64,000 bases of DNA from an uncultured Pseudomonadota bacterium (GCA_963770835.1 CAVYRH010000004.1:672001-736000), one strand, 5' to 3'. Positions 1 to 64,000 are shown, numbered from the stretch's first letter. Notes: generated by a model from the letters alone, not told the origin. Made by a program: numbers and translations.

Positions 1-5
1 TCCCC

Positions 6-3000
6 GTGACGAGCCTGATCGAGCTTATCGATACTTCCAACAGCGTGACGGCCTTCCTGGGCCCGGTGACGGGAACGGGCCAGGAAAACACCTGGTACCT
101 CTCGTCGGCGCAGTTCGGTGTAACGGAGGTGGGGCAGCAAGCCCTGGGACAGACGATCCTGGCGCAGCTGGTGGACGCCAATACCCAGGCGGTCCTGGAC
201 GAGAAGCCCATGGGAAGCCTGAACCTGGAATACCCCTCGCGGGCCTATATCGCCTCTAGCTCTCTTTCCTGCCTGCAATCCAACGCCAACGGCTGCCAGA
301 GTTTCGTGGTGACTATCACGGCTAATGCTCCCACGAGCGTGACGGAGACCAACTACGCCATCCTGACCGACATGGCGAATAACGAGCTCGTGACCGTAGG
401 CCCCTGGAACTCCGTGGGGGGCACGGGCACTACCTCGGTGACTTTGTCGGCCGGGGCTTTCGAGGCAACCTCCCCCGCTTATACATCCTTCCGTGTGGCA
501 TTGCTCAATTCCGCCAATGCAATACAGGACGTTGCCACACCCACCGGGTCGCCCCTGACGCTGGCCACCGCCCAGGAATACATGTATTCAAGCTCCCTTT
601 CCTGCCTGACGCAGTCGGAAGACGGCAATTGCGTGACCTTTGTTTATAACGCCTACCTGGAAGACCCCTCTGCCTCCCCGGTGACGGGCTATATCAAGCT
701 GGTGGATGAGACCAATGGCAATTCCATAACGCTGGGGCCGGTGACCAACACCGGTACGTACACGAACTACCCGGCTACCCTCACGGGCGCCAATTTTGGC
801 CTGGCTGCAAACCAGGGAGCCGTCAGCCAAGTCTTCCAGGCCCAGTTGTACGATTCCACCCAAACCCAGCTTTGGGACATCCGGGGGGCCGGAACCCTCA
901 GCATCGAAAACAGCGGCGGAGCTTCCATCATCCTGGCTGGGGCGTCGGTTTCCGCCGGGGTGACGGACGCCAGCGGGAACTGGGAGAGTTTCGTTTTGAC
1001 CATCGATGCGAATACCTCCGGCGGGCCGGCGGAAAGTTACGCAAAGGTGGCGGATACGACGAACGGCTATTTCGTGTGGGTGGGCCCTTGGAGCTATACG
1101 GGGAGCGGAACCAGCTTCTCGGTGACCTTGACGGGTGGGGATTTTAACCTGTCCTCCAGCCCGGTATCCGCCTCTTTGGCGGTCACCCTTTACGATCCGA
1201 CCCAAACCCAGGCTTATGGCAACATCGTTCCCACGGGATCCCCCGTGTCGCTGGAGGCACCGAAAGAGTATTTTTACAGTGATGACGGTTACTACGGCTA
1301 CAACGACCTGGGTTGCGCAACCACAGCGGAGGACGGAAACTGCCAGGGGGTGAGCTTCTATTCCTACCTGCAAACCTCTTCCGGTTCGGGCCCGGTGACG
1401 AGCCTGATCCAGCTCATCAACCTCTCCAGCAGCGTGACCGCCTTCCTAGGCCCGGTCACGACCAGCAGTTACGCCTATGGAACCTGGTATCTCACGCCGG
1501 CGCAGTTCGGGGTGACGGAAGTGGGGCAACAGGCCATGGGCCAGACGATAATGGCCCAATTGGTGGACGCCAATACGGACGCGGTTTTGGATGAGAAATC
1601 CGTGGGGAGCCTGAACCTGGAATCTCCCTCCTCGGCCTATATTTCCTCCAGCTCGGTCTCGGCGGCGGTCACCAATGCCACTGGTTGCGAGCAATTCGTG
1701 CTGACCATCGACGCCGACGCGCCCCCAGGCGTGTCGGAAACCAGCTACGCGGCCGTGACTGACATGGCCAACGGCTATTACGCCTGGGTGGGCCCCTGGA
1801 CCTACACGGGGAGCGGGAGCAGCTTCTCGGTGACCTTGGTGGGAGGGGATTTGGGCATCACAAACCCGACGGTGTCCTCACTTAAAGTGCTTCTCTATGC
1901 CGACAACCAGACCCAGATCCTGGACAACAATACGCCCGCGGGATCGCCCCTGACGCTGGAGTCGCCGGAGGAGTATTTCTATTATGACGACGGGTACGAC
2001 AACGGCTATTACAACAACCTGAGTTGCGCGACCACGGCGACGGATGGGAATTGCAAGTCGGTGAGTTTCTATTCCTACCTGGAAACCCCCAACGACGTCC
2101 CCGTGACGAGCCTGATCGAGCTGATCAATCTTTCCAACAGCGTGACGGCCTTCCTGGGCCCGGTAACGGGTACGGGCGGTAGTGATGTTTGGTACCTTTC
2201 ACCGGCGCAGTTTGGGGTGACGGAAGTGGGGCAGCAGGCCTTGGGGCAGACGATCCTGGCGCAGCTGGTGGACGCCAATACCCAGGCGGTCCTGGACGAG
2301 AAGCCCCAGGGAACTTTAAACCTGGAATATCCTTCCTCAGCCTACATCGCCTCCAGCTCGGTCTCGGCGGCGGTCACCACTGCCACCGGTTGCGAACAAT
2401 TCGTGCTGACCGTCGACGCCAATGCGCCGGCGGGGGTGGAACAGACCAGTTACGCGGCTGTGACGGACACGGCCAGCGGCTATTACGCCTGGGTGGGCCC
2501 CTGGACCTACACGGGGAGCGGGAGCAGTTTCTCGGTGACCCTGACGGGTGGGGATTTGGGCATTACCACCCCGACGGCGGCCTCATTGAAGGTGCTGCTC
2601 TATGGTGACAGCCAGGGTGGGACAGTTTTGGACAGCGCTACGCCGGCGGGATCGCCCCTGACGCTGGAGGTCCCGAAGGAGTATTTCTACTATGACGACG
2701 GTTATTACGGCTACAACGACCTGGGTTGCGCGGCCACGGCGGAGAACGGGAACTGCCAGTCGGTGAGCTTCTACTCCTACCTGCAAACCTCCGGTTCGGG
2801 CCCGGTGACCAGCCTGATCGAGCTCATCGACACTTCCAGCGGTGTGACAGCGTTCCTGGGCCCGGTCACGACAAGTAGTTACGCCTACGAAACCTGGTAC
2901 CTTTCCCCGGCGCAATTCGGGGTGACGATAGTGGGAGAACAGGCCCCGGCCCAGACGATCCTGGCACAGCTGGTGGACGCCAATACCCAGGCGGTCCTGG

Positions 3001-3737
3001 ACCAGAAACCCCTGGGGAGCCTGAACCTGGAATATCCTTCGCAGGCCTATATCGCTTCCAGCGCCGTCTCCGTCCTGCAGACGGACCCGAACAACCAGGC
3101 CTGCCAGCAATTCGAACTGACCATCAACGCGAACTCGCCGGCGGGGGTGAATGAAACGAGTTACGCCGTCTTGGCCAACATGGCCAACAGCCAACTCGTG
3201 ACCCTGGGCCCCTGGAATTACGAAGGGAATGGAGGCAGCTTCTCGGCAACCCTCACGGGAGGGGATTTGGGACTAACCTCGGCCGTTACCACCTCCCTGA
3301 AGGTAATGCTATATAACAAGACGATGAGCCAAATCCTGGACAGCTCCACGCCCGCAGGGTCGCCCCTGGCGTTGGAACCGACAGCGGTATCCTTCTATTC
3401 CGGTTATCCTTTCATTGAATGCCAGACCACAGGGGAAGACGGTAACTGCGAGACGTTCGAACTTTATACCTATCTTTACAATTCCCAGTCGGCCCCGGAA
3501 ACCGTCTACGTGGAAGTCACCAATGCTTCCAACAGCGTTTCGCAAATCATGGGTCCGGTCACCTTGACTGGCCAGGGATACGTCTCGGCCCAATATCCCC
3601 TGTCGGCCTCGGAATTTGGGGTCAACGCCGGACAAGCGGCCTCCAACCAGGTATTCCAGGCCAAGATCCTTAACTTGAGCCAAACCGTGATTTACGATAC
3701 AAAACAGGCGGGAATCTTGAACCTGGAATCGCCTTAA
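6..3737 (+). CDS. Large Ser/Thr/Gly-rich tandem-repeat protein, probably extracellular or surface-located; likely 5'-truncated by the window edge
   Basis: 1243-aa ORF that starts mid-repeat; two alternating ~115-125 aa units (one ending G.LNLE.P, the other G.P..LE.P) repeated about five times, with near-identical DNA between copies. Confidence 0.8.
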   Translation: MTSLIELIDTSNSVTAFLGPVTGTGQENTWYLSSAQFGVTEVGQQALGQTILAQLVDANTQAVLDEKPMGSLNLEYPSRAYIASSSLSCLQSNANGCQSFVVTITANAPTSVTETNYAILTDMANNELVTVGPWNSVGGTGTTSVTLSAGAFEATSPAYTSFRVALLNSANAIQDVATPTGSPLTLATAQEYMYSSSLSCLTQSEDGNCVTFVYNAYLEDPSASPVTGYIKLVDETNGNSITLGPVTNTGTYTNYPATLTGANFGLAANQGAVSQVFQAQLYDSTQTQLWDIRGAGTLSIENSGGASIILAGASVSAGVTDASGNWESFVLTIDANTSGGPAESYAKVADTTNGYFVWVGPWSYTGSGTSFSVTLTGGDFNLSSSPVSASLAVTLYDPTQTQAYGNIVPTGSPVSLEAPKEYFYSDDGYYGYNDLGCATTAEDGNCQGVSFYSYLQTSSGSGPVTSLIQLINLSSSVTAFLGPVTTSSYAYGTWYLTPAQFGVTEVGQQAMGQTIMAQLVDANTDAVLDEKSVGSLNLESPSSAYISSSSVSAAVTNATGCEQFVLTIDADAPPGVSETSYAAVTDMANGYYAWVGPWTYTGSGSSFSVTLVGGDLGITNPTVSSLKVLLYADNQTQILDNNTPAGSPLTLESPEEYFYYDDGYDNGYYNNLSCATTATDGNCKSVSFYSYLETPNDVPVTSLIELINLSNSVTAFLGPVTGTGGSDVWYLSPAQFGVTEVGQQALGQTILAQLVDANTQAVLDEKPQGTLNLEYPSSAYIASSSVSAAVTTATGCEQFVLTVDANAPAGVEQTSYAAVTDTASGYYAWVGPWTYTGSGSSFSVTLTGGDLGITTPTAASLKVLLYGDSQGGTVLDSATPAGSPLTLEVPKEYFYYDDGYYGYNDLGCAATAENGNCQSVSFYSYLQTSGSGPVTSLIELIDTSSGVTAFLGPVTTSSYAYETWYLSPAQFGVTIVGEQAPAQTILAQLVDANTQAVLDQKPLGSLNLEYPSQAYIASSAVSVLQTDPNNQACQQFELTINANSPAGVNETSYAVLANMANSQLVTLGPWNYEGNGGSFSATLTGGDLGLTSAVTTSLKVMLYNKTMSQILDSSTPAGSPLALEPTAVSFYSGYPFIECQTTGEDGNCETFELYTYLYNSQSAPETVYVEVTNASNSVSQIMGPVTLTGQGYVSAQYPLSASEFGVNAGQAASNQVFQAKILNLSQTVIYDTKQAGILNLESP

Positions 3738-3777
3738 AAAGCCCCCTTTAAAGGCCCTTTTTCCAGTCTCGCCCTGA

Positions 3778-3791
3778 ATGATTTAGGTCAT
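3778..3791 (+). promoter_or_regulatory. Crp/Fnr-type palindromic site ATGATTTAGGTCAT
   Basis: TGA-N6-TCA core; -10-like TATACC at 3814-3819 (22 bp gap); upstream of the first ric-like gene. Confidence 0.7.
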
Positions 3792-3855
3792 AATTGCGCC
3801 CACCCTTTTCACTTATACCCAATTAGAAGAATATCCCTTTATCGAGGAGGGCTTC

Positions 3856-4596
3856 ATGGTTCCACTGACCCCTGAAAAAACCATCGATCAACTGGTCCTC
3901 GAAAACCCCGGTTTCGGCCCTCTCTTCGACCGGTTACAGCTCAACTACGAAATCGAAAGGGACCTCACCCTGGGGGAAGTGTGTTTCGTCCACGGCTGGA
4001 ATTACCGTGACGTCCTCCACCAGCTGGAAATTTGCTCGCGGGAAGGGAAGATGAAGAACGAGGCCGAACTCGCGGCCTACGACATACCCCAACTGATCGG
4101 CTATATCCTTTTCAACCACCATGACTACGCGGAAAAAGAGTTTCCCCGGCTGGAGAAGCTCCTGGCGGAGGCTATCCAGGAGGGGAGCGGCCATCCGGAC
4201 CTATTGGATCTCCAGGAAGACTTCCGCCGTTTCCAGGCGCTTTTCCAGATCCATATGCGGGAGGAAGAAAGGCATTTCTTCCCCTTTTTCCTGATGCTGG
4301 CCACCGACCGGAACCCGCCTTCCTTGAGCGGCGAGAGCATCGAGCGCCTTGTCCAAATCATGGAATCAGAGGACACCCAAACGGCCCGGGGCTTGGGCCG
4401 CTTGCGGGAAAGAACGAGGGGGTACCACGCGCCGGCGGAAGCCGGGCCTTGTTACCACCGGATGATGGAGCGCCTGAAATTCCTCGACGCCGAACTGGAA
4501 CGGCATTCCCGCGTGGAGAGCCGCATCCTTTTTCCCAAAGTGGTGGCGCTGGAGGCGGAACGGGTGAACCGCGAAGGGAAAGATACCTCCGGCTGA
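3856..4596 (+). CDS. Ric/YtfE/ScdA-like di-iron (hemerythrin-domain) iron-sulfur cluster repair protein
   Basis: HHDYAEKEFPRL, HMREEERHFFP and HSRVESRILFP hemerythrin motifs; ScdA-like N-terminus; GAGGAGG RBS. Confidence 0.8.
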   Translation: MVPLTPEKTIDQLVLENPGFGPLFDRLQLNYEIERDLTLGEVCFVHGWNYRDVLHQLEICSREGKMKNEAELAAYDIPQLIGYILFNHHDYAEKEFPRLEKLLAEAIQEGSGHPDLLDLQEDFRRFQALFQIHMREEERHFFPFFLMLATDRNPPSLSGESIERLVQIMESEDTQTARGLGRLRERTRGYHAPAEAGPCYHRMMERLKFLDAELERHSRVESRILFPKVVALEAERVNREGKDTSG

Positions 4597-4627
4597 AGGA
4601 CCCATCCCGCCCCCACGAAACTGGGCC

Positions 4628-4647
4628 ACTATGACTTAAGTCATAGT
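4628..4647 (+). promoter_or_regulatory. Crp/Fnr-type site, perfect 20-bp palindrome ACTATGACTTAAGTCATAGT
   Basis: Perfect inverted repeat; TAAAAT at 4668-4673 (23 bp after the 14-bp core). Confidence 0.75.
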
Positions 4648-4820
4648 TCCTCCACCCCCCCCGGGGTTAAAATCAGGAAATTTTAGATTCTGAAGGTGGC
4701 ATCGCGCCGGACAAGCCCCATCTAATGGCCATCGGCAGCGGGTCCTCGCGTCCCTGGAAACCCCAGGGGCCCAGGAGGGATGAAAGTGACTTTACCCCTT
4801 TCCTTTAAAAGGAGTTTTTC

Positions 4821-6272
4821 ATGTCTGAACCGGTCGTTATACAGGGTGGCATGGGCACCGCAGTTTCCAATTGGAAGCTGGCCCAGGCTGTCGCCAAGAC
4901 GGGCCAGTTGGGTGTTGTTTCGGGGACCGCGCTTGACAACGTGATGGCAAGGCGCCTCCAGGAGGGGGACCCGGACGGCTCCATGCGCAGGGCCTTGCGC
5001 TATTTTCCCGATCCCGTTATCGCCCAAAGGGTGCTGGACCGTTACTACATACCGGGCGGAAAAAAGGACGACGCGCTTTTCAAAGCCGTGCCCATGTTCT
5101 CCATGAACCCGCCCCGTGAGCTGGTGGAACTGACGGTGGCGGCCAACTTCGCCGAGGTCTTCCTGGCCAAGGAAGGGCACCACGGACGGGTGGGCATCAA
5201 TTTCCTGGAAAAAATCCAAATGCCGACTTTGCCCTCCATTTACGGGGCCATGTTGGCGGGGGTGGATTACATCCTCATGGGCGCCGGGATACCCCGCGCC
5301 ATTCCGGCCATCCTGGACAAGCTGGCCTCCCACGAGGAAGTGTCGCTGAAGCTCAACGTGGAGGGAGCCGCAGCCGGGGACGATTACCGGATGGTTTTCA
5401 ACCCCCGGGAGCTGATGGGGCCGCGCCTGAAACCCATTCAACGGCCCAAATTCATAGCCATCGTCGCCTCCGCCGTCTTAGCCGCCACGCTGGCCAAAAA
5501 GTCAACCGGCCGGGTGGACGGGTTCGTCGTCGAAGGGCCCACCGCGGGCGGCCATAACGCGCCCCCGCGGGGACCGCTCCAACTCAACGCCAAGGGCGAG
5601 CCGCTCTACGGCCCTCGGGATGAGGTGGACCCGGCGGAGCTGAAAAAGCTGGGACTCCCCTTTTGGCTGGCGGGGTCCTATGCCGCCCCTGAAAAATTGA
5701 AACAAGCGCTGGGAGTGGGAGCCGCAGGCATCCAGGTGGGAACGGTCTTCGCCTATTGCGAGGAATCAGGACTGGCGGAGAAGATCAAAGAGTGGGTAAT
5801 CCTCAAGGTTTTAGGGGGGCGGGGCGAGATTTTCACCGATGCCGTGGCCTCCCCGACGGGTTTTCCCTTCAAGGTCGTTCAGTTGGAAGGCACCCTCTCC
5901 GATCCCGCGGAATACGCTGTGCGCCCCCGCATCTGCGATTTGGGGTACCTGCGCAGCCTCTTCAAACGCAAGGATGGATCGGTTGGCTACCGCTGTCCCG
6001 GCGAACCGGTGGAAACCTACCGCCAAAAAGAGGGCCAGGAGGAGGACACCCGGGGCCGAAAATGCCTCTGCAACGGGCTCATGGCCAATATCGGGCTGGG
6101 GCAATCCCAAAAAAGCGGCTACGAGGAAAAGCCCCTTGTGACTTCGGGGGATGACCTGGCCAGGATCGCCCATTTCCTCGGGGCCTCCAAACTTTCTTAT
6201 ACTGCGGCGGAGGTCGTTTATTACCTGGTTGGAAAAATGATGCCGGCCGTCCCCATGGCGTCGGGGAGTTAA
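4821..6272 (+). CDS. Nitronate monooxygenase (2-nitropropane dioxygenase) family flavoprotein
   Basis: PVVIQGGMG start, EGPTAGGHN, GAAGIQVGT FMN-barrel motifs, C-terminal RKCLCNGL. Confidence 0.85.
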   Translation: MSEPVVIQGGMGTAVSNWKLAQAVAKTGQLGVVSGTALDNVMARRLQEGDPDGSMRRALRYFPDPVIAQRVLDRYYIPGGKKDDALFKAVPMFSMNPPRELVELTVAANFAEVFLAKEGHHGRVGINFLEKIQMPTLPSIYGAMLAGVDYILMGAGIPRAIPAILDKLASHEEVSLKLNVEGAAAGDDYRMVFNPRELMGPRLKPIQRPKFIAIVASAVLAATLAKKSTGRVDGFVVEGPTAGGHNAPPRGPLQLNAKGEPLYGPRDEVDPAELKKLGLPFWLAGSYAAPEKLKQALGVGAAGIQVGTVFAYCEESGLAEKIKEWVILKVLGGRGEIFTDAVASPTGFPFKVVQLEGTLSDPAEYAVRPRICDLGYLRSLFKRKDGSVGYRCPGEPVETYRQKEGQEEDTRGRKCLCNGLMANIGLGQSQKSGYEEKPLVTSGDDLARIAHFLGASKLSYTAAEVVYYLVGKMMPAVPMASGS

Positions 6273-6320
6273 AGAGTCCTTCCACCGCAGTTTCGACGAT
6301 TTCCCTATAAAAGCTCTTTT

Positions 6321-6334
6321 ATGACCACAGTCAT
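6321..6334 (+). promoter_or_regulatory. Crp/Fnr-type site ATGACCACAGTCAT
   Basis: Palindromic core; CATAAT at 6357-6362 (22 bp gap); upstream of the second ric-like gene. Confidence 0.7.
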
Positions 6335-6524
6335 GTGGCCCTACCGGAATTCTTTTCATAATGTTTATGGAAGTCGAAATGCGGTTGGTGTCTGAAGTGT
6401 GCTTGCGCTCCCGTAAATGAAGATGCGGAGGAGGACACCATGTCCCAATGGTCCATAAAAATAGCCTCCTAGGACATTGGGACAATACCAATCACATTGT
6501 GAATATATAAAAAGGGGGATTGGC

Positions 6525-7304
6525 ATGAAATTACATTCCTCCCAGACCGTGGGGCAAATCGCGGTCATCCTCAAAGAGTCCGTACCGGTCTTTAACAAAT
6601 ACAAGATCGACTACTATTCGGAGGGCGGCCGAAGCCTCGAAAACGCATGCTACCTGGCGGGCGCGCCCCTGGAACAGGTGACGCGGGAACTGGAAGAAGC
6701 GCCGCCGGCGTCGGAAGAGTGGTACGCCGGGGAACCGGACTGGCCCAACGCGCCCATGTGCGAACTGGCGGATCACATCGTCAAAACCCACCATGTTTAC
6801 ACCCGGCAGCAAATGGACCGAATAGAAAAGATGCTGGAGGACCTGGCCGGAGTGGACGGCAACCGTAGCCAGGCGCTGGAAATGGTCCGGGAGATTTTCC
6901 TTAAGATGTCCAAGGATCTCCGGGACCACATGGTTGAGGAAGAGGAAGTGGTCTTTCCTTACCTCGTCGAGGGGGAAAGGAATATTCAACGGGGGCGCCC
7001 CATCCGCCGTCTCTTCGAGGGATACACCTCCTACACCCACCCGTTGAGGATCCTCCAGAGCGAGCACGGGATGATGGGCCGGGAGTGGAAGACCATCCTG
7101 GAATTGACCCAAGACCTCCAACCCCCGCACGGCGCGAGCCAAGCCTTGACGGATCTTTACAAGGCTTTTGAGGAACTCCTGAAAGACAATAAAAAACACA
7201 TCCACCTGGAAAATAACATTCTTTTCCACCGCGCCGAACAATTGGGGCTTTTGAATGATGAAGGAACCAAGGAACTACACGGGCCCCAAGCCCATCTTCT
7301 TTAG
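6525..7304 (+). CDS. Second Ric/YtfE/ScdA-like di-iron protein
   Basis: HIVKTHHVY, HMVEEEEVVFP, EHG, HIHLENNILF motifs; start set at the ATG after GGGGGA. Confidence 0.85.
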   Translation: MKLHSSQTVGQIAVILKESVPVFNKYKIDYYSEGGRSLENACYLAGAPLEQVTRELEEAPPASEEWYAGEPDWPNAPMCELADHIVKTHHVYTRQQMDRIEKMLEDLAGVDGNRSQALEMVREIFLKMSKDLRDHMVEEEEVVFPYLVEGERNIQRGRPIRRLFEGYTSYTHPLRILQSEHGMMGREWKTILELTQDLQPPHGASQALTDLYKAFEELLKDNKKHIHLENNILFHRAEQLGLLNDEGTKELHGPQAHLL

Positions 7305-7459
7305 CGGGACCGGGAAAAACCGTCGATGGAGTTATTTCTTCCACGACTTCAGGAAAGAACCACTACCATGTTCAAGGACGCAGGTTGAATTGTTGGATTA
7401 CTGAATTGAAAGAAAGTTTTTCCAAAAACCCAACCTGCCGCAATCTTGACGGTTGAAAA

Positions 7460-7972
7460 CTAGGAACTGGCGATGGAACTTTTGCGCCAGCCTTCCACCC
7501 GGGCCTCCGGCATCTTCTTATAAAGATTGTTGAGGTGGGTTTTCAACGTGGCCTTGGAAATGAAGAGCTCCTTCGCGATGCCCGCGTTGGTGAAGCCCTG
7601 GATGCAAAGGTTCGCGATTTCCATCTCCCGGCGGCTCAAACTGCGCTCCTGGAAGCGCTTGACCCAGGCCTCGTATTTCTGCCGCAAGGGATAAAGCACG
7701 ATCATCCGCCGGGCATTCTCAGTGAAAAAAAGAACGTCGTAATGCTGTTTGCCAACCTTCCGGTTGGACAAAAACTGGAACCCCTCCGGGGGGATGGTCC
7801 GTCCCAAGTATTTTTCGCAGTCCGAAACGCAAGTCCGGGGGCACTCCGCCCCCACGTAATCGCCGCAGGACTTGCGACAGGCGGGGTTCTGGTAAAAAAC
7901 TTCCCCCCCTTCTTTTTGCATGCAAATCACCGCCCGGCTTCCATCCAAAGATTCCGCAAATTCCGTGATCAT
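7460..7972 (-). CDS. LuxR-type HTH regulator with a Cys-rich PAS-like N-terminus
   Basis: LSRREMEI...G.TNAGIAKELFISKATLKTHLNNLYKK; N-terminal C-x3-C and C-x3-C-x3-C. Confidence 0.8.
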   Translation of the reverse strand: MITEFAESLDGSRAVICMQKEGGEVFYQNPACRKSCGDYVGAECPRTCVSDCEKYLGRTIPPEGFQFLSNRKVGKQHYDVLFFTENARRMIVLYPLRQKYEAWVKRFQERSLSRREMEIANLCIQGFTNAGIAKELFISKATLKTHLNNLYKKMPEARVEGWRKSSIASS

Positions 7973-8061
7973 TTTTTCCACCCTCCCCGTCGATTGTCGG
8001 CTTGGTGTCGACAAAGGACAATGATGCCCATTCATTAAACGAAATTTGTCCGGGAGGGAGT

Positions 8062-9339
8062 ATGACCCAGATCAGCGAAAACACGGTTCTTGACCCCCAA
8101 AAGTACTACCGCATGCCATGGTCCTTATCGGACAACGGCATTTTCTGGCTGGAAGTGACTTCCCAGTGCAACCTGACCTGCGAGGGCTGCTACCACGAGA
8201 ACATCCTGGGCGGGCACAAGAGCCTGGCCGACATCGAGGAAGAGTTCAAGGTCATCAAGCGCTTGCGCAAGGTGGACAGCGTCTCCATCGCCGGGGGGGA
8301 CCCGCTTCTCCACCCCCAGATCCTGGACATCGTGAAGATGGTCCGCCGGTACGGCTGGAAACCCATCATGAACACCAACGGCCTGGCCCTGACGCCGGAG
8401 CTGTTGAAAGACCTCAAGAAAGCGGGCGTGTTTGGCTTCACCTTCCATATAGATACCACCCAAAAGCGGAGGGATTCCCAGGCCGGCAACGAGCTGGAGC
8501 ATATCGCCCTGCGCCAAAGCCTGGCCGAGTTGGTGGCCAAGGAGGGGGGCATGGTCTGCGGATTCAACCAGACCGTCTCCGAACAAACATTGGACCAAAT
8601 CCCCGCCATCGTGCGCTGGGCCGAGAAATACCCGGACCTCATCAACACCATGGTGTTTATCCTCTTCCGCACCCCCGGCATGAGCGCCAATTACGACTTT
8701 TACGCCTTCGGCAAGAAAGTGAATTTATATGAGACCTATATCAAGACCTCCTGGGGCGGGGAGAAGAACCTCAAGGCGGGCGACATCGTGGCCAAGATCC
8801 GGGAGGCGGACCCACAATACGAGCCCGCGGGCTACTTGAGCGGGACGATCGAGGCGGGCGAAATGAAGTGGACGCTGGCCACGCGCATCGCCAGTGGAAG
8901 CAAGACCTTCGGCTACACCAGCCCCAAGTTCATGGAATTCGTCCAAAATTTCCACCACCGTTTCTACGGAACCTGGCTGAGCTACGCCTCGAAGGCCCTG
9001 CAGGGCGCCGGGCGGTCCACCCTGCTGTTCCTGGGATGGGGGGACAAGCAGATGCGCAAGGCCTTGTTCCGGTTCCTGTTTTCTCCCTTATCCTGGCTCA
9101 AGCGGGTTCACCTGCAGAATTTCGCCATCATCCAGCCTGTGGACCTCTTGGCCGACGGCCGCATGAGCATGTGCGACGGCTGCCCCGACATCACCGTGCA
9201 CGAGGGCAAGCTTTACTGGAGCTGCCGCCTGGAGGAAATCAAGAAGTTTGGCACATTCGTGACAGCCGTTCCCAAAGCCGGTGCGCAGGTAGAAAAGAAA
9301 CAAGAGGCCAAGGCCATGGCCCATTCGGGGAAGGCGTGA
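8062..9339 (+). CDS. Radical SAM protein
   Basis: CNLTCEGC motif, GGDPLLHP, NTNG; C-terminal CDGCPD...SC cluster. Confidence 0.85.
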   Translation: MTQISENTVLDPQKYYRMPWSLSDNGIFWLEVTSQCNLTCEGCYHENILGGHKSLADIEEEFKVIKRLRKVDSVSIAGGDPLLHPQILDIVKMVRRYGWKPIMNTNGLALTPELLKDLKKAGVFGFTFHIDTTQKRRDSQAGNELEHIALRQSLAELVAKEGGMVCGFNQTVSEQTLDQIPAIVRWAEKYPDLINTMVFILFRTPGMSANYDFYAFGKKVNLYETYIKTSWGGEKNLKAGDIVAKIREADPQYEPAGYLSGTIEAGEMKWTLATRIASGSKTFGYTSPKFMEFVQNFHHRFYGTWLSYASKALQGAGRSTLLFLGWGDKQMRKALFRFLFSPLSWLKRVHLQNFAIIQPVDLLADGRMSMCDGCPDITVHEGKLYWSCRLEEIKKFGTFVTAVPKAGAQVEKKQEAKAMAHSGKA

Positions 9340-9370
9340 AAAAGGCGCATTCCAGGAAGGGGGGTAACCA

Positions 9371-10036
9371 ATGCATTCAACGGCGACTCTTGCTTTAAAA
9401 CACTACACCCGCGAACAAGAAATGGCCAACGGCATGACCGCCGGCACCGGCGCGGTGCTGGCCGCCGCCGGGACGGCCCTCTTGGTCACGATGGCCTGCC
9501 TTAAAGGCAACGCCTGGCACATCGTGAGCTTTAGCGTCTACGGCGGGACGCTTTGCCTGCTCCATCTCATCTCCACCCTTTACCACAGCCTTCCGCTGTC
9601 GAAAGCCAAGCGGGTTTTCGAGGTTTTCGACCATTCCTCCATTTTTCTCCTCATTGCCGGAACCTATACGCCTTTCATGCTGGTGACGCTGCATGGGGCC
9701 TGGGGCTGGTCCCTGTTCGGCGTTGTTTGGGGGCTGGGGGTCGCCGGCATTCTATACAAGATTTTTTTTACCGGGCGGCACCAGCTTTTTTCCACAGCCC
9801 TCTATATAGGATTGGGTTGGATGGCGGTGGTGGCCTTCAAGCCCCTGTTGGCGGCCCTGCCGGTGGGCGGCGTTGTTTTGCTCGTGTTGGGCGGGGTCAG
9901 CTATAGCTTCGGGACTTTTTTTTACCACGCGAAAAAGCCTTATTACAGCCACGCTATTTGGCACGTGTTCGTGCTGGCGGGAAGCCTTTTTCACTACTTC
10001 GCCATATTGATTTATGTGTTGCCCGAGAAGCCTTGA
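9371..10036 (+). CDS. Hemolysin III / PAQR family membrane protein
   Basis: STLYH, DHSSIFLLIAGTYTP, HAIWHVFV motifs; about 7 TM helices. Confidence 0.9.
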   Translation: MHSTATLALKHYTREQEMANGMTAGTGAVLAAAGTALLVTMACLKGNAWHIVSFSVYGGTLCLLHLISTLYHSLPLSKAKRVFEVFDHSSIFLLIAGTYTPFMLVTLHGAWGWSLFGVVWGLGVAGILYKIFFTGRHQLFSTALYIGLGWMAVVAFKPLLAALPVGGVVLLVLGGVSYSFGTFFYHAKKPYYSHAIWHVFVLAGSLFHYFAILIYVLPEKP

Positions 10037-10075
10037 GACAACTCCTCCTGTCCGTCTTTTAAGGTTTAGGCTTCT

Positions 10076-10089
10076 ATGAGCCAGGTCAT
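10076..10089 (+). promoter_or_regulatory. Crp/Fnr-type site ATGAGCCAGGTCAT
   Basis: TGA-N6-TCA core; TAAGGT at 10113-10118 (23 bp gap). Confidence 0.55.
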
Positions 10090-10358
10090 GCTGACTCCAC
10101 CCCCCCATGCCATAAGGTGGGGTGCGGTCAAGCATCGCCGGGGAAGATTTTTCCGGCTGCAGGGGCCCCGGGCTTTGCCCAGGGGCCTGCTTTTTACCCG
10201 GTCAGGGTTGCCACCCTGCCGCTGAAATGAAAGTCCGCTGAAGGTTCGCGGTGTTTGCCCGTTTCCTCCGGCCCATCCTTGAAGGGATTTGGGACGACTT
10301 TCCCGCCGAAGAAAATGCTTCCACCGTATCCGTGTCCATGATTTGAAAGGAAAGCTTC

Positions 10359-11987
10359 GTGCAAAATGCGCGCCTCCGTTGTTTGTTCGTTTATCCCCAC
10401 TTTACATCCCAATCCTTCTGGAATTACCGGGCCACCTGCGAGGTGGTGGGCGCCAAGTACCCTGCCGCGCCCTTGGGGCTCATCACGGTGGCCGCCATGC
10501 TTCCCCCCGGCTGGGAGGTGAGGCTCGCCGATTTGAACGCCGAGGAATTGGATAGCCGGGACGTGGAATGGGCGGACATGGTTTTCCTGGGCGGCATGAT
10601 CGCCCAACAGCCCGACCACCTGCACCTCATCGATTATTTCCGGTCCCTGGGAAAGACGGTGGTTGTCGGCGGCCCGGACGCCACTTCCAGCCCCCATCTT
10701 TACGACAAGGCGGATTACCTGGTGTTGGGCGAGGCGGAGATCACCATGTCCCAGTTCCTGGCCGATTATGAAAGGGGAACGGCCCGCCACCGTTACGACG
10801 CCGGGGAAGTGAAAGCCGCGATGGCCGACAGCCCCACGCCGCGGTTCGACCTTCTCAAATTCGAAAACTACCTCCATGTGGGCATCCAGTGGAACCGTGG
10901 CTGTCCCTTCATGTGCGAGTTCTGCGACATCATCGAACTGTTCGGCCGGGTTCCCCGCGGCAAAAGCGTCGAGCAGGTCCTCAATGAACTCCAGGCGCTT
11001 TACGACCTGGGGTACCGGGGCCACATCGACATCGTGGACGATAACTTTATCGGGAACAAAAAAGCGGTCAAGTTATTGCTGCCCCACCTCATCCAGTGGC
11101 TGAAGGACCACCGTTGGCCGTTTGAGTTCAGCACCGAAGCCTCCATGAACCTGGCCGACGACGAGGAGCTGATGGGGATGATGCAGGAAGCGGGGTTCAA
11201 CTGGCTCTTCGTGGGCATCGAGAACCCCGACGAGGACACCCTGAAAGCCACCCAGAAGCGGCAGAACACCCACCGCTCCATCGCCGACAGCATCCACAAG
11301 ATCATGAAGCACGGCATGATCGTGAACGCCGGCTACATCATGGGTTTCGACGGGGAAAAGGAGAATGTGGCCCAGTCCATCCTGGATAACATCGAGGCCA
11401 CGGCCATCCCGGTCAACATGATCGGCCTTCTTTTCGCGCTGCCCAACACCCAGTTGACCCGGCGCCTGGAAAAGGAAGGGCGCCTGGACGCGAATTTCGA
11501 GGTCCCGCCGGACAAGACCGCCTGCCAGTGCGTGGCCGGGTTGAATTTCGCCACCATGCGTCCGCGGTTCAATATCCTCAAGGATTTCCGCCGCGTGGTC
11601 GAGGAAGCCTTCCGGCCCGAGAAATATTTCGGCAGGACCCTCCGGCTGGCCCTGATGCAGGATTGCTCCCTCAAGCGGCTCAAGATTCCATTGAGGAACC
11701 AATTGCGGGATATCCGGTCCTTGTTCCGCCTGACCGGGCGGCTGGGGTTCAAGAAAAACATCCGCCTTCACTATTGGAAGGTCCTGCTAGTTTGCCTGTT
11801 CCGGAATCCCCGGGCGCTCCGTAACGCCGTGTCCTTGATCGCCCTCTACCTGCACTTCGAGACTTTCCGGGACTTCGTGCTGGGTCGACTGGACGATGAG
11901 ATGATCATATTAGAAAAAGAAGGGGATCCTCGCCGGTGGAAGCCAATTATTCAGGGATTTCCCGCGTTGGGGCCTCCCCCGATTTAA
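10359..11987 (+). CDS. Cobalamin-binding radical SAM protein (HpnP/DUF4070-like)
   Basis: N-terminal B12-binding domain (PLGLITVAAMLP, VVGGP), RGCPFMCEFC, DDNFIGN; GTG start after GAAAGGA. Confidence 0.85.
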   Translation: MQNARLRCLFVYPHFTSQSFWNYRATCEVVGAKYPAAPLGLITVAAMLPPGWEVRLADLNAEELDSRDVEWADMVFLGGMIAQQPDHLHLIDYFRSLGKTVVVGGPDATSSPHLYDKADYLVLGEAEITMSQFLADYERGTARHRYDAGEVKAAMADSPTPRFDLLKFENYLHVGIQWNRGCPFMCEFCDIIELFGRVPRGKSVEQVLNELQALYDLGYRGHIDIVDDNFIGNKKAVKLLLPHLIQWLKDHRWPFEFSTEASMNLADDEELMGMMQEAGFNWLFVGIENPDEDTLKATQKRQNTHRSIADSIHKIMKHGMIVNAGYIMGFDGEKENVAQSILDNIEATAIPVNMIGLLFALPNTQLTRRLEKEGRLDANFEVPPDKTACQCVAGLNFATMRPRFNILKDFRRVVEEAFRPEKYFGRTLRLALMQDCSLKRLKIPLRNQLRDIRSLFRLTGRLGFKKNIRLHYWKVLLVCLFRNPRALRNAVSLIALYLHFETFRDFVLGRLDDEMIILEKEGDPRRWKPIIQGFPALGPPPI

Positions 11988-12029
11988 GAAGTCCACTTCA
12001 GACCGGTGGATTGACCAAGGAGAACCGGA

Positions 12030-12224
12030 ATGTCCAGTTGGTCTTGTCCTCATCAAACCGGCGATTATTACTGCCAAAGGGTGAAAAGGGATTGCGAACC
12101 CGGCATGAAGGGCTGTGTCCTGCGCGGCAAGGTGCGGTTCGCTAAAGACGAGGACCTTTTTTCGGATGGCAAAAGAATGGAATCGGAAGTAAAAAACACC
12201 CGAAAAAGAAGCAAAGCTTCCTAA
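12030..12224 (+). CDS. Small four-cysteine protein (64 aa)
   Basis: AAGGAG RBS; WSCPH...YCQRVKRDCEPGMKGCVL; ends 1 bp before the next gene. Confidence 0.65.
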   Translation: MSSWSCPHQTGDYYCQRVKRDCEPGMKGCVLRGKVRFAKDEDLFSDGKRMESEVKNTRKRSKAS

Positions 12225-12225
12225 A

Positions 12226-12942
12226 ATGTCGTTTGTGAAAAGCACCCAAAACCAAGAATATCAAAAACTCGCGGCTGCGGCGGTCTTCGCGGCGGCCATG
12301 GGCTTCCTCGAAAGCGCCGTGGTGGTCTACCTGCGGCGGTTGTATTACCCGGGCGGTTTCGCCTTTCCGTTGAACCCGCTCATGGACCCCAAGATCATGG
12401 CCGTTGAGGGCGCGAGGGAAATTTCGACCCTCATCATGCTCCTGGCCGTGGCTTATTTGGCCGGCGTCAACTGGAAGGACCGTTTCGCCTATTTCCTGCT
12501 GACTTTCGCGGTCTGGGACATCTTCTACTATATCGGGCTGAAAGCCGTATTGAATTGGCCGGATTCCTTCCAAACCTTCGACATCCTGTTCCTGATTCCT
12601 TGGCCCTGGGTGAGCCCGGTACTGGCTCCCGTTATGGCGTCCCTGACGATGATCCTCCTCGCGCTCTGCCTCCTTAATTCCAAAAGCAATCCCAATTCCA
12701 CCGAATGGACTTTATGGATCGCGGGCAGTTTTGTGATATTGGCGACGTTCCTCTCCGATTACGGGCGGCTGATCGCGGAAGGGCATTACCTCAAGGATTT
12801 TCTCAACCTGGCCGCCAACCCGGAATTCCAAAAGGCGCTTTCCAACCATGTACCGGGGAATTACAACTGGATCTTGTTTATCGTTGGAGAAACCGTGATT
12901 TTGGCTGGCATTTACGTATTCCACCGAAGGACAAGAGAATAA
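12226..12942 (+). CDS. Hypothetical integral membrane protein
   Basis: Several hydrophobic helices; ESAVVVYLR, WDIFYY, LIPWPW motifs. Confidence 0.75.
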   Translation: MSFVKSTQNQEYQKLAAAAVFAAAMGFLESAVVVYLRRLYYPGGFAFPLNPLMDPKIMAVEGAREISTLIMLLAVAYLAGVNWKDRFAYFLLTFAVWDIFYYIGLKAVLNWPDSFQTFDILFLIPWPWVSPVLAPVMASLTMILLALCLLNSKSNPNSTEWTLWIAGSFVILATFLSDYGRLIAEGHYLKDFLNLAANPEFQKALSNHVPGNYNWILFIVGETVILAGIYVFHRRTRE

Positions 12943-13156
12943 ACTTTTGTCGTTCAGCAAGTTTTTCACGCTCTTTCATTTCCTTTTTTAAAAATTCGAG
13001 TAATTGTCCGTTCATTCGAAAGCTTTTGTTTGTCTTGATGGTTGGGAATGGGCGGATGAATTCGTACTTGAAAAGGTTCCCTTCCTTTTATACGCTACCT
13101 TGGTTGCCTTCCCCCAGCCTGGGGGGTGGAGAACCCGTTTTTTTGAAAGGATTTTT

Positions 13157-13840
13157 ATGTTTGATAACATGCCCGAGGCCATTTCCTCTTTCGCGCCGGA
13201 CATCGACTATCTTCTTAAGTTAATCTATGTCTTGACCGGCATCTTTTTTGTCGGCCTGGAAGGCTATCTGGTCTACCTCGTTTTCAGGTACCGCTACAAA
13301 AAAGGGCAGGCGGCAAAATACGAGCATGGCAGCCGGGCGCAGATCCAATGGATACTGGCCTTCACGCTGATCATCATTGTCCTGGATTTTTTCATCGACT
13401 ACAAAGGAGCACATGTTTGGGCGACGGTGAAGGAGGAACTGCCCGCCTGCGATTTGACGGTCAAGGTCCAAGCCAAGCAGTTCGACTGGACCTTTTTCTA
13501 CCCCGATAAGGACGGGACTTTCGGGCCCAACGCCATTTCCTCCTACCGGGAGTTCCACGTGCCCGTCGGGAAGAAGATCCACGTGATCCTGACCTCCCTG
13601 GACGTCATCCACGATTTTTTCCTGCCGGAAGTCCGCCTGAAGCAGGATGTGATGCCCCAGCGGTTCATCAATGAATGGTTCGACACCCAGAAGGTAGGGA
13701 CTTACAACATCGTTTGCGATGAGCTGTGCGGTTACGGTCATACCCGCATGACGGCGGTGCTGCACGTGGATGACCAGCAAACCTTCGACGATTGGTTGGC
13801 CGCGAAACAAAAAGAACAGCAGGGAGGGACAGCCCAATGA
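13157..13840 (+). CDS. coxB: Cytochrome c oxidase subunit II (CuA)
   Basis: Two TM helices, DVIHDF, CDELCGYGHTRM CuA ligands. Confidence 0.92.
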   Translation: MFDNMPEAISSFAPDIDYLLKLIYVLTGIFFVGLEGYLVYLVFRYRYKKGQAAKYEHGSRAQIQWILAFTLIIIVLDFFIDYKGAHVWATVKEELPACDLTVKVQAKQFDWTFFYPDKDGTFGPNAISSYREFHVPVGKKIHVILTSLDVIHDFFLPEVRLKQDVMPQRFINEWFDTQKVGTYNIVCDELCGYGHTRMTAVLHVDDQQTFDDWLAAKQKEQQGGTAQ

Positions 13841-15552
13841 GCCAGGAAGAGCACGCGCAAGGGGAACACGGATATGAGGAGCACGCACACGGGCACCAGC
13901 AAAGCTTCCTAAGCCATTACATTTTCTCGACGGACCATAAGATGATCGGGAAGCAGTTCCTCCTGCTTGCCGCCTTCATGGCCTGTTTCGGCGGGTTCAT
14001 GGCCTATCTCATCCGCTGGGAAGTGGCTTTCCCCAACACCCCGGCCCCCTTCTTCGGGCTGGTGACCCCCGACAAGTTCAACGCCATCATCACCCTGCAC
14101 GGGACCATCATGATCTTCTTCGTGGGAATGCCCTTCCTTTCGGCCTTTCCCTCCAATTTCCTGGTGCCGCTCATGCTGGGGGCGAGGGACATGGCTTTCC
14201 CCAAACTGAACATGGCTTCCTTCTGGCTGACCTTTACGGGAGCCGTCCTTATCATTTCTTCCATATTTGTTCCCGGGGGCCCTGTGGCAGGCGGTTGGGT
14301 GGGTTATCCCCCCCTCTCGGCCAGTTCGGAATTCACCGGCGTCAAAGACGGGGCGATCCTCTGGATCCTGGCCCTCGCCTGCGCCTTGATCTCCTCCAGC
14401 ATCGGGGGCTTGAACTACCTGGTGACGGCCGCCACCTTGAGGGCGCCGGGTATGACGGTAGACCGGATTCCCATGACCGTCTGGTTCCTTTTGGCCTCGG
14501 CCATCACCTTTTTCTTCTCCGCAGGGCCCATCATCGCGGGCGCCTTCATGATGTTCATGGACAACGCCTTCGGCACGGGTTTTTTCCTTCCGCAGAAGGG
14601 CGGGGAACCCATGCTGTGGGAGCACTTGTTCTGGTTTTTCGGGCACCCTGAGGTTTACGTGCTCTTTTTCCCGGCCCTGGGGTTTGGATTGGACATCATG
14701 GCCACCTTCACCCGGAAGCCCGTCTTCGGCTACAAGCTCATCCTTTGGTGCACGGGCATCGCGGTGGCCTTGAGCTACATCGTTTGGGCCCACCATATGT
14801 TCATGTCGGGGTTGAACCCTTTCCTGGCCACGCCTTTTTCCATCACCACGATCCTCATTTCAGTGCCTTTCGCCATCATCATCTTCTGCATGTTCGCGAC
14901 CCTGCGGCACGGGTCCATCCGGCTGGAACTTCCCATGCTGTGGATTTTGGGCTTCCTGGCGACATTCCTCGTCGGCGGTTTGACGGGCATCTTTTTGGGT
15001 TCGGCCACGGCGGACATTTACCTCCATGGGACTTATTTCGTCATCGCCCATTTCCATTACACCCTTTTTCCCTCGGTGTTCTTCGGGGGGTTCGGGGCCG
15101 TTTATTACTGGTTCCCCAAGATCTACGGCCGCAAAATGAACGAAAAGCTGGGCTTCCTGCACCTGGCCCTGACTTTCATCTTTTTCAACGGGACTTTCTG
15201 GCCCTTATTCAGGGTCGGGATGGGAGGGATGATCCGCCGCATCGCGGACCCGTCCTTTTATCCCCAATACCACCAGTTCCAGGGCCTGAACGCCTTCTCA
15301 ACCGTTTCCGCCATTTGCCTGATCATGAGCCAGGTGATTTTCCTTTGGAACATGGTCTTGAGCCTGGCCCATGGGCCGAAAGCCGAGAAAAACCCCTACC
15401 AATCCAACACCCTGGAATGGATAGCCGATTCACCCCCGCCCCACGGCAATTGGGGGGACACCCTGCCGGTGGTGACCTGTGGGCCCTATGAGTACAGCAA
15501 GCCCGGGGAAGCGGATGATTGGCACCCCCAGGCCACCAATCTTCCCGTTTAA
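13837..15552 (+). CDS. coxA: Heme-copper oxidase subunit I, type A1
   Basis: TDHKMIG, HGTIM, GHPEVY, WAHHMF, HFHY; His-rich N-terminal tail; ATGA overlap with coxB. Confidence 0.95.
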   Translation: MSQEEHAQGEHGYEEHAHGHQQSFLSHYIFSTDHKMIGKQFLLLAAFMACFGGFMAYLIRWEVAFPNTPAPFFGLVTPDKFNAIITLHGTIMIFFVGMPFLSAFPSNFLVPLMLGARDMAFPKLNMASFWLTFTGAVLIISSIFVPGGPVAGGWVGYPPLSASSEFTGVKDGAILWILALACALISSSIGGLNYLVTAATLRAPGMTVDRIPMTVWFLLASAITFFFSAGPIIAGAFMMFMDNAFGTGFFLPQKGGEPMLWEHLFWFFGHPEVYVLFFPALGFGLDIMATFTRKPVFGYKLILWCTGIAVALSYIVWAHHMFMSGLNPFLATPFSITTILISVPFAIIIFCMFATLRHGSIRLELPMLWILGFLATFLVGGLTGIFLGSATADIYLHGTYFVIAHFHYTLFPSVFFGGFGAVYYWFPKIYGRKMNEKLGFLHLALTFIFFNGTFWPLFRVGMGGMIRRIADPSFYPQYHQFQGLNAFSTVSAICLIMSQVIFLWNMVLSLAHGPKAEKNPYQSNTLEWIADSPPPHGNWGDTLPVVTCGPYEYSKPGEADDWHPQATNLPV

Positions 15553-15561
15553 GGAGCCCTT

Positions 15562-16188
15562 ATGGAAAAGAACGCCGCTGTGCCGGTCGTTGGTTTTCAA
15601 CCCGGTGACCAATTGCCCACGGGCAATTATTCCGGCCCTGTGGGGCTGACCCCCGGGCGCTTGGGCATCTGGGTCCTGATCGCTTCCGAAATCGTGCTCT
15701 TCGCGGGGCTGCTGGGTTCCTTCATCCTCATGCGGCTGATCAACCCTGCCTGGGCGGAAGAGGCCCGACATTTGAACCTTTACGCCGGGACGCTCAACTC
15801 GCTGGTCCTCATCACCAGCAATTTTTTCATGATGAAATCTTCCAAATCTGTCGCTGAGGAAAGAACGGACGATGCCAAGAAATTCATGGTGTTCACCATG
15901 GTTTTAGGAATTGTCTTTTTGGGGATAAAAGCTTTCGAGTATTCGGGCGAGTTCGCCCATGGGGAGTTCCCCACGAGCGGGGGGTTTTGGTCCTTTTATT
16001 TCTTAATGACGGGAATCCATGCGCTTCATATCATCGGAGGGCTCATCGCCATCCTCCTGCTGTGGTTTAAAACCCGGCACGAGCCCCTTCTTTCCTTGAG
16101 CAGCCGGGCCAATATTACGGGTATCTATTGGTCTTTCGTGGAAGTGGTCTGGATTTTCCTATTCCCCCTGCTTTATTTACTGGCTTAA
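15562..16188 (+). CDS. coxC: Heme-copper oxidase subunit III (copy 1)
   Basis: SEIVLF, TGIHALHI, YWSFVEVVW motifs. Confidence 0.88.
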   Translation: MEKNAAVPVVGFQPGDQLPTGNYSGPVGLTPGRLGIWVLIASEIVLFAGLLGSFILMRLINPAWAEEARHLNLYAGTLNSLVLITSNFFMMKSSKSVAEERTDDAKKFMVFTMVLGIVFLGIKAFEYSGEFAHGEFPTSGGFWSFYFLMTGIHALHIIGGLIAILLLWFKTRHEPLLSLSSRANITGIYWSFVEVVWIFLFPLLYLLA

Positions 16189-16198
16189 GGAGGCCGAC

Positions 16199-16495
16199 AT
16201 GAGTTCCAAGGCATCGACGAATCACGCCGCTATTTTTTCCAGTTTGTTGGTTCTTTCCCTCTGCGCGGTGGGGATCACCTTCCTGCACCTTTCGATCATG
16301 GCCAATAACCTCGCCATTTTCGGCGTGGCGGCGGTGATGGCGGGCTTGGTCCTGTTCCAATACATGAACCTTAAAGGGGAGGGGGGATTGATTTATTGGG
16401 TCCTCATCGTCCCCTTGGCGCTATTCGCCATCCTCCTATTTTTGCTCATGCCTGATGTTTGCCATTTCTCCGTTGATTTCTTGCGGGGCCTTTGA
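16199..16495 (+). CDS. Heme-copper oxidase subunit IV family protein (copy 1)
   Basis: Three TM helices, QYMNLK motif, located in the cox operon. Confidence 0.75.
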   Translation: MSSKASTNHAAIFSSLLVLSLCAVGITFLHLSIMANNLAIFGVAAVMAGLVLFQYMNLKGEGGLIYWVLIVPLALFAILLFLLMPDVCHFSVDFLRGL

Positions 16496-16540
16496 TTTCC
16501 TTAGGGGATCAATCAGCTTTATTTTTAAAAGGCTGGTGAA

Positions 16541-17119
16541 ATGACGGTTACCACCATGGATTCCAACCAACGAAATTTGATTTCCGCCAAACTGGGGATT
16601 TTGCTTTTCATTACCGCCGAAGTCATGTTTTTCTCCGGCCTGATCAGCGCCTTTGTCGTGTTCCGCTTCAGCCCCGTTTCGTGGCCCCCGCCGGGCCAGC
16701 CCCGGCTTCCCCTTGGGGTCACAGCCTTTAATACCCTGGTGCTTCTCTTAAGCGGGGTGACCTTTCAACTGGCTTTCCGGGCCCTGAAATCCGTACGGTA
16801 TCAGGCATTTAAAAAGCTCCTGACCTGGACGGGAGCCCTGGGGGCACTTTTTCTTTGCGTTCAAGGATTTGAGTGGATTCGATTACTTCATTATGGGTTG
16901 ACCTTGCACTCCAGCATTTTTGGAGGGTTTTTCTATTGCCTCGTTGGGACCCATGGCCTTCACGTCTTGGGGGGGCTTATCGCCTTGCTATGGGTCTTGA
17001 AGCGGGCATGGGCGGATGCTTATGATTCTACCCAGGCCCTCGGCGTGGAAATCTGCAGGATCTACTGGTTTTTCGTCGTGGGTCTTTGGCCCATTATCTT
17101 CTTCCTGGTTTATTTATAA
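16541..17119 (+). CDS. Heme-copper oxidase subunit III (copy 2)
   Basis: AEVMFF, GTHGLHV, YWFFVVGLW motifs. Confidence 0.85.
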   Translation: MTVTTMDSNQRNLISAKLGILLFITAEVMFFSGLISAFVVFRFSPVSWPPPGQPRLPLGVTAFNTLVLLLSGVTFQLAFRALKSVRYQAFKKLLTWTGALGALFLCVQGFEWIRLLHYGLTLHSSIFGGFFYCLVGTHGLHVLGGLIALLWVLKRAWADAYDSTQALGVEICRIYWFFVVGLWPIIFFLVYL

Positions 17120-17359
17120 ATGGACGCCCTGATGACTAAAAAGAGTAATTTTTTTATTTTGACTTTGATCCGCCGATGGATGCCCGTGGTTTTATGGGGC
17201 ATGCCTTGGTTCGCACGAGCTTGTCCCCGATGCGTGGATGCAACCCCCTACCGTTCAGGCCTTCAACTGGCCGTTGCCGTCCTTCTTCCATTGCCTTTTG
17301 CCTTAGGATTTTTTCTATACCGGTTCCTTCGCCGCGCCTTGGCTTCGGAACCGAAATAA
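17120..17359 (+). CDS. Small membrane protein with a CxxC motif (ACPRC)
   Basis: Abuts the second subunit III gene; signal-like segment, CPRC, C-terminal TM helix. Confidence 0.55.
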   Translation: MDALMTKKSNFFILTLIRRWMPVVLWGMPWFARACPRCVDATPYRSGLQLAVAVLLPLPFALGFFLYRFLRRALASEPK

Positions 17360-17572
17360 ACCTTCATATTTTTTGGTCCCCCCGGCTCATTTCCAGTAAA
17401 CCCTTATTCCGCATGCCTTGGCAAATCCGCCGCGTTACAGGCCTTGTTTTTCCTCCCGAATAAAACCTAGCTTTAAAATTAGTTCATATTGGGCCTGATT
17501 TCACCCGAATCAACAAATTTTCACACCCGCGGTCCGGGGGTGGGAGGGCCCAAGATGAGGAGGGAGGAGGCC

Positions 17573-17863
17573 ATGGCCCCTAAAAATAGTCCCAGTTCCC
17601 ATGAAATAACCTTCGGCTTGCTGTTCCTATTGGTGTTTTGTTCGGTGGGGGCAAGGTTGATCGATTTTCCGCCACTGACGAATAACCTAATTATCTTTGC
17701 TTCGGCGTTTTCGATGGCGGTCTTGGTTATTACCCAGTATATGGGCCTCAAGATCGAGGGAATGGTGGTGAGATTGACGGTGGCGGTACCTTTAATTCTT
17801 TTCGCCGTCCTAGTGGGAATCTTATTAATGGATATCGCCCATGTGCCACTGCCCCATCTTTGA
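17573..17863 (+). CDS. Heme-copper oxidase subunit IV family protein (copy 2)
   Basis: Paralog of 16199-16495 (NNL.IF, QYM.LK.EG, VPL.LFA); GGAGGAGG RBS. Confidence 0.7.
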   Translation: MAPKNSPSSHEITFGLLFLLVFCSVGARLIDFPPLTNNLIIFASAFSMAVLVITQYMGLKIEGMVVRLTVAVPLILFAVLVGILLMDIAHVPLPHL

Positions 17864-17957
17864 TCCACCCGTACTCCGGGTAAGACCTTTCTCGAGCTTC
17901 GTGGAGTCCCCGGGCAAGGCCGGGGGTGAAAGGCGGCGTCTTTAAAGCCTCCGTCAT

Positions 17958-17979
17958 CAATATGACCCGGATCATATTG
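17958..17979 (+). promoter_or_regulatory. Crp/Fnr-type site CAAT-ATGACCCGGATCAT-ATTG
   Basis: Extended palindrome; TAAACT at 17998-18003 (22 bp gap). Confidence 0.7.
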
Positions 17980-18040
17980 GGCCCTGTTTTGTCCTCTTAA
18001 ACTAGGACGCTACCTCCAACACGGGGGTGGAGGAGGCTTT

Positions 18041-18862
18041 ATGATCGCTGTCCAGTCAAAACCCGAGGAGACCACCCCGGAAACGTTCGAGAAATTTGAC
18101 AAGCCAAACGCCAAGAATTGGGATGGCCTTTCCCGCATGGCCTTCGCGGCCAATTGGGACCCGGAGTCCGCCATCAACTGGGACCTGCCGATTGAATTGG
18201 GCCAGGTGAGGGAAGGATGGATCAATATCCTGCATTACTTCTATGAGGGGGAATGGCAGGGGCTGGAAATCATCCAACGGCTGATGAACAAGGCATCGCA
18301 CTTATTCAAAAATCCGGAGATGGTGACTTACTATTCCACCCAATGCAGTGATGAGGCAAAACACCTGTTCGTCTTCCGCCGGTACCTCCAAAAACTTAAT
18401 TCGCCTCCCTCCAAGCAAAAGGCCTTCGACCTCCTGGTCTGGTTGGCGACTTCCGGGCCCATGGCAGTGGAACGCTGGATTCTCGGGACTTTCTTCACTG
18501 AAACCATGGCGGGAGCCATATTCCAGAAAACCCTGGAACTCCCGGCGATCGACCCCACGGGCAAGGAAATGATCCGCTGGCAGTTGAAGGACGAATCCCG
18601 GCATATCGCGGGCACCAAATTAGGGGTTCAAACCCTCATGAATCATTGTGGGCCCGTGAAAACCCGGATCCTGAAACTTTGGTGGAAGCTATTCGTGAAG
18701 CTGGCGATTAAGGAAGTGCGGGCTTTAAAGCCTTATGGCGACCAAGTTGGCATGGATCCGGAGTACATATTGAGGCGGTCCTTCGCCAAAATGGCGGAGC
18801 TCAAGGAATTCCAAGAAAAGTTCCTCGATAATCCCCAAGCCCGGTTTTTTCTGAGGGGTTGA
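18041..18862 (+). CDS. Ferritin-like di-iron protein (AurF/desaturase-like fold)
   Basis: Paired ExxH motifs SDEAKH and KDESRH with upstream Glu residues. Confidence 0.75.
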   Translation: MIAVQSKPEETTPETFEKFDKPNAKNWDGLSRMAFAANWDPESAINWDLPIELGQVREGWINILHYFYEGEWQGLEIIQRLMNKASHLFKNPEMVTYYSTQCSDEAKHLFVFRRYLQKLNSPPSKQKAFDLLVWLATSGPMAVERWILGTFFTETMAGAIFQKTLELPAIDPTGKEMIRWQLKDESRHIAGTKLGVQTLMNHCGPVKTRILKLWWKLFVKLAIKEVRALKPYGDQVGMDPEYILRRSFAKMAELKEFQEKFLDNPQARFFLRG

Positions 18863-20139
18863 TGATGGAATCCAACTCGTTTCAGGGTTCTTTTTTCCGG
18901 TTCACTAGCCGGTTTACCCAATGGTTCCCCCATGGGGGGGCGAAACTCTTGGACGGCCTTTTTTTCCCAATTTTGAGCAACGGATTCCTATTGCGCCATT
19001 TTCAAGGCAGGAATTTGAAAATGTTGAAGGGCATTCGTTCCTTTCGCCGCCTGCTCGTCATTGCGGACATCCATATCGGCGACGCCGTCCTGGCCCAGAC
19101 GGCCGTGCCGGCCTTAAAGGATTTTTTCCCCGAAGCCCAAGTGGATTTCGCGGTCAAGAAGTCCGTGGGGAGCCTTGTGGGGGGCCATCCCGACCTCTCA
19201 CAGGTCTGGCCCATCTTCACAGGCGGGCAATTTCCCAATGCGGGGGATATCCTTGGCATCCAGGAACTATCGGCGGAGTACGACGCCGTTTTCAATTTTT
19301 GCCCCTTCTTCGGGGAGAATCATTTCCCCAAGGAAAGCAGGGTTTTCCACGTTACGAGCCATGTCTCCGTTTTTGCCCGCAATGAACGGAGGCCGGACCC
19401 GCCGAACCATATCACTTACCAAGTCCATCGGTTTATTTATGACCTGTTATCATCCTTGTTTCCGATCCGCCGGGCCCGCCTTTTCGAGAGCCCGCAAGTT
19501 TCCCTGTCGCCGGAAGCGATACGGGAAGCGAACGATTTCATGCAATCCTTCACCCCGCCGGATGGGGACGCCGTTGTGTTCCTCAACCCCGATACCGCCT
19601 CGCCCTTTACCCAGATTCCTTTCCGGTTCCAAGCGGAGATTCTGAAAGGCCTCGCCGACTTACCCTGCCGAATTCTTTTGGGCGAGGGGCACACCGACAG
19701 GGGAATCGGCGAAAAATTATTATGGACCCTCCCGCTCCTAAAACGCGGCCGGGTTCAACTGGTTCCCGCCAGGCTTTCCCTGGAAACCTACACGGCTTTA
19801 ATCGACCACAGCGATTTATTTCTTTCGGGCGATACGGGGCCCCTCCACCTGGCGGCTGCCCGCAAAACGGACAAGAGTGGAAAAAGTCAACTGCACAACC
19901 GCACGACGGTTTTCAGCGTATTCGGGGCCACCCCTCCCCGTTTTTCGGGATATGACTCCGGCCCGGGGTTCTTGGAGAGTGGACAGGATGCACCCGCCAA
20001 AGCCTACCAATCGGAAAGCGCTTGTCGGAACATCACTTGCATTCACAAGATGGGAAAGGTTTGTGACGCGAAGGGTTGCTTTGAGGATCTTGACTCAAAA
20101 AAAATACTAGCCGATATCCGAACCCGGATAGGGGGTTGA
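18862..20139 (+). CDS. Glycosyltransferase family 9 (heptosyltransferase-like)
   Basis: HIGDAVL, SGDTGPLHLAAA, VFGAT motifs. Confidence 0.85.
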   Translation: MMESNSFQGSFFRFTSRFTQWFPHGGAKLLDGLFFPILSNGFLLRHFQGRNLKMLKGIRSFRRLLVIADIHIGDAVLAQTAVPALKDFFPEAQVDFAVKKSVGSLVGGHPDLSQVWPIFTGGQFPNAGDILGIQELSAEYDAVFNFCPFFGENHFPKESRVFHVTSHVSVFARNERRPDPPNHITYQVHRFIYDLLSSLFPIRRARLFESPQVSLSPEAIREANDFMQSFTPPDGDAVVFLNPDTASPFTQIPFRFQAEILKGLADLPCRILLGEGHTDRGIGEKLLWTLPLLKRGRVQLVPARLSLETYTALIDHSDLFLSGDTGPLHLAAARKTDKSGKSQLHNRTTVFSVFGATPPRFSGYDSGPGFLESGQDAPAKAYQSESACRNITCIHKMGKVCDAKGCFEDLDSKKILADIRTRIGG

Positions 20140-20164
20140 AGGCTTTCTGCACTGGAAGCGGTTC

Positions 20165-20353
20165 TTAACAACTGGGCTTTTTGCCCGCCCGATGCCGCGC
20201 CGCTCCCTCCGTATTCCTTCGCCTGAGCCATTCACCATAGTCGGAAGTGTGGGGGCAACTTTGGCAGGTGGAGTGGATGAAGGTATAAGCCCTTCGCTTC
20301 CACCGGCGATGCTGTTCCTCAAAAAACAACTCCAAAATCCTGGAATCCTTCAT
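20165..20353 (-). CDS. Small basic protein with CxxC (62 aa)
   Basis: AAGGAG RBS, CQSCPH; has its own Crp/Fnr-type site and -10 TATGAT. Confidence 0.55.
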   Translation of the reverse strand: MKDSRILELFFEEQHRRWKRRAYTFIHSTCQSCPHTSDYGEWLRRRNTEGAARHRAGKKPSC

Positions 20354-20420
20354 GATGGACTCCTTTTTTAAAGGACTTTCTTGCCATGATTATCATAAGG
20401 GATTGAAGATTTCGGCCTTT

Positions 20421-20434
20421 ATGACTCTCGTCAT
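20421..20434 (-). promoter_or_regulatory. Crp/Fnr-type site ATGACTCTCGTCAT for the minus-strand small ORF
   Basis: Minus-strand TATGAT at 20397-20392 (23 bp gap). Confidence 0.65.
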
Positions 20435-20507
20435 TCTGCGTTGGCTCAAAATTGGAAATATTTCCTCATGAAAAGGCCATAAAAACGAACTTCCACAAAA
20501 AAGAGGT

Positions 20508-20536
20508 ATGACTTGGATCATTATGACCAAGGTCAT
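20508..20536 (+). promoter_or_regulatory. Tandem Crp/Fnr-type sites ATGACTTGGATCAT and ATGACCAAGGTCAT (probable autoregulation)
   Basis: Two adjacent cores; TACCAT at 20559-20564, 22 bp after the second; upstream of the Crp/Fnr gene. Confidence 0.72.
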
Positions 20537-20642
20537 ACTGCGGGCAAGGGTACCCTCCTACCATGAGTTGGACAGGTTCGAACCGCTCCAAAGGAGCCGC
20601 ACCATGTTTCATATACAACCCGCCGCCGGCAGGAGGCCTTTT

Positions 20643-21302
20643 ATGCCAGCCAAGTCTTTTATCTCCAATCTTGATATCTTCAAAAAGATACCCGCTCCCC
20701 AATTGGCCGAGATTGAAAAAAAGATGGTGGAGAAAAAATACGCCAAGGGCGAATCGCTGTTCCTGGAAGGGGACCCGGCTGAAAACGTTTGGTTCGTCAA
20801 GGAAGGCCACGTGAAGGCCGTCATCCATACCACCGGGGGGAAAGATTTGACCCTGTGCATGGTCGGCGCCAACAGCCTGTTCGGCACCTGTTGTTGTTTT
20901 GGAGGCGGACAATATCCCTGCCATACCGTTGCGGAGACGGAAGTGACGGTGGTTTCCTATCCCATGCAGGAATTTTTGGCCCTCATTGAAAAGTACCCCG
21001 AAATGTCCAAGGTGGTTATCCTCCAGCTTTCCAACCGGCTGCGCCAGTCCAAGGACATGCAGACTTTCGACAAAGAAAGCGTTGAGAAAAGAATCCTGCA
21101 CGTCCTGGTCAATCTCGTATCCGAATTTGGAAACACCATTCCCCTCACCCGCCGGGAGATTTCCGAAATGACTGGCACTACCGTGGAGACCTGTATCCGG
21201 ACTTTTTCAATCCTTGAGAAGGACGGATTGGTTTCCAGCGCAAGGGGGAAGATCACAGTGAAGAACATCCAGGACCTGACAACGCGCCTGGAAGAACTCT
21301 GA
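20643..21302 (+). CDS. Crp/Fnr family transcriptional regulator
   Basis: cNMP-type beta-roll (LFLEGDPAENVWFVKEGHVK), HTH LTRREISEMTGTTVETCIR; AGGAGG RBS (alternative start 20604). Confidence 0.92.
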   Translation: MPAKSFISNLDIFKKIPAPQLAEIEKKMVEKKYAKGESLFLEGDPAENVWFVKEGHVKAVIHTTGGKDLTLCMVGANSLFGTCCCFGGGQYPCHTVAETEVTVVSYPMQEFLALIEKYPEMSKVVILQLSNRLRQSKDMQTFDKESVEKRILHVLVNLVSEFGNTIPLTRREISEMTGTTVETCIRTFSILEKDGLVSSARGKITVKNIQDLTTRLEEL

Positions 21303-21385
21303 CAACCCCGGAATCACTTCGGCGCTAACAAACTAAAATCCCTCAGTAAAACGGAATCCGTCGGTGTTTCAGGAAGGGTTAGGTC

Positions 21386-21604
21386 TTAAAGGATGCCGCG
21401 GAAAACCTCAGAGGGTTTGCAAGCAAGAGCCCGCACGATGTTGAAAATTTTGGTGATGGAGGGGTTCCGAGAGCCTTTTTCAATGTAACTAACATAGACA
21501 GGATGGATTTCGGCATACCCTGCCAATTTCTCTTGGGTCCAACCGCGTCTCTTACGAATAGCCCTGACGTTTTTTCCTAACTTCTTCAAATTAATTTGAT
21601 CCAT
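21386..21604 (-). CDS. XRE-family HTH regulator
   Basis: LGKNVRAIRKRRGWTQEKLA...YVSYIEKGSRNPS. Confidence 0.85.
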   Translation of the reverse strand: MDQINLKKLGKNVRAIRKRRGWTQEKLAGYAEIHPVYVSYIEKGSRNPSITKIFNIVRALACKPSEVFRGIL

Positions 21605-21717
21605 TAGTTCTCTCCAAATTTGAGAACCGTTTCAGGATTTATCCTTTAACGATCCGTTAATTAGCCGTCCGTCAAGTTTGGCTAACTCAAAGTTAAGACA
21701 AGTTGAGGAAAGTCCTT

Positions 21718-21731
21718 ATGATTTGGGTCAT
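21718..21731 (-). promoter_or_regulatory. Crp/Fnr-type site ATGATTTGGGTCAT upstream of the XRE gene
   Basis: Minus-strand TAACTT at 21695-21690 (22 bp gap). Confidence 0.6.
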
Positions 21732-21849
21732 AGTGGCGCCGCGGAAGAATTAATTTAGAAGGAAAGAAAAAGGGAAACCATTCCGGCTGGAACGAAATTT
21801 TATTCCTAAACAAGTCCCAGATTAAAATTTAAGATGGATCAGAGTAATT

Positions 21850-22055
21850 TCAGCTTAATCGACCGGTTTGATAATCGGAAAAGGCTTGTTTCAGTTCGCC
21901 AAGCGTATTCATGACAAAAGGGCCGCCCCGGACAACGGGCTCATTCAATTTTGGGCCGACGCGAAAAGAAGATGGACTGGTTTTTCGCCCCCGGGCTGCA
22001 AACGAACGGAGTCGCCATCCCCAAAAACACCAAGGTGGCCCCCGGCAACGTCAGT
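21850..22055 (-). pseudogene. Pirin C-terminal remnant (frameshifted, 5' part missing)
   Basis: Minus strand reads GHLGVFGDGDSVRL...VHLLFASAQ, then a frameshift into LNEPVVRGGPFVMNTLGELKQAFSDYQTGRLS*, the typical pirin C-terminus. Confidence 0.75.
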
Positions 22056-22507
22056 TGGGAGGGGTCGGAATCCTCCTTAATTTAATTCGGAATTTCCATA
22101 GAAAATCAACAAAGTGATCGCGCCAATGGCGCTTGCAATAAGAGCGAGATTATTTTGGAATTTAGGACAGAAAAACAACAGAAAATTATTTTTTGATAAA
22201 AAATAAAATTAATTAGAATTTTGGCAACAATAATCTATTTAACTGGGGGTTTAACAGCCCTAAAGGCCTATTTCGTCATTGTTTTACCCTTTAATTGTTT
22301 CTAAATTATTAAAGCAAAACTGATTTTAGTCATCTTTCGTTTGTTGTCTTCGGTTTAAGGTTAATCAGTTAACAAAATCGGGGCCGACATGTTCATTTCA
22401 ATAGATGAAGATATATTCTTTGTGCACGGAAAAAGCCAGGACGTTAAATTCTCTATCATCATTTTTTGCCCAAATTGTTGCAGAATCGATTCCAAGGGGT
22501 GGTTGCC

Positions 22508-23728
22508 ATGAGAAGAGTGGCTGTTACAGGCTTGGGAGTCATCTCCCCACTTGGAGGGGACGTTGAAACGACCTGGAAAGCCATGGTGGAGGGAAAAATC
22601 GGGGTGGAAAAACTCCGACTCATCGATCCAACCCCTTACCGGGTGAAAGTCGGGGGGGAAATCAAGGATCGCAGCCGGATCGAGGTTTTTGAAAGAGAGC
22701 ATGCCGGCAAGTATGAACGGTCGGCTGTTCTCTCCATCCTGGCGACGCAAGAAGCACTGGCTAAGGGAGGTTTGGCGCCCGCCGACCTGGAAAGCCAACG
22801 GTTAGGCAGCTTTTTTGGAACCACCATGGGGGAAGTCCAACTAGCCGAACGATTGTCCGCCGGCCAGGTTCAAAGCCCACCCGCGAAAATCGATCCCGGT
22901 AGTTTCCACAAAGTCCAGGGATCCCACATCGCTTTCTCCGTTTTGGATTACTTGGGCCTCGCGGGTCAAACCATGGTTTTCTGCAACGCCTGTGCCTCAG
23001 GCAATTACGCCATCGGGTGGGGTTTCGATCAGATCCGGCAAGGCTATTTGGACGTCGCTATTTGCGGCGGGGTCGATGCCTTCTCACGAGTGGCCTTCAC
23101 GGGTTTTAACCGGCTGCTTTCCTTGACACCGGACAAATGTAAGCCTTTTTCCGCCAACCGAAAGGGGCTGGCAGTTAGCGAGGGCGTGGGTGTCCTTTTA
23201 TTGGAGGATTTTGAAAAGGCCGAGGCGCGGGGCGTCCATGTTTACTGCGAGATCGCCGGTTACGGCCTTGGAATGGACGCTTTCCACATGACTTCTCCCC
23301 ATCCAGAGGGCATGGGTGCCTTTGAAAGCATCCAACGGGCCATGGCCCAGGCCAATATCAATCCCCAGGAAGTGGATTTCATTTCCGCCCACGGCACGGG
23401 AACCCCCGCCAACGATAAAACCGAATCCATCGCCATCAAAAAAATTTTCGGCCCAGACTGCCGGATCCCTGTTGATTCTATTAAGTCCATGATCGGCCAT
23501 ACCATGGGAGCCGCCAGCGCCATTGAGGCGGCCATGACCTCTCTTACCCTCGACCGCGGAATCCTTCTGCCAACCATGAACTGGGAGGTCGCCGATGAAA
23601 ATTGCATCGCTGATTGCGTGCCGAACCAGTCCCGGCCGTTCAAAGGGCATTTGGCCCTGTCCAATTCATTTGCTTTCGGCGGAAACACGTCCTGCCTGGT
23701 AATGACCAAGAAGGAAGAAACCCCATGA
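22508..23728 (+). CDS. Beta-ketoacyl-ACP synthase (FabF-like KS)
   Basis: RRVAVTGLG, NACASG (Cys), AHGTGT and GHTMG (His-His), SNSFAFGG. Confidence 0.92.
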   Translation: MRRVAVTGLGVISPLGGDVETTWKAMVEGKIGVEKLRLIDPTPYRVKVGGEIKDRSRIEVFEREHAGKYERSAVLSILATQEALAKGGLAPADLESQRLGSFFGTTMGEVQLAERLSAGQVQSPPAKIDPGSFHKVQGSHIAFSVLDYLGLAGQTMVFCNACASGNYAIGWGFDQIRQGYLDVAICGGVDAFSRVAFTGFNRLLSLTPDKCKPFSANRKGLAVSEGVGVLLLEDFEKAEARGVHVYCEIAGYGLGMDAFHMTSPHPEGMGAFESIQRAMAQANINPQEVDFISAHGTGTPANDKTESIAIKKIFGPDCRIPVDSIKSMIGHTMGAASAIEAAMTSLTLDRGILLPTMNWEVADENCIADCVPNQSRPFKGHLALSNSFAFGGNTSCLVMTKKEETP

Positions 23729-24624
23729 GGCCCCTATTCCTCCTGCGAAAGGGAGAAGCCCTTCTGGGCCGGGACGGATTGACCCTGGATGTGCTGTCGG
23801 CGGAATTCAAAAAAACCTTCCCGCAGGAAGACCCACGGTACATCGACAACGTTTCCAAACTAGCCGGGATCGCGGCGAGCCGGGCTTGGGAAGGTGGGGA
23901 CGAAGGGCTTAGCGGTGAATTCCGGAAGGATTTCGCAGTTATCGTGGGAAGCGCTTTTGGGGCTATCGACAGCACGGTGGATTTCGACGCTCTGGCCCTC
24001 CAAAAAGGCCCCAATGCGGTGAATCCCATGGATTTTCCCAATACGGTCGCGAACGCAGCGGGAAGCCGGATCGGGATATGGATGCAGCTCAAAGGGCCCA
24101 ACGTGACCCTGACCAATGGAAGCACATCGTTCCTGGACGCAATCGGGTTCGGGCTCCAAGGATACAACAACGGACTTTTCCAGTATTGTTTAGTGGGAGC
24201 TGTAGATAAAATGCCGACTTTTCTCAAGCCTTTGGCGATTCGGGATTCCAAACTTCCCGAATTCTTGGAAGGGTCCTGTTTTTTCCTAGCCTCGGGTTCG
24301 GCGGAAGGGGAGACCCTGGGCCAAGTCACCGACTATTTCACACTCCAATTGAAGGCCGACCTCAGTCTTCCGCCAGCTTTTCTCCATCATTTTGAGGAAC
24401 TCGGGGAAGGGGTAGAATGGCTAGGTTGTCCGGAGGGAACTCCGCTGGAATCCCATTTTCCTCAAAGAGTTATTCGTCACTTTCTGCCTTCGTCGTTCAT
24501 GGAATTGGGATTGGGGGGCATGCAGTCCTTGAATACTTTTCTTAAATCCTCTTCTTCCTGTGGGGTGATTGCTGCTTTTTCAAAACCAGAAAGAAAAATG
24601 TCTTTCGTTAAAATTAAAAAATAA
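23725..24624 (+). CDS. Truncated non-catalytic KS / chain-length-factor-like protein
   Basis: VNPMDFPNTVANAAGS, KGPNVTL; the catalytic Cys position reads NGSTS; ATGA overlap with KS. Confidence 0.8.
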   Translation: MRPLFLLRKGEALLGRDGLTLDVLSAEFKKTFPQEDPRYIDNVSKLAGIAASRAWEGGDEGLSGEFRKDFAVIVGSAFGAIDSTVDFDALALQKGPNAVNPMDFPNTVANAAGSRIGIWMQLKGPNVTLTNGSTSFLDAIGFGLQGYNNGLFQYCLVGAVDKMPTFLKPLAIRDSKLPEFLEGSCFFLASGSAEGETLGQVTDYFTLQLKADLSLPPAFLHHFEELGEGVEWLGCPEGTPLESHFPQRVIRHFLPSSFMELGLGGMQSLNTFLKSSSSCGVIAAFSKPERKMSFVKIKK

Positions 24625-24640
24625 AAAGGAGTCTTTGAAA

Positions 24641-24886
24641 ATGGAAACCATCGAAATCAAATCAAAAATCAAGGAAATCATTGGAGAAATGTTCGAGGTC
24701 AAGCCGGTGGATATTCGAGATGACAATCCTTTCAACCAAATGGCCAATTACAATTCCATGCGAGCCTTGGAATTCTTAGCGAAACTGGAAACAGAATTCA
24801 ACATCCTCATTGACCCGGATATGTTACCGAAGATGGTGTCGGTGGGAAAATCTACTCAGGTCGTCGAGGAACTTCTACGTGGCTAG
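24641..24886 (+). CDS. Acyl carrier protein
   Basis: 81 aa, acidic, NSMRALE in place of the DSL phosphopantetheine motif, E.EF.I; AAGGAG RBS. Confidence 0.8.
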   Translation: METIEIKSKIKEIIGEMFEVKPVDIRDDNPFNQMANYNSMRALEFLAKLETEFNILIDPDMLPKMVSVGKSTQVVEELLRG

Positions 24887-25328
24887 TTCTTCTCCCGCGC
24901 CCGAAGTCCCGGTTTTAGACTTCTTAAAACAGCGGTTCCCCATCCTCATGGTGGATCGAGTCTTGTCCTATGAGAAGGGCCGGAAGATTCAGACCTTGAA
25001 AAACATTTCGGCAGATGAAATCCATTTCCAGGGGCATTTTCCAGGCTATCCTGTGTTTCCAGGAGTTTTAACCATCGAATGTTTTGCTCAAACGGCGGCT
25101 ATTTTAATCCGTATGATTGACGGAGAATCACCCGGCGTGTTCGACGTGATCGGCTCGGTGATGGATTTCCGGTTTCTTCGACCACTTTTTCCCGGGGACC
25201 GGCTGGAAGTCTGGATGGAAATCACCAAGGCCGCCGGGACCAACCGTATCATCGAAGGAAAAGGTTTTGTGGGTGAAGAGATGGTGGCCTCCGGTAAATT
25301 CACATTTGGAAAGTTGGCGTTGCCATGA
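24879..25328 (+). CDS. 3-hydroxyacyl-ACP dehydratase (FabZ-like)
   Basis: RFPILMVDRV, FQGHFPGYPVFPGVLTIE. Confidence 0.9.
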   Translation: MASSSPAPEVPVLDFLKQRFPILMVDRVLSYEKGRKIQTLKNISADEIHFQGHFPGYPVFPGVLTIECFAQTAAILIRMIDGESPGVFDVIGSVMDFRFLRPLFPGDRLEVWMEITKAAGTNRIIEGKGFVGEEMVASGKFTFGKLALP

Positions 25329-26044
25329 AAAAAGTCGTCGTCTCCGGGGGCTCTTCTGGAATCGGCAAAAGTCTGGTGACAATCTTCGCGGAGGCCGGGT
25401 GGAAGGTCCATTTTACCTTCCATTCCAACGAATCCGCGGCGCGGGAGATCGAAAAGAGTTTTGAGGGAAAGGCTAAGGCCCACCAGCTGGACGTCGGCGA
25501 TCGGGAGGCTTGCGACGTATTCTGCAAGGAAGTTCTGGGCGAGGAAAAAAGCATCGACGTTCTTATAAATAATGCCGGCATTACCAGGGACAAGCCGCTG
25601 TTTTCCATGCAAGATTCAGACTGGTCCGACGTGCTCCAAACGAATCTTTCGGGGGTTTTCCATCTCACCCGGCGGTTCGCCCTGGATATGTTGAAAAAGA
25701 AGAAAGGGCGCATTATCAATATCTCCTCCATCTCCGGTATCCATGGACTCCCGGGTCAAACCAATTACTCCGCCTCCAAAGCCGGAATCATTGGTTTTAC
25801 CAAAGCCCTCGCTAAGGAAACGGGGCCCTTCGGCGTAACAGCCAACGTTGTTGCGCCTGGCGGGGTTATGACGCCCATGATTGAGATACTGGCACCGCAA
25901 GCCAGGGAAGTCCTCCTGCGAACCGTTCCCGTGCACCGCTTTTGCGAACCTCGCGAAGTGGCTCAGGTTGTTTTTTTTCTAGCTGAGGGGGCCCCGGATT
26001 ATTTAAACGGAAGTGTTATTGTCCTCGACGGTGGGGCAGGTTGA
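25325..26044 (+). CDS. 3-oxoacyl-ACP reductase (FabG-like SDR)
   Basis: SGGSSGIG, NNAGITRD, NYSASKAG. Confidence 0.9.
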   Translation: MKKVVVSGGSSGIGKSLVTIFAEAGWKVHFTFHSNESAAREIEKSFEGKAKAHQLDVGDREACDVFCKEVLGEEKSIDVLINNAGITRDKPLFSMQDSDWSDVLQTNLSGVFHLTRRFALDMLKKKKGRIINISSISGIHGLPGQTNYSASKAGIIGFTKALAKETGPFGVTANVVAPGGVMTPMIEILAPQAREVLLRTVPVHRFCEPREVAQVVFFLAEGAPDYLNGSVIVLDGGAG

Positions 26045-26859
26045 GGATGGGAAAAAACAGAAAGACTTGGCCATGGAAAGCGGGAGAAGGATTTGGACGG
26101 TTGGAACCGGATGAAATCCACATCCACCTTCTTCGAGCCGGATGCGGGAATTCGCGGTCTTTAGTTAAGGCCCTCCTTTCTTTTTTGCCGGCCGCGGAAC
26201 GATGGCGTTACGCGCAGTTTGACTTTGAAGACCAACGGCGGCAGTTTTTGTGGTCCCGGTTATTGGCGCGCCTTGTTTTGTCTTCTTCTTTGGACAAGGA
26301 TATGCGGGATATAACCTTTAGCCATTTGGACAACGGGAAGCCCTTCCTGGAAGATTCGGAAGTCCAATTCAACCTTTCCCATACGGAAGGTCTTATCGCC
26401 TGTTCCGTGGCCCGGCGGAGATTGGGGATCGACGTCGAAAAGATGGCAGGAGGGGAGAAAGAAGAAAAGCGTTGGAACCTTTTGGCCGAACGTTATTTTT
26501 CAGAGGCCGAAAGGGAATTCCTCTTTTCGCGGGATCAAGCTTCGCAATCAGACGCTTTTTTCCGGATTTTTACAATGAAGGAGGCCAGGGTCAAGGCAAG
26601 TGGGGAGGGTTTATCCCTTCTCCGCGCGGATCTTTCAGTCCCTTTACCAACACGGGAAAAATCGGCTGTTGACTCTTGGGAATACCTCACGAAACGCCTA
26701 GAACCGGGCGACATCTTTTTGGCCCATGCCGTGGAAAACCCGAACCTGACGCCGTTGGACTATCGGTTTTGGGAATGGGACGAAGTTTCCCTGGGAAACT
26801 TTTTAAACAATCGAATTTCGGGTCCATTTGAAGGAATTCATGGCAATCTCTACAGGTAA
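26041..26859 (+). CDS. Sfp-type 4'-phosphopantetheinyl transferase
   Basis: NGKP, FNLSHT, LGIDVE, FTMKEARVKA. Confidence 0.88.
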   Translation: MRMGKNRKTWPWKAGEGFGRLEPDEIHIHLLRAGCGNSRSLVKALLSFLPAAERWRYAQFDFEDQRRQFLWSRLLARLVLSSSLDKDMRDITFSHLDNGKPFLEDSEVQFNLSHTEGLIACSVARRRLGIDVEKMAGGEKEEKRWNLLAERYFSEAEREFLFSRDQASQSDAFFRIFTMKEARVKASGEGLSLLRADLSVPLPTREKSAVDSWEYLTKRLEPGDIFLAHAVENPNLTPLDYRFWEWDEVSLGNFLNNRISGPFEGIHGNLYR

Positions 26860-28255
26860 AGATACTTTTATCCTCTGTCGTAACAGCCAAGGCACGGAGT
26901 TCCGCGCCACGCTTCTTCGATTGACGCGGTACACGGTAGTTTTCGAGGTTTACAACCCCTACAGCATTCTCCAGCTGTCCGAGGTTTTAACCGACTTCCG
27001 CATGATTATGAACGACCGCATGGTTTATTCCGGACGGGCTGTCGTCAGTAACCTCGTTAACACCGGTATATTATTGGTTTGCGAATGCACTTTGGAGGAC
27101 AGCTGGCTGGACGTAGATTTATTTACTTCCATCCACCAAAAAGACAAACTTAAGAACGAATTCGTAGAATTTTTAAAGGAATGGGATAAGATCCATTTCG
27201 TGACCGACAAGTTCAAGGTGGTTACGGCGGATATGCAAACCTTCCTCATGGACATGCGGCGCTGGCTGGAACAAGTGGAACTCAGTATCCGATCCGAACC
27301 CTCGGGCGACCGGAATGAAATCGAACGAGACGCCATTCAGGAATTGAAAAATCCCGTTACGCCGGCTGTGAGTTCCTTGTTCGAGCGGTTCGAGGAAATA
27401 TCCATCCATGTGCCAGACGATTTGCAATCAATCCATCGCAACTACAGCCGGCGGCAGATACATCCCATTATTCTTTGTTCGCCATTCGTTTACCGTAGTT
27501 TCCAAAAGCCATTGGGATACGCCGGGGATTATGAAATGGTGAACATGATGCTGGGGGACCCATTGCAGGGAGGCTCCCTCTTCGCCAAGATTGTCAATTT
27601 TTGGTTTGTCAACGCCCCGCCTTGCGAGGCTCACCGTAACCGCATTAAGCACTTGGTAGGAAGGCTGGTGGAGGAAACCGAAAGAGTGGCCAGGGATAAA
27701 AAAATTGCCCGCGTTTTAGACATGGCCTGTGGGCCAGCCCGGGAAGTTCAGGAATTCCTGACCCACGAGGAGATTTGCAACAAAGCCCAATTTGAATTAT
27801 TGGATTTCAACGATGAAACGCTGGAATTCACCGGAAAGACGCTGGAAGATTTAAAAAAACGACACCACCGGATTACTCCGATCTTCATGAACAAAAAATC
27901 AGTTAATCACATCCTCAAGGAAACATTTAAGCCATCGAACCCCTTGCCGGAAGACGCTTATGATTTTATTTACTGTGCTGGCCTGTTTGACTACTTGGAA
28001 GACCGTATTTGCAAGAAACTCATGGATTATTTTTACGAGCGTTTGGCGCCGGGAGGGCTTTTGCTGGCCACCAACGTGACCCCTTCCAACCCTTTCAAGA
28101 ATGTCATGGAAAGCTTCATGGAATGGCATTTGATCTACCGGAATGAACAGCAGATGACAGTTATTCAGCCCCAAGCTGCGCCGGAGGAGGCCTGTACAAT
28201 TCGGACCGAAGTCACAGGCATTAATGTTTTTCTTGAGGTGCGGAAACCCAAATGA
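26840..28255 (+). CDS. PhcB-like SAM-dependent methyltransferase (acyl methyl ester signal synthase family)
   Basis: 471 aa; KPLGYAGDYEMVNMM, AHRNRI, VLDMACGPA, YCAGLFDYL, EWHLIYR; directly followed by kinase and receiver genes as in phcBSR. Confidence 0.72.
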   Translation: MAISTGKDTFILCRNSQGTEFRATLLRLTRYTVVFEVYNPYSILQLSEVLTDFRMIMNDRMVYSGRAVVSNLVNTGILLVCECTLEDSWLDVDLFTSIHQKDKLKNEFVEFLKEWDKIHFVTDKFKVVTADMQTFLMDMRRWLEQVELSIRSEPSGDRNEIERDAIQELKNPVTPAVSSLFERFEEISIHVPDDLQSIHRNYSRRQIHPIILCSPFVYRSFQKPLGYAGDYEMVNMMLGDPLQGGSLFAKIVNFWFVNAPPCEAHRNRIKHLVGRLVEETERVARDKKIARVLDMACGPAREVQEFLTHEEICNKAQFELLDFNDETLEFTGKTLEDLKKRHHRITPIFMNKKSVNHILKETFKPSNPLPEDAYDFIYCAGLFDYLEDRICKKLMDYFYERLAPGGLLLATNVTPSNPFKNVMESFMEWHLIYRNEQQMTVIQPQAAPEEACTIRTEVTGINVFLEVRKPK

Positions 28256-30924
28256 GCCTAGATCTTTTAAAGAGTCAACTCGACATTAAAACGGCCTTCC
28301 AGAAATACGATAAAGAGCAAAAATTGCGTCTTTACAAGCTGGCCTGTTGGTTCACGGCCTTCGGAATGCCAGGGGGGATGTCCCTGGACATGAATATTTA
28401 TCCCGCTGACGTCCCCCACTTTTTAAAACTTCGCCTTCTTTCTTCAGTGTTGGCGCTTATTCTCCTGGGATTTTTTTATACTTCACTGGGATTGAGGTAT
28501 TACCGGATTCTTTGTTTTATCCTTCCCCTGATCCCCCAGGGTTTTATCAGCTGGATGATTTACACCACAGAAGGGTCGGTTTCACCTTATTACGCGGGTT
28601 TAAGCCTGATACTTCTGGCTTTTTGCCTGTTGTTACCCTGGAGTTTCCAAGAGACCCTTTTCTTGTCCCTTGCCACAATCGGTTTTTACCTGGCCGCCTG
28701 CTTGGCTCATGGAAACATCTCTTTCCACGGTATCTTTTTCAGCAACCTATATTTCCTGAGCATGACCGCCCTTTTCGCCACTATTGGCAGTTATTTCACC
28801 AGCCGCCTACGCGTGCGGGAATTCATCGCGCGATTTGAATTGGATCAGAATAAAAGAATGCTCGAAGAGTCAAATCGTAAATTGGTAGAACTGGACAAAA
28901 TGAAAAGCCGGTTTTTCGCCAACATCAGCCATGAACTTCGTACTCCCCTCACCCTCCTCATTGCCCCCTTGGAAACGCTCCAAAGGGAAAAAGGCCATTT
29001 GTTCGACGAGGAAACAAGAAACACTTTCAAAATCATGCAGGACAATGCTATGCGGTTATTGAAGCTCATCAACGACCTTTTGGACTTGGTGAAACTGGAG
29101 TCAGGACGCATGGAGGTGCGGAAGGAACCATTAAAGGTGAGAGAATTCATCAAGGGGCTGACCCTAGCCGTGCAAGGCGCGGCGAAGGACAAGAAAGTCT
29201 TGCTTTCCACCCACGTGGACGAAAAGTTGGAGACCATCTTGGCCGATCGGGACAAGTTGGAGAAGATCATTTTGAACCTGCTTTTTAATTCCGTGAAATT
29301 CACTCCGTCAGGGGGAAGAATAGATATTTCGGCTAAAGGGGAGAATGGGTGGTTTTTCCTTCAGGTGAAGGATACGGGTATGGGCATTTCCGAGGAAAAC
29401 CTGCCCCACATTTTCGACCGATTCTGGCAGGCGGACTCTTCCGCCCAGCGCAAATACCAGGGAACGGGTATCGGTCTTTCCTTGGTCCGGGAACTGGTCG
29501 AAGTCCAGGGCGGGACGGTGATGGTCGAAAGCCAGTTGGGGAAGGGCACGACGATGACCGTGAAAATCCCGCTGGAGAGGGTTCTAGAAGTCCCTCGGGA
29601 GAAGGTGGATTCGACCGGCTCACCGGTGGTTGAAGAACCCGCCAAGGCGCAGGTGGCCGAATGGCTGGAAAAACTCTACCGGAGGGCCGAGCTTTTCCCG
29701 GCCATGACGCCAGTGGCCGCCACGTTGCACCAAGATCAGTTTGGAAGAGGCAAAAAACCAAAGGTTCTTGTTGCGGATGACGAGCCGGACATGCTGAAGT
29801 TCTTAAAGTCCCAATTGGAGAAATACTACGAGGTTGTGGAAGCCGTCGATGGAAACCAAGCGGTTGAAAAAGCCAAACAATTTCTCCCGGACCTCGTTTT
29901 ACTCGACATGATGATGCCAGGTAAGGACGGCATCCAGGCCTGCCGGGAATTGAAGGAACAGGTTTCCACAAAATCCATACCCGTCATTCTTTTGACGGCC
30001 CGGGCCGATGAGGATACCAAGTTTTCCGCCCTCGATGCAGGGGCAAGCGATTTCTTGACAAAACCCTTTTCCACCACCGAATTGCATGTCCGGATTAAAA
30101 ACTTGATGGAGTCCCACCAATTTCAACGGGATTTGGCCCGTCAAAAAAGTGCACTAGAATCGACACTCGAGCAGTTGAAGGAAACGGAAGGACAACTGGT
30201 TCAAAACGAAAAGATGGCTTCCCTTGGGCGGCTCAGTGCGGGTATCATCCACGAAATCAACAATCCCCTGAATTATGCGGCCCAGGCCCTCTATCTGCTC
30301 AAAACTAAAAAAGACCGTATACCGGAAGAGGACCGGGCCAAATACGTTGAAATCGTTTCGGATATCGAAGAGGGAGTGGGAAGGGTCCAACGGATCGTTT
30401 CCGACCTTCGAACATTCAGCCACCCGCACATGGGCGGGGGGACGGATCTCATCGAGTTGGAAGAGGTTGTTTCCACGGCCCTGCGTCTCTTGGGGCATGA
30501 GTTGAACGACGGAATTCAATTGGAAGTGAACGTGCCGAAAGAGGAACAGGTTCAAGCGGACCGGAACAAACTGATCCATGTTCTCGTGAACCTCCTCCAA
30601 AACTCGATGGATGCACTCAAAGAAAAAAAATTCGAGGACGGGGAAAAGCCCCTTTTGTCCATCCGAAGCCAAGCGGACGAAAGCAAGGTATGGGTGAGCA
30701 TCCAGGACAACGGCACTGGCATCGACCCGGAGAACATGAACAAGATTTTCGATCCCTTCTTTACCACCAAGGACGTGGGGCAAGGAATGGGGTTGGGCTT
30801 GAGCATCTGCTACCGAATCATGAACGAGCAAGGCGGCAACATCTCGGTCAAGAGTGAAAAAGGTAAATTCACCGAATTTACCTTGGAATTGCCGGTGAAG
30901 GATCCGCCACAAAAGCGTTTTTAA
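28252..30924 (+). CDS. Membrane hybrid sensor kinase, PhcS-like (TM-HisKA-HATPase-REC-HisKA-HATPase)
   Basis: About 5-6 TM helices, SHELRTPL, G-boxes, REC (ADDE, LLDMMMP, KPF), second HEINNPL and G-boxes. Confidence 0.85.
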   Translation: MSLDLLKSQLDIKTAFQKYDKEQKLRLYKLACWFTAFGMPGGMSLDMNIYPADVPHFLKLRLLSSVLALILLGFFYTSLGLRYYRILCFILPLIPQGFISWMIYTTEGSVSPYYAGLSLILLAFCLLLPWSFQETLFLSLATIGFYLAACLAHGNISFHGIFFSNLYFLSMTALFATIGSYFTSRLRVREFIARFELDQNKRMLEESNRKLVELDKMKSRFFANISHELRTPLTLLIAPLETLQREKGHLFDEETRNTFKIMQDNAMRLLKLINDLLDLVKLESGRMEVRKEPLKVREFIKGLTLAVQGAAKDKKVLLSTHVDEKLETILADRDKLEKIILNLLFNSVKFTPSGGRIDISAKGENGWFFLQVKDTGMGISEENLPHIFDRFWQADSSAQRKYQGTGIGLSLVRELVEVQGGTVMVESQLGKGTTMTVKIPLERVLEVPREKVDSTGSPVVEEPAKAQVAEWLEKLYRRAELFPAMTPVAATLHQDQFGRGKKPKVLVADDEPDMLKFLKSQLEKYYEVVEAVDGNQAVEKAKQFLPDLVLLDMMMPGKDGIQACRELKEQVSTKSIPVILLTARADEDTKFSALDAGASDFLTKPFSTTELHVRIKNLMESHQFQRDLARQKSALESTLEQLKETEGQLVQNEKMASLGRLSAGIIHEINNPLNYAAQALYLLKTKKDRIPEEDRAKYVEIVSDIEEGVGRVQRIVSDLRTFSHPHMGGGTDLIELEEVVSTALRLLGHELNDGIQLEVNVPKEEQVQADRNKLIHVLVNLLQNSMDALKEKKFEDGEKPLLSIRSQADESKVWVSIQDNGTGIDPENMNKIFDPFFTTKDVGQGMGLGLSICYRIMNEQGGNISVKSEKGKFTEFTLELPVKDPPQKRF

Positions 30925-30934
30925 GGAGACTGTC

Positions 30935-32197
30935 ATGGAATCTTTTTATGACTATAAAAAGTTTTATATCCTTTACGTGGATGACGAGGAAAAATCCCTT
31001 AAGTATTTCCGGGAGACCTTCGGGGAAAAATTCGCTATTTTAACGGCTTCCAACGCGGAGGAAGGGTTCCGGATTTTAAAGGAACATCAAGACAGGACTG
31101 CCGTTTTGCTCACAGACCAGCGCATGCCAGGAGAGAAGGGAATCCAACTCTTAGAAAAGGCAAGGCAATTGAAACCCCGGATCCTCAGGATTTTGGTAAC
31201 CGCTTATTCGGACCTGGACACCGCCATCGACTCCGTCAATACGGGTGCCATTTACAAATACGTGACCAAACCTTGGGACGTGCCCCAGTTGGAAGTTACC
31301 TTAAAAAGGGCCGTGGAGTTTTTTATTGTTCAATCCGAGAGGGACCATCTGCTGATGGAAAAAATGTCCGTTCTTTATAATGTCATGCTAACCGACCGTA
31401 TCTTGAGCTTGGGAATCTTGGCAATGGGCCTAAGCCACCATATCCGTAATTCCATGGTAGCGGTCAAAACTTTCCTCGACTTGACGCCTAAAAAAATGGA
31501 AGAAGAAAATCTTAATTTGGAGCAGCTCCGGAATCCTGATTTCTGGAAGGATTACTACCAAAAGGTTCAGGCCCAGATGGATAAGGTAGTTAACCTCTTG
31601 AGCGATTTATGGGGATCCTCAGAAAAACCTATGGTTGATCTTTCCGATAAGGTCCAATTGCGTCAAGTCGTTGAGGAAGCTCTCGGACAAGTGAGAGAGG
31701 ATTTGGAAAAAAAGGGAATTACCGCGGAAAATCTCATACCAGCGGCCCTTCCCGAATTAAAGGTCGAGCGAAAGAAATTCCAACGTTTATTCGAGATGTT
31801 GTTAAGGGATGAAGCGGCCACTCTTTCCAAGGGCGGAAAATTGAAGTTTACTGCGGCCACCATTGGGCCCAAGGAAGGGCCTGCCGAAATCCAAGTGGAA
31901 TTGGAGGACAATGGGCCTGAATTGCAACAAGACGCCTTGCGAGCCCTTTTTGACCCGTTTTTTACGCGGAGCGGAAGCCCTCAGGAATTCGGTATTTATT
32001 TGATGACTTGTTTTTTCATCGTTTATCACCATGGGGGCCGAATCTCCGCCAAAAGTCTAGGAGGCCGAGGCAACGTTTTCACCCTCACTTTTCCTTTGAA
32101 TCCCCAGATCAAGACCTCGTTGGCCGAAGAAAAAGATTTTATGAGTAAAATATTGATCAACGAATCCTTGTGGGAAAAATTGCTGGCCGGAAGCTAA
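30935..32197 (+). CDS. Receiver plus degenerate kinase-like domain protein (PhcR/PhcQ-like)
   Basis: YVDDEE, TDQRMPG, TKPW; C-terminal SHHIRNS and DPFFT with a degenerate N-box. Confidence 0.78.
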   Translation: MESFYDYKKFYILYVDDEEKSLKYFRETFGEKFAILTASNAEEGFRILKEHQDRTAVLLTDQRMPGEKGIQLLEKARQLKPRILRILVTAYSDLDTAIDSVNTGAIYKYVTKPWDVPQLEVTLKRAVEFFIVQSERDHLLMEKMSVLYNVMLTDRILSLGILAMGLSHHIRNSMVAVKTFLDLTPKKMEEENLNLEQLRNPDFWKDYYQKVQAQMDKVVNLLSDLWGSSEKPMVDLSDKVQLRQVVEEALGQVREDLEKKGITAENLIPAALPELKVERKKFQRLFEMLLRDEAATLSKGGKLKFTAATIGPKEGPAEIQVELEDNGPELQQDALRALFDPFFTRSGSPQEFGIYLMTCFFIVYHHGGRISAKSLGGRGNVFTLTFPLNPQIKTSLAEEKDFMSKILINESLWEKLLAGS

Positions 32198-32334
32198 GGA
32201 TGCTTTGATGTTCCTAGCAGCAGGTCGCGAAACAAACCGTTCGACGGCCTCCTCCATCTTCGCCACTATTTTCCCGTTTAACCAAATCGATATTCCGGCA
32301 ATCTTTCGCCTCCAATGGGAATTTTGGTGCGATC

Positions 32335-33468
32335 ATGAATAGGATCAAAATACTTCAAAGCCTTTACCAGCTGTTTCCGGATAAGGCCCAGGACGATTTT
32401 AATTTTTCCTCCGTTGAAAAATTCCTTCAACAAAGTTTTGGTTTGCGAAAGGCATTGTTCCTCTTTCGAGAAACGGACGGCTTAAAAACGCCGGATGGCA
32501 AGAATCCTTTCAAGCCACTAGTGCAAAAAGAAATCTTGAAGCATTTCAAACGGGCTCCCATTCCGTGGGTTTGCCCACGCACGACACATTTCCCATGGCT
32601 TGGTTTCTGGCCAGTGAAGACGGGAGGGAAGTGGATTGGTTGTTACGCTTTGGGAGAAAAGCTCAATGAGAACGGTTTGAGCGAGGAGGATGCACAATTA
32701 ATGGAGCTTTTGGCAGACCGGACAGGGTTATACCTGGAGGCGAATCGCCTTTGGGGATTCTTGGAAAGGGTTGACCGTCAATCCACGCTTGGTTTTCTGT
32801 CCGCCGCGATGATCCACGAAATCCGAAATCCCCTTACGGCTTTAAGCGCGCTTGCTCAGTTGTTGCCTCGCAAGAAAACCGATAGTGTTTTCTTGGAATC
32901 CTTTGAAAGGTTGATGCTGCGGGAAACAGCGCGGTTGACCGACTTAACGGAAAATTTTTTGGGATTTTTAAAACCCACCGGAAAAGATGCTGTCCGAATC
33001 GACTTTACAGGGATGGTGGGACAAACAACGGATCTTTTGAGGCCCCTCTTCGTCATGAAGCGGGTTCGGTTGAAGGTGAATAATTCGGCGGGACTTTATT
33101 TAATGGGCGATGTGAATCAAATCAAAAGCTTGATTTTGAATTTGTCCCAAAATGCTTTTGAGTCCGCAGGTTCACGGGGAACCGTGGATATTTCAACAAC
33201 TTGGATGCCCCATTCGGTCCGCGGGTCCGGGCCATGGGTTGAATTTAAAGTAAAAAACAGCGGAACCGGCATTTTGAAGGAAGACTTGGATAAAGTTTTT
33301 ACCCCTTACTTTTCAACAAAGGAGAGAGGGACGGGATTGGGGTTGGCCATCTGTCAAAAAATTGTGGACAATCACCAGGGTGTCATTAAGCCATCCTCCT
33401 CAAACCGAAGCACGGTATTTCAAGTGTTTCTTCCCGCCCTTTCCAAAAACATGGGAAAAAGCCTTTAG
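32335..33468 (+). CDS. Cytoplasmic sensor histidine kinase
   Basis: IHEIRNPL, NLSQNA, PYFSTKERGTGLGL. Confidence 0.85.
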   Translation: MNRIKILQSLYQLFPDKAQDDFNFSSVEKFLQQSFGLRKALFLFRETDGLKTPDGKNPFKPLVQKEILKHFKRAPIPWVCPRTTHFPWLGFWPVKTGGKWIGCYALGEKLNENGLSEEDAQLMELLADRTGLYLEANRLWGFLERVDRQSTLGFLSAAMIHEIRNPLTALSALAQLLPRKKTDSVFLESFERLMLRETARLTDLTENFLGFLKPTGKDAVRIDFTGMVGQTTDLLRPLFVMKRVRLKVNNSAGLYLMGDVNQIKSLILNLSQNAFESAGSRGTVDISTTWMPHSVRGSGPWVEFKVKNSGTGILKEDLDKVFTPYFSTKERGTGLGLAICQKIVDNHQGVIKPSSSNRSTVFQVFLPALSKNMGKSL

Positions 33469-33559
33469 AATCAATACTAAATTCAATTAGAATTTTTCGT
33501 ACGATTCCTGGTTTTTTGGTATTTTATTAGTGTCCAAGTCGTTAACTTTGGAAGGTTAT

Positions 33560-34144
33560 ATGCCATTTAAAACCGGTTCAATCCTCATCATGGAGGACGA
33601 CGTTCCTTTTCGCGACCACTTAAAAGGTATTTGCGCTGGAATTGGCAAACCATGGGTCGTCGGAAAAACCGAGGATGCCTTGGCCCTGCTCCTCCAGCAG
33701 CCTTTTCAACTTTTACTTTTGAACTGGAATTTGATCCAATTGGATCCTTCCGCTTTTGAAATGGCCATCAACAATTTCCAATCAGGCGCCAACCGAATGG
33801 CTTTGTTTAAGTTTCCCAAATTAGTCCCGGTTATTGCGGCTATGAAATCCGGAATGAGTGATGTCCTTTGGCCGGGTCAGGATACGGAGGCTTTAAAAGA
33901 GAAAATTATGGATTCCCTTAATCAAACAAAACCGGCATTGATTACACATTCATTTGTTTCCCAGTTGGCGGAATCCGTAACCGATAAGGCCATCGAGGAA
34001 AAAATTTCCTTTTTCAAAGCCCGGAAAGAATTTTCTAAAACTTTTCTTTATCAAATCATCGGCCGTCGAAAAATGCGCCGTTCACAATTAGCCGGCCTGA
34101 TGGGCGTCAGTACCCGCACCTTGCACCGCTATTTGTCGGCCTAA
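33560..34144 (+). CDS. Atypical response regulator (pseudo-receiver plus Fis-like HTH)
   Basis: ILIMEDD; expected phospho-Asp position reads LLLLNW; C-terminal LMGVSTRTLHRYL. Confidence 0.7.
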   Translation: MPFKTGSILIMEDDVPFRDHLKGICAGIGKPWVVGKTEDALALLLQQPFQLLLLNWNLIQLDPSAFEMAINNFQSGANRMALFKFPKLVPVIAAMKSGMSDVLWPGQDTEALKEKIMDSLNQTKPALITHSFVSQLAESVTDKAIEEKISFFKARKEFSKTFLYQIIGRRKMRRSQLAGLMGVSTRTLHRYLSA

Positions 34145-34333
34145 AACAAAAATAATAGTTCGTAAAAAATCACTCCAGCCTTCCGTCCCCGTTAAAAAAT
34201 TTCCTTTTGGGACTTCAAATATTGCTAAATGGTTGGTCTTGAAGAGCGATTGCCTTAATGTTGCCCATTGTTGGCTGGAAGTCATGGATGGGTTACCGGG
34301 TGAAAAAGGTTTGTGGGAAGAAATTTAAAATTT

Positions 34334-35182
34334 TCAACGCAGCAGCCATACGACCACCGAAGCCGCCAGACAGTAAATGCCAAACCAACCCCAACGACCG
34401 CGCGACAACCAGTCGGAAAGCCAGCGAAGCGCCAAGAGGCCAGCCAGAAAACTAAAAAACATTCCCAAGATCCCCGGCAGGAAGAGACTAGCCGTCTCTC
34501 CGAAGGAAAGGCTGAAAAAAGGGTGGGCTTTGAGAAACCGTAGAATTTCCACGCCGAGCGCGAAGGGCGTCAAGGACACGGCTAGGGCGAAACTGAATTC
34601 TTCCGATTTTACTTTTTCCAGTCCCAAGAGAAGACCGGTGGAAATCGTGGCGCCGGAACGGGAAAAGCCCCGGAAGGGAAGGCAAAGCCCCTGAATAAGG
34701 CCGATCAGAATCGATTCCAAAGGGGCTAGGCCCTTCTTCCCATCTGCATTTTTTTCACGGGTGGAGGCGAATAGGATTAAGAGGCCAACCACACCCAAGG
34801 AAAGCGAAATCAAACGCAAGTTTCCGAAGAGAGATTCCACTTCGGCTTTGGGGCCTCCCCTAAGGACGACTTTTTCTATTAAAAGTTTCAAAACGTAGCC
34901 TAGAACAAGCGTCACGACCGTGGCCAAGGCTACCTGGGTCAAGAAAGCCCGGCCTTTGGAAGCCGATTGGAAATAATGCGCAGTCCAACCATTCCAAAAA
35001 TAAAAAATCACCGCCAGCATGGTGCCCGTGTGAAGCATGACGAGCAAGAGGGTCATTTCCGGCAGGGTGGGGTCCAGGCCCATGAGTTTTTCAGCTAGGA
35101 TGACATGGGCGGAACTGGAAATAGGCAGGAGTTCGGCAAAGCCTTGAACGAGAGCCAAAACAACGATTTGCAGAAAGTTCAT
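34334..35182 (-). CDS. uppP: Undecaprenyl-diphosphate phosphatase
   Basis: QGFAELLPISSSAH, GFSRSGATI, EFSF. Confidence 0.88.
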   Translation of the reverse strand: MNFLQIVVLALVQGFAELLPISSSAHVILAEKLMGLDPTLPEMTLLLVMLHTGTMLAVIFYFWNGWTAHYFQSASKGRAFLTQVALATVVTLVLGYVLKLLIEKVVLRGGPKAEVESLFGNLRLISLSLGVVGLLILFASTREKNADGKKGLAPLESILIGLIQGLCLPFRGFSRSGATISTGLLLGLEKVKSEEFSFALAVSLTPFALGVEILRFLKAHPFFSLSFGETASLFLPGILGMFFSFLAGLLALRWLSDWLSRGRWGWFGIYCLAASVVVWLLR

Positions 35183-35266
35183 AAGCAATCCTTTGGAAGG
35201 CCAGAGTAATTTTCGAGGATAAGATAAACCAATGATCCGGGAAAGATCAAAAAAAATTCGGGTGAA

Positions 35267-35599
35267 TTATTTGTTGTTTTTCTTGCTCGTGGATTTCAGG
35301 TAGGCCAGGATGAAATCGCATGTGGCTTCGTCAATTTTGCCCTTTTCCCCCATTCTCGGGACGATTTTTTCCCATACCTGTGGTGTTCTTTCGGAGGGGA
35401 GGTGTAACTGGTGACAACTGGCGCAATGAGCGGCGTAAAGATGACGCCCCGTCTGCAAGTCCATCAAGGTGAGGCCGGGTTGATCGGCTTGAATCCTCGA
35501 TAAACTCTCATTGGTGGGGCTAGGCAAAAAAGGCACGCAAGCCAAAGGGAGGGCAAGGATTAAGAACCCTGCCAAGATCGCCTTCCCAAAGAGGTTCAT
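35267..35599 (-). CDS. Monoheme cytochrome c lipoprotein
   Basis: Lipobox LPLAC, CASCH, distal Met in VPRM. Confidence 0.8.
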   Translation of the reverse strand: MNLFGKAILAGFLILALPLACVPFLPSPTNESLSRIQADQPGLTLMDLQTGRHLYAAHCASCHQLHLPSERTPQVWEKIVPRMGEKGKIDEATCDFILAYLKSTSKKNNK

Positions 35600-35621
35600 C
35601 GAATTTCCTTTTTTAGTTTTC

Positions 35622-36395
35622 TTAAAGGTCGAAGGAAGTGGCAATGGCGATTTGGTCCCTCTGACTATCCGTAAAATCCAAAGTTGAGCTTCCGAAATTC
35701 GTCAATTGAGGCAGGAAACAAAGCTCAACCCACCAGTTCTTGCCGGAGTATTGGATGCAGGGACCGGCTGAAAAAACGGACCGCATAGGATGGTCATCGT
35801 AAAAATTCTCATCCATGGCCTCAAACCCAACGAAAACCGAGTCAGAAAGAAACAATCCCGCGCCAAGGGAAGGGCGCAAAAGGAGGGATTGGTTAGTGTC
35901 CGTGTAATCAAAGGCTGGAGCGGCCAACAGGTTAAAAGTCCAAAGCCAGGAACCCATGTTTTTATCTACAATCACCTTAGTTTCCAGTTCGAAATCATCC
36001 GGTTCAAATTCCGGCTCCAGGTATAAACCCAGGCCAAAGGTGTCGGCCGAGCTGTCCATCAACTTGAATTTCCATTCGTTGGAAATCCCGTCCAAAACGG
36101 GCCCAACTAATTGGGGACCGTTCCCTGGGTCTGCGAATTGCTGGGTGAAATTAAGGTAAAGCGAGGTTTGGACGCCCAGATCTAAACCGGTTTCAAATTC
36201 GATGCTTTGATTCATGGCAGAGTAAAAGCTGTTGCGGCCAAAAAGGTACCAGGTATAAGTCTCCAAGTCCCGTTCTCCCGGCCCGAGGTTATTCGACTCG
36301 TAGTTAAAAATGAAATGCCGGTCGGCCGCGGGGGACAGCCCGGGAAGGGTCAGCAAAATAAGTCCTAATATGAATTTCCAGTAACATTTTTTCAT
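35622..36395 (-). CDS. Secreted putative outer-membrane beta-barrel protein
   Basis: Signal peptide, amphipathic beta strands, aromatic C-terminus (SFDL). Confidence 0.6.
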   Translation of the reverse strand: MKKCYWKFILGLILLTLPGLSPAADRHFIFNYESNNLGPGERDLETYTWYLFGRNSFYSAMNQSIEFETGLDLGVQTSLYLNFTQQFADPGNGPQLVGPVLDGISNEWKFKLMDSSADTFGLGLYLEPEFEPDDFELETKVIVDKNMGSWLWTFNLLAAPAFDYTDTNQSLLLRPSLGAGLFLSDSVFVGFEAMDENFYDDHPMRSVFSAGPCIQYSGKNWWVELCFLPQLTNFGSSTLDFTDSQRDQIAIATSFDL

Positions 36396-36449
36396 CCGGT
36401 TCTCCCTGTTTTAAACGACCCAGCCAATAAAAAATGGCCGAGTCATTAA

Positions 36450-36481
36450 TGATAACAAATTTCAATTGAAAGTAATTATCA
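36450..36481. promoter_or_regulatory. Tandem Fur-family 7-1-7 boxes
   Basis: TGATAAC-A-AATTTCA and TGAAAGT-A-ATTATCA against consensus TGATAAT-N-ATTATCA. Confidence 0.5.
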
Positions 36482-36517
36482 ATAACAAAAATTAATTGTC
36501 AAGCGAGAAAAAGAAAC

Positions 36518-37537
36518 TCAGTAAAAGGCGCCCGCGGATTTGCGCCAAAGGTCCAGGACTTTCATGTTGCCAAGGCTGTCGGCCCAACCCATCGCAGGAC
36601 ATTCCTCCCAACCTTTGCGGATGGAAAGGGCCACGGCATCCGCTTCCGCGGTATATAAATTGCGGTCGCAATGAATTGAAATTTTTCGTTGTTTCTTTTC
36701 GTCTTTTTTTTGTAGTAATAAATAAGACGTGCCGGCGTTCCATGTTGCGAACCATGGGGAGGGGATGGTGAGGCTGCCCTTGGAGCCATCGATTTTTACC
36801 ATGGAGGGGCCCCGGTCAACGCGAGTGCAGCAGGAAAGCTCGGCCAGGATATCCCCGGGAAACTTGAGGGAAGCCAAGGCCATTTCGTCCACCCTGCTTT
36901 TTGTTCCCATCACGGCTATGCCCTTGACCTCGAGGGGCTCCACAAAGGATTTCTTTAGAGCCGCGCCCGCCAGAAGCCGGGCCATGGAAACCGGATAACA
37001 GCCGATGTCCAGAATGCCCCCGCCACCCAGTTTGCGGTTGAAGAGACGATGTTTCGGGTCTAACGGTTTATCAAAGCAAAAGGCCGCTTGGATCAGGCGG
37101 ACCTCGCCGATGGCTTTTTGGCGGATCAATTCAACCACTTTTGCGGTTTGGGGATGACAACGGTACATGAAGGCTTCCATAAGGAAAACCCCGCTTACTC
37201 GGGCCGCTTGTATCACCTTTACGGTATCCGGATAGTTCATGGTAAGGGGTTTTTCACAGAGGATGTGCTTACCAGCCTTGGCCGCCTGAATGACCCATCG
37301 GGCGTGAAGGGGATGGGGAGTTGCAATATAAACGGCTTCTACGAAAGGGTCCTTTAATAGTTCCTGGTAACTTCCATAGGCTTGGGGAATGCGATATTTT
37401 TTGGAAAACTCCCGCGCCGAAACCAAGGAACGGCTTCCGACGGCAGTTAGTCGCCCGCTTTTAGAAGAGAGCACCCCTTCGGCGAAAATACCGGCGATAT
37501 GGCCAGTAGATAAAATGCCCCAACGAATGGGTTTCAT
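36518..37537 (-). CDS. Gfo/Idh/MocA family oxidoreductase
   Basis: WGILSTGHIA, YIATPHPLH, CEKP, GGGILDIGCY. Confidence 0.9.
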   Translation of the reverse strand: MKPIRWGILSTGHIAGIFAEGVLSSKSGRLTAVGSRSLVSAREFSKKYRIPQAYGSYQELLKDPFVEAVYIATPHPLHARWVIQAAKAGKHILCEKPLTMNYPDTVKVIQAARVSGVFLMEAFMYRCHPQTAKVVELIRQKAIGEVRLIQAAFCFDKPLDPKHRLFNRKLGGGGILDIGCYPVSMARLLAGAALKKSFVEPLEVKGIAVMGTKSRVDEMALASLKFPGDILAELSCCTRVDRGPSMVKIDGSKGSLTIPSPWFATWNAGTSYLLLQKKDEKKQRKISIHCDRNLYTAEADAVALSIRKGWEECPAMGWADSLGNMKVLDLWRKSAGAFY

Positions 37538-37551
37538 GATAATTCCTTAAC

Positions 37552-38469
37552 TTAAGTTTTCTTTTCATCCGGAGGACGTGTTTTCCACCGTTGGTGCATC
37601 CATACCCATTGGTCTGGATAAGCACGCACATATTGTTCAATAACTTGGGTGATCCGGCAGATGGATTCCACTACGTCTTTTTCTTTGTCTCCGCTCCGTG
37701 GAACCTCGACTTCCTTTTCGGCATGTAATTCAAAGCGGCCGTCTGCACCCCGGACCACGAAGGCAGGCACTAGCGCCGCGCCCGTTTTTTGGGCGATCCG
37801 GGCCACACCCGATTGGGTCCAAGCCGGCTTGTCAAAAAAAGGTACAAAGATTCCGTCCTGGCCGGTGTCCTGGTCGCAGAGGGCCAGAATCACTTGTTGG
37901 TCCTTCAAGGCTTCCAGGATTCCCCTCAAGGCCATGCCACGTTTGATCATGGCGGCAGCCCCCAATTTTTCAACGCGAAAACGGTTGATCAACTCGTCGA
38001 ACCGGGGGTCGTAAAGTTGCTGGGCTACGGCAGAAGCCTTGTGTCGGGTGCCGAGGTACCCTCCCAATAGTTCCCAGTTTCCAAGATGGGCGGTGACGAG
38101 GAAGGCGCCTTTGCCCCGTTGAAGGGCTTTTTCAAGGTTCTCCCAACCTTCCACCCGGGCAATCTGGGAAACGATTTTTTCCAAATCCCAACCTGTCCAA
38201 TGCACGACCTCGAAAAGGTTCTGACCCAAGTTTCTCCAAGAAGCCTGGGCCAAATTGATCGCTTCTTTATCCCCCCAGTCCGGGTAGGCCGTGTGGAGGC
38301 TTTCTAAGGTCTTGCGGCGTTCCCCGCCCGCCAGGTTGAAAACCAAGCCACCAAAACCCCGGCCCAGACAGGAAACCCAGGAATAGGGAAGCCACGCGAG
38401 CAGGACCATCAGCACCCGGGCGGAGCAATAAATGAGGTTGTTTTTAAATTTTTGGAGGGGCCGAGCCAT
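37552..38469 (-). CDS. Lipid A late acyltransferase (LpxL/HtrB family)
   Basis: AHLGNWE, DQD, VPFF, PDQWVWMHQRWK. Confidence 0.88.
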   Translation of the reverse strand: MARPLQKFKNNLIYCSARVLMVLLAWLPYSWVSCLGRGFGGLVFNLAGGERRKTLESLHTAYPDWGDKEAINLAQASWRNLGQNLFEVVHWTGWDLEKIVSQIARVEGWENLEKALQRGKGAFLVTAHLGNWELLGGYLGTRHKASAVAQQLYDPRFDELINRFRVEKLGAAAMIKRGMALRGILEALKDQQVILALCDQDTGQDGIFVPFFDKPAWTQSGVARIAQKTGAALVPAFVVRGADGRFELHAEKEVEVPRSGDKEKDVVESICRITQVIEQYVRAYPDQWVWMHQRWKTRPPDEKKT

Positions 38470-38765
38470 TTATACCTCGGAATTTAGGGAAAACACGCGT
38501 GAAGAATATACACCCGACCTGAAAAAAATAAGAAAGGGAAACGACGGCTTTCCTTGGACATTTTCCTCTATTTCTCATCCACTCGAACGAATGGTTCCCG
38601 GATTTGGTATTGAACGTCGCTTCGCGCTCAAAGGGTAAAACCCCTGTGAACCCCTTCTGGAAGCCAGGGAGGAACCTCTGCTCCTTTCTGAAACCCGCCT
38701 CAACCCGGAGAAATATATAAAAAGAAAAAGGGCCACGCTTTATAGGCGATGGCCCTTTGTTTATC

Positions 38766-38840
38766 TGGCTCCCCGGGTTGGACTCGAACCAACAACCCTG
38801 CGATTAACAGTCGCATGCTCCACCATTGAGCTACCGGGGA
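38766..38840 (-). tRNA. tRNA-Asn (GTT)
   Basis: Cloverleaf TCCCCGG...CCGGGGAGCCA, anticodon loop CT-GTT-AA, GTTCGA T-loop. Confidence 0.95.
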
Positions 38841-38961
38841 ATTTTCCCGAAAACACGGGAGTTTTAAGTTGTATGAAGGGGCAACAAAAAACCCCGAAAG
38901 CCAAAGGCTTTTGGGGGAAAGCTAGTCTAATGTACCATTCACAAAAGTCAAGTTTTCCAAC

Positions 38962-39996
38962 TCAGCCAGTTGTTCCATTTCCCCACGGATTCCAGTCCAT
39001 TCCCTCCGGTAGGTTCGGCTTCGTACCCTTTTGGTAGGCCTCAATCATTAGGTCCTCAAAACGGTCTTCTTCAACTTTCTTTAGTTTGCCGGTTTCTTCC
39101 ATCCAGGCTACCTGTCGGCGGAAAGTCTCGACCAGGGGGATGGTGGTCTTGAATCCCAAATCCCGGGCGGCTTTGGAATTGTCAAAGACCGAGGGGTATT
39201 GGTAAATGTACTTCACCCCAACGGCCCGGTGAGGTGCCTGGGTGTAAAGCCAGTCGGTCGGGATATAGATAGGGTTAAACTTGCCGCCGACCGCTTTGGC
39301 CAGTTCGGTGAAAACGCCGTTCCAGTCCGTGTGTTCATCGCTGGTCAAGTGATAGGCCTGACCATAGGCCTTGGGGTTCAAGAGGCAGTTCACGAAACCC
39401 TTCGCCACGTCCGACACGTGGGCAATGGCCCAGGCCGCCCTGCCGTCATCTATGAGGATGACCGGTAAACCTTTCCGCATACGGTTGGGCAGGCTGTCGT
39501 CAAAGAGGATGCCGGAAGCCGTCGTCCCCTCACCGGTGGTAAAGGATGGGCGCAGGACGGTGGTGTGCAGGCCGTCCTTGCTGTCAGTGGAAAGCAGAAT
39601 GGATTCAATCTTAGACTTGTTCTTGCCGTAATCGCCCACGGGCCGGTGGGGCTCATCATCGGTGGCTGGGAGCTTGGTCATGGGCCCGCCATAGACGCAA
39701 ACCGTGGAACAGACCACGATGTGCTTCACGTGGCCGGTGAAAGCCCGAAGGACCGATTCGGCGTTTTCGGGCGCGAAAGCCACCATGTCGATGACCGCGT
39801 CGAAACTTAAATCCCTCATTTGTTTCTCAAACACCGGGTAATCCCAACGGTTGCCCTTGATCTCCTTCACGGTCTTGGGGATGCGCGAGGGCGTTACGCC
39901 CCGGTTGTAAACCGTTACGTCATCGCCCCGTTCCACTAACTGATTCACGATAGCCGTGGAGATAAGCCCTGTGCCGCCGATTAAAAGAACTTTCAT
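38962..39996 (-). CDS. NAD-dependent epimerase/dehydratase family protein
   Basis: VLLIGGTGLIS, YNRG, YGKNK. Confidence 0.85.
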   Translation of the reverse strand: MKVLLIGGTGLISTAIVNQLVERGDDVTVYNRGVTPSRIPKTVKEIKGNRWDYPVFEKQMRDLSFDAVIDMVAFAPENAESVLRAFTGHVKHIVVCSTVCVYGGPMTKLPATDDEPHRPVGDYGKNKSKIESILLSTDSKDGLHTTVLRPSFTTGEGTTASGILFDDSLPNRMRKGLPVILIDDGRAAWAIAHVSDVAKGFVNCLLNPKAYGQAYHLTSDEHTDWNGVFTELAKAVGGKFNPIYIPTDWLYTQAPHRAVGVKYIYQYPSVFDNSKAARDLGFKTTIPLVETFRRQVAWMEETGKLKKVEEDRFEDLMIEAYQKGTKPNLPEGMDWNPWGNGTTG

Positions 39997-40039
39997 GGGT
40001 CCTCTTTTCATGGGAAAAATTAACCTCCATCCAATCCGG

Positions 40040-42205
40040 TCAGTCTTTAAGGCGCCGTAAAAAATAATACTCGTTATAAGGATGGTCGTTGGTAATCACA
40101 AGGTGAGGGTCGGGATTTAAAAGAGTCGAAAGGGAGATCTCATGGGAAAGAAACGAATCCAGAAGGTGCTGGGGAGGTGTGGCAGGGCACCATTCCACCA
40201 AATCCCGCCGAGCGAGTGGCGGAATTTTGGGGGCCAGTTGGCCGGCTGTGAGGCTGGGCAAGGGTGACTCGGAGGCCAGGAAGTGGAAGCCATAATCCCG
40301 AGAGCCGAAAATCTTGACGCAAGGAAACGCCAGGGCCAGGGATCGCGCGATGGCCTGGATGGTAGCGTATTCCCCTGCTGGGGCCCATTGCTGCAGGATT
40401 CCCCCTTCCCGAAGATGGGATTTCGCCAATCGGTAAAACTCAGTCGAATAAAGGAGGCTGGAACCGGCCGCCTCCAAGGGTGGAGGGGGATCGATGGTGA
40501 TTAAGTCGTAGCTTTCCCGGCTGCGCTGGAGGAAGCGTTTACCGTCGTCAATGACCACGTTGCAATTAGGTTTGGCAAGGATTTGCGCCGCGTCATCGTA
40601 GTAATACCCAAAGGCCCTGGGGACGCAGGGAACCAAGTCCACGGCGGTGACCCGGATATTCCAACTGGCCAGGGACCGAAAAGTGGTCCCCATGCCGAAA
40701 CAGATATCAAGCGCGGAACGGGGGGGATGGGGAAGGAAAGCGAGGGGGAGATGTGCCATCATTTTCGTGGGTTGGACCATGGCCGTCATTCCAATGCCGT
40801 TCACGAAAAGGTCTTTGCTTAAGCCGCTGCCGCAGGAGACAACCGTGGCGGTGTAATCGCGGCGGATGACGTAGGAAGAATAATAGAAACCGAAAATTTC
40901 CTCGTAATCACCGGCCCAAAAGAGGGAAATAAAAAAAAGGGCATATCCCATTCCCCCTAAGATCCAGGCGGGGAGATTTTTCCAGCGGATTTCCGCGAGG
41001 CTCTGGAGGAGGAAAAAAGAGAATGGGAGGGCAAGCAAAACCAGGGACAGTTTGACGCCCAGTATGGGAAGTAGAAAATAGGAGGCGATCAAGGGGCCCA
41101 GGATACAGCCCAACACATTGATCGCGTAGGCCCGTGAGGCTTTTTCAGGATCGCCCATGGAAAACCGGTCTACCAGGCGGGGGGTCAGGTATCCCAGCAC
41201 GCTGCAAAAGGGCACGATGCTGAGGAGGACGCCTGGGATCGAAAATTGGATCCGCCTGTCATTCAACACCACCGTCAAAAGGGCGGAGGTAAAGCAGAGG
41301 CCCAACAATGGGGGGAGGGAAAGGACGGTTCCTTTCCGGTAATGCCGGCGGTAAAGCCATGATCCAACGAAAGTGGAAAGAAGGTAGGCGAAAAGGATAG
41401 AAGCATAGGAGTAAACCTGGGTTTTCAGGACCACTGTAAAATCCCTGGTCCAAACCACTTCCATGGCCATTGAAGTGAAGCCTGTCGTGAAAAGGATCCA
41501 AAGGGGGTGGGATGAAACCGGCCCGGCCTTAGGGACCGCTCGGCCGGGCGAAGCCTGCGAAGGGGAGGCGGACAAAGCGGTACGCCCTGCTAGAACTTTG
41601 GCCGATAGGGCGATGGAAGTATTCAACCCGGCCGCAACCCAAAGAGTGCCGTGAAACCCTAGTATTTCAACGAGGAGGGGAGTCGCCAGGGTGCCGGACA
41701 TGGCACCCAATACATTCGCCGTATAAAGAAAACTGAAACTATCCTTGGATCCCCTGGATTTTCGCAGAAAGGCCATCATCAATGGGAAGGTGGCTCCCAT
41801 GCAGAAACACCAGGGAAGAAGGGAAAGGAAGAGGACGACCGCCGAAAAAAACAGATAACGGGTGGAATCGGCAGCGCCCAACGGAAGCAGGAGGATTTCC
41901 CCCAAACCGAATAGGGAGGGAACGACAAAGCCGCCCAGGCCGATCAATCCCTCGGAAAGAGCGTAATACCGGAGGAAGTCCCCCGCCGAAGCCCGGGGGT
42001 GCCCGGAAACGAACCGGCCGCCCCACCAAGAACCCAAGGCCAGGCCTGCCATGAAGACCGAGAGGACCGCCGACAGGACGGGCGTCGTGATACCGAAGGA
42101 GGCGAAGGCCAGCCGAATCCAGACAATTTGGTAGAGAAGACTGCAAAAACCGGAGACGAAGAAGAAGCCGAAGAGCAGCTTTGGAACGGAAGGTGAAGGT
42201 TTCAA
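40040..42205 (-). CDS. Fused membrane domain / spermidine synthase-like methyltransferase
   Basis: SGFCSLLYQIVW TM repeats; ICFGMGTT, DDGK, YDLITIDPPPP. Confidence 0.85.
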   Translation of the reverse strand: MKPSPSVPKLLFGFFFVSGFCSLLYQIVWIRLAFASFGITTPVLSAVLSVFMAGLALGSWWGGRFVSGHPRASAGDFLRYYALSEGLIGLGGFVVPSLFGLGEILLLPLGAADSTRYLFFSAVVLFLSLLPWCFCMGATFPLMMAFLRKSRGSKDSFSFLYTANVLGAMSGTLATPLLVEILGFHGTLWVAAGLNTSIALSAKVLAGRTALSASPSQASPGRAVPKAGPVSSHPLWILFTTGFTSMAMEVVWTRDFTVVLKTQVYSYASILFAYLLSTFVGSWLYRRHYRKGTVLSLPPLLGLCFTSALLTVVLNDRRIQFSIPGVLLSIVPFCSVLGYLTPRLVDRFSMGDPEKASRAYAINVLGCILGPLIASYFLLPILGVKLSLVLLALPFSFFLLQSLAEIRWKNLPAWILGGMGYALFFISLFWAGDYEEIFGFYYSSYVIRRDYTATVVSCGSGLSKDLFVNGIGMTAMVQPTKMMAHLPLAFLPHPPRSALDICFGMGTTFRSLASWNIRVTAVDLVPCVPRAFGYYYDDAAQILAKPNCNVVIDDGKRFLQRSRESYDLITIDPPPPLEAAGSSLLYSTEFYRLAKSHLREGGILQQWAPAGEYATIQAIARSLALAFPCVKIFGSRDYGFHFLASESPLPSLTAGQLAPKIPPLARRDLVEWCPATPPQHLLDSFLSHEISLSTLLNPDPHLVITNDHPYNEYYFLRRLKD

Positions 42206-42435
42206 AAAGGTCCTTGGATTTGAAAAAGGGTCTTCGGCTGGTTCCGGCCGCGGGACAATCTGGAATTTGAACCGGATAGAGACTTTTGAAATTCTATCAG
42301 TAATTACAGGCGGGAAAAAGGCTCTTTTGAAGGCCTTGGAGACAGAGGAAGAAAGGGCGGAAGGGAGTAACCTGAATGCGGTGGGAATAAAGAAAAACCC
42401 AGGGGCGGTTAACCCGCCCCTGGGTCTCAGCCGGA

Positions 42436-42729
42436 TTAAAACCGTCCGTGGTCGCGGTCAAAGCGGTGGTCGTTATACCGGTGATAGCGGTCGTAAGCGA
42501 CACGGTCATAATGGAACCGGTAAAAGCGGTCCCAATCCGCCCGGCTGTAGTAATGCCCGCTGTACCAGCAATAGATACCCGGCCGACCGAAGACCAGGCG
42601 CACGCCCGGGAAAGAAACTGCCGCAGCTACTGGGGCAACCGGAGAGACGTAAACCACCGCCGCAGCGGAAGCAATTCCAGTCGAACCCAGCAAAACCAGC
42701 AAACCTAAAACCAACGTTAGCTTTTTCAT
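42436..42729 (-). CDS. Small secreted Arg/Tyr/His/Asp-rich protein
   Basis: Signal peptide LGSTGIASA, AAGGAG RBS, downstream GC hairpin followed by a T tract (42393-42425). Confidence 0.7.
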   Translation of the reverse strand: MKKLTLVLGLLVLLGSTGIASAAAVVYVSPVAPVAAAVSFPGVRLVFGRPGIYCWYSGHYYSRADWDRFYRFHYDRVAYDRYHRYNDHRFDRDHGRF

Positions 42730-42889
42730 TGTTTTTCTCCTTTGCGGCCTTATTTCGGCCTTTGCAAATAAGACGAGAGAAGGGGCCTTGCGGGTTTCAT
42801 GGAAAAATAAGGGATTTTGAAAAATAAATTTTTAGGAGAGCGGCACTTTTATTTGAACAGTGCCAAATCAAGAAGGCGCGAAAGGCGGG

Positions 42890-43492
42890 CTATAGTTCTC
42901 TTCGACCCTCGAGAGCCTTCAATAGGGTTGTCTCGTCCGCGTATTCCACGTCGCCGCCGGAGGGGAGTCCCCGCGCCAGACGGGTCACCTTGGAGAGAAT
43001 ACCTTTTAAGAGTTGTTGGATGTAAAGGGCGGTGGAATCCCCTTCCACCGTGGGGTCGGTGGCCACGATGACTTCCTTAAAGCTTCCGCCTTTTTTAATC
43101 CTTTCCACCAAGGCGTCCAGAGTCAAATCCTGCGGCCCCCGTCCCTCCAAAGGCGACAGCGTGCCCCCCAATACGTGGTAAAGGCCGTGATACTCATGGG
43201 TGCGCTCGAAAGCCGCGACGTCGCTCGGGTCTTCCACCACCAGCAGGGAAGTCCGGTCGCGGGTGGCTTGGGTACAGATGCGGCAAAGGGTTTCTTCCGT
43301 CAGGTTGAAACAATCCCGGCAGGGGTGGAGCTTGGTGCGGGCCTCCACCAGGGCGGAGGCCAGCGCTTTGGAAGTTTCCGTAGGCTGCTTCAACAGGTGA
43401 AACGCCAGGCGCTGGGCCGTGCGGGGCCCGATGCCGGGAAGCTTTTCCAATTCGTGCAGCAGCCTTTCAAGGGAAGGGGGATATTCGGCCAT
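42890..43492 (-). CDS. recR: Recombination mediator RecR
   Basis: LPGIGPRTAQR, C4 zinc finger, YHVLGG, Toprim TVEGD. Confidence 0.95.
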   Translation of the reverse strand: MAEYPPSLERLLHELEKLPGIGPRTAQRLAFHLLKQPTETSKALASALVEARTKLHPCRDCFNLTEETLCRICTQATRDRTSLLVVEDPSDVAAFERTHEYHGLYHVLGGTLSPLEGRGPQDLTLDALVERIKKGGSFKEVIVATDPTVEGDSTALYIQQLLKGILSKVTRLARGLPSGGDVEYADETTLLKALEGRREL

Positions 43493-43494
43493 TC

Positions 43495-43791
43495 TTAAAA
43501 CATTCCGGGCAAGCCCAACCCGCCGGTCATTTTCGATACTTCGGTTTTGAGCTTTTCGTTCACCTGGTGGCCGGCGTCGTTGGTGGCGGCCTGGATGAGA
43601 TCCTGCAATTTTTCAGTGTCGCCGGCGGCCTTGGGATCGATCACCACCTTTTGAATCTCGTGCTTGCCGTTCATGGTGATCGTGACAGCCCCCTCTCCGG
43701 CGGTACCCGTAAAGGACTGGGCCTCCAACTCCTTCTGAAATTGGCCCATTCTTTCCTTCAGCGCGTGGGCTTGGCGGATGATGTCGAACAT
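43495..43791 (-). CDS. ybaB: Nucleoid-associated protein YbaB/EbfC
   Basis: Sequence motifs and position in dnaX-ybaB-recR. Confidence 0.92.
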   Translation of the reverse strand: MFDIIRQAHALKERMGQFQKELEAQSFTGTAGEGAVTITMNGKHEIQKVVIDPKAAGDTEKLQDLIQAATNDAGHQVNEKLKTEVSKMTGGLGLPGMF

Positions 43792-43796
43792 TTAAA

Positions 43797-43859
43797 CTCC
43801 AGTCGGCAGCCCGCAGTCCACAGTCGACAGCTATCAACGGTGAACCGGTAACTGCCAGC
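43797..43859. repeat. Degenerate 7-bp-period tandem repeat (about 9 units)
   Basis: CTCCAGT CGGCAGC CCGCAGT CCACAGT CGACAGC TATCAAC GGTGAAC CGGTAAC TGCCAGC. Confidence 0.65.
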
Positions 43860-45577
43860 TACTTTTGGGGATTATTTCTTTTCACTTCAACGATCTTCCC
43901 ACCGAACATTTTGAGCGCGGCAGCCACGATGGGTTCTTCCTTTTCGAGTTTTTCCACGTCCACCTTCGGGGCCGAGAGGGGTTTGGGGGCACGAGGACCG
44001 GAGGGTTTCTCGGGAGAGGGGGCGCTGCTTTCGGGAAGGACGGGGACCAATGTGATCTTGCGGCCCAGGACCTCTTCCAGCAGTTTTTCCAGGAACACCT
44101 TGTTTTCCGGTTTGGAAAGCTGTTCGTGATGGAAGGGCCCCTTACAGACCAAGGTGAGGGTTCCTTCGTCGATTTTCTTGGGGCGGGTGTCGACCAAGAC
44201 GCCCTTTAAGCTGGCCTTCTGCGCGCCGACCTTTTCCAAAAACTCCTGCCACTGGGACTTCAATTTGGCCATCTCCGGGTTTTGCTCGGCCTCCACGGGT
44301 TCCTCGATCTCGTCCACCGCCAAGACCGGTTCGCCCATGGGCGCCAGTGCGGGCTTGGGCGCAAAGGAAGCTGCCCCTTCGCTGACGCTTCGGGGGGCAG
44401 GCGGCTTGTCAGTCGAAGCCTTGGCGTAGGCCGGGGAAGGTGCGCGGCCGCCCTCCACCTGTTTCAACAGGTCGCCCACGGAAATCAAGTTCTTCAAGCG
44501 ACAAAGCTCGAGAACCAATGTTTCCAAAATGACCTGGGGGTTGGCCGAGTGCCGCACGGCCCATTCCTGCTCAATGAGCAGCCGCAAGGAAGAAAGGATT
44601 TGCGCTTCCTCCATCTGGGAGGAAAGGGCGGTGAGTTTGGCGACCTCATCGGCGGACAAGGGAATCAGGGAGGCGGCGGAAGCGGGATAGGCCTTGGCCA
44701 CCGCCAGGTGCCGGAAGGTTTCCAGAAGGCCGGCGTAAAAATGCTCCAGGTCCTTACCGCCGTCGATGACGCCCTTGACCACGGCCAGGGCGGAGGGGGC
44801 GTCCTGGCTCGCAGCGGCCTCGGCCAGCTTGAGAAATACCTCTTCATCGATCGCGCCCAGGACCACGCGGATGTCCTCCAGGGTGACTTTCTTGCCGGAG
44901 AAGGCCACCAGCTGGTCCAGGTTCCTCTGAGCGTCCCGCATGGAGCCGCCGCCCGAACGGGCGACCTGGTAGAGGGCCTTGTCGTCGATTTCGATCTTCT
45001 CGGCTTCCGAAATGCGCCGCAACTGTTTCTGGAGGGTATCCAGGCCCATGGCGCGGAACTCGAAACGCTGGCAGCGGGACTGGACGGTAGCGGGAAAGGA
45101 GTGGATTTCGGTGGAGGCCAGGATGAAGACGACGTGGGCCGGGGGTTCCTCCAGAGTTTTCAGGAAGGCGTCGAAGGCGGCCTTCGAGATGCGGTGGGCT
45201 TCGTCGAAGATGTAGACCTTGTACTTGGCTTTGGCCGGGGCATTGCCCACGCGTTGCTGCAAGTCGCGGATATCATCAATGCCGTTCACGGAAGCGGCGT
45301 CGATCTCGATGATGTCCATGGACGTCCCGTTGTTGACATCCTCACAAATATCGCAGGTATTGCAGGGTTCGGTGTCCTTGGGGTTGCGGCAGTTGAGCGC
45401 CTTGGCGAAGATGCGGGCAGTGGTGGTCTTCCCCACGCCCCGAGGCCCGGCGAAGATATAGGCATGGGCCACGCGGTCGGCGCGGATGGCGTTTTGGAGG
45501 GTTCGGGTGATGTGTTCCTGGCCCACCATATCGGCGAAGACCTGGGGGCGCCATTTGAGGGCCATAACTTGGGACAT
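43859..45577 (-). CDS. dnaX: DNA polymerase III subunit gamma/tau
   Basis: KWRPQ, GPRGVGKTT, EIDAAS, LKTLEEPP, SRCQ. Confidence 0.96.
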   Translation of the reverse strand: MSQVMALKWRPQVFADMVGQEHITRTLQNAIRADRVAHAYIFAGPRGVGKTTTARIFAKALNCRNPKDTEPCNTCDICEDVNNGTSMDIIEIDAASVNGIDDIRDLQQRVGNAPAKAKYKVYIFDEAHRISKAAFDAFLKTLEEPPAHVVFILASTEIHSFPATVQSRCQRFEFRAMGLDTLQKQLRRISEAEKIEIDDKALYQVARSGGGSMRDAQRNLDQLVAFSGKKVTLEDIRVVLGAIDEEVFLKLAEAAASQDAPSALAVVKGVIDGGKDLEHFYAGLLETFRHLAVAKAYPASAASLIPLSADEVAKLTALSSQMEEAQILSSLRLLIEQEWAVRHSANPQVILETLVLELCRLKNLISVGDLLKQVEGGRAPSPAYAKASTDKPPAPRSVSEGAASFAPKPALAPMGEPVLAVDEIEEPVEAEQNPEMAKLKSQWQEFLEKVGAQKASLKGVLVDTRPKKIDEGTLTLVCKGPFHHEQLSKPENKVFLEKLLEEVLGRKITLVPVLPESSAPSPEKPSGPRAPKPLSAPKVDVEKLEKEEPIVAAALKMFGGKIVEVKRNNPQK

Positions 45578-45583
45578 CTAAAA

Positions 45584-45653
45584 CTCCAGTCTGAAGTTCG
45601 CAGTCCGCAGTTCGCAGTGAAAGACCTGAAATTTAGACCTGAGAACTTCGAAC
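45584..45653. repeat. Degenerate 7-bp-period tandem repeat upstream of dnaX
   Basis: CTCCAGT CTGAAGT TCGCAGT CCGCAGT TCGCAGT ... TGAGAAC TTCGAAC. Confidence 0.6.
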
Positions 45654-45683
45654 TCGCCGCCCGTAGGGCGGCGCTCACCCCGC

Positions 45684-45790
45684 CGTGGGAGCCAGGTTAC
45701 CTACAACACCCGAACATCGACCTGACCGTTGCTTCCTTCCGGACCTAGCGGAGTTGGGGCCGCATCGCCGTATAGGACCCGACTCCCACG
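45684..45790 (-). ncRNA. ffs: Signal recognition particle RNA (small 4.5S type)
   Basis: Minus strand AGGTCCGGAAGGAAGCA core, terminal pairing CGTGGGAG/CTCCCACG, usual position upstream of dnaX. Confidence 0.9.
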
Positions 45791-45981
45791 CCGGGGTGAC
45801 AAAACCATCGTATCGGAAGGTTTCTGTGTTTTCCATCCGTCAATGGGGAGTGAATTATAGTGTAAAAGAGGTGGAAAACGCGGGTGAAAAGAATCTTAGT
45901 AAAATCCTTTATGCTTGCGATAAAAATAAGGTTTTGGGTAATATACTCGTCCTTTCCTTAGATTTTAGGAAAGAAACTGAC

Positions 45982-46058
45982 GCGCCTGTGGCTCAACTGG
46001 ATAGAGCAACTGACTACGGATCAGTAGGTTGGGGGTTCAAATCCCTCCAGGCGCACCA
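45982..46058 (+). tRNA. tRNA-Arg (ACG)
   Basis: GCGCCTG...CAGGCGCACCA, anticodon loop CT-ACG-GA. Confidence 0.95.
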
Positions 46059-46077
46059 TCTTTCTTTATAGATAGTA

Positions 46078-46554
46078 GTGAGGTTTCAGCTGAACCACTC
46101 CCCCGAACATTTCATGCGGGAAGCTTTGAAGGAAGCCGCCAAGGCCGCCCGAAAGGGCGAAGTTCCTGTGGGTGCGGTGGTGGTGAAGGGTGGAAAGATC
46201 ATTGCCCGGGGGCATAACCTCACCGAGCAAAAACAAAGTGTCCTGACCCATGCGGAAATGATGGCCTTATCCAAGGCCTCGAAGAAACTGAAAAGCTGGC
46301 GTTTGAATGGTTGTGATTTATATGTGACCTTGGAGCCTTGTGGCATGTGCGCGGGAGCCATTGTGTTATCGAGGATCGAGAACCTTTTTTACGGGGCCGC
46401 AGATCCCAAGGCGGGGGTTGTCGAAAGTATCGCAAAGGCCCTGGAGAACCCGAAATTGAACCACCGGGTCAAAGTTACCGGCGGTATATTAAAGGAAGAA
46501 TGTTCGAAGGTTTTGAGCGATTTCTTCAAGGAAATTCGCCGCAAGGCCAAATGA
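46078..46554 (+). CDS. tadA: tRNA adenosine(34) deaminase
   Basis: GEVPVGAV, HAE, TLEPCGMC, FF..RR C-terminus (alternative start 46114). Confidence 0.92.
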   Translation: MRFQLNHSPEHFMREALKEAAKAARKGEVPVGAVVVKGGKIIARGHNLTEQKQSVLTHAEMMALSKASKKLKSWRLNGCDLYVTLEPCGMCAGAIVLSRIENLFYGAADPKAGVVESIAKALENPKLNHRVKVTGGILKEECSKVLSDFFKEIRRKAK

Positions 46555-46561
46555 CGGTTGT

Positions 46562-46637
46562 GGGGATGTAGCTCAGTTGGGAGAGCGTCTCGTTCGCAAC
46601 GAGAAGGTCGGCGGTTCGATCCCGCTCATCTCCACCA
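46562..46637 (+). tRNA. tRNA-Ala (CGC)
   Basis: GGGGATG...CATCTCCACCA with a G3-U70 pair, anticodon loop TT-CGC-AA. Confidence 0.93.
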
Positions 46638-46695
46638 ATTTTTTTGATGTGTCGTTGAGGGGAGTGAGCATTGCCTCGGCCCCTTTTTTGTTTAC

Positions 46696-46786
46696 GGAGA
46701 GATGGCCGAGCGGTCGAAGGCGCACGCCTGGAAAGCGTGTAGGCTCCAAAAGGGTCTCAAGGGTTCGAATCCCTTTCTCTCCGCCA
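46696..46786 (+). tRNA. tRNA-Ser (GGA)
   Basis: Long variable arm, anticodon loop CT-GGA-AA, GCCA end. Confidence 0.95.
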
Positions 46787-46816
46787 TTATTTTCTTTTCC
46801 GAAGCTCCCCTAAAGT

Positions 46817-47422
46817 TTACCTATCCCAAAAACCCGACAAAAGCAGGATGCCAACGACGCCGAAGGCTAAGGCGGCGATCCGCTGCAATAGGGCGGGCCG
46901 GATGAACTTCTTGGAATGGTGCCCGATCAGGACGAACATCCCGCTGGCCAGCCAAAGGGCCGAGGTGGAGGCCAGGAAAACCGTCGCCGGGTGCCCGCTG
47001 GCGGCCACCCGGGTGGCGGTGGCCAACTGGGTCAAGTCCCCCCATTCGGCGATAAAAATCACAAGGAAAGCGGACCAAACGGTTTTCCAGAAATGGTCCT
47101 TGGCCTTGAGCTTGGCTTTCCCCTCTTTTTCCTCTCCCCGGAACCACATCCAAACGGCGAAGCCTAAGAAAAGGATTCCCGCGCCCACATGCACCACGCG
47201 GTGGGGTAAAAGCGTCAGGAGGCTTCCGGCGAGGATGGCGATGAGGTTTTGGACCAGGTAGGCCCCGCAGACCCCCAGGTAGACCCCCAGGGGATGGCGC
47301 TGGCTGGACATGATCAGGACGGCGAAAGCCGTCTTATCCGGCAGTTCGGCCAAGAAGATCAGGACGAAAGTGGAAAAAAAGAGTTCCCAATCCATCCCAT
47401 GTTGGAAAAGGGTAGGCTCCAT
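46817..47422 (-). CDS. TMEM165/GDT1 (UPF0016) family cation transporter
   Basis: Two E-x-(G/P)-D-x-T motifs (AELPDKT, AEWGDLT). Confidence 0.88.
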   Translation of the reverse strand: MEPTLFQHGMDWELFFSTFVLIFLAELPDKTAFAVLIMSSQRHPLGVYLGVCGAYLVQNLIAILAGSLLTLLPHRVVHVGAGILFLGFAVWMWFRGEEKEGKAKLKAKDHFWKTVWSAFLVIFIAEWGDLTQLATATRVAASGHPATVFLASTSALWLASGMFVLIGHHSKKFIRPALLQRIAALAFGVVGILLLSGFWDR

Positions 47423-47583
47423 AGGCCGCCCATCATAGGTTCCCGGCCGCGGGGAATCACGGATTTTTCGCTCCCCCCAAGGCCATTTTGGGGGTTTGGG
47501 GTCCTGAAACCTTTTGGAACCGCCTGTCGTCTTATATGCAGCCGTTTTGGAATAGGGCTAATCCATTGGGGGAGGTGGGGAAG

Positions 47584-47808
47584 ATGAAACGTTCTTTAGC
47601 TGTCGCGCTGAGCATGCTGGTCTTGGCCGGTACATCCATGGTTTGGGCGGATTCGACTAGCCCGACCAAAACCGTTAAAACCGTGAAACACCACAAGAAG
47701 CGTAAGGTGGCTTTGAACCCCCAACCCCTTCCGCCGGCCAAAGTTCCGGTTGACGGCGCCTCCGCTGGGCCGGGAGGCAGGACGACCGGGCCCAACACCC
47801 ACCAATAA
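47584..47808 (+). CDS. Small secreted protein with a VALNPQPLPP motif
   Basis: GGAGG RBS, signal peptide ending VWA, followed by a terminator. Confidence 0.65.
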   Translation: MKRSLAVALSMLVLAGTSMVWADSTSPTKTVKTVKHHKKRKVALNPQPLPPAKVPVDGASAGPGGRTTGPNTHQ

Positions 47809-47831
47809 GTTTTCAGCGCATAAAGCAATCC

Positions 47832-47862
47832 AGGGCGTCCTCCCAAAAGGACGCCCTTTTTT
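47832..47862 (+). terminator. Intrinsic terminator
   Basis: AGGGCGTCCT/AGGACGCCCT stem plus T tract. Confidence 0.8.
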
Positions 47863-47943
47863 GTGCCCTTTGGGCATTCCTTTTTGCACGCCTAATGGTT
47901 AATCTAGTGGGAGCCGATGGATACAAAAACGAAGGGAGGAAAA

Positions 47944-48141
47944 ATGAAAAATTTATTCAGGATTTTGCTGGGCGTTTTGTTTTTAGGCAGCGCGGGTATA
48001 GCCATGGCGGACGACCACCCGGGGGATCACCCGGACGACCATCATAAAATCGTCCACAAAAAAAGACGCCATCACCCCAAGCCGGTTCATCATGACGACC
48101 ACCCCGTCGATCATCACGACGACCACCCGGACCAGCATTAA
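47944..48141 (+). CDS. Small secreted His/Asp-rich peptide
   Basis: GGAGGA RBS, signal LGSAGIAMA, repeated DDHP/DHH. Confidence 0.7.
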   Translation: MKNLFRILLGVLFLGSAGIAMADDHPGDHPDDHHKIVHKKRRHHPKPVHHDDHPVDHHDDHPDQH

Positions 48142-48162
48142 TCCTTAAGAGAAGCGGATATG

Positions 48163-48194
48163 GGGCGGAAGCCAAAAGGCTTCCGCCTTTTTTT
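48163..48194 (+). terminator. Intrinsic terminator between convergent genes
   Basis: GGCGGAAGCC/GGCTTCCGCC stem plus T tract. Confidence 0.8.
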
Positions 48195-48525
48195 ATGCCC
48201 ATTTCTTGAAGACGAAAAAGACGGCCCCCACCATGAAGGCGAATCCCACTAGATAATTCCATTTAAGGTCTTCCTTCAGGAAAAAAACCGAGAAGAAACA
48301 AAAAACGATAAGGGTGATGACTTCCTGGATGGTCTTCAGCTGGGCGGTGGTGAACTCGTAACTGCCGATTCGGTTGGCGGGCACCTGGAAGCAATATTCG
48401 AAGAAGGCGATGCCCCAGCTCACCAGGATGGCGATCCAGAGGGGGCTGGTCTTGTATTTGAGGTGCCCGTACCAGGCGAAGGTCATGAAGGCATTGGAAA
48501 TGAACAACAATAGGATGGTGCGCAT
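48193..48525 (-). CDS. DMT/DUF486 family small membrane protein
   Basis: SNAFMTFAWYGHLK, SWGIAFFEYCFQVPANRIG. Confidence 0.88.
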   Translation of the reverse strand: MRTILLLFISNAFMTFAWYGHLKYKTSPLWIAILVSWGIAFFEYCFQVPANRIGSYEFTTAQLKTIQEVITLIVFCFFSVFFLKEDLKWNYLVGFAFMVGAVFFVFKKWA

Positions 48526-48685
48526 AGGGCGTACCCCTTTCTTAGGTATAAGCGGCGACCCAAATTAAACCGAGCCCCCCGCCAAAACAATGGGGTTCCT
48601 CTCATGTTCCCCGGGAATAACGCCTTGAAGCCCCTCCCGAAAGACCCTAAACTGTCGCTCCATTTCGCCAAGAAAGGAAAAACCC

Positions 48686-51600
48686 GTGGCCCGGCCGCTC
48701 TTTTTGGACGCCCTCAAGAAAAAAGTCCTCATCTTTGATGGGGCCATGGGCACCAATATCCAGGTTTATAACCTCACGAAAGAGGATTTCGGGGGCAAGG
48801 AGGGCCTGAACGACTACCTGGTCATCACCAAGCCCCAGGTCATCCGGGAGATCCACGAGGGGTTCCTCAAAGTGGGGGTCGACTGCCTGGAAACCAATAC
48901 CTTCGGCTCCAACCGCTTGAAACTGGAAGAGTACGGTATCGGCGACCAGATCGTGCAGGTCAACACCGCCGCCGTCAAGCTGGCGCGCGAATTGGCCGAT
49001 AAGTATTCCACCCCCGACCAACCCCGCTTCGTTGTCGGCTCCATGGGCCCCACGGGCATGCTTCCCGCCTCGGAAGACCCGGACCTGGGCAAGATCACCG
49101 TCGATGAATTGGAAGCCATTTATTATGAGCAGGCCTGCATCATGATCGACGCGGGCGTGGACGCGCTCCTGGTGGAAACCAGCCAGGACATCCTGGAAAT
49201 GCGCGCGGCGGTCTTCGGCTGCCACCGGGCGCGCACCGAGAAGAAATCACCCGTGGGGATCATGGCCCAGACCACGCTGGACACCACGGGCCGCATGCTG
49301 CTGGGCACGGACATCGGTTCGGTGCTTTCCACCTTCTCGCGCCTTCCCATCGACGTACTCGGCATGAACTGTTCCACCGGCCCCAAGGAAATGAAGGACT
49401 CGGTGCGGTACCTGGGCCAATACTCGGGCATCCCCATCTCCACGATCCCCAACGCGGGCCTTCCCGAAAACCGGGGCGGCCAGGCGGTTTATCCGCTGAA
49501 ACCGGAGGCCCTGGCGGCGGCGCTGAAGGAATTCGTCGAGGAGTTCGGCGTCAACGTGGTGGGGGGCTGCTGCGGCACCACCCATGAGCACCTGCGCCAA
49601 GTGGTCCAGGCCATCGGCCACCGGGCGCCCAAGAAGCGGGACGTGACCCACCTTTGCAACGTTTCCTCGATGATCAAGGCCGTGGACATGGACCAGGACC
49701 CCAAGCCGCTGATCGTGGGTGAGCGCGTCAATTCCCAAGGCTCCCGCAAGATCAAGCAGATGCTTTTGGCGGACGACTACGAGGGCATGGTGGCGGTCGG
49801 GCGGGGCCAGGCCGAGGGCGGGGCCCATGTGCTGGACGTCTGCGTTGCCTTGACCGAACGGCCCGACGAGAAGGACCAGATGAAGGCGGTCGTCAAAAAG
49901 CTGGCCCTGGGGGTGGATACGCCGGTCATGATCGACAGCACCGAGGCGGACGTCATTGAGGCGGCCCTGAAAATTTACCCGGGCCGGGCGATGGTGAATT
50001 CCATCAACCTGGAAGGGGACGGCTCCCGCGTGAAGCGGGTCTGCCCTTTGATCAAAAAATACGGCGCCACGGTCGTGGCCATGACCATCGACGACCTCTA
50101 TTACGACAAGTCCAAACCCGCGGAAAAGGGCATGGCGAAAACCGCCGCCCGGAAGCTGGAAGTGGCCAAGAAGATCACGGATATCTGCGTGAACGAATAC
50201 GGCATTCCCGCCGAGGACATCGTCTTCGACGCCCTCACCTTTACCCTGGCCACCGGCGAGGCGGAATTCCTGAACTCCGCCGTCGAGACCATGGAAGGCA
50301 TCAAGGCGATCAAGAAGGAAATCCCGGGCGTGCGCACCGTGTTGGGCTTGTCCAACGTGTCCTTCGGGCTTTCCAAGCAGGCGCGCGAAGTGCTCAATTC
50401 CGTCTTCCTTTACCATTGCGTGCACGCGGGGCTGGATATGGCCATCCTGAACCCGGCGGATATCAAGCCCTACGCTTCCATCGCCGGGGACGAGCGCAAG
50501 CTGGCCGACGATCTGGTCTTCAACCGCGACCCCCAGGCCCTGGCCCATTTCATCCAGCATTTCGCGGGCAAGGCCCCCGTGGAGGCCCAAGGCGCCGCCG
50601 ACCCGACGGAAGGCATGACCTTCGCCCAGAAGGTCCATTGGAAGATCGTCAACCGCAAGCCCGACAAGATCGAGGCGGACCTGGCCGAGGTGATGAAGGA
50701 AAAAACCGCCGTCGAGACCCTCAATACCGTCCTCCTTCCCGCCATGAAGGAAGTGGGGGACAAGTTCGGTTCCGGTGAATTGATATTGCCTTTCGTGCTG
50801 CAATCCGCCGAGGTCATGAAGCGGGCCGTGGCCTATGTGGAACAGTTCCTGGACAAGTCCACCGCCACCACCAAGGGCACGGTGGTGCTGGCCACCGTTT
50901 ACGGCGACGTGCACGACATCGGCAAGAACCTGGTGAGGACCATCCTTTCCAACAACGGCTACACGGTTTACGACCTGGGCAAGCAGGTGCCCGTTTCCAC
51001 CATCATCGCCAAGGCGCAGGAAGTGAAGGCCGACGCCATCGGCCTTTCGGCCCTCCTGGTGGTCACCAGCAAGCAGATGCCCATCTGCGTACAGGAACTG
51101 GAAAAGATGGGCCTCCAATATCCCGTGGTGGTTGGGGGCGCCGCCATCAACCGCCGCTATGGCTACCGCATCAGCTTCGTGGATGAGAAGCTTTACGAAC
51201 CCGGCGTTTATTACGCCAAGGATGCCTTCGAGGGGCTCGATATCCTGAACGCCCTGTCGGACCTAGCCAGTCGGGAAACCTTCCGGAACAAGGTGAAGGA
51301 AGAAGCCCTCAACTCCAAGGCCGTCGGGTTCGCCGACGCCAAGGTGGAAGAGGGGGAAGCCACGCCGGAAAAATACCCGCCCACGGTCAAACCGGCCCTG
51401 ACCATCCCGAAGAATCCCTTCGCGGGAACCTCCATTATCAACAAGGTGCCTTTAAGGGAAATCTGGCCCTATTTGGACCTGACCCAGCTTTACAAGCTCA
51501 ATTGGGGGGTCAAGGGCAAGGATTCGGAAGAGTATAAGCACCTCATCCAGACCCAGTTCGAGCCCATGCGCCTGAAGATGCAGGACGAGATTTTGGCCAA

Positions 51601-52159
51601 GAACTGGTTCGAGCCCAAGCTGGTTTATGGCTTCTGGTTGGCCAACTCGGAAGGCAACGACCTTATTATTTACGACGGCAACAACCCCAAGAAGGAACTG
51701 GAACGCTTCAAGTTCCCCCGCCAGCGCGTCGGTCGGCATTTGTGCCTGTCCGATTACTTCAAGCCGGTTGCCTCCGGCGAGAAGGACGTCGTGGCTTTCC
51801 AAGTCGTTACTATCGGCGATAAGGCCACGGAAATCATCGAGAAGTTGAACAAAGACGGAAAATACACCGATTCCTATTATTTACACGGTTTGGCCGTGCA
51901 GACCGCCGAAGCCATGGCGGAATGGATTCACCGCCGAATCCGCAAAGAATGGGACCTGCCCATCGGGCAAGGGAAGCGCTATTCGCCCGGCTATCCCGCC
52001 TGCCCCGAGCAATCGGACCAGGAAAAGTATTTCCGGCTCCTGGACGCCACCAAAGCCATCGGCATCACCCTCACGGAAGCCCACATGATGGTGCCCGAGC
52101 AGTCCACCAGCGCCATTGTCATCCACCACCCCGAATGCGAGTATTTCGCGGTGCGTTGA
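48686..52159 (+). CDS. metH: Cobalamin-dependent methionine synthase
   Basis: DGAMGT, GGCCGT, GERVN, GDVHDIGKN B12 motif, RYSPGYPACP, PEQSTSAIV. Confidence 0.96.
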   Translation: MARPLFLDALKKKVLIFDGAMGTNIQVYNLTKEDFGGKEGLNDYLVITKPQVIREIHEGFLKVGVDCLETNTFGSNRLKLEEYGIGDQIVQVNTAAVKLARELADKYSTPDQPRFVVGSMGPTGMLPASEDPDLGKITVDELEAIYYEQACIMIDAGVDALLVETSQDILEMRAAVFGCHRARTEKKSPVGIMAQTTLDTTGRMLLGTDIGSVLSTFSRLPIDVLGMNCSTGPKEMKDSVRYLGQYSGIPISTIPNAGLPENRGGQAVYPLKPEALAAALKEFVEEFGVNVVGGCCGTTHEHLRQVVQAIGHRAPKKRDVTHLCNVSSMIKAVDMDQDPKPLIVGERVNSQGSRKIKQMLLADDYEGMVAVGRGQAEGGAHVLDVCVALTERPDEKDQMKAVVKKLALGVDTPVMIDSTEADVIEAALKIYPGRAMVNSINLEGDGSRVKRVCPLIKKYGATVVAMTIDDLYYDKSKPAEKGMAKTAARKLEVAKKITDICVNEYGIPAEDIVFDALTFTLATGEAEFLNSAVETMEGIKAIKKEIPGVRTVLGLSNVSFGLSKQAREVLNSVFLYHCVHAGLDMAILNPADIKPYASIAGDERKLADDLVFNRDPQALAHFIQHFAGKAPVEAQGAADPTEGMTFAQKVHWKIVNRKPDKIEADLAEVMKEKTAVETLNTVLLPAMKEVGDKFGSGELILPFVLQSAEVMKRAVAYVEQFLDKSTATTKGTVVLATVYGDVHDIGKNLVRTILSNNGYTVYDLGKQVPVSTIIAKAQEVKADAIGLSALLVVTSKQMPICVQELEKMGLQYPVVVGGAAINRRYGYRISFVDEKLYEPGVYYAKDAFEGLDILNALSDLASRETFRNKVKEEALNSKAVGFADAKVEEGEATPEKYPPTVKPALTIPKNPFAGTSIINKVPLREIWPYLDLTQLYKLNWGVKGKDSEEYKHLIQTQFEPMRLKMQDEILAKNWFEPKLVYGFWLANSEGNDLIIYDGNNPKKELERFKFPRQRVGRHLCLSDYFKPVASGEKDVVAFQVVTIGDKATEIIEKLNKDGKYTDSYYLHGLAVQTAEAMAEWIHRRIRKEWDLPIGQGKRYSPGYPACPEQSDQEKYFRLLDATKAIGITLTEAHMMVPEQSTSAIVIHHPECEYFAVR

Positions 52160-52224
52160 AAAGCTCTTGACCGGAATATACCGAAAGGATATCTTTGTGA
52201 TATCTCTTTTGGGAGGTTTCCGCC

Positions 52225-52443
52225 ATGTCCAGCATGCTGATCAAAAATATTCCTGAGGAAATCAAGAAAAAGCTCAAGGAACAGGCCGAGCTTAACCACC
52301 GGTCCGTGAATAAACAGGTGGTGTCAATCCTGGAACAAGCGGTCGCTAAACCTGGAATCTCCGCTCTTCCCCCGCCGCTCAAATTGAAATTCCGCCCCAC
52401 GGACGCATGGCTGAACAAGGCCAAACGCTGGGGTCGTCTTTGA
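52225..52443 (+). CDS. Ribbon-helix-helix (Arc/FitA-like) antitoxin
   Basis: MLIKNIPEEIKKKLKEQAELNHRSVN; own promoter TTGACC-17-TATCTT at 52167-52195. Confidence 0.82.
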   Translation: MSSMLIKNIPEEIKKKLKEQAELNHRSVNKQVVSILEQAVAKPGISALPPPLKLKFRPTDAWLNKAKRWGRL

Positions 52444-52841
52444 TTATCGTCGACGCGAATATCCTGGTTTACCGGATTGTGGAAGGCCAAAAGACCCTGA
52501 TGGCTTTGGCGGTCCAAGAGATGGACCCGGATTGGAAAGTCTCCCCTCTTTGGAAATATGAATTTGGAAATGCCTTGGCTTTAATGATTCATCAAGGGCA
52601 TTTGACGGCCAAAGTGGCCGCTCAATTGTTGGAAACCGGCTTAAAGGCTTTTGAATCCTGTGAAGTACAGGCTGATCCTGATTTGGCGCTTTCCCTGTCG
52701 GTCGAAAAGAAAATAAGCTTTTATGACGCGCAATACTTGGCCCTTGCGAAGTCACTGGGAGTTCCACTGGTGACGGAAGACAAGGGGCTTCGCCGGGTAG
52801 GGACGGGAATGGCAGTCAGCATGGAAGAATTCCTGAATTAA
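52440..52841 (+). CDS. vapC: PIN-domain (VapC-type) toxin
   Basis: IIVDANIL, SFYDAQYLALA, LVTED; TTG start overlapping the antitoxin stop. Confidence 0.88.
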   Translation: MIIVDANILVYRIVEGQKTLMALAVQEMDPDWKVSPLWKYEFGNALALMIHQGHLTAKVAAQLLETGLKAFESCEVQADPDLALSLSVEKKISFYDAQYLALAKSLGVPLVTEDKGLRRVGTGMAVSMEEFLN

Positions 52842-52867
52842 TGAACCAAGGAACGAAGAATTTATAG

Positions 52868-52990
52868 CTTCTGGACGCCACCAAGGGCATCGGCATCACG
52901 CTGACGGAGGCCCACATGATGGTGCCAGAACAATCCACCAGCACCATCGTTATCCACCACCCCGAGTGCGAGTATTTTGCGGTAAGATAG
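52868..52990 (+). repeat. Copy 1 of the metH 3' end (last 40 codons plus stop)
   Basis: Aligns ungapped to 52037-52159; 38/40 aa identical. Confidence 0.95.
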
Positions 52991-53032
52991 GCCCCTGTAA
53001 GCCGGGTTTTTGTATTTTAAGGGGAGGAATTT

Positions 53033-55045
53033 ATGAAAAGTTCGCTTTGTTTATTGGGAAAAGTTTTTTCAACCTTGTTTTTCTTTCTGGCCGCCGTTCA
53101 TCCCGGTTTTGCCGACGATTCGGCCAACAGCCTCAATCCTGAAACCCAATACACTCTTCCCTCGGGCGCGAGCTTCAATGTCCCCAAGGGTTGGGATGTC
53201 CAAGCAAAAGGCGGAAGCTTCATTCTCCACGATCCCGAACACCTCGTGACACTTGTGCTCACTGAGAACGAGGAGATAAGCCCCCAGGACGCGCTTCAGA
53301 AAGCGTGGAAAAGTTATAATCCCGATTTCTCCTATGCTGTTGCCACGCATGAATTTCCCAAGAGGGATAAGTGGGACCAGGTTTGCCGGCAATGGTATTT
53401 CGTGCCGAGCGAGCAAGATCCCTATAAAGCCAATGACACCCGGGGGCTTTATGCGTTTGCGGGGAAAAAGGACGACCGTTGGTATGTAGCCTTGATGGAT
53501 TACGACAAAGTCTCCGCGGACAAACGCCAAGCCCAAGTTGAAGTCATCATCGGCAGTTTAAAAATTCCCGGCGCAAAACCCACGCCGACGCCCGCCCAAG
53601 ACGTTCAAATGGACGACAAGTTCTTCAAGACCTTCGAGGATTTCCTGGAACACGCCCGGAATGACTGTAAAGTGCCCGGGGCGGCGGTGGCCATTGTGAA
53701 GGACGGGAAGATCGTTTACGAGAAGGGTTTCGGGGTCTGTGAGAAGGGCAAAAAGGACCCAGTGACGACGAAAACCTTGTTTTCCATCTCCGGCATCACC
53801 GTGCCCCTGACGACACTTTTGATGGCCCGGCTGGTGGACGCGGGGAAAATGAGCTGGGACACCCCCGTCACCCAGCTTTTGCCCGGGTTTCAATTGGGCG
53901 ACCCGAAAACGACGTCGGAACTTACCTTGAAATACACGGTTTGCGCCTGCGCGGGGCTGGCCCGCCAGGACCCCGTACTGGTTTTCCCCACCGGTTACAG
54001 CAGCCCCGAAACGGTCATTGAAAAGATGCTCGCCATTATGCCTACCGCCGGATTCGGGGAAATTTTCCAATCGAGCAACATCCTGGTGGCGACCGGCGGT
54101 TTCGCCGCGGCCCACGCCCTCCATCCGGACCTGCCGCTGGGCCAAGCCTACGCCGCCGCCATGAAGGAATATGTTTTCGACCCCCTGGGAATGGCGGACA
54201 CCACCCTGGATTTCCAATCGGTCGCCGCCAAGGAGCATGGGACTCCCCATTGCTACGTCCGGGATTATGATTACGACACCGTACCCTTGGCTTATGACGA
54301 CTGGACCCTCCCCGTGGCCCCCGCGGTCGGCGCCTGGTCCAACGTCGAGGATATGTCCAAATACCTCCTGCTGGAACTCAACAAAGGCATAGGGCCGGAT
54401 GGAACCCGTGTTGTTTCCGAAGCCAACCTCCTAAAGCGCCGTGAGCCCCACGTGAAAATCAACGAGGATTCCGATTACGGCCTGGGATTGAAAGTTTCGA
54501 ACGACAAGGGAATCACGGTAGTGGGCCAGGGCGGAATTTCCACGGGTTACACTTCCGACATGGTTTTCATGCCGGACCGGAATATGGGGATGGTTTTGCT
54601 GACGAACGCCGACTACGCGGGATATTTCCGTGGCGCCGTTTACCAGAAGCTGATGGAGCTTATTTCCGGAAGGGAGGCCCACGCCCAAGAGAATCTTGAC
54701 TCTGAATTGAGCACCCGGAGGAAGCAAGGACAAATACTAGCGGATTGGGCGAACAGCCAGATGTCCCAGTCTTGGTTTTATGATTTCGTGGGGACTTACT
54801 TTAACGAAGACCTCGGTGCCGTCTCCCTCAAAATGACCAATGAGGGTGGAATTTTCGACGCAGGCAAATGGAAGACTCACGTGGCGGGTACTGCCGGGCG
54901 TAATGGGGAAACCAAGTTCTACCTTACGGATCCCCCCATCATCTGGTCGCAGTTTATTTTGAACGATCAGGACGGGCACAAGACCATGACCTACAAGACG
55001 TCCCAAAAGGACTATGTCTTCGAATGGGTTTCCAAAAACCAGTAA
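53033..55045 (+). CDS. Secreted serine hydrolase, beta-lactamase/AmpC-like family
   Basis: Signal peptide, VPGAAVAIVKDG, VF.PLGM; SxxK (ISGITV), YxN (SSN) and HxG (QGG) positions are degenerate. Confidence 0.8.
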   Translation: MKSSLCLLGKVFSTLFFFLAAVHPGFADDSANSLNPETQYTLPSGASFNVPKGWDVQAKGGSFILHDPEHLVTLVLTENEEISPQDALQKAWKSYNPDFSYAVATHEFPKRDKWDQVCRQWYFVPSEQDPYKANDTRGLYAFAGKKDDRWYVALMDYDKVSADKRQAQVEVIIGSLKIPGAKPTPTPAQDVQMDDKFFKTFEDFLEHARNDCKVPGAAVAIVKDGKIVYEKGFGVCEKGKKDPVTTKTLFSISGITVPLTTLLMARLVDAGKMSWDTPVTQLLPGFQLGDPKTTSELTLKYTVCACAGLARQDPVLVFPTGYSSPETVIEKMLAIMPTAGFGEIFQSSNILVATGGFAAAHALHPDLPLGQAYAAAMKEYVFDPLGMADTTLDFQSVAAKEHGTPHCYVRDYDYDTVPLAYDDWTLPVAPAVGAWSNVEDMSKYLLLELNKGIGPDGTRVVSEANLLKRREPHVKINEDSDYGLGLKVSNDKGITVVGQGGISTGYTSDMVFMPDRNMGMVLLTNADYAGYFRGAVYQKLMELISGREAHAQENLDSELSTRRKQGQILADWANSQMSQSWFYDFVGTYFNEDLGAVSLKMTNEGGIFDAGKWKTHVAGTAGRNGETKFYLTDPPIIWSQFILNDQDGHKTMTYKTSQKDYVFEWVSKNQ

Positions 55046-55069
55046 TTCGGGTCGAATCGGGTTTGATAA

Positions 55070-55150
55070 GCCTTCATAATATTGCCGGAATAATCCACCA
55101 GCGCCATTGTCATCCGCTACCCCGAAAGCGAGTATTTCGCGGCGAGGTAA
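55070..55150 (+). repeat. Copy 2 of the metH 3' end (degraded, internal stop)
   Basis: Reads AFIILPE*STSAIVIRYPESEYFAAR* against AHMMVPEQSTSAIVIHHPECEYFAVR*. Confidence 0.9.
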
Positions 55151-55174
55151 AAGCTTCAGGAAAAGGAGTTTTGC

Positions 55175-56017
55175 ATGAAGAAGATCGCTTTATCTTTTGC
55201 GCTCGTTTTTCTGGGAGTTTCCAGCGGTTATGCCGCCACCGATAAGGACACGGTCGATTTTTTAAACAAACTCAATGGCCATTACTATTGTTTGATGCGG
55301 GAAGGGCTCCTGGATTTCCAGGCGGGGATCAAGTGCTCTTTTTTTGATGATTATTTAAAACAATGCTCGGCGAAATACGGTCCCGATGATAAGAGGGTCC
55401 AGGAACTCAAAAAGATTAAATTTGTCCTTTCCTGTTCGGGGAAGAATGAGTTTTCCTTTGAGGCCGCTTACGCTGAACCAAGCGGCGACCCGGCTTTCGA
55501 CGAAATCGTTCAAAAAATGATTGGGGTCGTGAAGGGGGCTTTTCAGCAAAACATTTTCCCTTGGCGCTCGAATGTCTTGGAGCCCGTCTTCGGGGCGGAC
55601 GATTACGCGAAATTCGACCTGCAAGTGGAGAAAAAAGACGGCGGATTCGTCATCTATTCCACGGGGGACCAGCCCGTCAGCGAGTACGCCGATAACCAAT
55701 GGAGAATTTACGAAATTGAGGCGGGCGGCAAGGCGAACGTCCAATCCTGCAAGCTCAAATATATGGATACCTCCAAGGGGATGATCTTATCCGAAACCAC
55801 CTCTGAGCTGCCCCAAGTGTCCACCGAGATAAATGCAAAGATGGAGTACCGGTCGGTGGATGGGTTCATGATGCCCAAAAGAATGTTGGTGCACATGAAG
55901 AAAACCGGGGACTCCGGCACCACTAACCTCGATGTGATTTTTGAATTTGTGGATTATCGGATTGATAAAGGCCAGGCGGAAACGAAGCCAACCGATCAAA
56001 CCGAAACGGGATTTTAG
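55175..56017 (+). CDS. Hypothetical secreted protein
   Basis: AAGGAG RBS, signal peptide ending GYA. Confidence 0.75.
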   Translation: MKKIALSFALVFLGVSSGYAATDKDTVDFLNKLNGHYYCLMREGLLDFQAGIKCSFFDDYLKQCSAKYGPDDKRVQELKKIKFVLSCSGKNEFSFEAAYAEPSGDPAFDEIVQKMIGVVKGAFQQNIFPWRSNVLEPVFGADDYAKFDLQVEKKDGGFVIYSTGDQPVSEYADNQWRIYEIEAGGKANVQSCKLKYMDTSKGMILSETTSELPQVSTEINAKMEYRSVDGFMMPKRMLVHMKKTGDSGTTNLDVIFEFVDYRIDKGQAETKPTDQTETGF

Positions 56018-56036
56018 CGATAGCCTTGAGATTTTA

Positions 56037-56086
56037 GGCGCCATCGGCATTCACGAACTGAAAGCAAGTATTTTGCAGTGAGATAA
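56037..56086 (+). repeat. Copy 3 of the metH 3' end (short, 1-nt deletion)
   Basis: GCGCCATCGGCATTCAC...GAAAGCAAGTATTTTGCAGTGAGATAA, ending YFAVR*. Confidence 0.75.
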
Positions 56087-56091
56087 GAAGG

Positions 56092-57123
56092 TTGAAATTG
56101 AAAAGATATTTAATACTGGCTCTTATATCCTTGCTTTTCACTTCCGCAAACGCCCAATCCATCAATCCCGTTCATTTTGGATACATCAAGTGGGATAAGG
56201 ACAAGCCGATTGTCCGGTTGGAAATGAATCTTGCACCCTCTATTACGGAAAAAGATCCTGGGGATTTATACGAGCTATTTATAAAAATATTTTTGGAAAA
56301 AGATTTATCCAAACCGGTTTCCGGGATTTACAACTGGCCCAACGAGAAGGATAGGCGTAATCCCCGCACAAAGTTGAAAGAAACACAGCTAACCGAAAGC
56401 CAATTTAAAAGTTTGGCGACTGAGAAAATCGGGGATGTTTATACCCTGGTTAGCCCCGGAGGAATTTGGCAAGCCAAGGTAACGGGTGGAACGATAGCGA
56501 TCGATGAACAATTTGATGATTTGTTCCGGGTTTATTTGGATTTGGAAATCGATCATTTTAAGCCCCCCATTGAAACGGCGGGAAAATCGAGGGTTGAAAC
56601 TGTAGGATTCGTTGGAAGTCATACGGTGAGCAATTTAAAGAGTTATGAGCAAGTATCCCTTGGACAAGACCAACAAATGGGCATTGAAAAACTTTTACGG
56701 GCCAAAATAAAAAAAGGGTTTAATGATTATTATTTTAACTATTTTCGAAACGGCCCGGATTTGATGGTTGTGGCCGACAATGTTGCCGTGGATGGATCTG
56801 AAAAGAAATATGAAGGAGATTACGAAGAAGTTGCCAAGTTCCAATCGGCGGTCTATTTACTCAGGGATGGACAGCTTCTGGATATTTTTCCAGCCAAAGT
56901 GGCCCGTAATAATGAGGTCGATACGCCTTCTTCTTACAAAGCTTTGTATCGGTTTGAAGTTGATGGCGAGAAATATGAATGTATCGAGGAAGATGGGCAA
57001 TCTTGCTGTACCGGGGGACCTTTTTCGCAGTATCACGTTTTTAAATTTAACCCCAAAACGACTTCTTTTAAAGAGATCGGAGAAAGTCGGGATTATCCAC
57101 TTTGCATGGAGTTGTTTCTTTAA
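56092..57123 (+). CDS. Hypothetical secreted protein (AT-rich)
   Basis: TTG start, signal peptide ending ANA, 343 aa. Confidence 0.7.
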   Translation: MKLKRYLILALISLLFTSANAQSINPVHFGYIKWDKDKPIVRLEMNLAPSITEKDPGDLYELFIKIFLEKDLSKPVSGIYNWPNEKDRRNPRTKLKETQLTESQFKSLATEKIGDVYTLVSPGGIWQAKVTGGTIAIDEQFDDLFRVYLDLEIDHFKPPIETAGKSRVETVGFVGSHTVSNLKSYEQVSLGQDQQMGIEKLLRAKIKKGFNDYYFNYFRNGPDLMVVADNVAVDGSEKKYEGDYEEVAKFQSAVYLLRDGQLLDIFPAKVARNNEVDTPSSYKALYRFEVDGEKYECIEEDGQSCCTGGPFSQYHVFKFNPKTTSFKEIGESRDYPLCMELFL

Positions 57124-57209
57124 CCAATGCCCACATGATGGTGCCCGTACAATCCACCAGCGCCATCGTTATCCATAATCCGGATTGCGAATGCTTCGCG
57201 ATTAGATAA
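57120..57209 (+). repeat. Copy 4 of the metH 3' end
   Basis: Reads LTNAHMMVPVQSTSAIVIHNPDCECFAIR*. Confidence 0.92.
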
Positions 57210-57777
57210 TTTTCTGCCGACCTAAAATTTAGATGGCATGTATTTTTTATTAACATTAATTATTTTTTTCAAATTCGATTGAACAATTTTTTAATTCAAA
57301 CCAAGTTAAGGATGCTTTTTTTATTTCACCGAAAACAGACATGATTTCTCCACGTTGGGAAAATTTGAGTTTTGGACATGAACTTATATTCACATCAAAA
57401 TTTATCATAGGATAATTGAAGGTATTTCCGATTTCAGAGGCAACAACAGTAACCATTCCTTCTTTGAGAGCGGAGGAAACAGAATGAAGTCGGACCTTCC
57501 AAGCAATTTTAAAGTTTTTGTATTCTTCACTCATTTTTTCTTGTTGATACGGCGGTAATTTATTCAATTGTTTTGAAATTTCCGTTGGGGTTGGATCAGT
57601 ATGGTATGAATTTTTTTGATCGAGTTTACTTTTTTCAATCATGACAACAGGAGATTCGGGATTTGATGTTTTTGGTTTTTGATTAGTGGAAGGCGCAGAA
57701 TTGTAATTGTTTTGAATTATTACATTCGCATTATTTTGTTGGTTCGAAGAGCCGGGAGAATTTTCATTATTTAAATT

Positions 57778-58948
57778 GTAACCTCTGAAAAACTCCTTCG
57801 TCTAAATGCTGAAATATAATAGCAGCATTCCAGACGGAGGGATTCCATGCAAATCAGCTTCGGGATGTACGAGGACAAGAACCGGCGACTCAAAAAGACC
57901 ATGCTAGAGGAAGTGGATAAGGTTCTGGACTTTCCGAAGATCGAGAAATTGCTGATGGAAATGTACCGGGGCAACACGGGGAGACCTCCCATCCCGCCTT
58001 TGATCTTGTTTAAATGCCTTTTGCTGGAATCCTGGTACGGCCTGTCGGATGTGGAAGTAGTCCAAGAAATCCACGACCGGCGCAGTTTTGAGCGGTTCGT
58101 GGGTGAAGGGGTGCGAGAGTACCACGTCGACGACACCACTTTGGTGAAGTTTCGGGAAAGACTCCGGGAAGCCGGTTTGATAGACCGGGTTTGGGGGGCC
58201 GTGCAACAGGGTTTAGATCGCAAAGGACTTTTGGTCAAGAAAGGGGCCATTGTGGACTCCACCCTGGTGGAAGGAGCCTGTAAACCGGAATCCAAGGATC
58301 AAGAGGGAAAGCCGGTGGATGAAGATGTTCATTACACCTCCCGGCAAGGAAAAGCCGTGGATGGGATGAAGGTTCATGTGGGTCAGGACGAGAAAAGCGG
58401 CCTGATTCGAAAGATGGATCTAAGTCATATTGAGGAACACGATCACGAACATTTCAAAGACATGGTTCCTCGCGGGGTAGAACAGGCATTTGCTGACAAG
58501 GCTTACCGGTCGGCGCAACACGATGAATATTTGGAGGAACGAGGGATTCGGAATCGAGTGTTACATCGTGTTTGGCGGGGACAGAAGCTGACCCAGAGGC
58601 AATTAAAGCAAAACAAGGTTTGGGGCCGTGTGAGGTGCGGGATCGAGGCGACAATGAGTACCTTGAAGCGGTGGTGTTCGATGGGACGAATGAGGTACTA
58701 CGGGATGGCCCGAAACAAGATTTGGGTGTTGATCTGTGGCATCGCATTTAATGGGAAAAGAGCCGTAAAGTTGGCGGCGGCCTGAGCTAAGGGGAGTTTT
58801 TTCAGAGGCAGATGACGCAAGAAGGGTCGAAAAAGGAGTTCTAGGAGTAAGTGCAACACCTTTGGAGAAACAAAAACATCTCCAAGCGGGGTTGAAAACC
58901 CTGGTGAGAAGAGTTTCAAACCAAAACAGGGAGTTTTTCAGAGGTTAC
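57778..58948 (+). mobile_element. IS5-family insertion sequence
   Basis: Terminal IRs GTAACCTCTGAAAAACTCC / GGAGTTTTTCAGAGGTTAC, flanking direct repeat AAATT (boundary ambiguous by 1-2 nt). Confidence 0.9.
57847..58785 (+). CDS. IS5-family DDE transposase
   Basis: GRPP, WYGLSD, DDTTLVKFR, IVDST, ADKAY, R..IE. Confidence 0.92.
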   Translation: MQISFGMYEDKNRRLKKTMLEEVDKVLDFPKIEKLLMEMYRGNTGRPPIPPLILFKCLLLESWYGLSDVEVVQEIHDRRSFERFVGEGVREYHVDDTTLVKFRERLREAGLIDRVWGAVQQGLDRKGLLVKKGAIVDSTLVEGACKPESKDQEGKPVDEDVHYTSRQGKAVDGMKVHVGQDEKSGLIRKMDLSHIEEHDHEHFKDMVPRGVEQAFADKAYRSAQHDEYLEERGIRNRVLHRVWRGQKLTQRQLKQNKVWGRVRCGIEATMSTLKRWCSMGRMRYYGMARNKIWVLICGIAFNGKRAVKLAAA

Positions 58949-59252
58949 AAATTATTATTTTGCTTTTTGGGTTTTCCCTGTAAGAAATAGACGAGAACTG
59001 CAACGCCGACTCCAGAGAATATCCAAGGAATGTTATTTTTTAGAATCTGAATCAAAGAGATTTTATCCATTGATTTGATCGTACAAGTTAGCTCTTTATT
59101 AAATCAAGCGAAAAAGCCTGGTGAAAGGTCTGGACATGAAAAAGAATTTTAGCCAGTTAGCTTTCAACGGGACCTCCAGACTTAAACTATTTTATTCTTC
59201 CTCATCCAAAGAATCGCGCCCATGTGATCGCGGCCATACCAAGCGTTGGCGT

Positions 59253-59702
59253 CTAGCCTTTAAGGACCTTCTTCAAAAGATCTTTAAAGCCCAAAAACAG
59301 TGACGTCTTAGAAGGCTTCCGCCCTGGTTCTGGGATGGCCGCCATAGGCGGTTGTTGGGAGAGTTCATTTGTTTGGCTGGGGACGGGGGCCTTTGGGGCC
59401 AAATCCTCCGGGGTGGCGACGCGGTAGCGGATGCTCCTTCCGCCCCCCATCCGTATGATCCTTTTTGTCTTTAAGAGCCGCATCAGGGTATAAGTGAGCG
59501 TGCTACGGGCCCAGCCAAATTCCTTAGCCATCTCGCTGGGAACGGCCTCCCCCCGCTGTTTGATGAACTCCACGAGTTTATCCAGTTCCCAGTGACTCCT
59601 ATATCCACCCCTTTTCTGGGATTGCCGCGTTGGTTTTGGGGCCGGTTCCTGCCCTCTTGCGGTGGAATTTGCGGCCTGGTCATCCGGAAGAGTGAAAGTC
59701 AT
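59253..59702 (-). CDS. Winged-helix DNA-binding protein
   Basis: PSEMAKEFGWARSTLTYTLMRL...IRMGGGRSIRY; AAGGAG RBS. Confidence 0.7.
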   Translation of the reverse strand: MTFTLPDDQAANSTARGQEPAPKPTRQSQKRGGYRSHWELDKLVEFIKQRGEAVPSEMAKEFGWARSTLTYTLMRLLKTKRIIRMGGGRSIRYRVATPEDLAPKAPVPSQTNELSQQPPMAAIPEPGRKPSKTSLFLGFKDLLKKVLKG

Positions 59703-59712
59703 AAGCGCTCCT

Positions 59713-59834
59713 TATTCTGCCAATAATATGCGCAGCGCATATTATTGGCAGAATAGGCGGGTTCAAAAACGGGTTGGTGCCCAAGATTTAGAATTAATCT
59801 GCCAATAATATCAGCCGCTGATATTATTGGCAGA
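59713..59834. repeat. Two related perfect palindromes (43 bp and 37 bp), 82 bp apart
   Basis: TCTGCCAATAATAT-GCGCAGCGC-ATATTATTGGCAGA and TCTGCCAATAATAT-CAGCCGCTG-ATATTATTGGCAGA. Confidence 0.9.
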
Positions 59835-59866
59835 ATAGCCGGGTTGAAATCAAGAGATTGCCCAAA

Positions 59867-60382
59867 TTAAAGCTTTTTGTTTTCCCTCATCCAAAGAACC
59901 TGGCCTGTGTGGTGGAGGCCATGCCAGGCATAGGTGCCCAAAGCCGTTGAAAGCTTGGTGGCCTGGTTGTTCCGGGGGTTGATATAGGCCCGGGCGAACT
60001 CTTCCTCCGTCATGGACCGCATCAACTGCGCCCATTGGCGATGAAGCCCCTCGAGCAAGCCCAAGGGCCCCTCGACCGGCCCCGTTTTTGATTCCACCAA
60101 ATCCACCAATTTATTCCTGTCGTAACCCTTCGTCACCGGCTGTTCCTCGGTCAGCGCCAATTTAAAGTTGACGTAGCCAAACGTATGGCTATCCGCCAAG
60201 TGGTGGACGATCTGGCGGATGGTCCAGTTCTTATACTTCGTGTCCAGTTGGGCGTCCGAGAGGCCCGCCACGGCTTCCCGGAGGGCTTGGGGGGCCTTTT
60301 CGATAATGGCGATCAATTCTTTTATGGGCGGGTTTTCTTCCGTATTTGGGTTGGGTCCGACGGGGTAATCAGGGGCTTCCAT
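59867..60382 (-). CDS. YfiT/DinB-family metal-dependent thiol transferase (copy 1)
   Basis: WTIRQIVHHLADSH, YAWHGLHH. Confidence 0.88.
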   Translation of the reverse strand: MEAPDYPVGPNPNTEENPPIKELIAIIEKAPQALREAVAGLSDAQLDTKYKNWTIRQIVHHLADSHTFGYVNFKLALTEEQPVTKGYDRNKLVDLVESKTGPVEGPLGLLEGLHRQWAQLMRSMTEEEFARAYINPRNNQATKLSTALGTYAWHGLHHTGQVLWMRENKKL

Positions 60383-60447
60383 GGTTTTCTCCTCGGTTTT
60401 GGGATTGGAAGGCTTATAGTAAGCCAAAATTTAATGGAGGTTTCAAT

Positions 60448-61017
60448 ATGTTCAGCAAGTATGCCGCCTTCATAACGGTCCTGTTCCTAGCTTATTCCAT
60501 TTGCGGAGCCCAAACGGTCCAACCTACCACCGCCCCGGCGCCTGCGGCGGGGAAACGCAAGCCCATCACCATGGAATGGGGGGGCCTGAACGGTATTCAT
60601 TATTACTATGCGGGGTACAAAGCCGATGGGGTGGAGGGATTATCGGGCATCATCACATCCCTGCATGACCCCGAGGCCACCCGGCTGGTCGCCGCCGCCC
60701 GGAATGACGAAAATACGGGGGGGCTTTTCACGGTGGGGGGGCTGGTTTTCCTCGCCGCCGGGGCCATCGTTGTGGGTACGGACCCCAATTCCCAAAAGAC
60801 CACCCAAGACATCGACGGACGGCAAGCGGCGGGCTTGGGGATGAGCCTGGCCGGTTTGGTGGGAGGGGTTTTCGGCCTGCTCAACCTGGATGATGCCAAG
60901 GCCGACGAGTTCAACGCGGTCCAGCGTTACAACGCCGTCGTGCGGGGGGAGGACGAAACCTCCTGGAACCTTCCCGATCCCGGGCTGCGGACAAAGCTTC
61001 TGACTTTGAAGTTCTAG
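60448..61017 (+). CDS. Exported/membrane hypothetical protein (copy 1)
   Basis: GGAGG RBS, signal peptide, two Gly-rich hydrophobic helices, AVQRYN...LTLKF. Confidence 0.72.
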   Translation: MFSKYAAFITVLFLAYSICGAQTVQPTTAPAPAAGKRKPITMEWGGLNGIHYYYAGYKADGVEGLSGIITSLHDPEATRLVAAARNDENTGGLFTVGGLVFLAAGAIVVGTDPNSQKTTQDIDGRQAAGLGMSLAGLVGGVFGLLNLDDAKADEFNAVQRYNAVVRGEDETSWNLPDPGLRTKLLTLKF

Positions 61018-61122
61018 CTTTTCCCAGGTTCCCAAAGTAAGCATTTTTCAAGTTTTCAGATGGGAAGATAATCCTCGAAGCATTCCGCCATTTGTTGAAA
61101 ACCAACCAGTAGCGGGCAAAAG

Positions 61123-61638
61123 TTAAACTCGCTTGCTTTCCCGCATCCATAGGATCTGCCCCGTGTGGTGGCGGCCATGCCAGGCATAGGTGCCTACGGC
61201 GCTTTTCAGGGTGATCACCCGGTTGCGGTCGGGATGGATGAAGGCGCGGTTGAATTGCTCCTCCGTCATGGACCGCAATAACTGCACCCACTGCTTGTGA
61301 ATCCCCTCTATCATGGCCAGGGGGCCGTCAATAGGCCCCGTTTTCGATTCCTCCAAGTCCGACCACTTCCCATCGTCATAAGCCTTGATGACCGGCTGGT
61401 CCTCGGTGAGCGCCCATTTGAACCGGATGTAGCTGTTGGCGTGGCTGTCCGCCAAGTGGTGGACGATCTGGCGGATAGTCCAGTTCTTATACTTCGTGTC
61501 CAATTGGGCGTCCGACAGACCCCCGACGGCCTCCCGAAGGGCATGGGGGGCTTCTTCAATAATGGCGATCAATTCTTTCCGGGGCGGATTTTCTTCCTCT
61601 TTCAGGTTCGGGCCAACGGGGAATTGGGGCGCTTCCAT
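61123..61638 (-). CDS. YfiT/DinB-family metal-dependent thiol transferase (copy 2)
   Basis: WTIRQIVHHLADSHANSY, YAWHGRHH. Confidence 0.9.
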   Translation of the reverse strand: MEAPQFPVGPNLKEEENPPRKELIAIIEEAPHALREAVGGLSDAQLDTKYKNWTIRQIVHHLADSHANSYIRFKWALTEDQPVIKAYDDGKWSDLEESKTGPIDGPLAMIEGIHKQWVQLLRSMTEEQFNRAFIHPDRNRVITLKSAVGTYAWHGRHHTGQILWMRESKRV

Positions 61639-61717
61639 GATTTTCTCCTGGGTTCTGGTTTATGATGTGGCAACTTTATACGGCTTTTCAGCAAAAATCA
61701 CCTGTCCGGGGGAAAAA

Positions 61718-62521
61718 GTGGGAGCTCCTTTTTTTCAAGTCGACGCTTTCGTTACCGATAAGCCTTTCTCGGGAAACCCGGCGGGGGTCTGCGTCCTGCC
61801 CGGCCCGGTGGAAGAGGCTTGGATGCAGAGCCTCGCCATGGAAATCAACCAGGCCGAAACGGCGTTCCTTCACCCGGAGGGGAACGGCTACCGGCTGCGC
61901 TGGTTCACGCCCAGGATGGAAATTTCCCTTTGCGGCCACGGAACCTTGGCCAGCGCCCATGTGCTCTGGAGCGAGGGGTTTCTAGGAAAGGGAAGGGAAG
62001 CCCTGTTTCACACGAAAAGCGGGTTGTTGAAGGCCGCCCAAAGGGATGGACGTATCGAAATGGATTTTCCCGCCAGGCCCGTCGAGCCTTGCGTCAAGCC
62101 CCCGGGGTTCGAGGAATCACTCGGTGTTCCCGTCCTGGGTTTAAGCCAAAGTGGAACCGCGTATTTGTCCGAATTGTCCTCCCCCGCCGCTGTCCGCGGG
62201 CTGAAGCCGGATTTCAAAAAAATGGAATCTTACCTCGACGAACAGCTGCACGGTGTCATCGTCACGGCGGCCTCGGACGACCCGGCCTATGATTTTGTTT
62301 CCCGTTTCTTCGCTCCGACGGCGGGAATCCCGGAAGACCATGTCACCGGTTCGGCCCACTGCTGCCTGGGGCCCTTTTGGCAAAAGCGGCTTGGAAAAAA
62401 CAACTTCACGGCTTTTCAAGCCTCGGCCCGGGGCGGTATCCTATCGGTTCGCTGTGAAGGGGATCGCGTTTATTTGGGCGGGAAGGCCGTAACGGTCACC
62501 CGCGGGGAATTACTTTTATAA
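61718..62521 (+). CDS. PhzF-family isomerase
   Basis: QVDAF, GNPAGV, ETAF, LCGHGTLA, EDHVTGSAH. Confidence 0.9.
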   Translation: MGAPFFQVDAFVTDKPFSGNPAGVCVLPGPVEEAWMQSLAMEINQAETAFLHPEGNGYRLRWFTPRMEISLCGHGTLASAHVLWSEGFLGKGREALFHTKSGLLKAAQRDGRIEMDFPARPVEPCVKPPGFEESLGVPVLGLSQSGTAYLSELSSPAAVRGLKPDFKKMESYLDEQLHGVIVTAASDDPAYDFVSRFFAPTAGIPEDHVTGSAHCCLGPFWQKRLGKNNFTAFQASARGGILSVRCEGDRVYLGGKAVTVTRGELLL

Positions 62522-62531
62522 GGAGATTCTT

Positions 62532-63098
62532 ATGTTCAGGAGAATGATCGTTTTGATGCCGGTATTATTTGTGGGGTTCCTCTTTCATTCGGTTTGTGGG
62601 GCCCAGGCGGCCCAACCTACACCCGCTCCGACAACTGAAAAACGCAAACCCATCGTTTGTAAATGGACGACGCTGGAAGGAATGCGTTACTACTATTCTG
62701 GGGTCAAAATCGCCGACGACAAAAGCTTGGGAAACCTCATTTCTCCCCTGAACGACCCCGAAGCCAACCGTCTTATGGACGTCTCCTCCGGTTCCCACAC
62801 TTCCGGGGTTGTCCTCCTTGTGGGAGGGAGCGTTTGTCTAGTTGGGGGATTAGTGGTGGCTGGGAGCAATTACGATAACGGTTCCCAAGCCCTCAATTCG
62901 ACCGGAACATCCGGACTCGTGATCGCATTGGCCGGTTTGGTGGGGGATTACGTTGGATTATTCAAGATCGAGGAATCACGGACCGCCCAATTCGCCGCCG
63001 TTCAGCGTTATAACGCCATCGTTCACGGGGACGATGAAACCACCTGGAACCTACCCAAGCCCGGAATGCAAACACAACTTCTAACACTCAAATTTTAA
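62532..63098 (+). CDS. Exported/membrane hypothetical protein (copy 2)
   Basis: Paralog of 60448-61017 (KRKPI, DPEA.RL, AVQRYNA, WNLP.PG, LLTLKF). Confidence 0.75.
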   Translation: MFRRMIVLMPVLFVGFLFHSVCGAQAAQPTPAPTTEKRKPIVCKWTTLEGMRYYYSGVKIADDKSLGNLISPLNDPEANRLMDVSSGSHTSGVVLLVGGSVCLVGGLVVAGSNYDNGSQALNSTGTSGLVIALAGLVGDYVGLFKIEESRTAQFAAVQRYNAIVHGDDETTWNLPKPGMQTQLLTLKF

Positions 63099-63123
63099 TC
63101 TTCGTTCATAAACCGGAGGGGCC

Positions 63124-63567
63124 ATGCCGGATTTAAAAACTATTGTTGAAGAAAACCAAAACCAGCGGGAACGGCTTGTATCGCTGATGAAGGCCCTGCG
63201 GGAGTCGGATTATTCCCGGGTCTTGCCCAACGGCTGGACGGTGGGGGTTGCACTGGCCCACCTGGCTTTTTGGGACCTAAGCCAGGTCGCCCGATTGAAG
63301 CGCTGGTTGCAAGAAGACCTGAAGCCGTCCTCCCTGGATGCGGAAGCCGTCAACGGTCCGCTGGCGGCCCTTTCCGAAGCCCTCCCGCCCAAGGCCGTCG
63401 TCAAACTGGCGACTGGCGCGGCGGAAGCCATTGACCGGCTGGTGGAGCAATTGACTCCCGAACAGGTTGAAACCTTGCTGGGGATGGGGCTGGAGCGCAA
63501 CCTGCGCCGGTCCATCCACCGGCAGAATCACCTGGACAAAATCGAAGAAGTATTGGGTAAGGGCTAA
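63124..63567 (+). CDS. DinB/MDMPI-like protein
   Basis: GWTVGVALAHLAFWD, H...H near the C-terminus. Confidence 0.7.
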   Translation: MPDLKTIVEENQNQRERLVSLMKALRESDYSRVLPNGWTVGVALAHLAFWDLSQVARLKRWLQEDLKPSSLDAEAVNGPLAALSEALPPKAVVKLATGAAEAIDRLVEQLTPEQVETLLGMGLERNLRRSIHRQNHLDKIEEVLGKG

Positions 63568-63715
63568 GAAGAGCTTTTCCCCATTTCGTTCAGTTCTTTG
63601 GAACTTTGATTTTTTTGTTGGGAATTTGACCGGTTTTAGCTTGTCACCTTCCGCTACCCCTGGTTAAGCTTTATGTGTCCGGCCTTTTGAATCTATGCGT
63701 CTTGAGGGGGAATTT

Positions 63716-64000
63716 ATGTGCCCATTCTTGAAACCGGCTTTATTGCTTCTGTTGTTGGGCTTGACCGGACTTTCCGGCAAGGCGGCCGCGGACGAAGGCA
63801 AGCGGTACCAGATCGGGGTCATCCCCAAGGGGGTAACGCATCTTTATTGGAAGACCATCCATGCGGGGGTGGTCAAGGCGGGGAAGGACCTGGGCGTGGA
63901 CGTCCTCTGGGTCGGGTCGAAAACCGAGAATGACCGCAAACAGCAGATCGAGACGATGCAGGATTTCATCAGCCGTAAGGTCGACGCCATCGTACTGGCC
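63716..64000 (+). CDS. Sugar ABC transporter substrate-binding protein (RbsB-like), truncated by the window end
   Basis: Signal peptide, IGVIPKGVTHLYWKTIHAG, VDAIVLA. Confidence 0.8.
   Translation, partial: MCPFLKPALLLLLLGLTGLSGKAAADEGKRYQIGVIPKGVTHLYWKTIHAGVVKAGKDLGVDVLWVGSKTENDRKQQIETMQDFISRKVDAIVLA

Follow-up and report, generated by a model that had tools for sequence, protein, structure and literature searches.

Results

The metH locus and its repeated 3' end. The window (the whole stretch of DNA analyzed; 64,000 nucleotides), from an uncultured soil bacterium, carries an intact metH gene, the 3' end of which is followed by four direct copies of itself, in register, that separate four cargo units (Table 1). 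The preliminary description had reported four metH-tail copies, each ending at the stop codon, behind four units of cargo, and all of these were located, with variable starts. The stop codons of the relics lie at 52990 (TAG) and at 55150, 56086, and 57209 (all TAA). Without gaps, the copies matched the live tail at 112/135 (copy 1), 67/83 (copy 2), and 63/81 (copy 4) positions, and copy 3 did so at 20/27 positions of its last stretch. A BLASTN search of the 4.58-Mb assembly with the metH tail, as had been suggested, recovered copies 1, 2, and 4 (E values, 3e-37, 1e-17, and 2e-13, respectively) and placed them at the metH locus only. Copy 3 was silent in BLASTN and scored 38 on a tail profile (all 20 shuffled 9-kb controls, <22). 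Scanning the genome with this profile, a scan that perhaps left the last contigs uncovered, returned five metH copies only.

Table 1. Features of the metH array and its surroundings
Feature	Position	Strand	Evidence
metH, B12-dependent methionine synthase (1157 aa), intact anchor	48686..52159	+	TIGR02082, 1091 bits, above cut-off; Pfam domains
Live metH tail, last 123 nt, the stretch copied in relics	52037..52159	+	
Cassette 1, promoter-like site	52167-52195	+	Consensus match only
Cassette 1, antitoxin, FitA-like ribbon-helix-helix	52225..52443	+	PF22513, E 2.5e-11
Cassette 1, toxin, PIN domain	52440..52841	+	PF01850
Relic tail 1, -123 to stop; weak extension to 52856	52868..52990	+	
Cassette 2, 670-aa beta-lactamase-fold protein, signal-peptide-like start, likely inactive	53033..55045	+	
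Relic tail 2, -83 to stop, in-frame stop	55068..55150	+	
Cassette 3, 280-aa protein without Pfam family, signal-peptide-like start	55175..56017	+	
Relic tail 3, most decayed	56038..56086	+	Profile score; alignment to L051 junction
Cassette 4, 341- to 343-aa orphan protein, 41% GC	56092..57123	+	
Relic tail 4, -81 to stop; weak extension to about 57114	57129..57209	+	
IS5-family element, 25-nt inverted ends, outside array	57772..58954	+	

The MetH C terminus is conserved (88 to 100% across most of the family). Relic 1 differs from the live tail by 15 synonymous and 2 nonsynonymous changes, and relic 4 differs by 12 and 5, respectively. The 5' end of relic 2 encodes Ala-Phe, as in the metH allele of other genera, where the live gene of this genome encodes Ala-His. 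Relic 3 was probably once a relic starting near -105 that has lost an internal stretch, as judged from its alignment to the corresponding junction in a related metagenome locus (L051). Decay is out of step with the order of the array, copy 4 being better preserved than copy 3.

Assembly support. Given that the source genome was assembled from a metagenome (3.65% contamination) and that no single contig covers the whole array stretch, the array might be a mis-assembly of the metH loci of several strains. We give this almost no credence. Contigs from four runs (three studies; the best of the four runs may be the source sample) bridge all four relic junctions with 0 to 1 differences, which lends no support to the concern over assembly raised in the preliminary description; moreover, the relics are truncated and carry stops, and cassettes 2 and 3 recur in L051, ordered as here and with the same spacer between them. 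In run X7, which is of low depth, cassettes 3 and 4 were covered and cassettes 1 and 2 hardly so, a hole that proves nothing. The contigs of the four runs, from which rare forms are dropped, contained no tail-to-tail joint, circle, or empty site between tails. One joint, from 52005 to 57144 (26-nt side), was found and may belong to another organism's metH.

Cassettes and neighboring genes. The cargo of these arrays comprises toxin-antitoxin (TA) pairs, secreted proteins, and orphans, with no restriction-modification genes. Scans for promoters and terminators performed no better than chance. The TA pair of the preliminary description was confirmed; its "serine hydrolase" (cassette 2) needs revision. 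Gly and Val occupy the positions of the Ser and Lys of the SxxK motif in the closest solved relative. Because these residues are replaced here and are retained in the orthologue (49%) from the L051 array, the cassette 2 protein of this genome is likely inactive. Neither the cassette 3 nor the cassette 4 protein had a Pfam match. The Atlas look-alikes of the former are unnamed clusters and DUF3386 (a lead only), and the Atlas matches of the latter were all under 0.9; homologues of cassette 4 were absent from 98 other genomes of the phylum. The IS5 transposase lies approximately 640 bp past copy 4, and the element is a later arrival, since some contigs (runs X1 and X7) show its empty site.

Shared cassettes and strain-level exchange. 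Relatives in candidate division FCPU426 (five genera) showed metH relics in 7 of the 22 genome stretches, as did 6 of the 23 metagenome loci; with three duplicates removed, 10 distinct loci remain in all. The relics start at about -123 to -26, with clusters near -105 and -85. Cassette content and order, the comparison on which the preliminary description had staked its reading, vary among these relatives. The FitA/PIN pair also lies behind metH or a metH relic in G002, G010, G045, L064, and L073, and in G020 and L071 the cassette 3 gene comes directly after the live metH stop, whereas in L051 it comes after a relic. For FitA/PIN, HigBA, and the cassette 3 gene alike, some loci have the cassette immediately downstream of the live stop and others have it downstream of a relic, with comparable spacing in the two settings. 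The expectation that cargo homologues would sit beside metH tails was thus borne out in relatives, but not for the closest homologues of the TA toxin (64 to 69% identity), which are located away from metH. Beta-lactamase-fold genes near metH in G045 and G020 were considered as instances of cassette 2 and excluded as 23%-identical paralogues.

Three near-identical metagenome loci bear on how cassettes are exchanged. L059 and L147 share 98% identity across 2658 nt, and their live tails and first relics are identical. Eight differing positions fall inside the second relic, the third cassettes differ, and on the far side there are 42 clustered differences before identity resumes. L073 has the same relic junction, another 3' part, and yet another third cassette. 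Because the three loci share the 5' junction, switch sequence inside the relic, and carry different next cassettes, relics serve as crossover points. Cassette exchange therefore takes place at internal relics as well as at the live tail. The data from these three strains would also agree with a fixed crossover near -85. The last 12 to 72 bases of the tail showed no linkage to the next cassette (P = 0.43 to 0.85). Comparison of metH tail and body divergence in 28 loci revealed no excess in array carriers, among species that are near synonymous saturation.

The same footprint at other genes. Ten other genes of this genome have tail relics like those of metH, and gene starts show the mirror image. 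For 2,113 open reading frames (ORFs; at least 250 aa), a noncoding copy of the tail was present downstream of 14, a copy of the head was present upstream of 9, and a copy of the middle was present downstream of none. Some duplications extend across a gene junction, as at TPR-MarC (-59 to +77). The earlier proposal of a special, integron-like site anchored on metH is not supported in view of these loci.

Origin of the relics. Ten metH relics differ from their own live tails by 75 synonymous and 33 nonsynonymous changes, where local duplication followed by decay would give an expected synonymous share of 36% (P = 2e-12). Eight relics at other genes yielded 69 and 28 changes, respectively (P = 3e-12); relics are not independent observations, for either P value. 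The G045 relic was left out because a 1-nt indel put its alignment out of register (83/62 with it, 75/33 without it); the G010 relic, copy 3 of the window, the 26-nt L051 relic, and duplicates were also uncounted. The predominance of synonymous differences (75/108 versus 36% expected) suggests that the relics are likely displaced tails that were once functional. We also ranked 22 tails (including that of G007, later recognized as a relic) by similarity to each of seven relics. The tail of the relic's own genome placed 1, 1, 2, 5, 5, 6, and 15, ranks that match neither a strictly local origin nor a strictly foreign one.

These data bear on a second explanation, in which insertion of cargo at a gene end duplicates the host's own 50- to 270-bp target and the duplicate later decays or undergoes partial conversion. 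Furuta, Abe, and Kobayashi (2010; PMC2853133) reported such long target duplications around restriction-modification genes where other mobile elements were lacking; the units are small selfish gene pairs flanked by genome-unique direct repeats of >30 bp, lack mobility genes, and come mostly from species that are naturally competent. The metH array likewise has genome-unique repeats of >30 bp, an insert of <20 kb, and no mobility gene. The oligopeptidase relic (1 synonymous and 6 nonsynonymous changes) fits local duplication, two metH relics are closest to the tail of their own genome, the TPR-MarC copy crosses a gene junction, and at 2 of 22 loci homologues of the TA pair lie between duplicated ends of other genes. 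Nevertheless, we regard this explanation as improbable: the synonymous excess (75/33 and 69/28) is far above the expectation for local duplication, every metH relic stops at the stop codon with no common downstream bases, and relic 2 carries the allele of other genera. Furthermore, the published cases, as tabulated, are near-identical repeats of 44 to 49 bp around restriction-modification genes (PMC2853133), whereas metH-type arrays hold TA and secreted cargo between repeats that are 78 to 96% alike, synonymously biased, and up to four deep.

Search for recombinases, attachment sites, and competence genes. No PF00589 or PF00239 gene was found on the 779-kb contig, in agreement with the preliminary description that no recombinase adjoins the array, except that the IS5 transposase is close by. 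Elsewhere in the genome, there are 12 tyrosine recombinase (PF00589) matches, IntI possibly among them, and for all 11 tail anchors the nearest recombinase gene is at least 65 kb off or not on the contig. Across 45 loci, many of them on short contigs, no recombinase match occurred in 386 kb downstream of metH; in a leave-one-out control, the search recovered 11 of 12 recombinases. In line with the reported absence of an attC-like hairpin, no short-loop hairpin from 52 to 57.3 kb ranked among the 25 longest inverted repeats. The spacers between cassettes are coding metH tails, and no shared element-side arm was found ahead of the relics. ComEC (PF03772; E value, 3.5e-53) and DprA (PF02481; 4.4e-68) are both encoded, their genes being widespread (10 to 11 of 14 controls).

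The relics could alternatively be attR sites of integrative elements that accreted in tandem at metH, with the integrases later deleted (as in CIMEs) or a recombinase acting in trans. Accretion is a known route to tandem gene-end repeats: in Dehalococcoides ssrA islands and CIMEs, repeats of the anchor's 3' end bound successive islands, some of them integrase-less (PMC3146451; bioRxiv 10.64898/2026.01.13.699239). It also predicts displaced, synonymously diverged tails, and both the clustering of relic starts near -105 and -85 and the 12 tyrosine recombinase matches are in its favor. We consider it unlikely, because no recombinase match lies in the 386 kb downstream of metH or near the 11 anchors, and separate specificities would be needed for 11 unrelated gene ends as well as for gene starts. 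The relics range from about 26 to about 270 nt, in contrast to the fixed 20-bp ssrA repeats, and lack a common element-side arm (although trimming could hide a fixed site), and cassette exchange occurs behind a junction that is already trimmed. The described islands have a fixed short repeat, and many of them have integration modules (PMC3146451; bioRxiv 10.64898/2026.01.13.699239), with only 6% lacking integration vestiges in the preprint (bioRxiv 10.64898/2026.01.13.699239), whereas no such module was found at the metH array, with its variable starts.

The architecture also matches that of the yeast WHO elements at FBA1, where a housekeeping 3' end is replaced and pushed downstream and the newest unit adjoins the live gene (PMC7282813). 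By analogy, an endonuclease would cut near the metH end, and the cassette would be copied in with a resistant tail. WHO elements involve a cargo-encoded endonuclease with one cut site at one gene in eukaryotes (PMC7282813). Here, no DNA endonuclease family was detected among the cassette proteins scanned, the TA, secreted, and orphan cargo has no nuclease family in common, the anchors are many, and the relic starts vary; a homing-type element is thus very unlikely.

Discussion

We consider it fairly likely that the array arose as accessory cassettes stacked up between metH tails, which host homologous recombination displaced one by one, with no dedicated integrase. DNA from a relative, carrying a metH end and the adjoining gene(s), would enter the cell and cross over within the last 75 to 125 nt of metH, probably as a trimmed, recircularized fragment. 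This single crossover would rebuild metH with the incoming end, and the previous end would come to lie downstream of the cargo and begin at a variable 5' position; only gene-end events would survive, because the gene stays intact. An existing relic would provide a second homology handle, so that cassettes could be added, swapped, or lost by tail-tail crossovers, and relics and spacers would be trimmed by small deletions. The preliminary description had likewise envisaged DNA with a tail and cargo repeatedly displacing the metH tail, and our results support this part of its reading. In favor of the homologous recombination model are the cassette pool common to several genera, the excess of synonymous changes in relics, the switches of sequence within relics of near-identical strains, the ten other anchor genes, the lack of nearby recombinase genes, and the presence of comEC and dprA. 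Against it we count the clustered rather than evenly spread relic starts, the agreement of the three-strain data with a fixed crossover, the absence of circles and empty sites from the contigs, the missing linkage between tail bases and next cassette, the mixed ranking of own-genome tails, and, in species near synonymous saturation, the lack of excess tail divergence.

The component processes have precedents. With one-sided homology in Escherichia coli, 56 of 60 clones had gene-end duplications of 109 to 950 bp, which arose via trimming, circularization, and a single crossover (PMC3240628). These duplications are alike in needing no integrase and in their variable length; they differ in that they involved an engineered plasmid in the laboratory at very low frequency (PMC3240628). 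Classical homology-facilitated illegitimate recombination (HFIR) leads to deletion, not duplication, and no natural stacked array is described in the portions of the single-crossover and HFIR reports available (PMC3240628, PMC11751169). The likeness to Rhs tip displacement proposed earlier also stands: strings of variable-length anchor fragments lie behind an intact gene, and incoming DNA shunts the old end downstream by homologous recombination without an integrase, for which a circular intermediate was proposed (Jackson et al. 2009, PMC2935791). In Rhs loci, it is the toxic tip of the anchor protein itself that is exchanged (PMC2935791), whereas here the MetH protein stays the same, the cargo consists of free-standing genes past the stop codon, and numerous unrelated housekeeping genes serve as anchors. 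The finding is less surprising than previously held, because its parts are known from Rhs loci, long target duplications, and one E. coli experiment.

Literature searches, in which subscription papers were mostly outside the coverage, returned no explicit description of stacked housekeeping gene tails without an integrase and nothing on FCPU426 islands. Integrons hold compact one- or two-gene cassettes, including many TA pairs, drawn from a pool common to relatives and inserted proximally. The metH array resembles them in all of these traits and differs in having no IntI nearby and in that its repeat is a variable-length coding gene end, not an attC hairpin. To our knowledge, the minimal mobile elements of Neisseria leave no duplicated tail.

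How small TA modules and lone accessory genes in chromosomes move when no mobile element carries them has, as far as we know, found little explanation. A gene end repeated behind cargo is a countable footprint that island finders based on integrases or tRNAs would miss, and the metH-type loci give strain-level evidence that leftover ends are reused as crossover points. It is possible, if somewhat doubtful, that FCPU426 bacteria exchange cassettes without an integrase, using leftover gene ends repeatedly as recombination handles, and that metH, leuA, and further housekeeping genes are sites at which different genera share a circulating pool of TA and secreted-protein genes. RecA alone would then replace the integron, and such a system may represent a general, undescribed route for chromosomal TA modules and orphan genes.

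Gene-end copies downstream of metH

Four direct copies of the last codons of metH (here termed relics) follow the intact gene, and the cassettes of the array encode a FitA-like/PIN toxin-antitoxin (TA) pair, a protein with a beta-lactamase fold, and two proteins that match no Pfam family. The statement in the preliminary description that all four copies end at the metH stop was borne out by the in-register stops. Three copies were recovered by genome-wide BLASTN (E-values, 3e-37 to 2e-13), and the third, short copy scored 38 on a tail profile (0/20 shuffles reached 22). Genome-wide BLASTN detected no further copy elsewhere in the 4.58-Mb assembly. Every relic begins no more than about 5 to 26 nt from the preceding cargo stop. 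The G+C content is 60% for metH and drops to 41% for the last cassette. Mis-assembly is barely credible, given that contigs from four sequencing runs (the best of which may be the source sample) bridge all four relic junctions; no single contig from these runs spans the entire array. The array is a real and well-supported observation.

In the beta-lactamase-fold protein (cassette 2), Gly and Val replace the catalytic Ser and Lys, which we take to be those of the SxxK motif, and Ser replaces the Tyr of the YxN motif. Its orthologue in the compared locus L051 retains these residues. The cassette 2 protein may be an enzyme that has lost its activity, or it may function in binding. In three runs, an IS5-family element located beyond the array was covered approximately 5 to 10 times as deeply as its flanks, and its site was empty in contigs of two runs (X1 and X7); this element is a later insertion. 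Several relatives likewise have the DinB/PhzF block on the distal side of their metH array.

Locations of features in the window, in other contigs of the same genome (C), and in compared loci (L)
Feature	Sequence	Location	Remark
metH	window	48686-52159	intact anchor gene
metH copy 1	window	52990 (stop-codon end)	
metH copy 2	window	55150 (stop-codon end)	
metH copy 3	window	56086 (stop-codon end)	
metH copy 4	window	57209 (stop-codon end)	
Cassette 2	window	53033-55045	
IS5-family element	window	57772-58954	
Adjacent 43-nt palindromes	window	59713-59755, 59795-59837	near perfect, 86% alike; between HTH gene and DinB-family gene
DinB/PhzF block	window	59867-63567	PhzF gene amid three DinB-family genes and a pair of small secreted-type paralogues
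addA gene-start relic	C26 (L169)	96568-97677	upstream of live gene
carB gene-start relic	C3 (L170)	161070-161640	upstream of live gene
TPR gene end/MarC gene start junction	C16 (L098)	14250-18561	three copies, TA-like pairs between them
Direct repeats, 74-254 bp	C26	54764-56148, 608536-611359	flank TA-like pairs; no long ORF as anchor
Identical 37-bp element, 25 places	C3, C15, C16	C3 48.6-102 kb, 383-401 kb	orientation mostly uniform within each region
Deletion	L059	8351-8889	adjacent TA cassettes fused, relic between them gone
Deletion	L073	296-1135	adjacent TA cassettes fused, relic between them gone

metH loci in relatives

The close metH relatives bear the title candidate division FCPU426. 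The scan for relics covered 0.4 to 18 kb downstream of metH at 45 loci, of which 22 were genome stretches and 23 were metagenome contigs. Relics were present in seven genome stretches from five genera (G000, G001, G002, G004, G007, G010, and G045) and in six contigs, three of which duplicate other loci; L147, from a further set of 12 loci, is one additional relic-bearing locus. The other scanned loci had no detectable relic and had diverse genes directly 3' of metH. No relic was detected behind metH in L046 (G021), L032, and L033 (G023, G011), where metH is directly followed by genes provisionally labeled as a restriction-modification-like cluster or as Fic-like.

Cassette content and order, proposed earlier as a check, differ among the loci: HigBA, relic, cassette 2, relic, cassette 3, relic, and another gene in L051; a DUF4258 pair, relic, and FitA/PIN in G045; and a lipoprotein-like gene, relic, HigA, and cassette 3 in G004. 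Displacement predicts that the same cassette lies behind the live stop in some loci and behind a relic in others. This was observed for FitA/PIN (live stop in G000, G002, and L064; relic in G045 and L073), HigBA (live stop in L051; relic in G004), and cassette 3 (live stop in G020 and L071; relic in G000 and L051). In L059, a relic precedes a FitA antitoxin without its toxin. A search of 98 further genomes from the phylum detected no homologue of cassette 4.

In three loci, L077 (G023), L078, and L088 (G021), small genes and TA pairs are set apart by a 29- to 34-bp imperfectly palindromic repeat, which may mark another cassette system, distinct from the metH arrays, in this bacterial family.

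Relics at other genes

The same genome contains tail relics (approximately 48 to 270 nt) behind further genes, i.e., leuA (two), an asparagine synthase gene, a rhomboid-family gene (two), an oligopeptidase gene, a glycosyltransferase gene, a DEAD-box helicase gene, the TPR-MarC junction (two), two pirin-like genes, and another gene; the labels pirin, TPR, and DUF1501 on anchor genes are our assumption. TA pairs (MNT-HEPN, Phd-PIN, ParE-like, or PIN) are frequent among the cargo, which sometimes lies on the opposite strand. Among 2,113 ORFs (≥250 aa), 14 had a noncoding tail copy downstream (11 were checked by eye, and at least one of the remaining three is a dispersed repeat), 9 had an upstream copy of their head (checked for addA and carB), and none had a mid-gene copy downstream. 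A PIN-like pair or a small gene lies between the gene-start relics and live addA or carB. Eight relics at other genes had 69 synonymous and 28 nonsynonymous changes. Two long leuA relics with different cargo were present in G002, and none was found in nine other relatives (11 loci scanned). The footprint is not specific to metH, and the notion of a special metH-anchored site was not supported, given the same relics behind other genes and their mirror image at gene starts.

Whether cargo homologues lie beside metH tails had been proposed as a check. Of 22 PIN toxin matches, 4 are at metH; the closest homologues are located away from metH. Two others are bracketed by duplicated ends of other genes, 3 are surrounded by short repeated elements, and 13 have no flanking repeat within 1.5 kb. 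The anchor of the C26 direct repeats may be a short gene or an RNA gene, and the 37-bp element may represent an IS or intron terminus.

Recombinases

The reported absence of a nearby integrase was confirmed: none of the genome's 12 tyrosine recombinase and 1 resolvase matches is on the metH contig, and these recombinases, used as queries, had no match in 386 kb downstream of metH at the 45 loci (control, 11/12). For 11/11 tail anchors, the nearest recombinase is at least 65 kb away or absent from the contig. No dedicated recombinase was found for the relic arrays; we consider an origin of the relics from decayed site-specific elements unlikely and one through homing very remote. The genome encodes ComEC and DprA, which would permit DNA uptake.

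Relics as probable former metH tails

Relative to the live tail of their own genome, 10 metH relics had 75 synonymous and 33 nonsynonymous changes (P = 2e-12; G045 was dropped because of an indel, and four other relics were left uncounted), and copy 1 alone had 15 and 2 (P = 2e-5). Local long target duplication followed by decay predicts 36% synonymous changes and is, against these counts, quite improbable. The 5' end of copy 2 encodes Ala-Phe, an allele of other genera, and the genome's own metH has Ala-His. Copy 3, which follows cassette 3, aligns to the junction 3' of that cassette in L051, and an internal part of copy 3 has likely been deleted. On these sequence comparisons, the relics are likely once-working metH tails. 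Counting against this reading, live tails are no more diverged than the metH gene body and tail ends are unlinked to the next cassette (saturation weakens both tests), and the own tail ranked first for only 2/7 relics.

Crossovers inside relics

L059 and L147 are 98% identical across 2,658 nt, with identical live tails and first relics. Their second relics differ at eight positions, all in the last 78 nt (six codons synonymous, one not), and their third cassettes are unrelated; on the far side, 42 differences cluster in 641 nt, followed by 1,360 identical nt. L073 shares the junction of L059, differs from it only in the relic's last 39 nt (five synonymous codons), and has behind that relic a cassette different from those of both. 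The metH body and higA likewise contain clustered patches of differences. On this alignment evidence, the pattern indicates a two-ended homologous replacement in which diverged donors supplied the DNA and the relic region was the left anchor, and the relics appear to serve as crossover points. A fixed crossover near position -85 is compatible with these three loci taken by themselves. The TA modules fused by deletion in L059 and L073 are mismatched (FitA with HigA; a PIN end with a HigA fragment).

Known systems and proposed mechanism

The array works like Rhs tip displacement (PMC2935791) and resembles WHO clusters at FBA1 (PMC7282813), long target duplications (PMC2853133), and ssrA island accretion (PMC3146451); it departs from each family in a defining property. 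For the Staphylococcus aureus lpl genes, a related evolutionary unit that extends across two genes has been reported (PMC2568036). A literature search that covered main texts and few subscription papers found no paper describing stacked housekeeping-gene tails without an integrase.

We consider that the array probably formed through host homologous recombination. The repeated displacement of the metH tail by an incoming tail plus cargo, as proposed initially, is supported by the live-stop and relic positions and the synonymous bias. The incoming fragment would consist of a gene end and adjoining cargo, with a crossover within the resident gene end. Trimming, circularization, and a single crossover would best explain the first event; in Escherichia coli, this route gave 109- to 950-bp gene-end duplications in 56/60 clones (PMC3240628). 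Alternatively, a linear donor already carrying a relic could have entered by double crossover, with no circular intermediate; the data fit both routes. Under host homologous recombination, the old gene end left behind the cargo would become a handle for later cassette additions, swaps, and losses.
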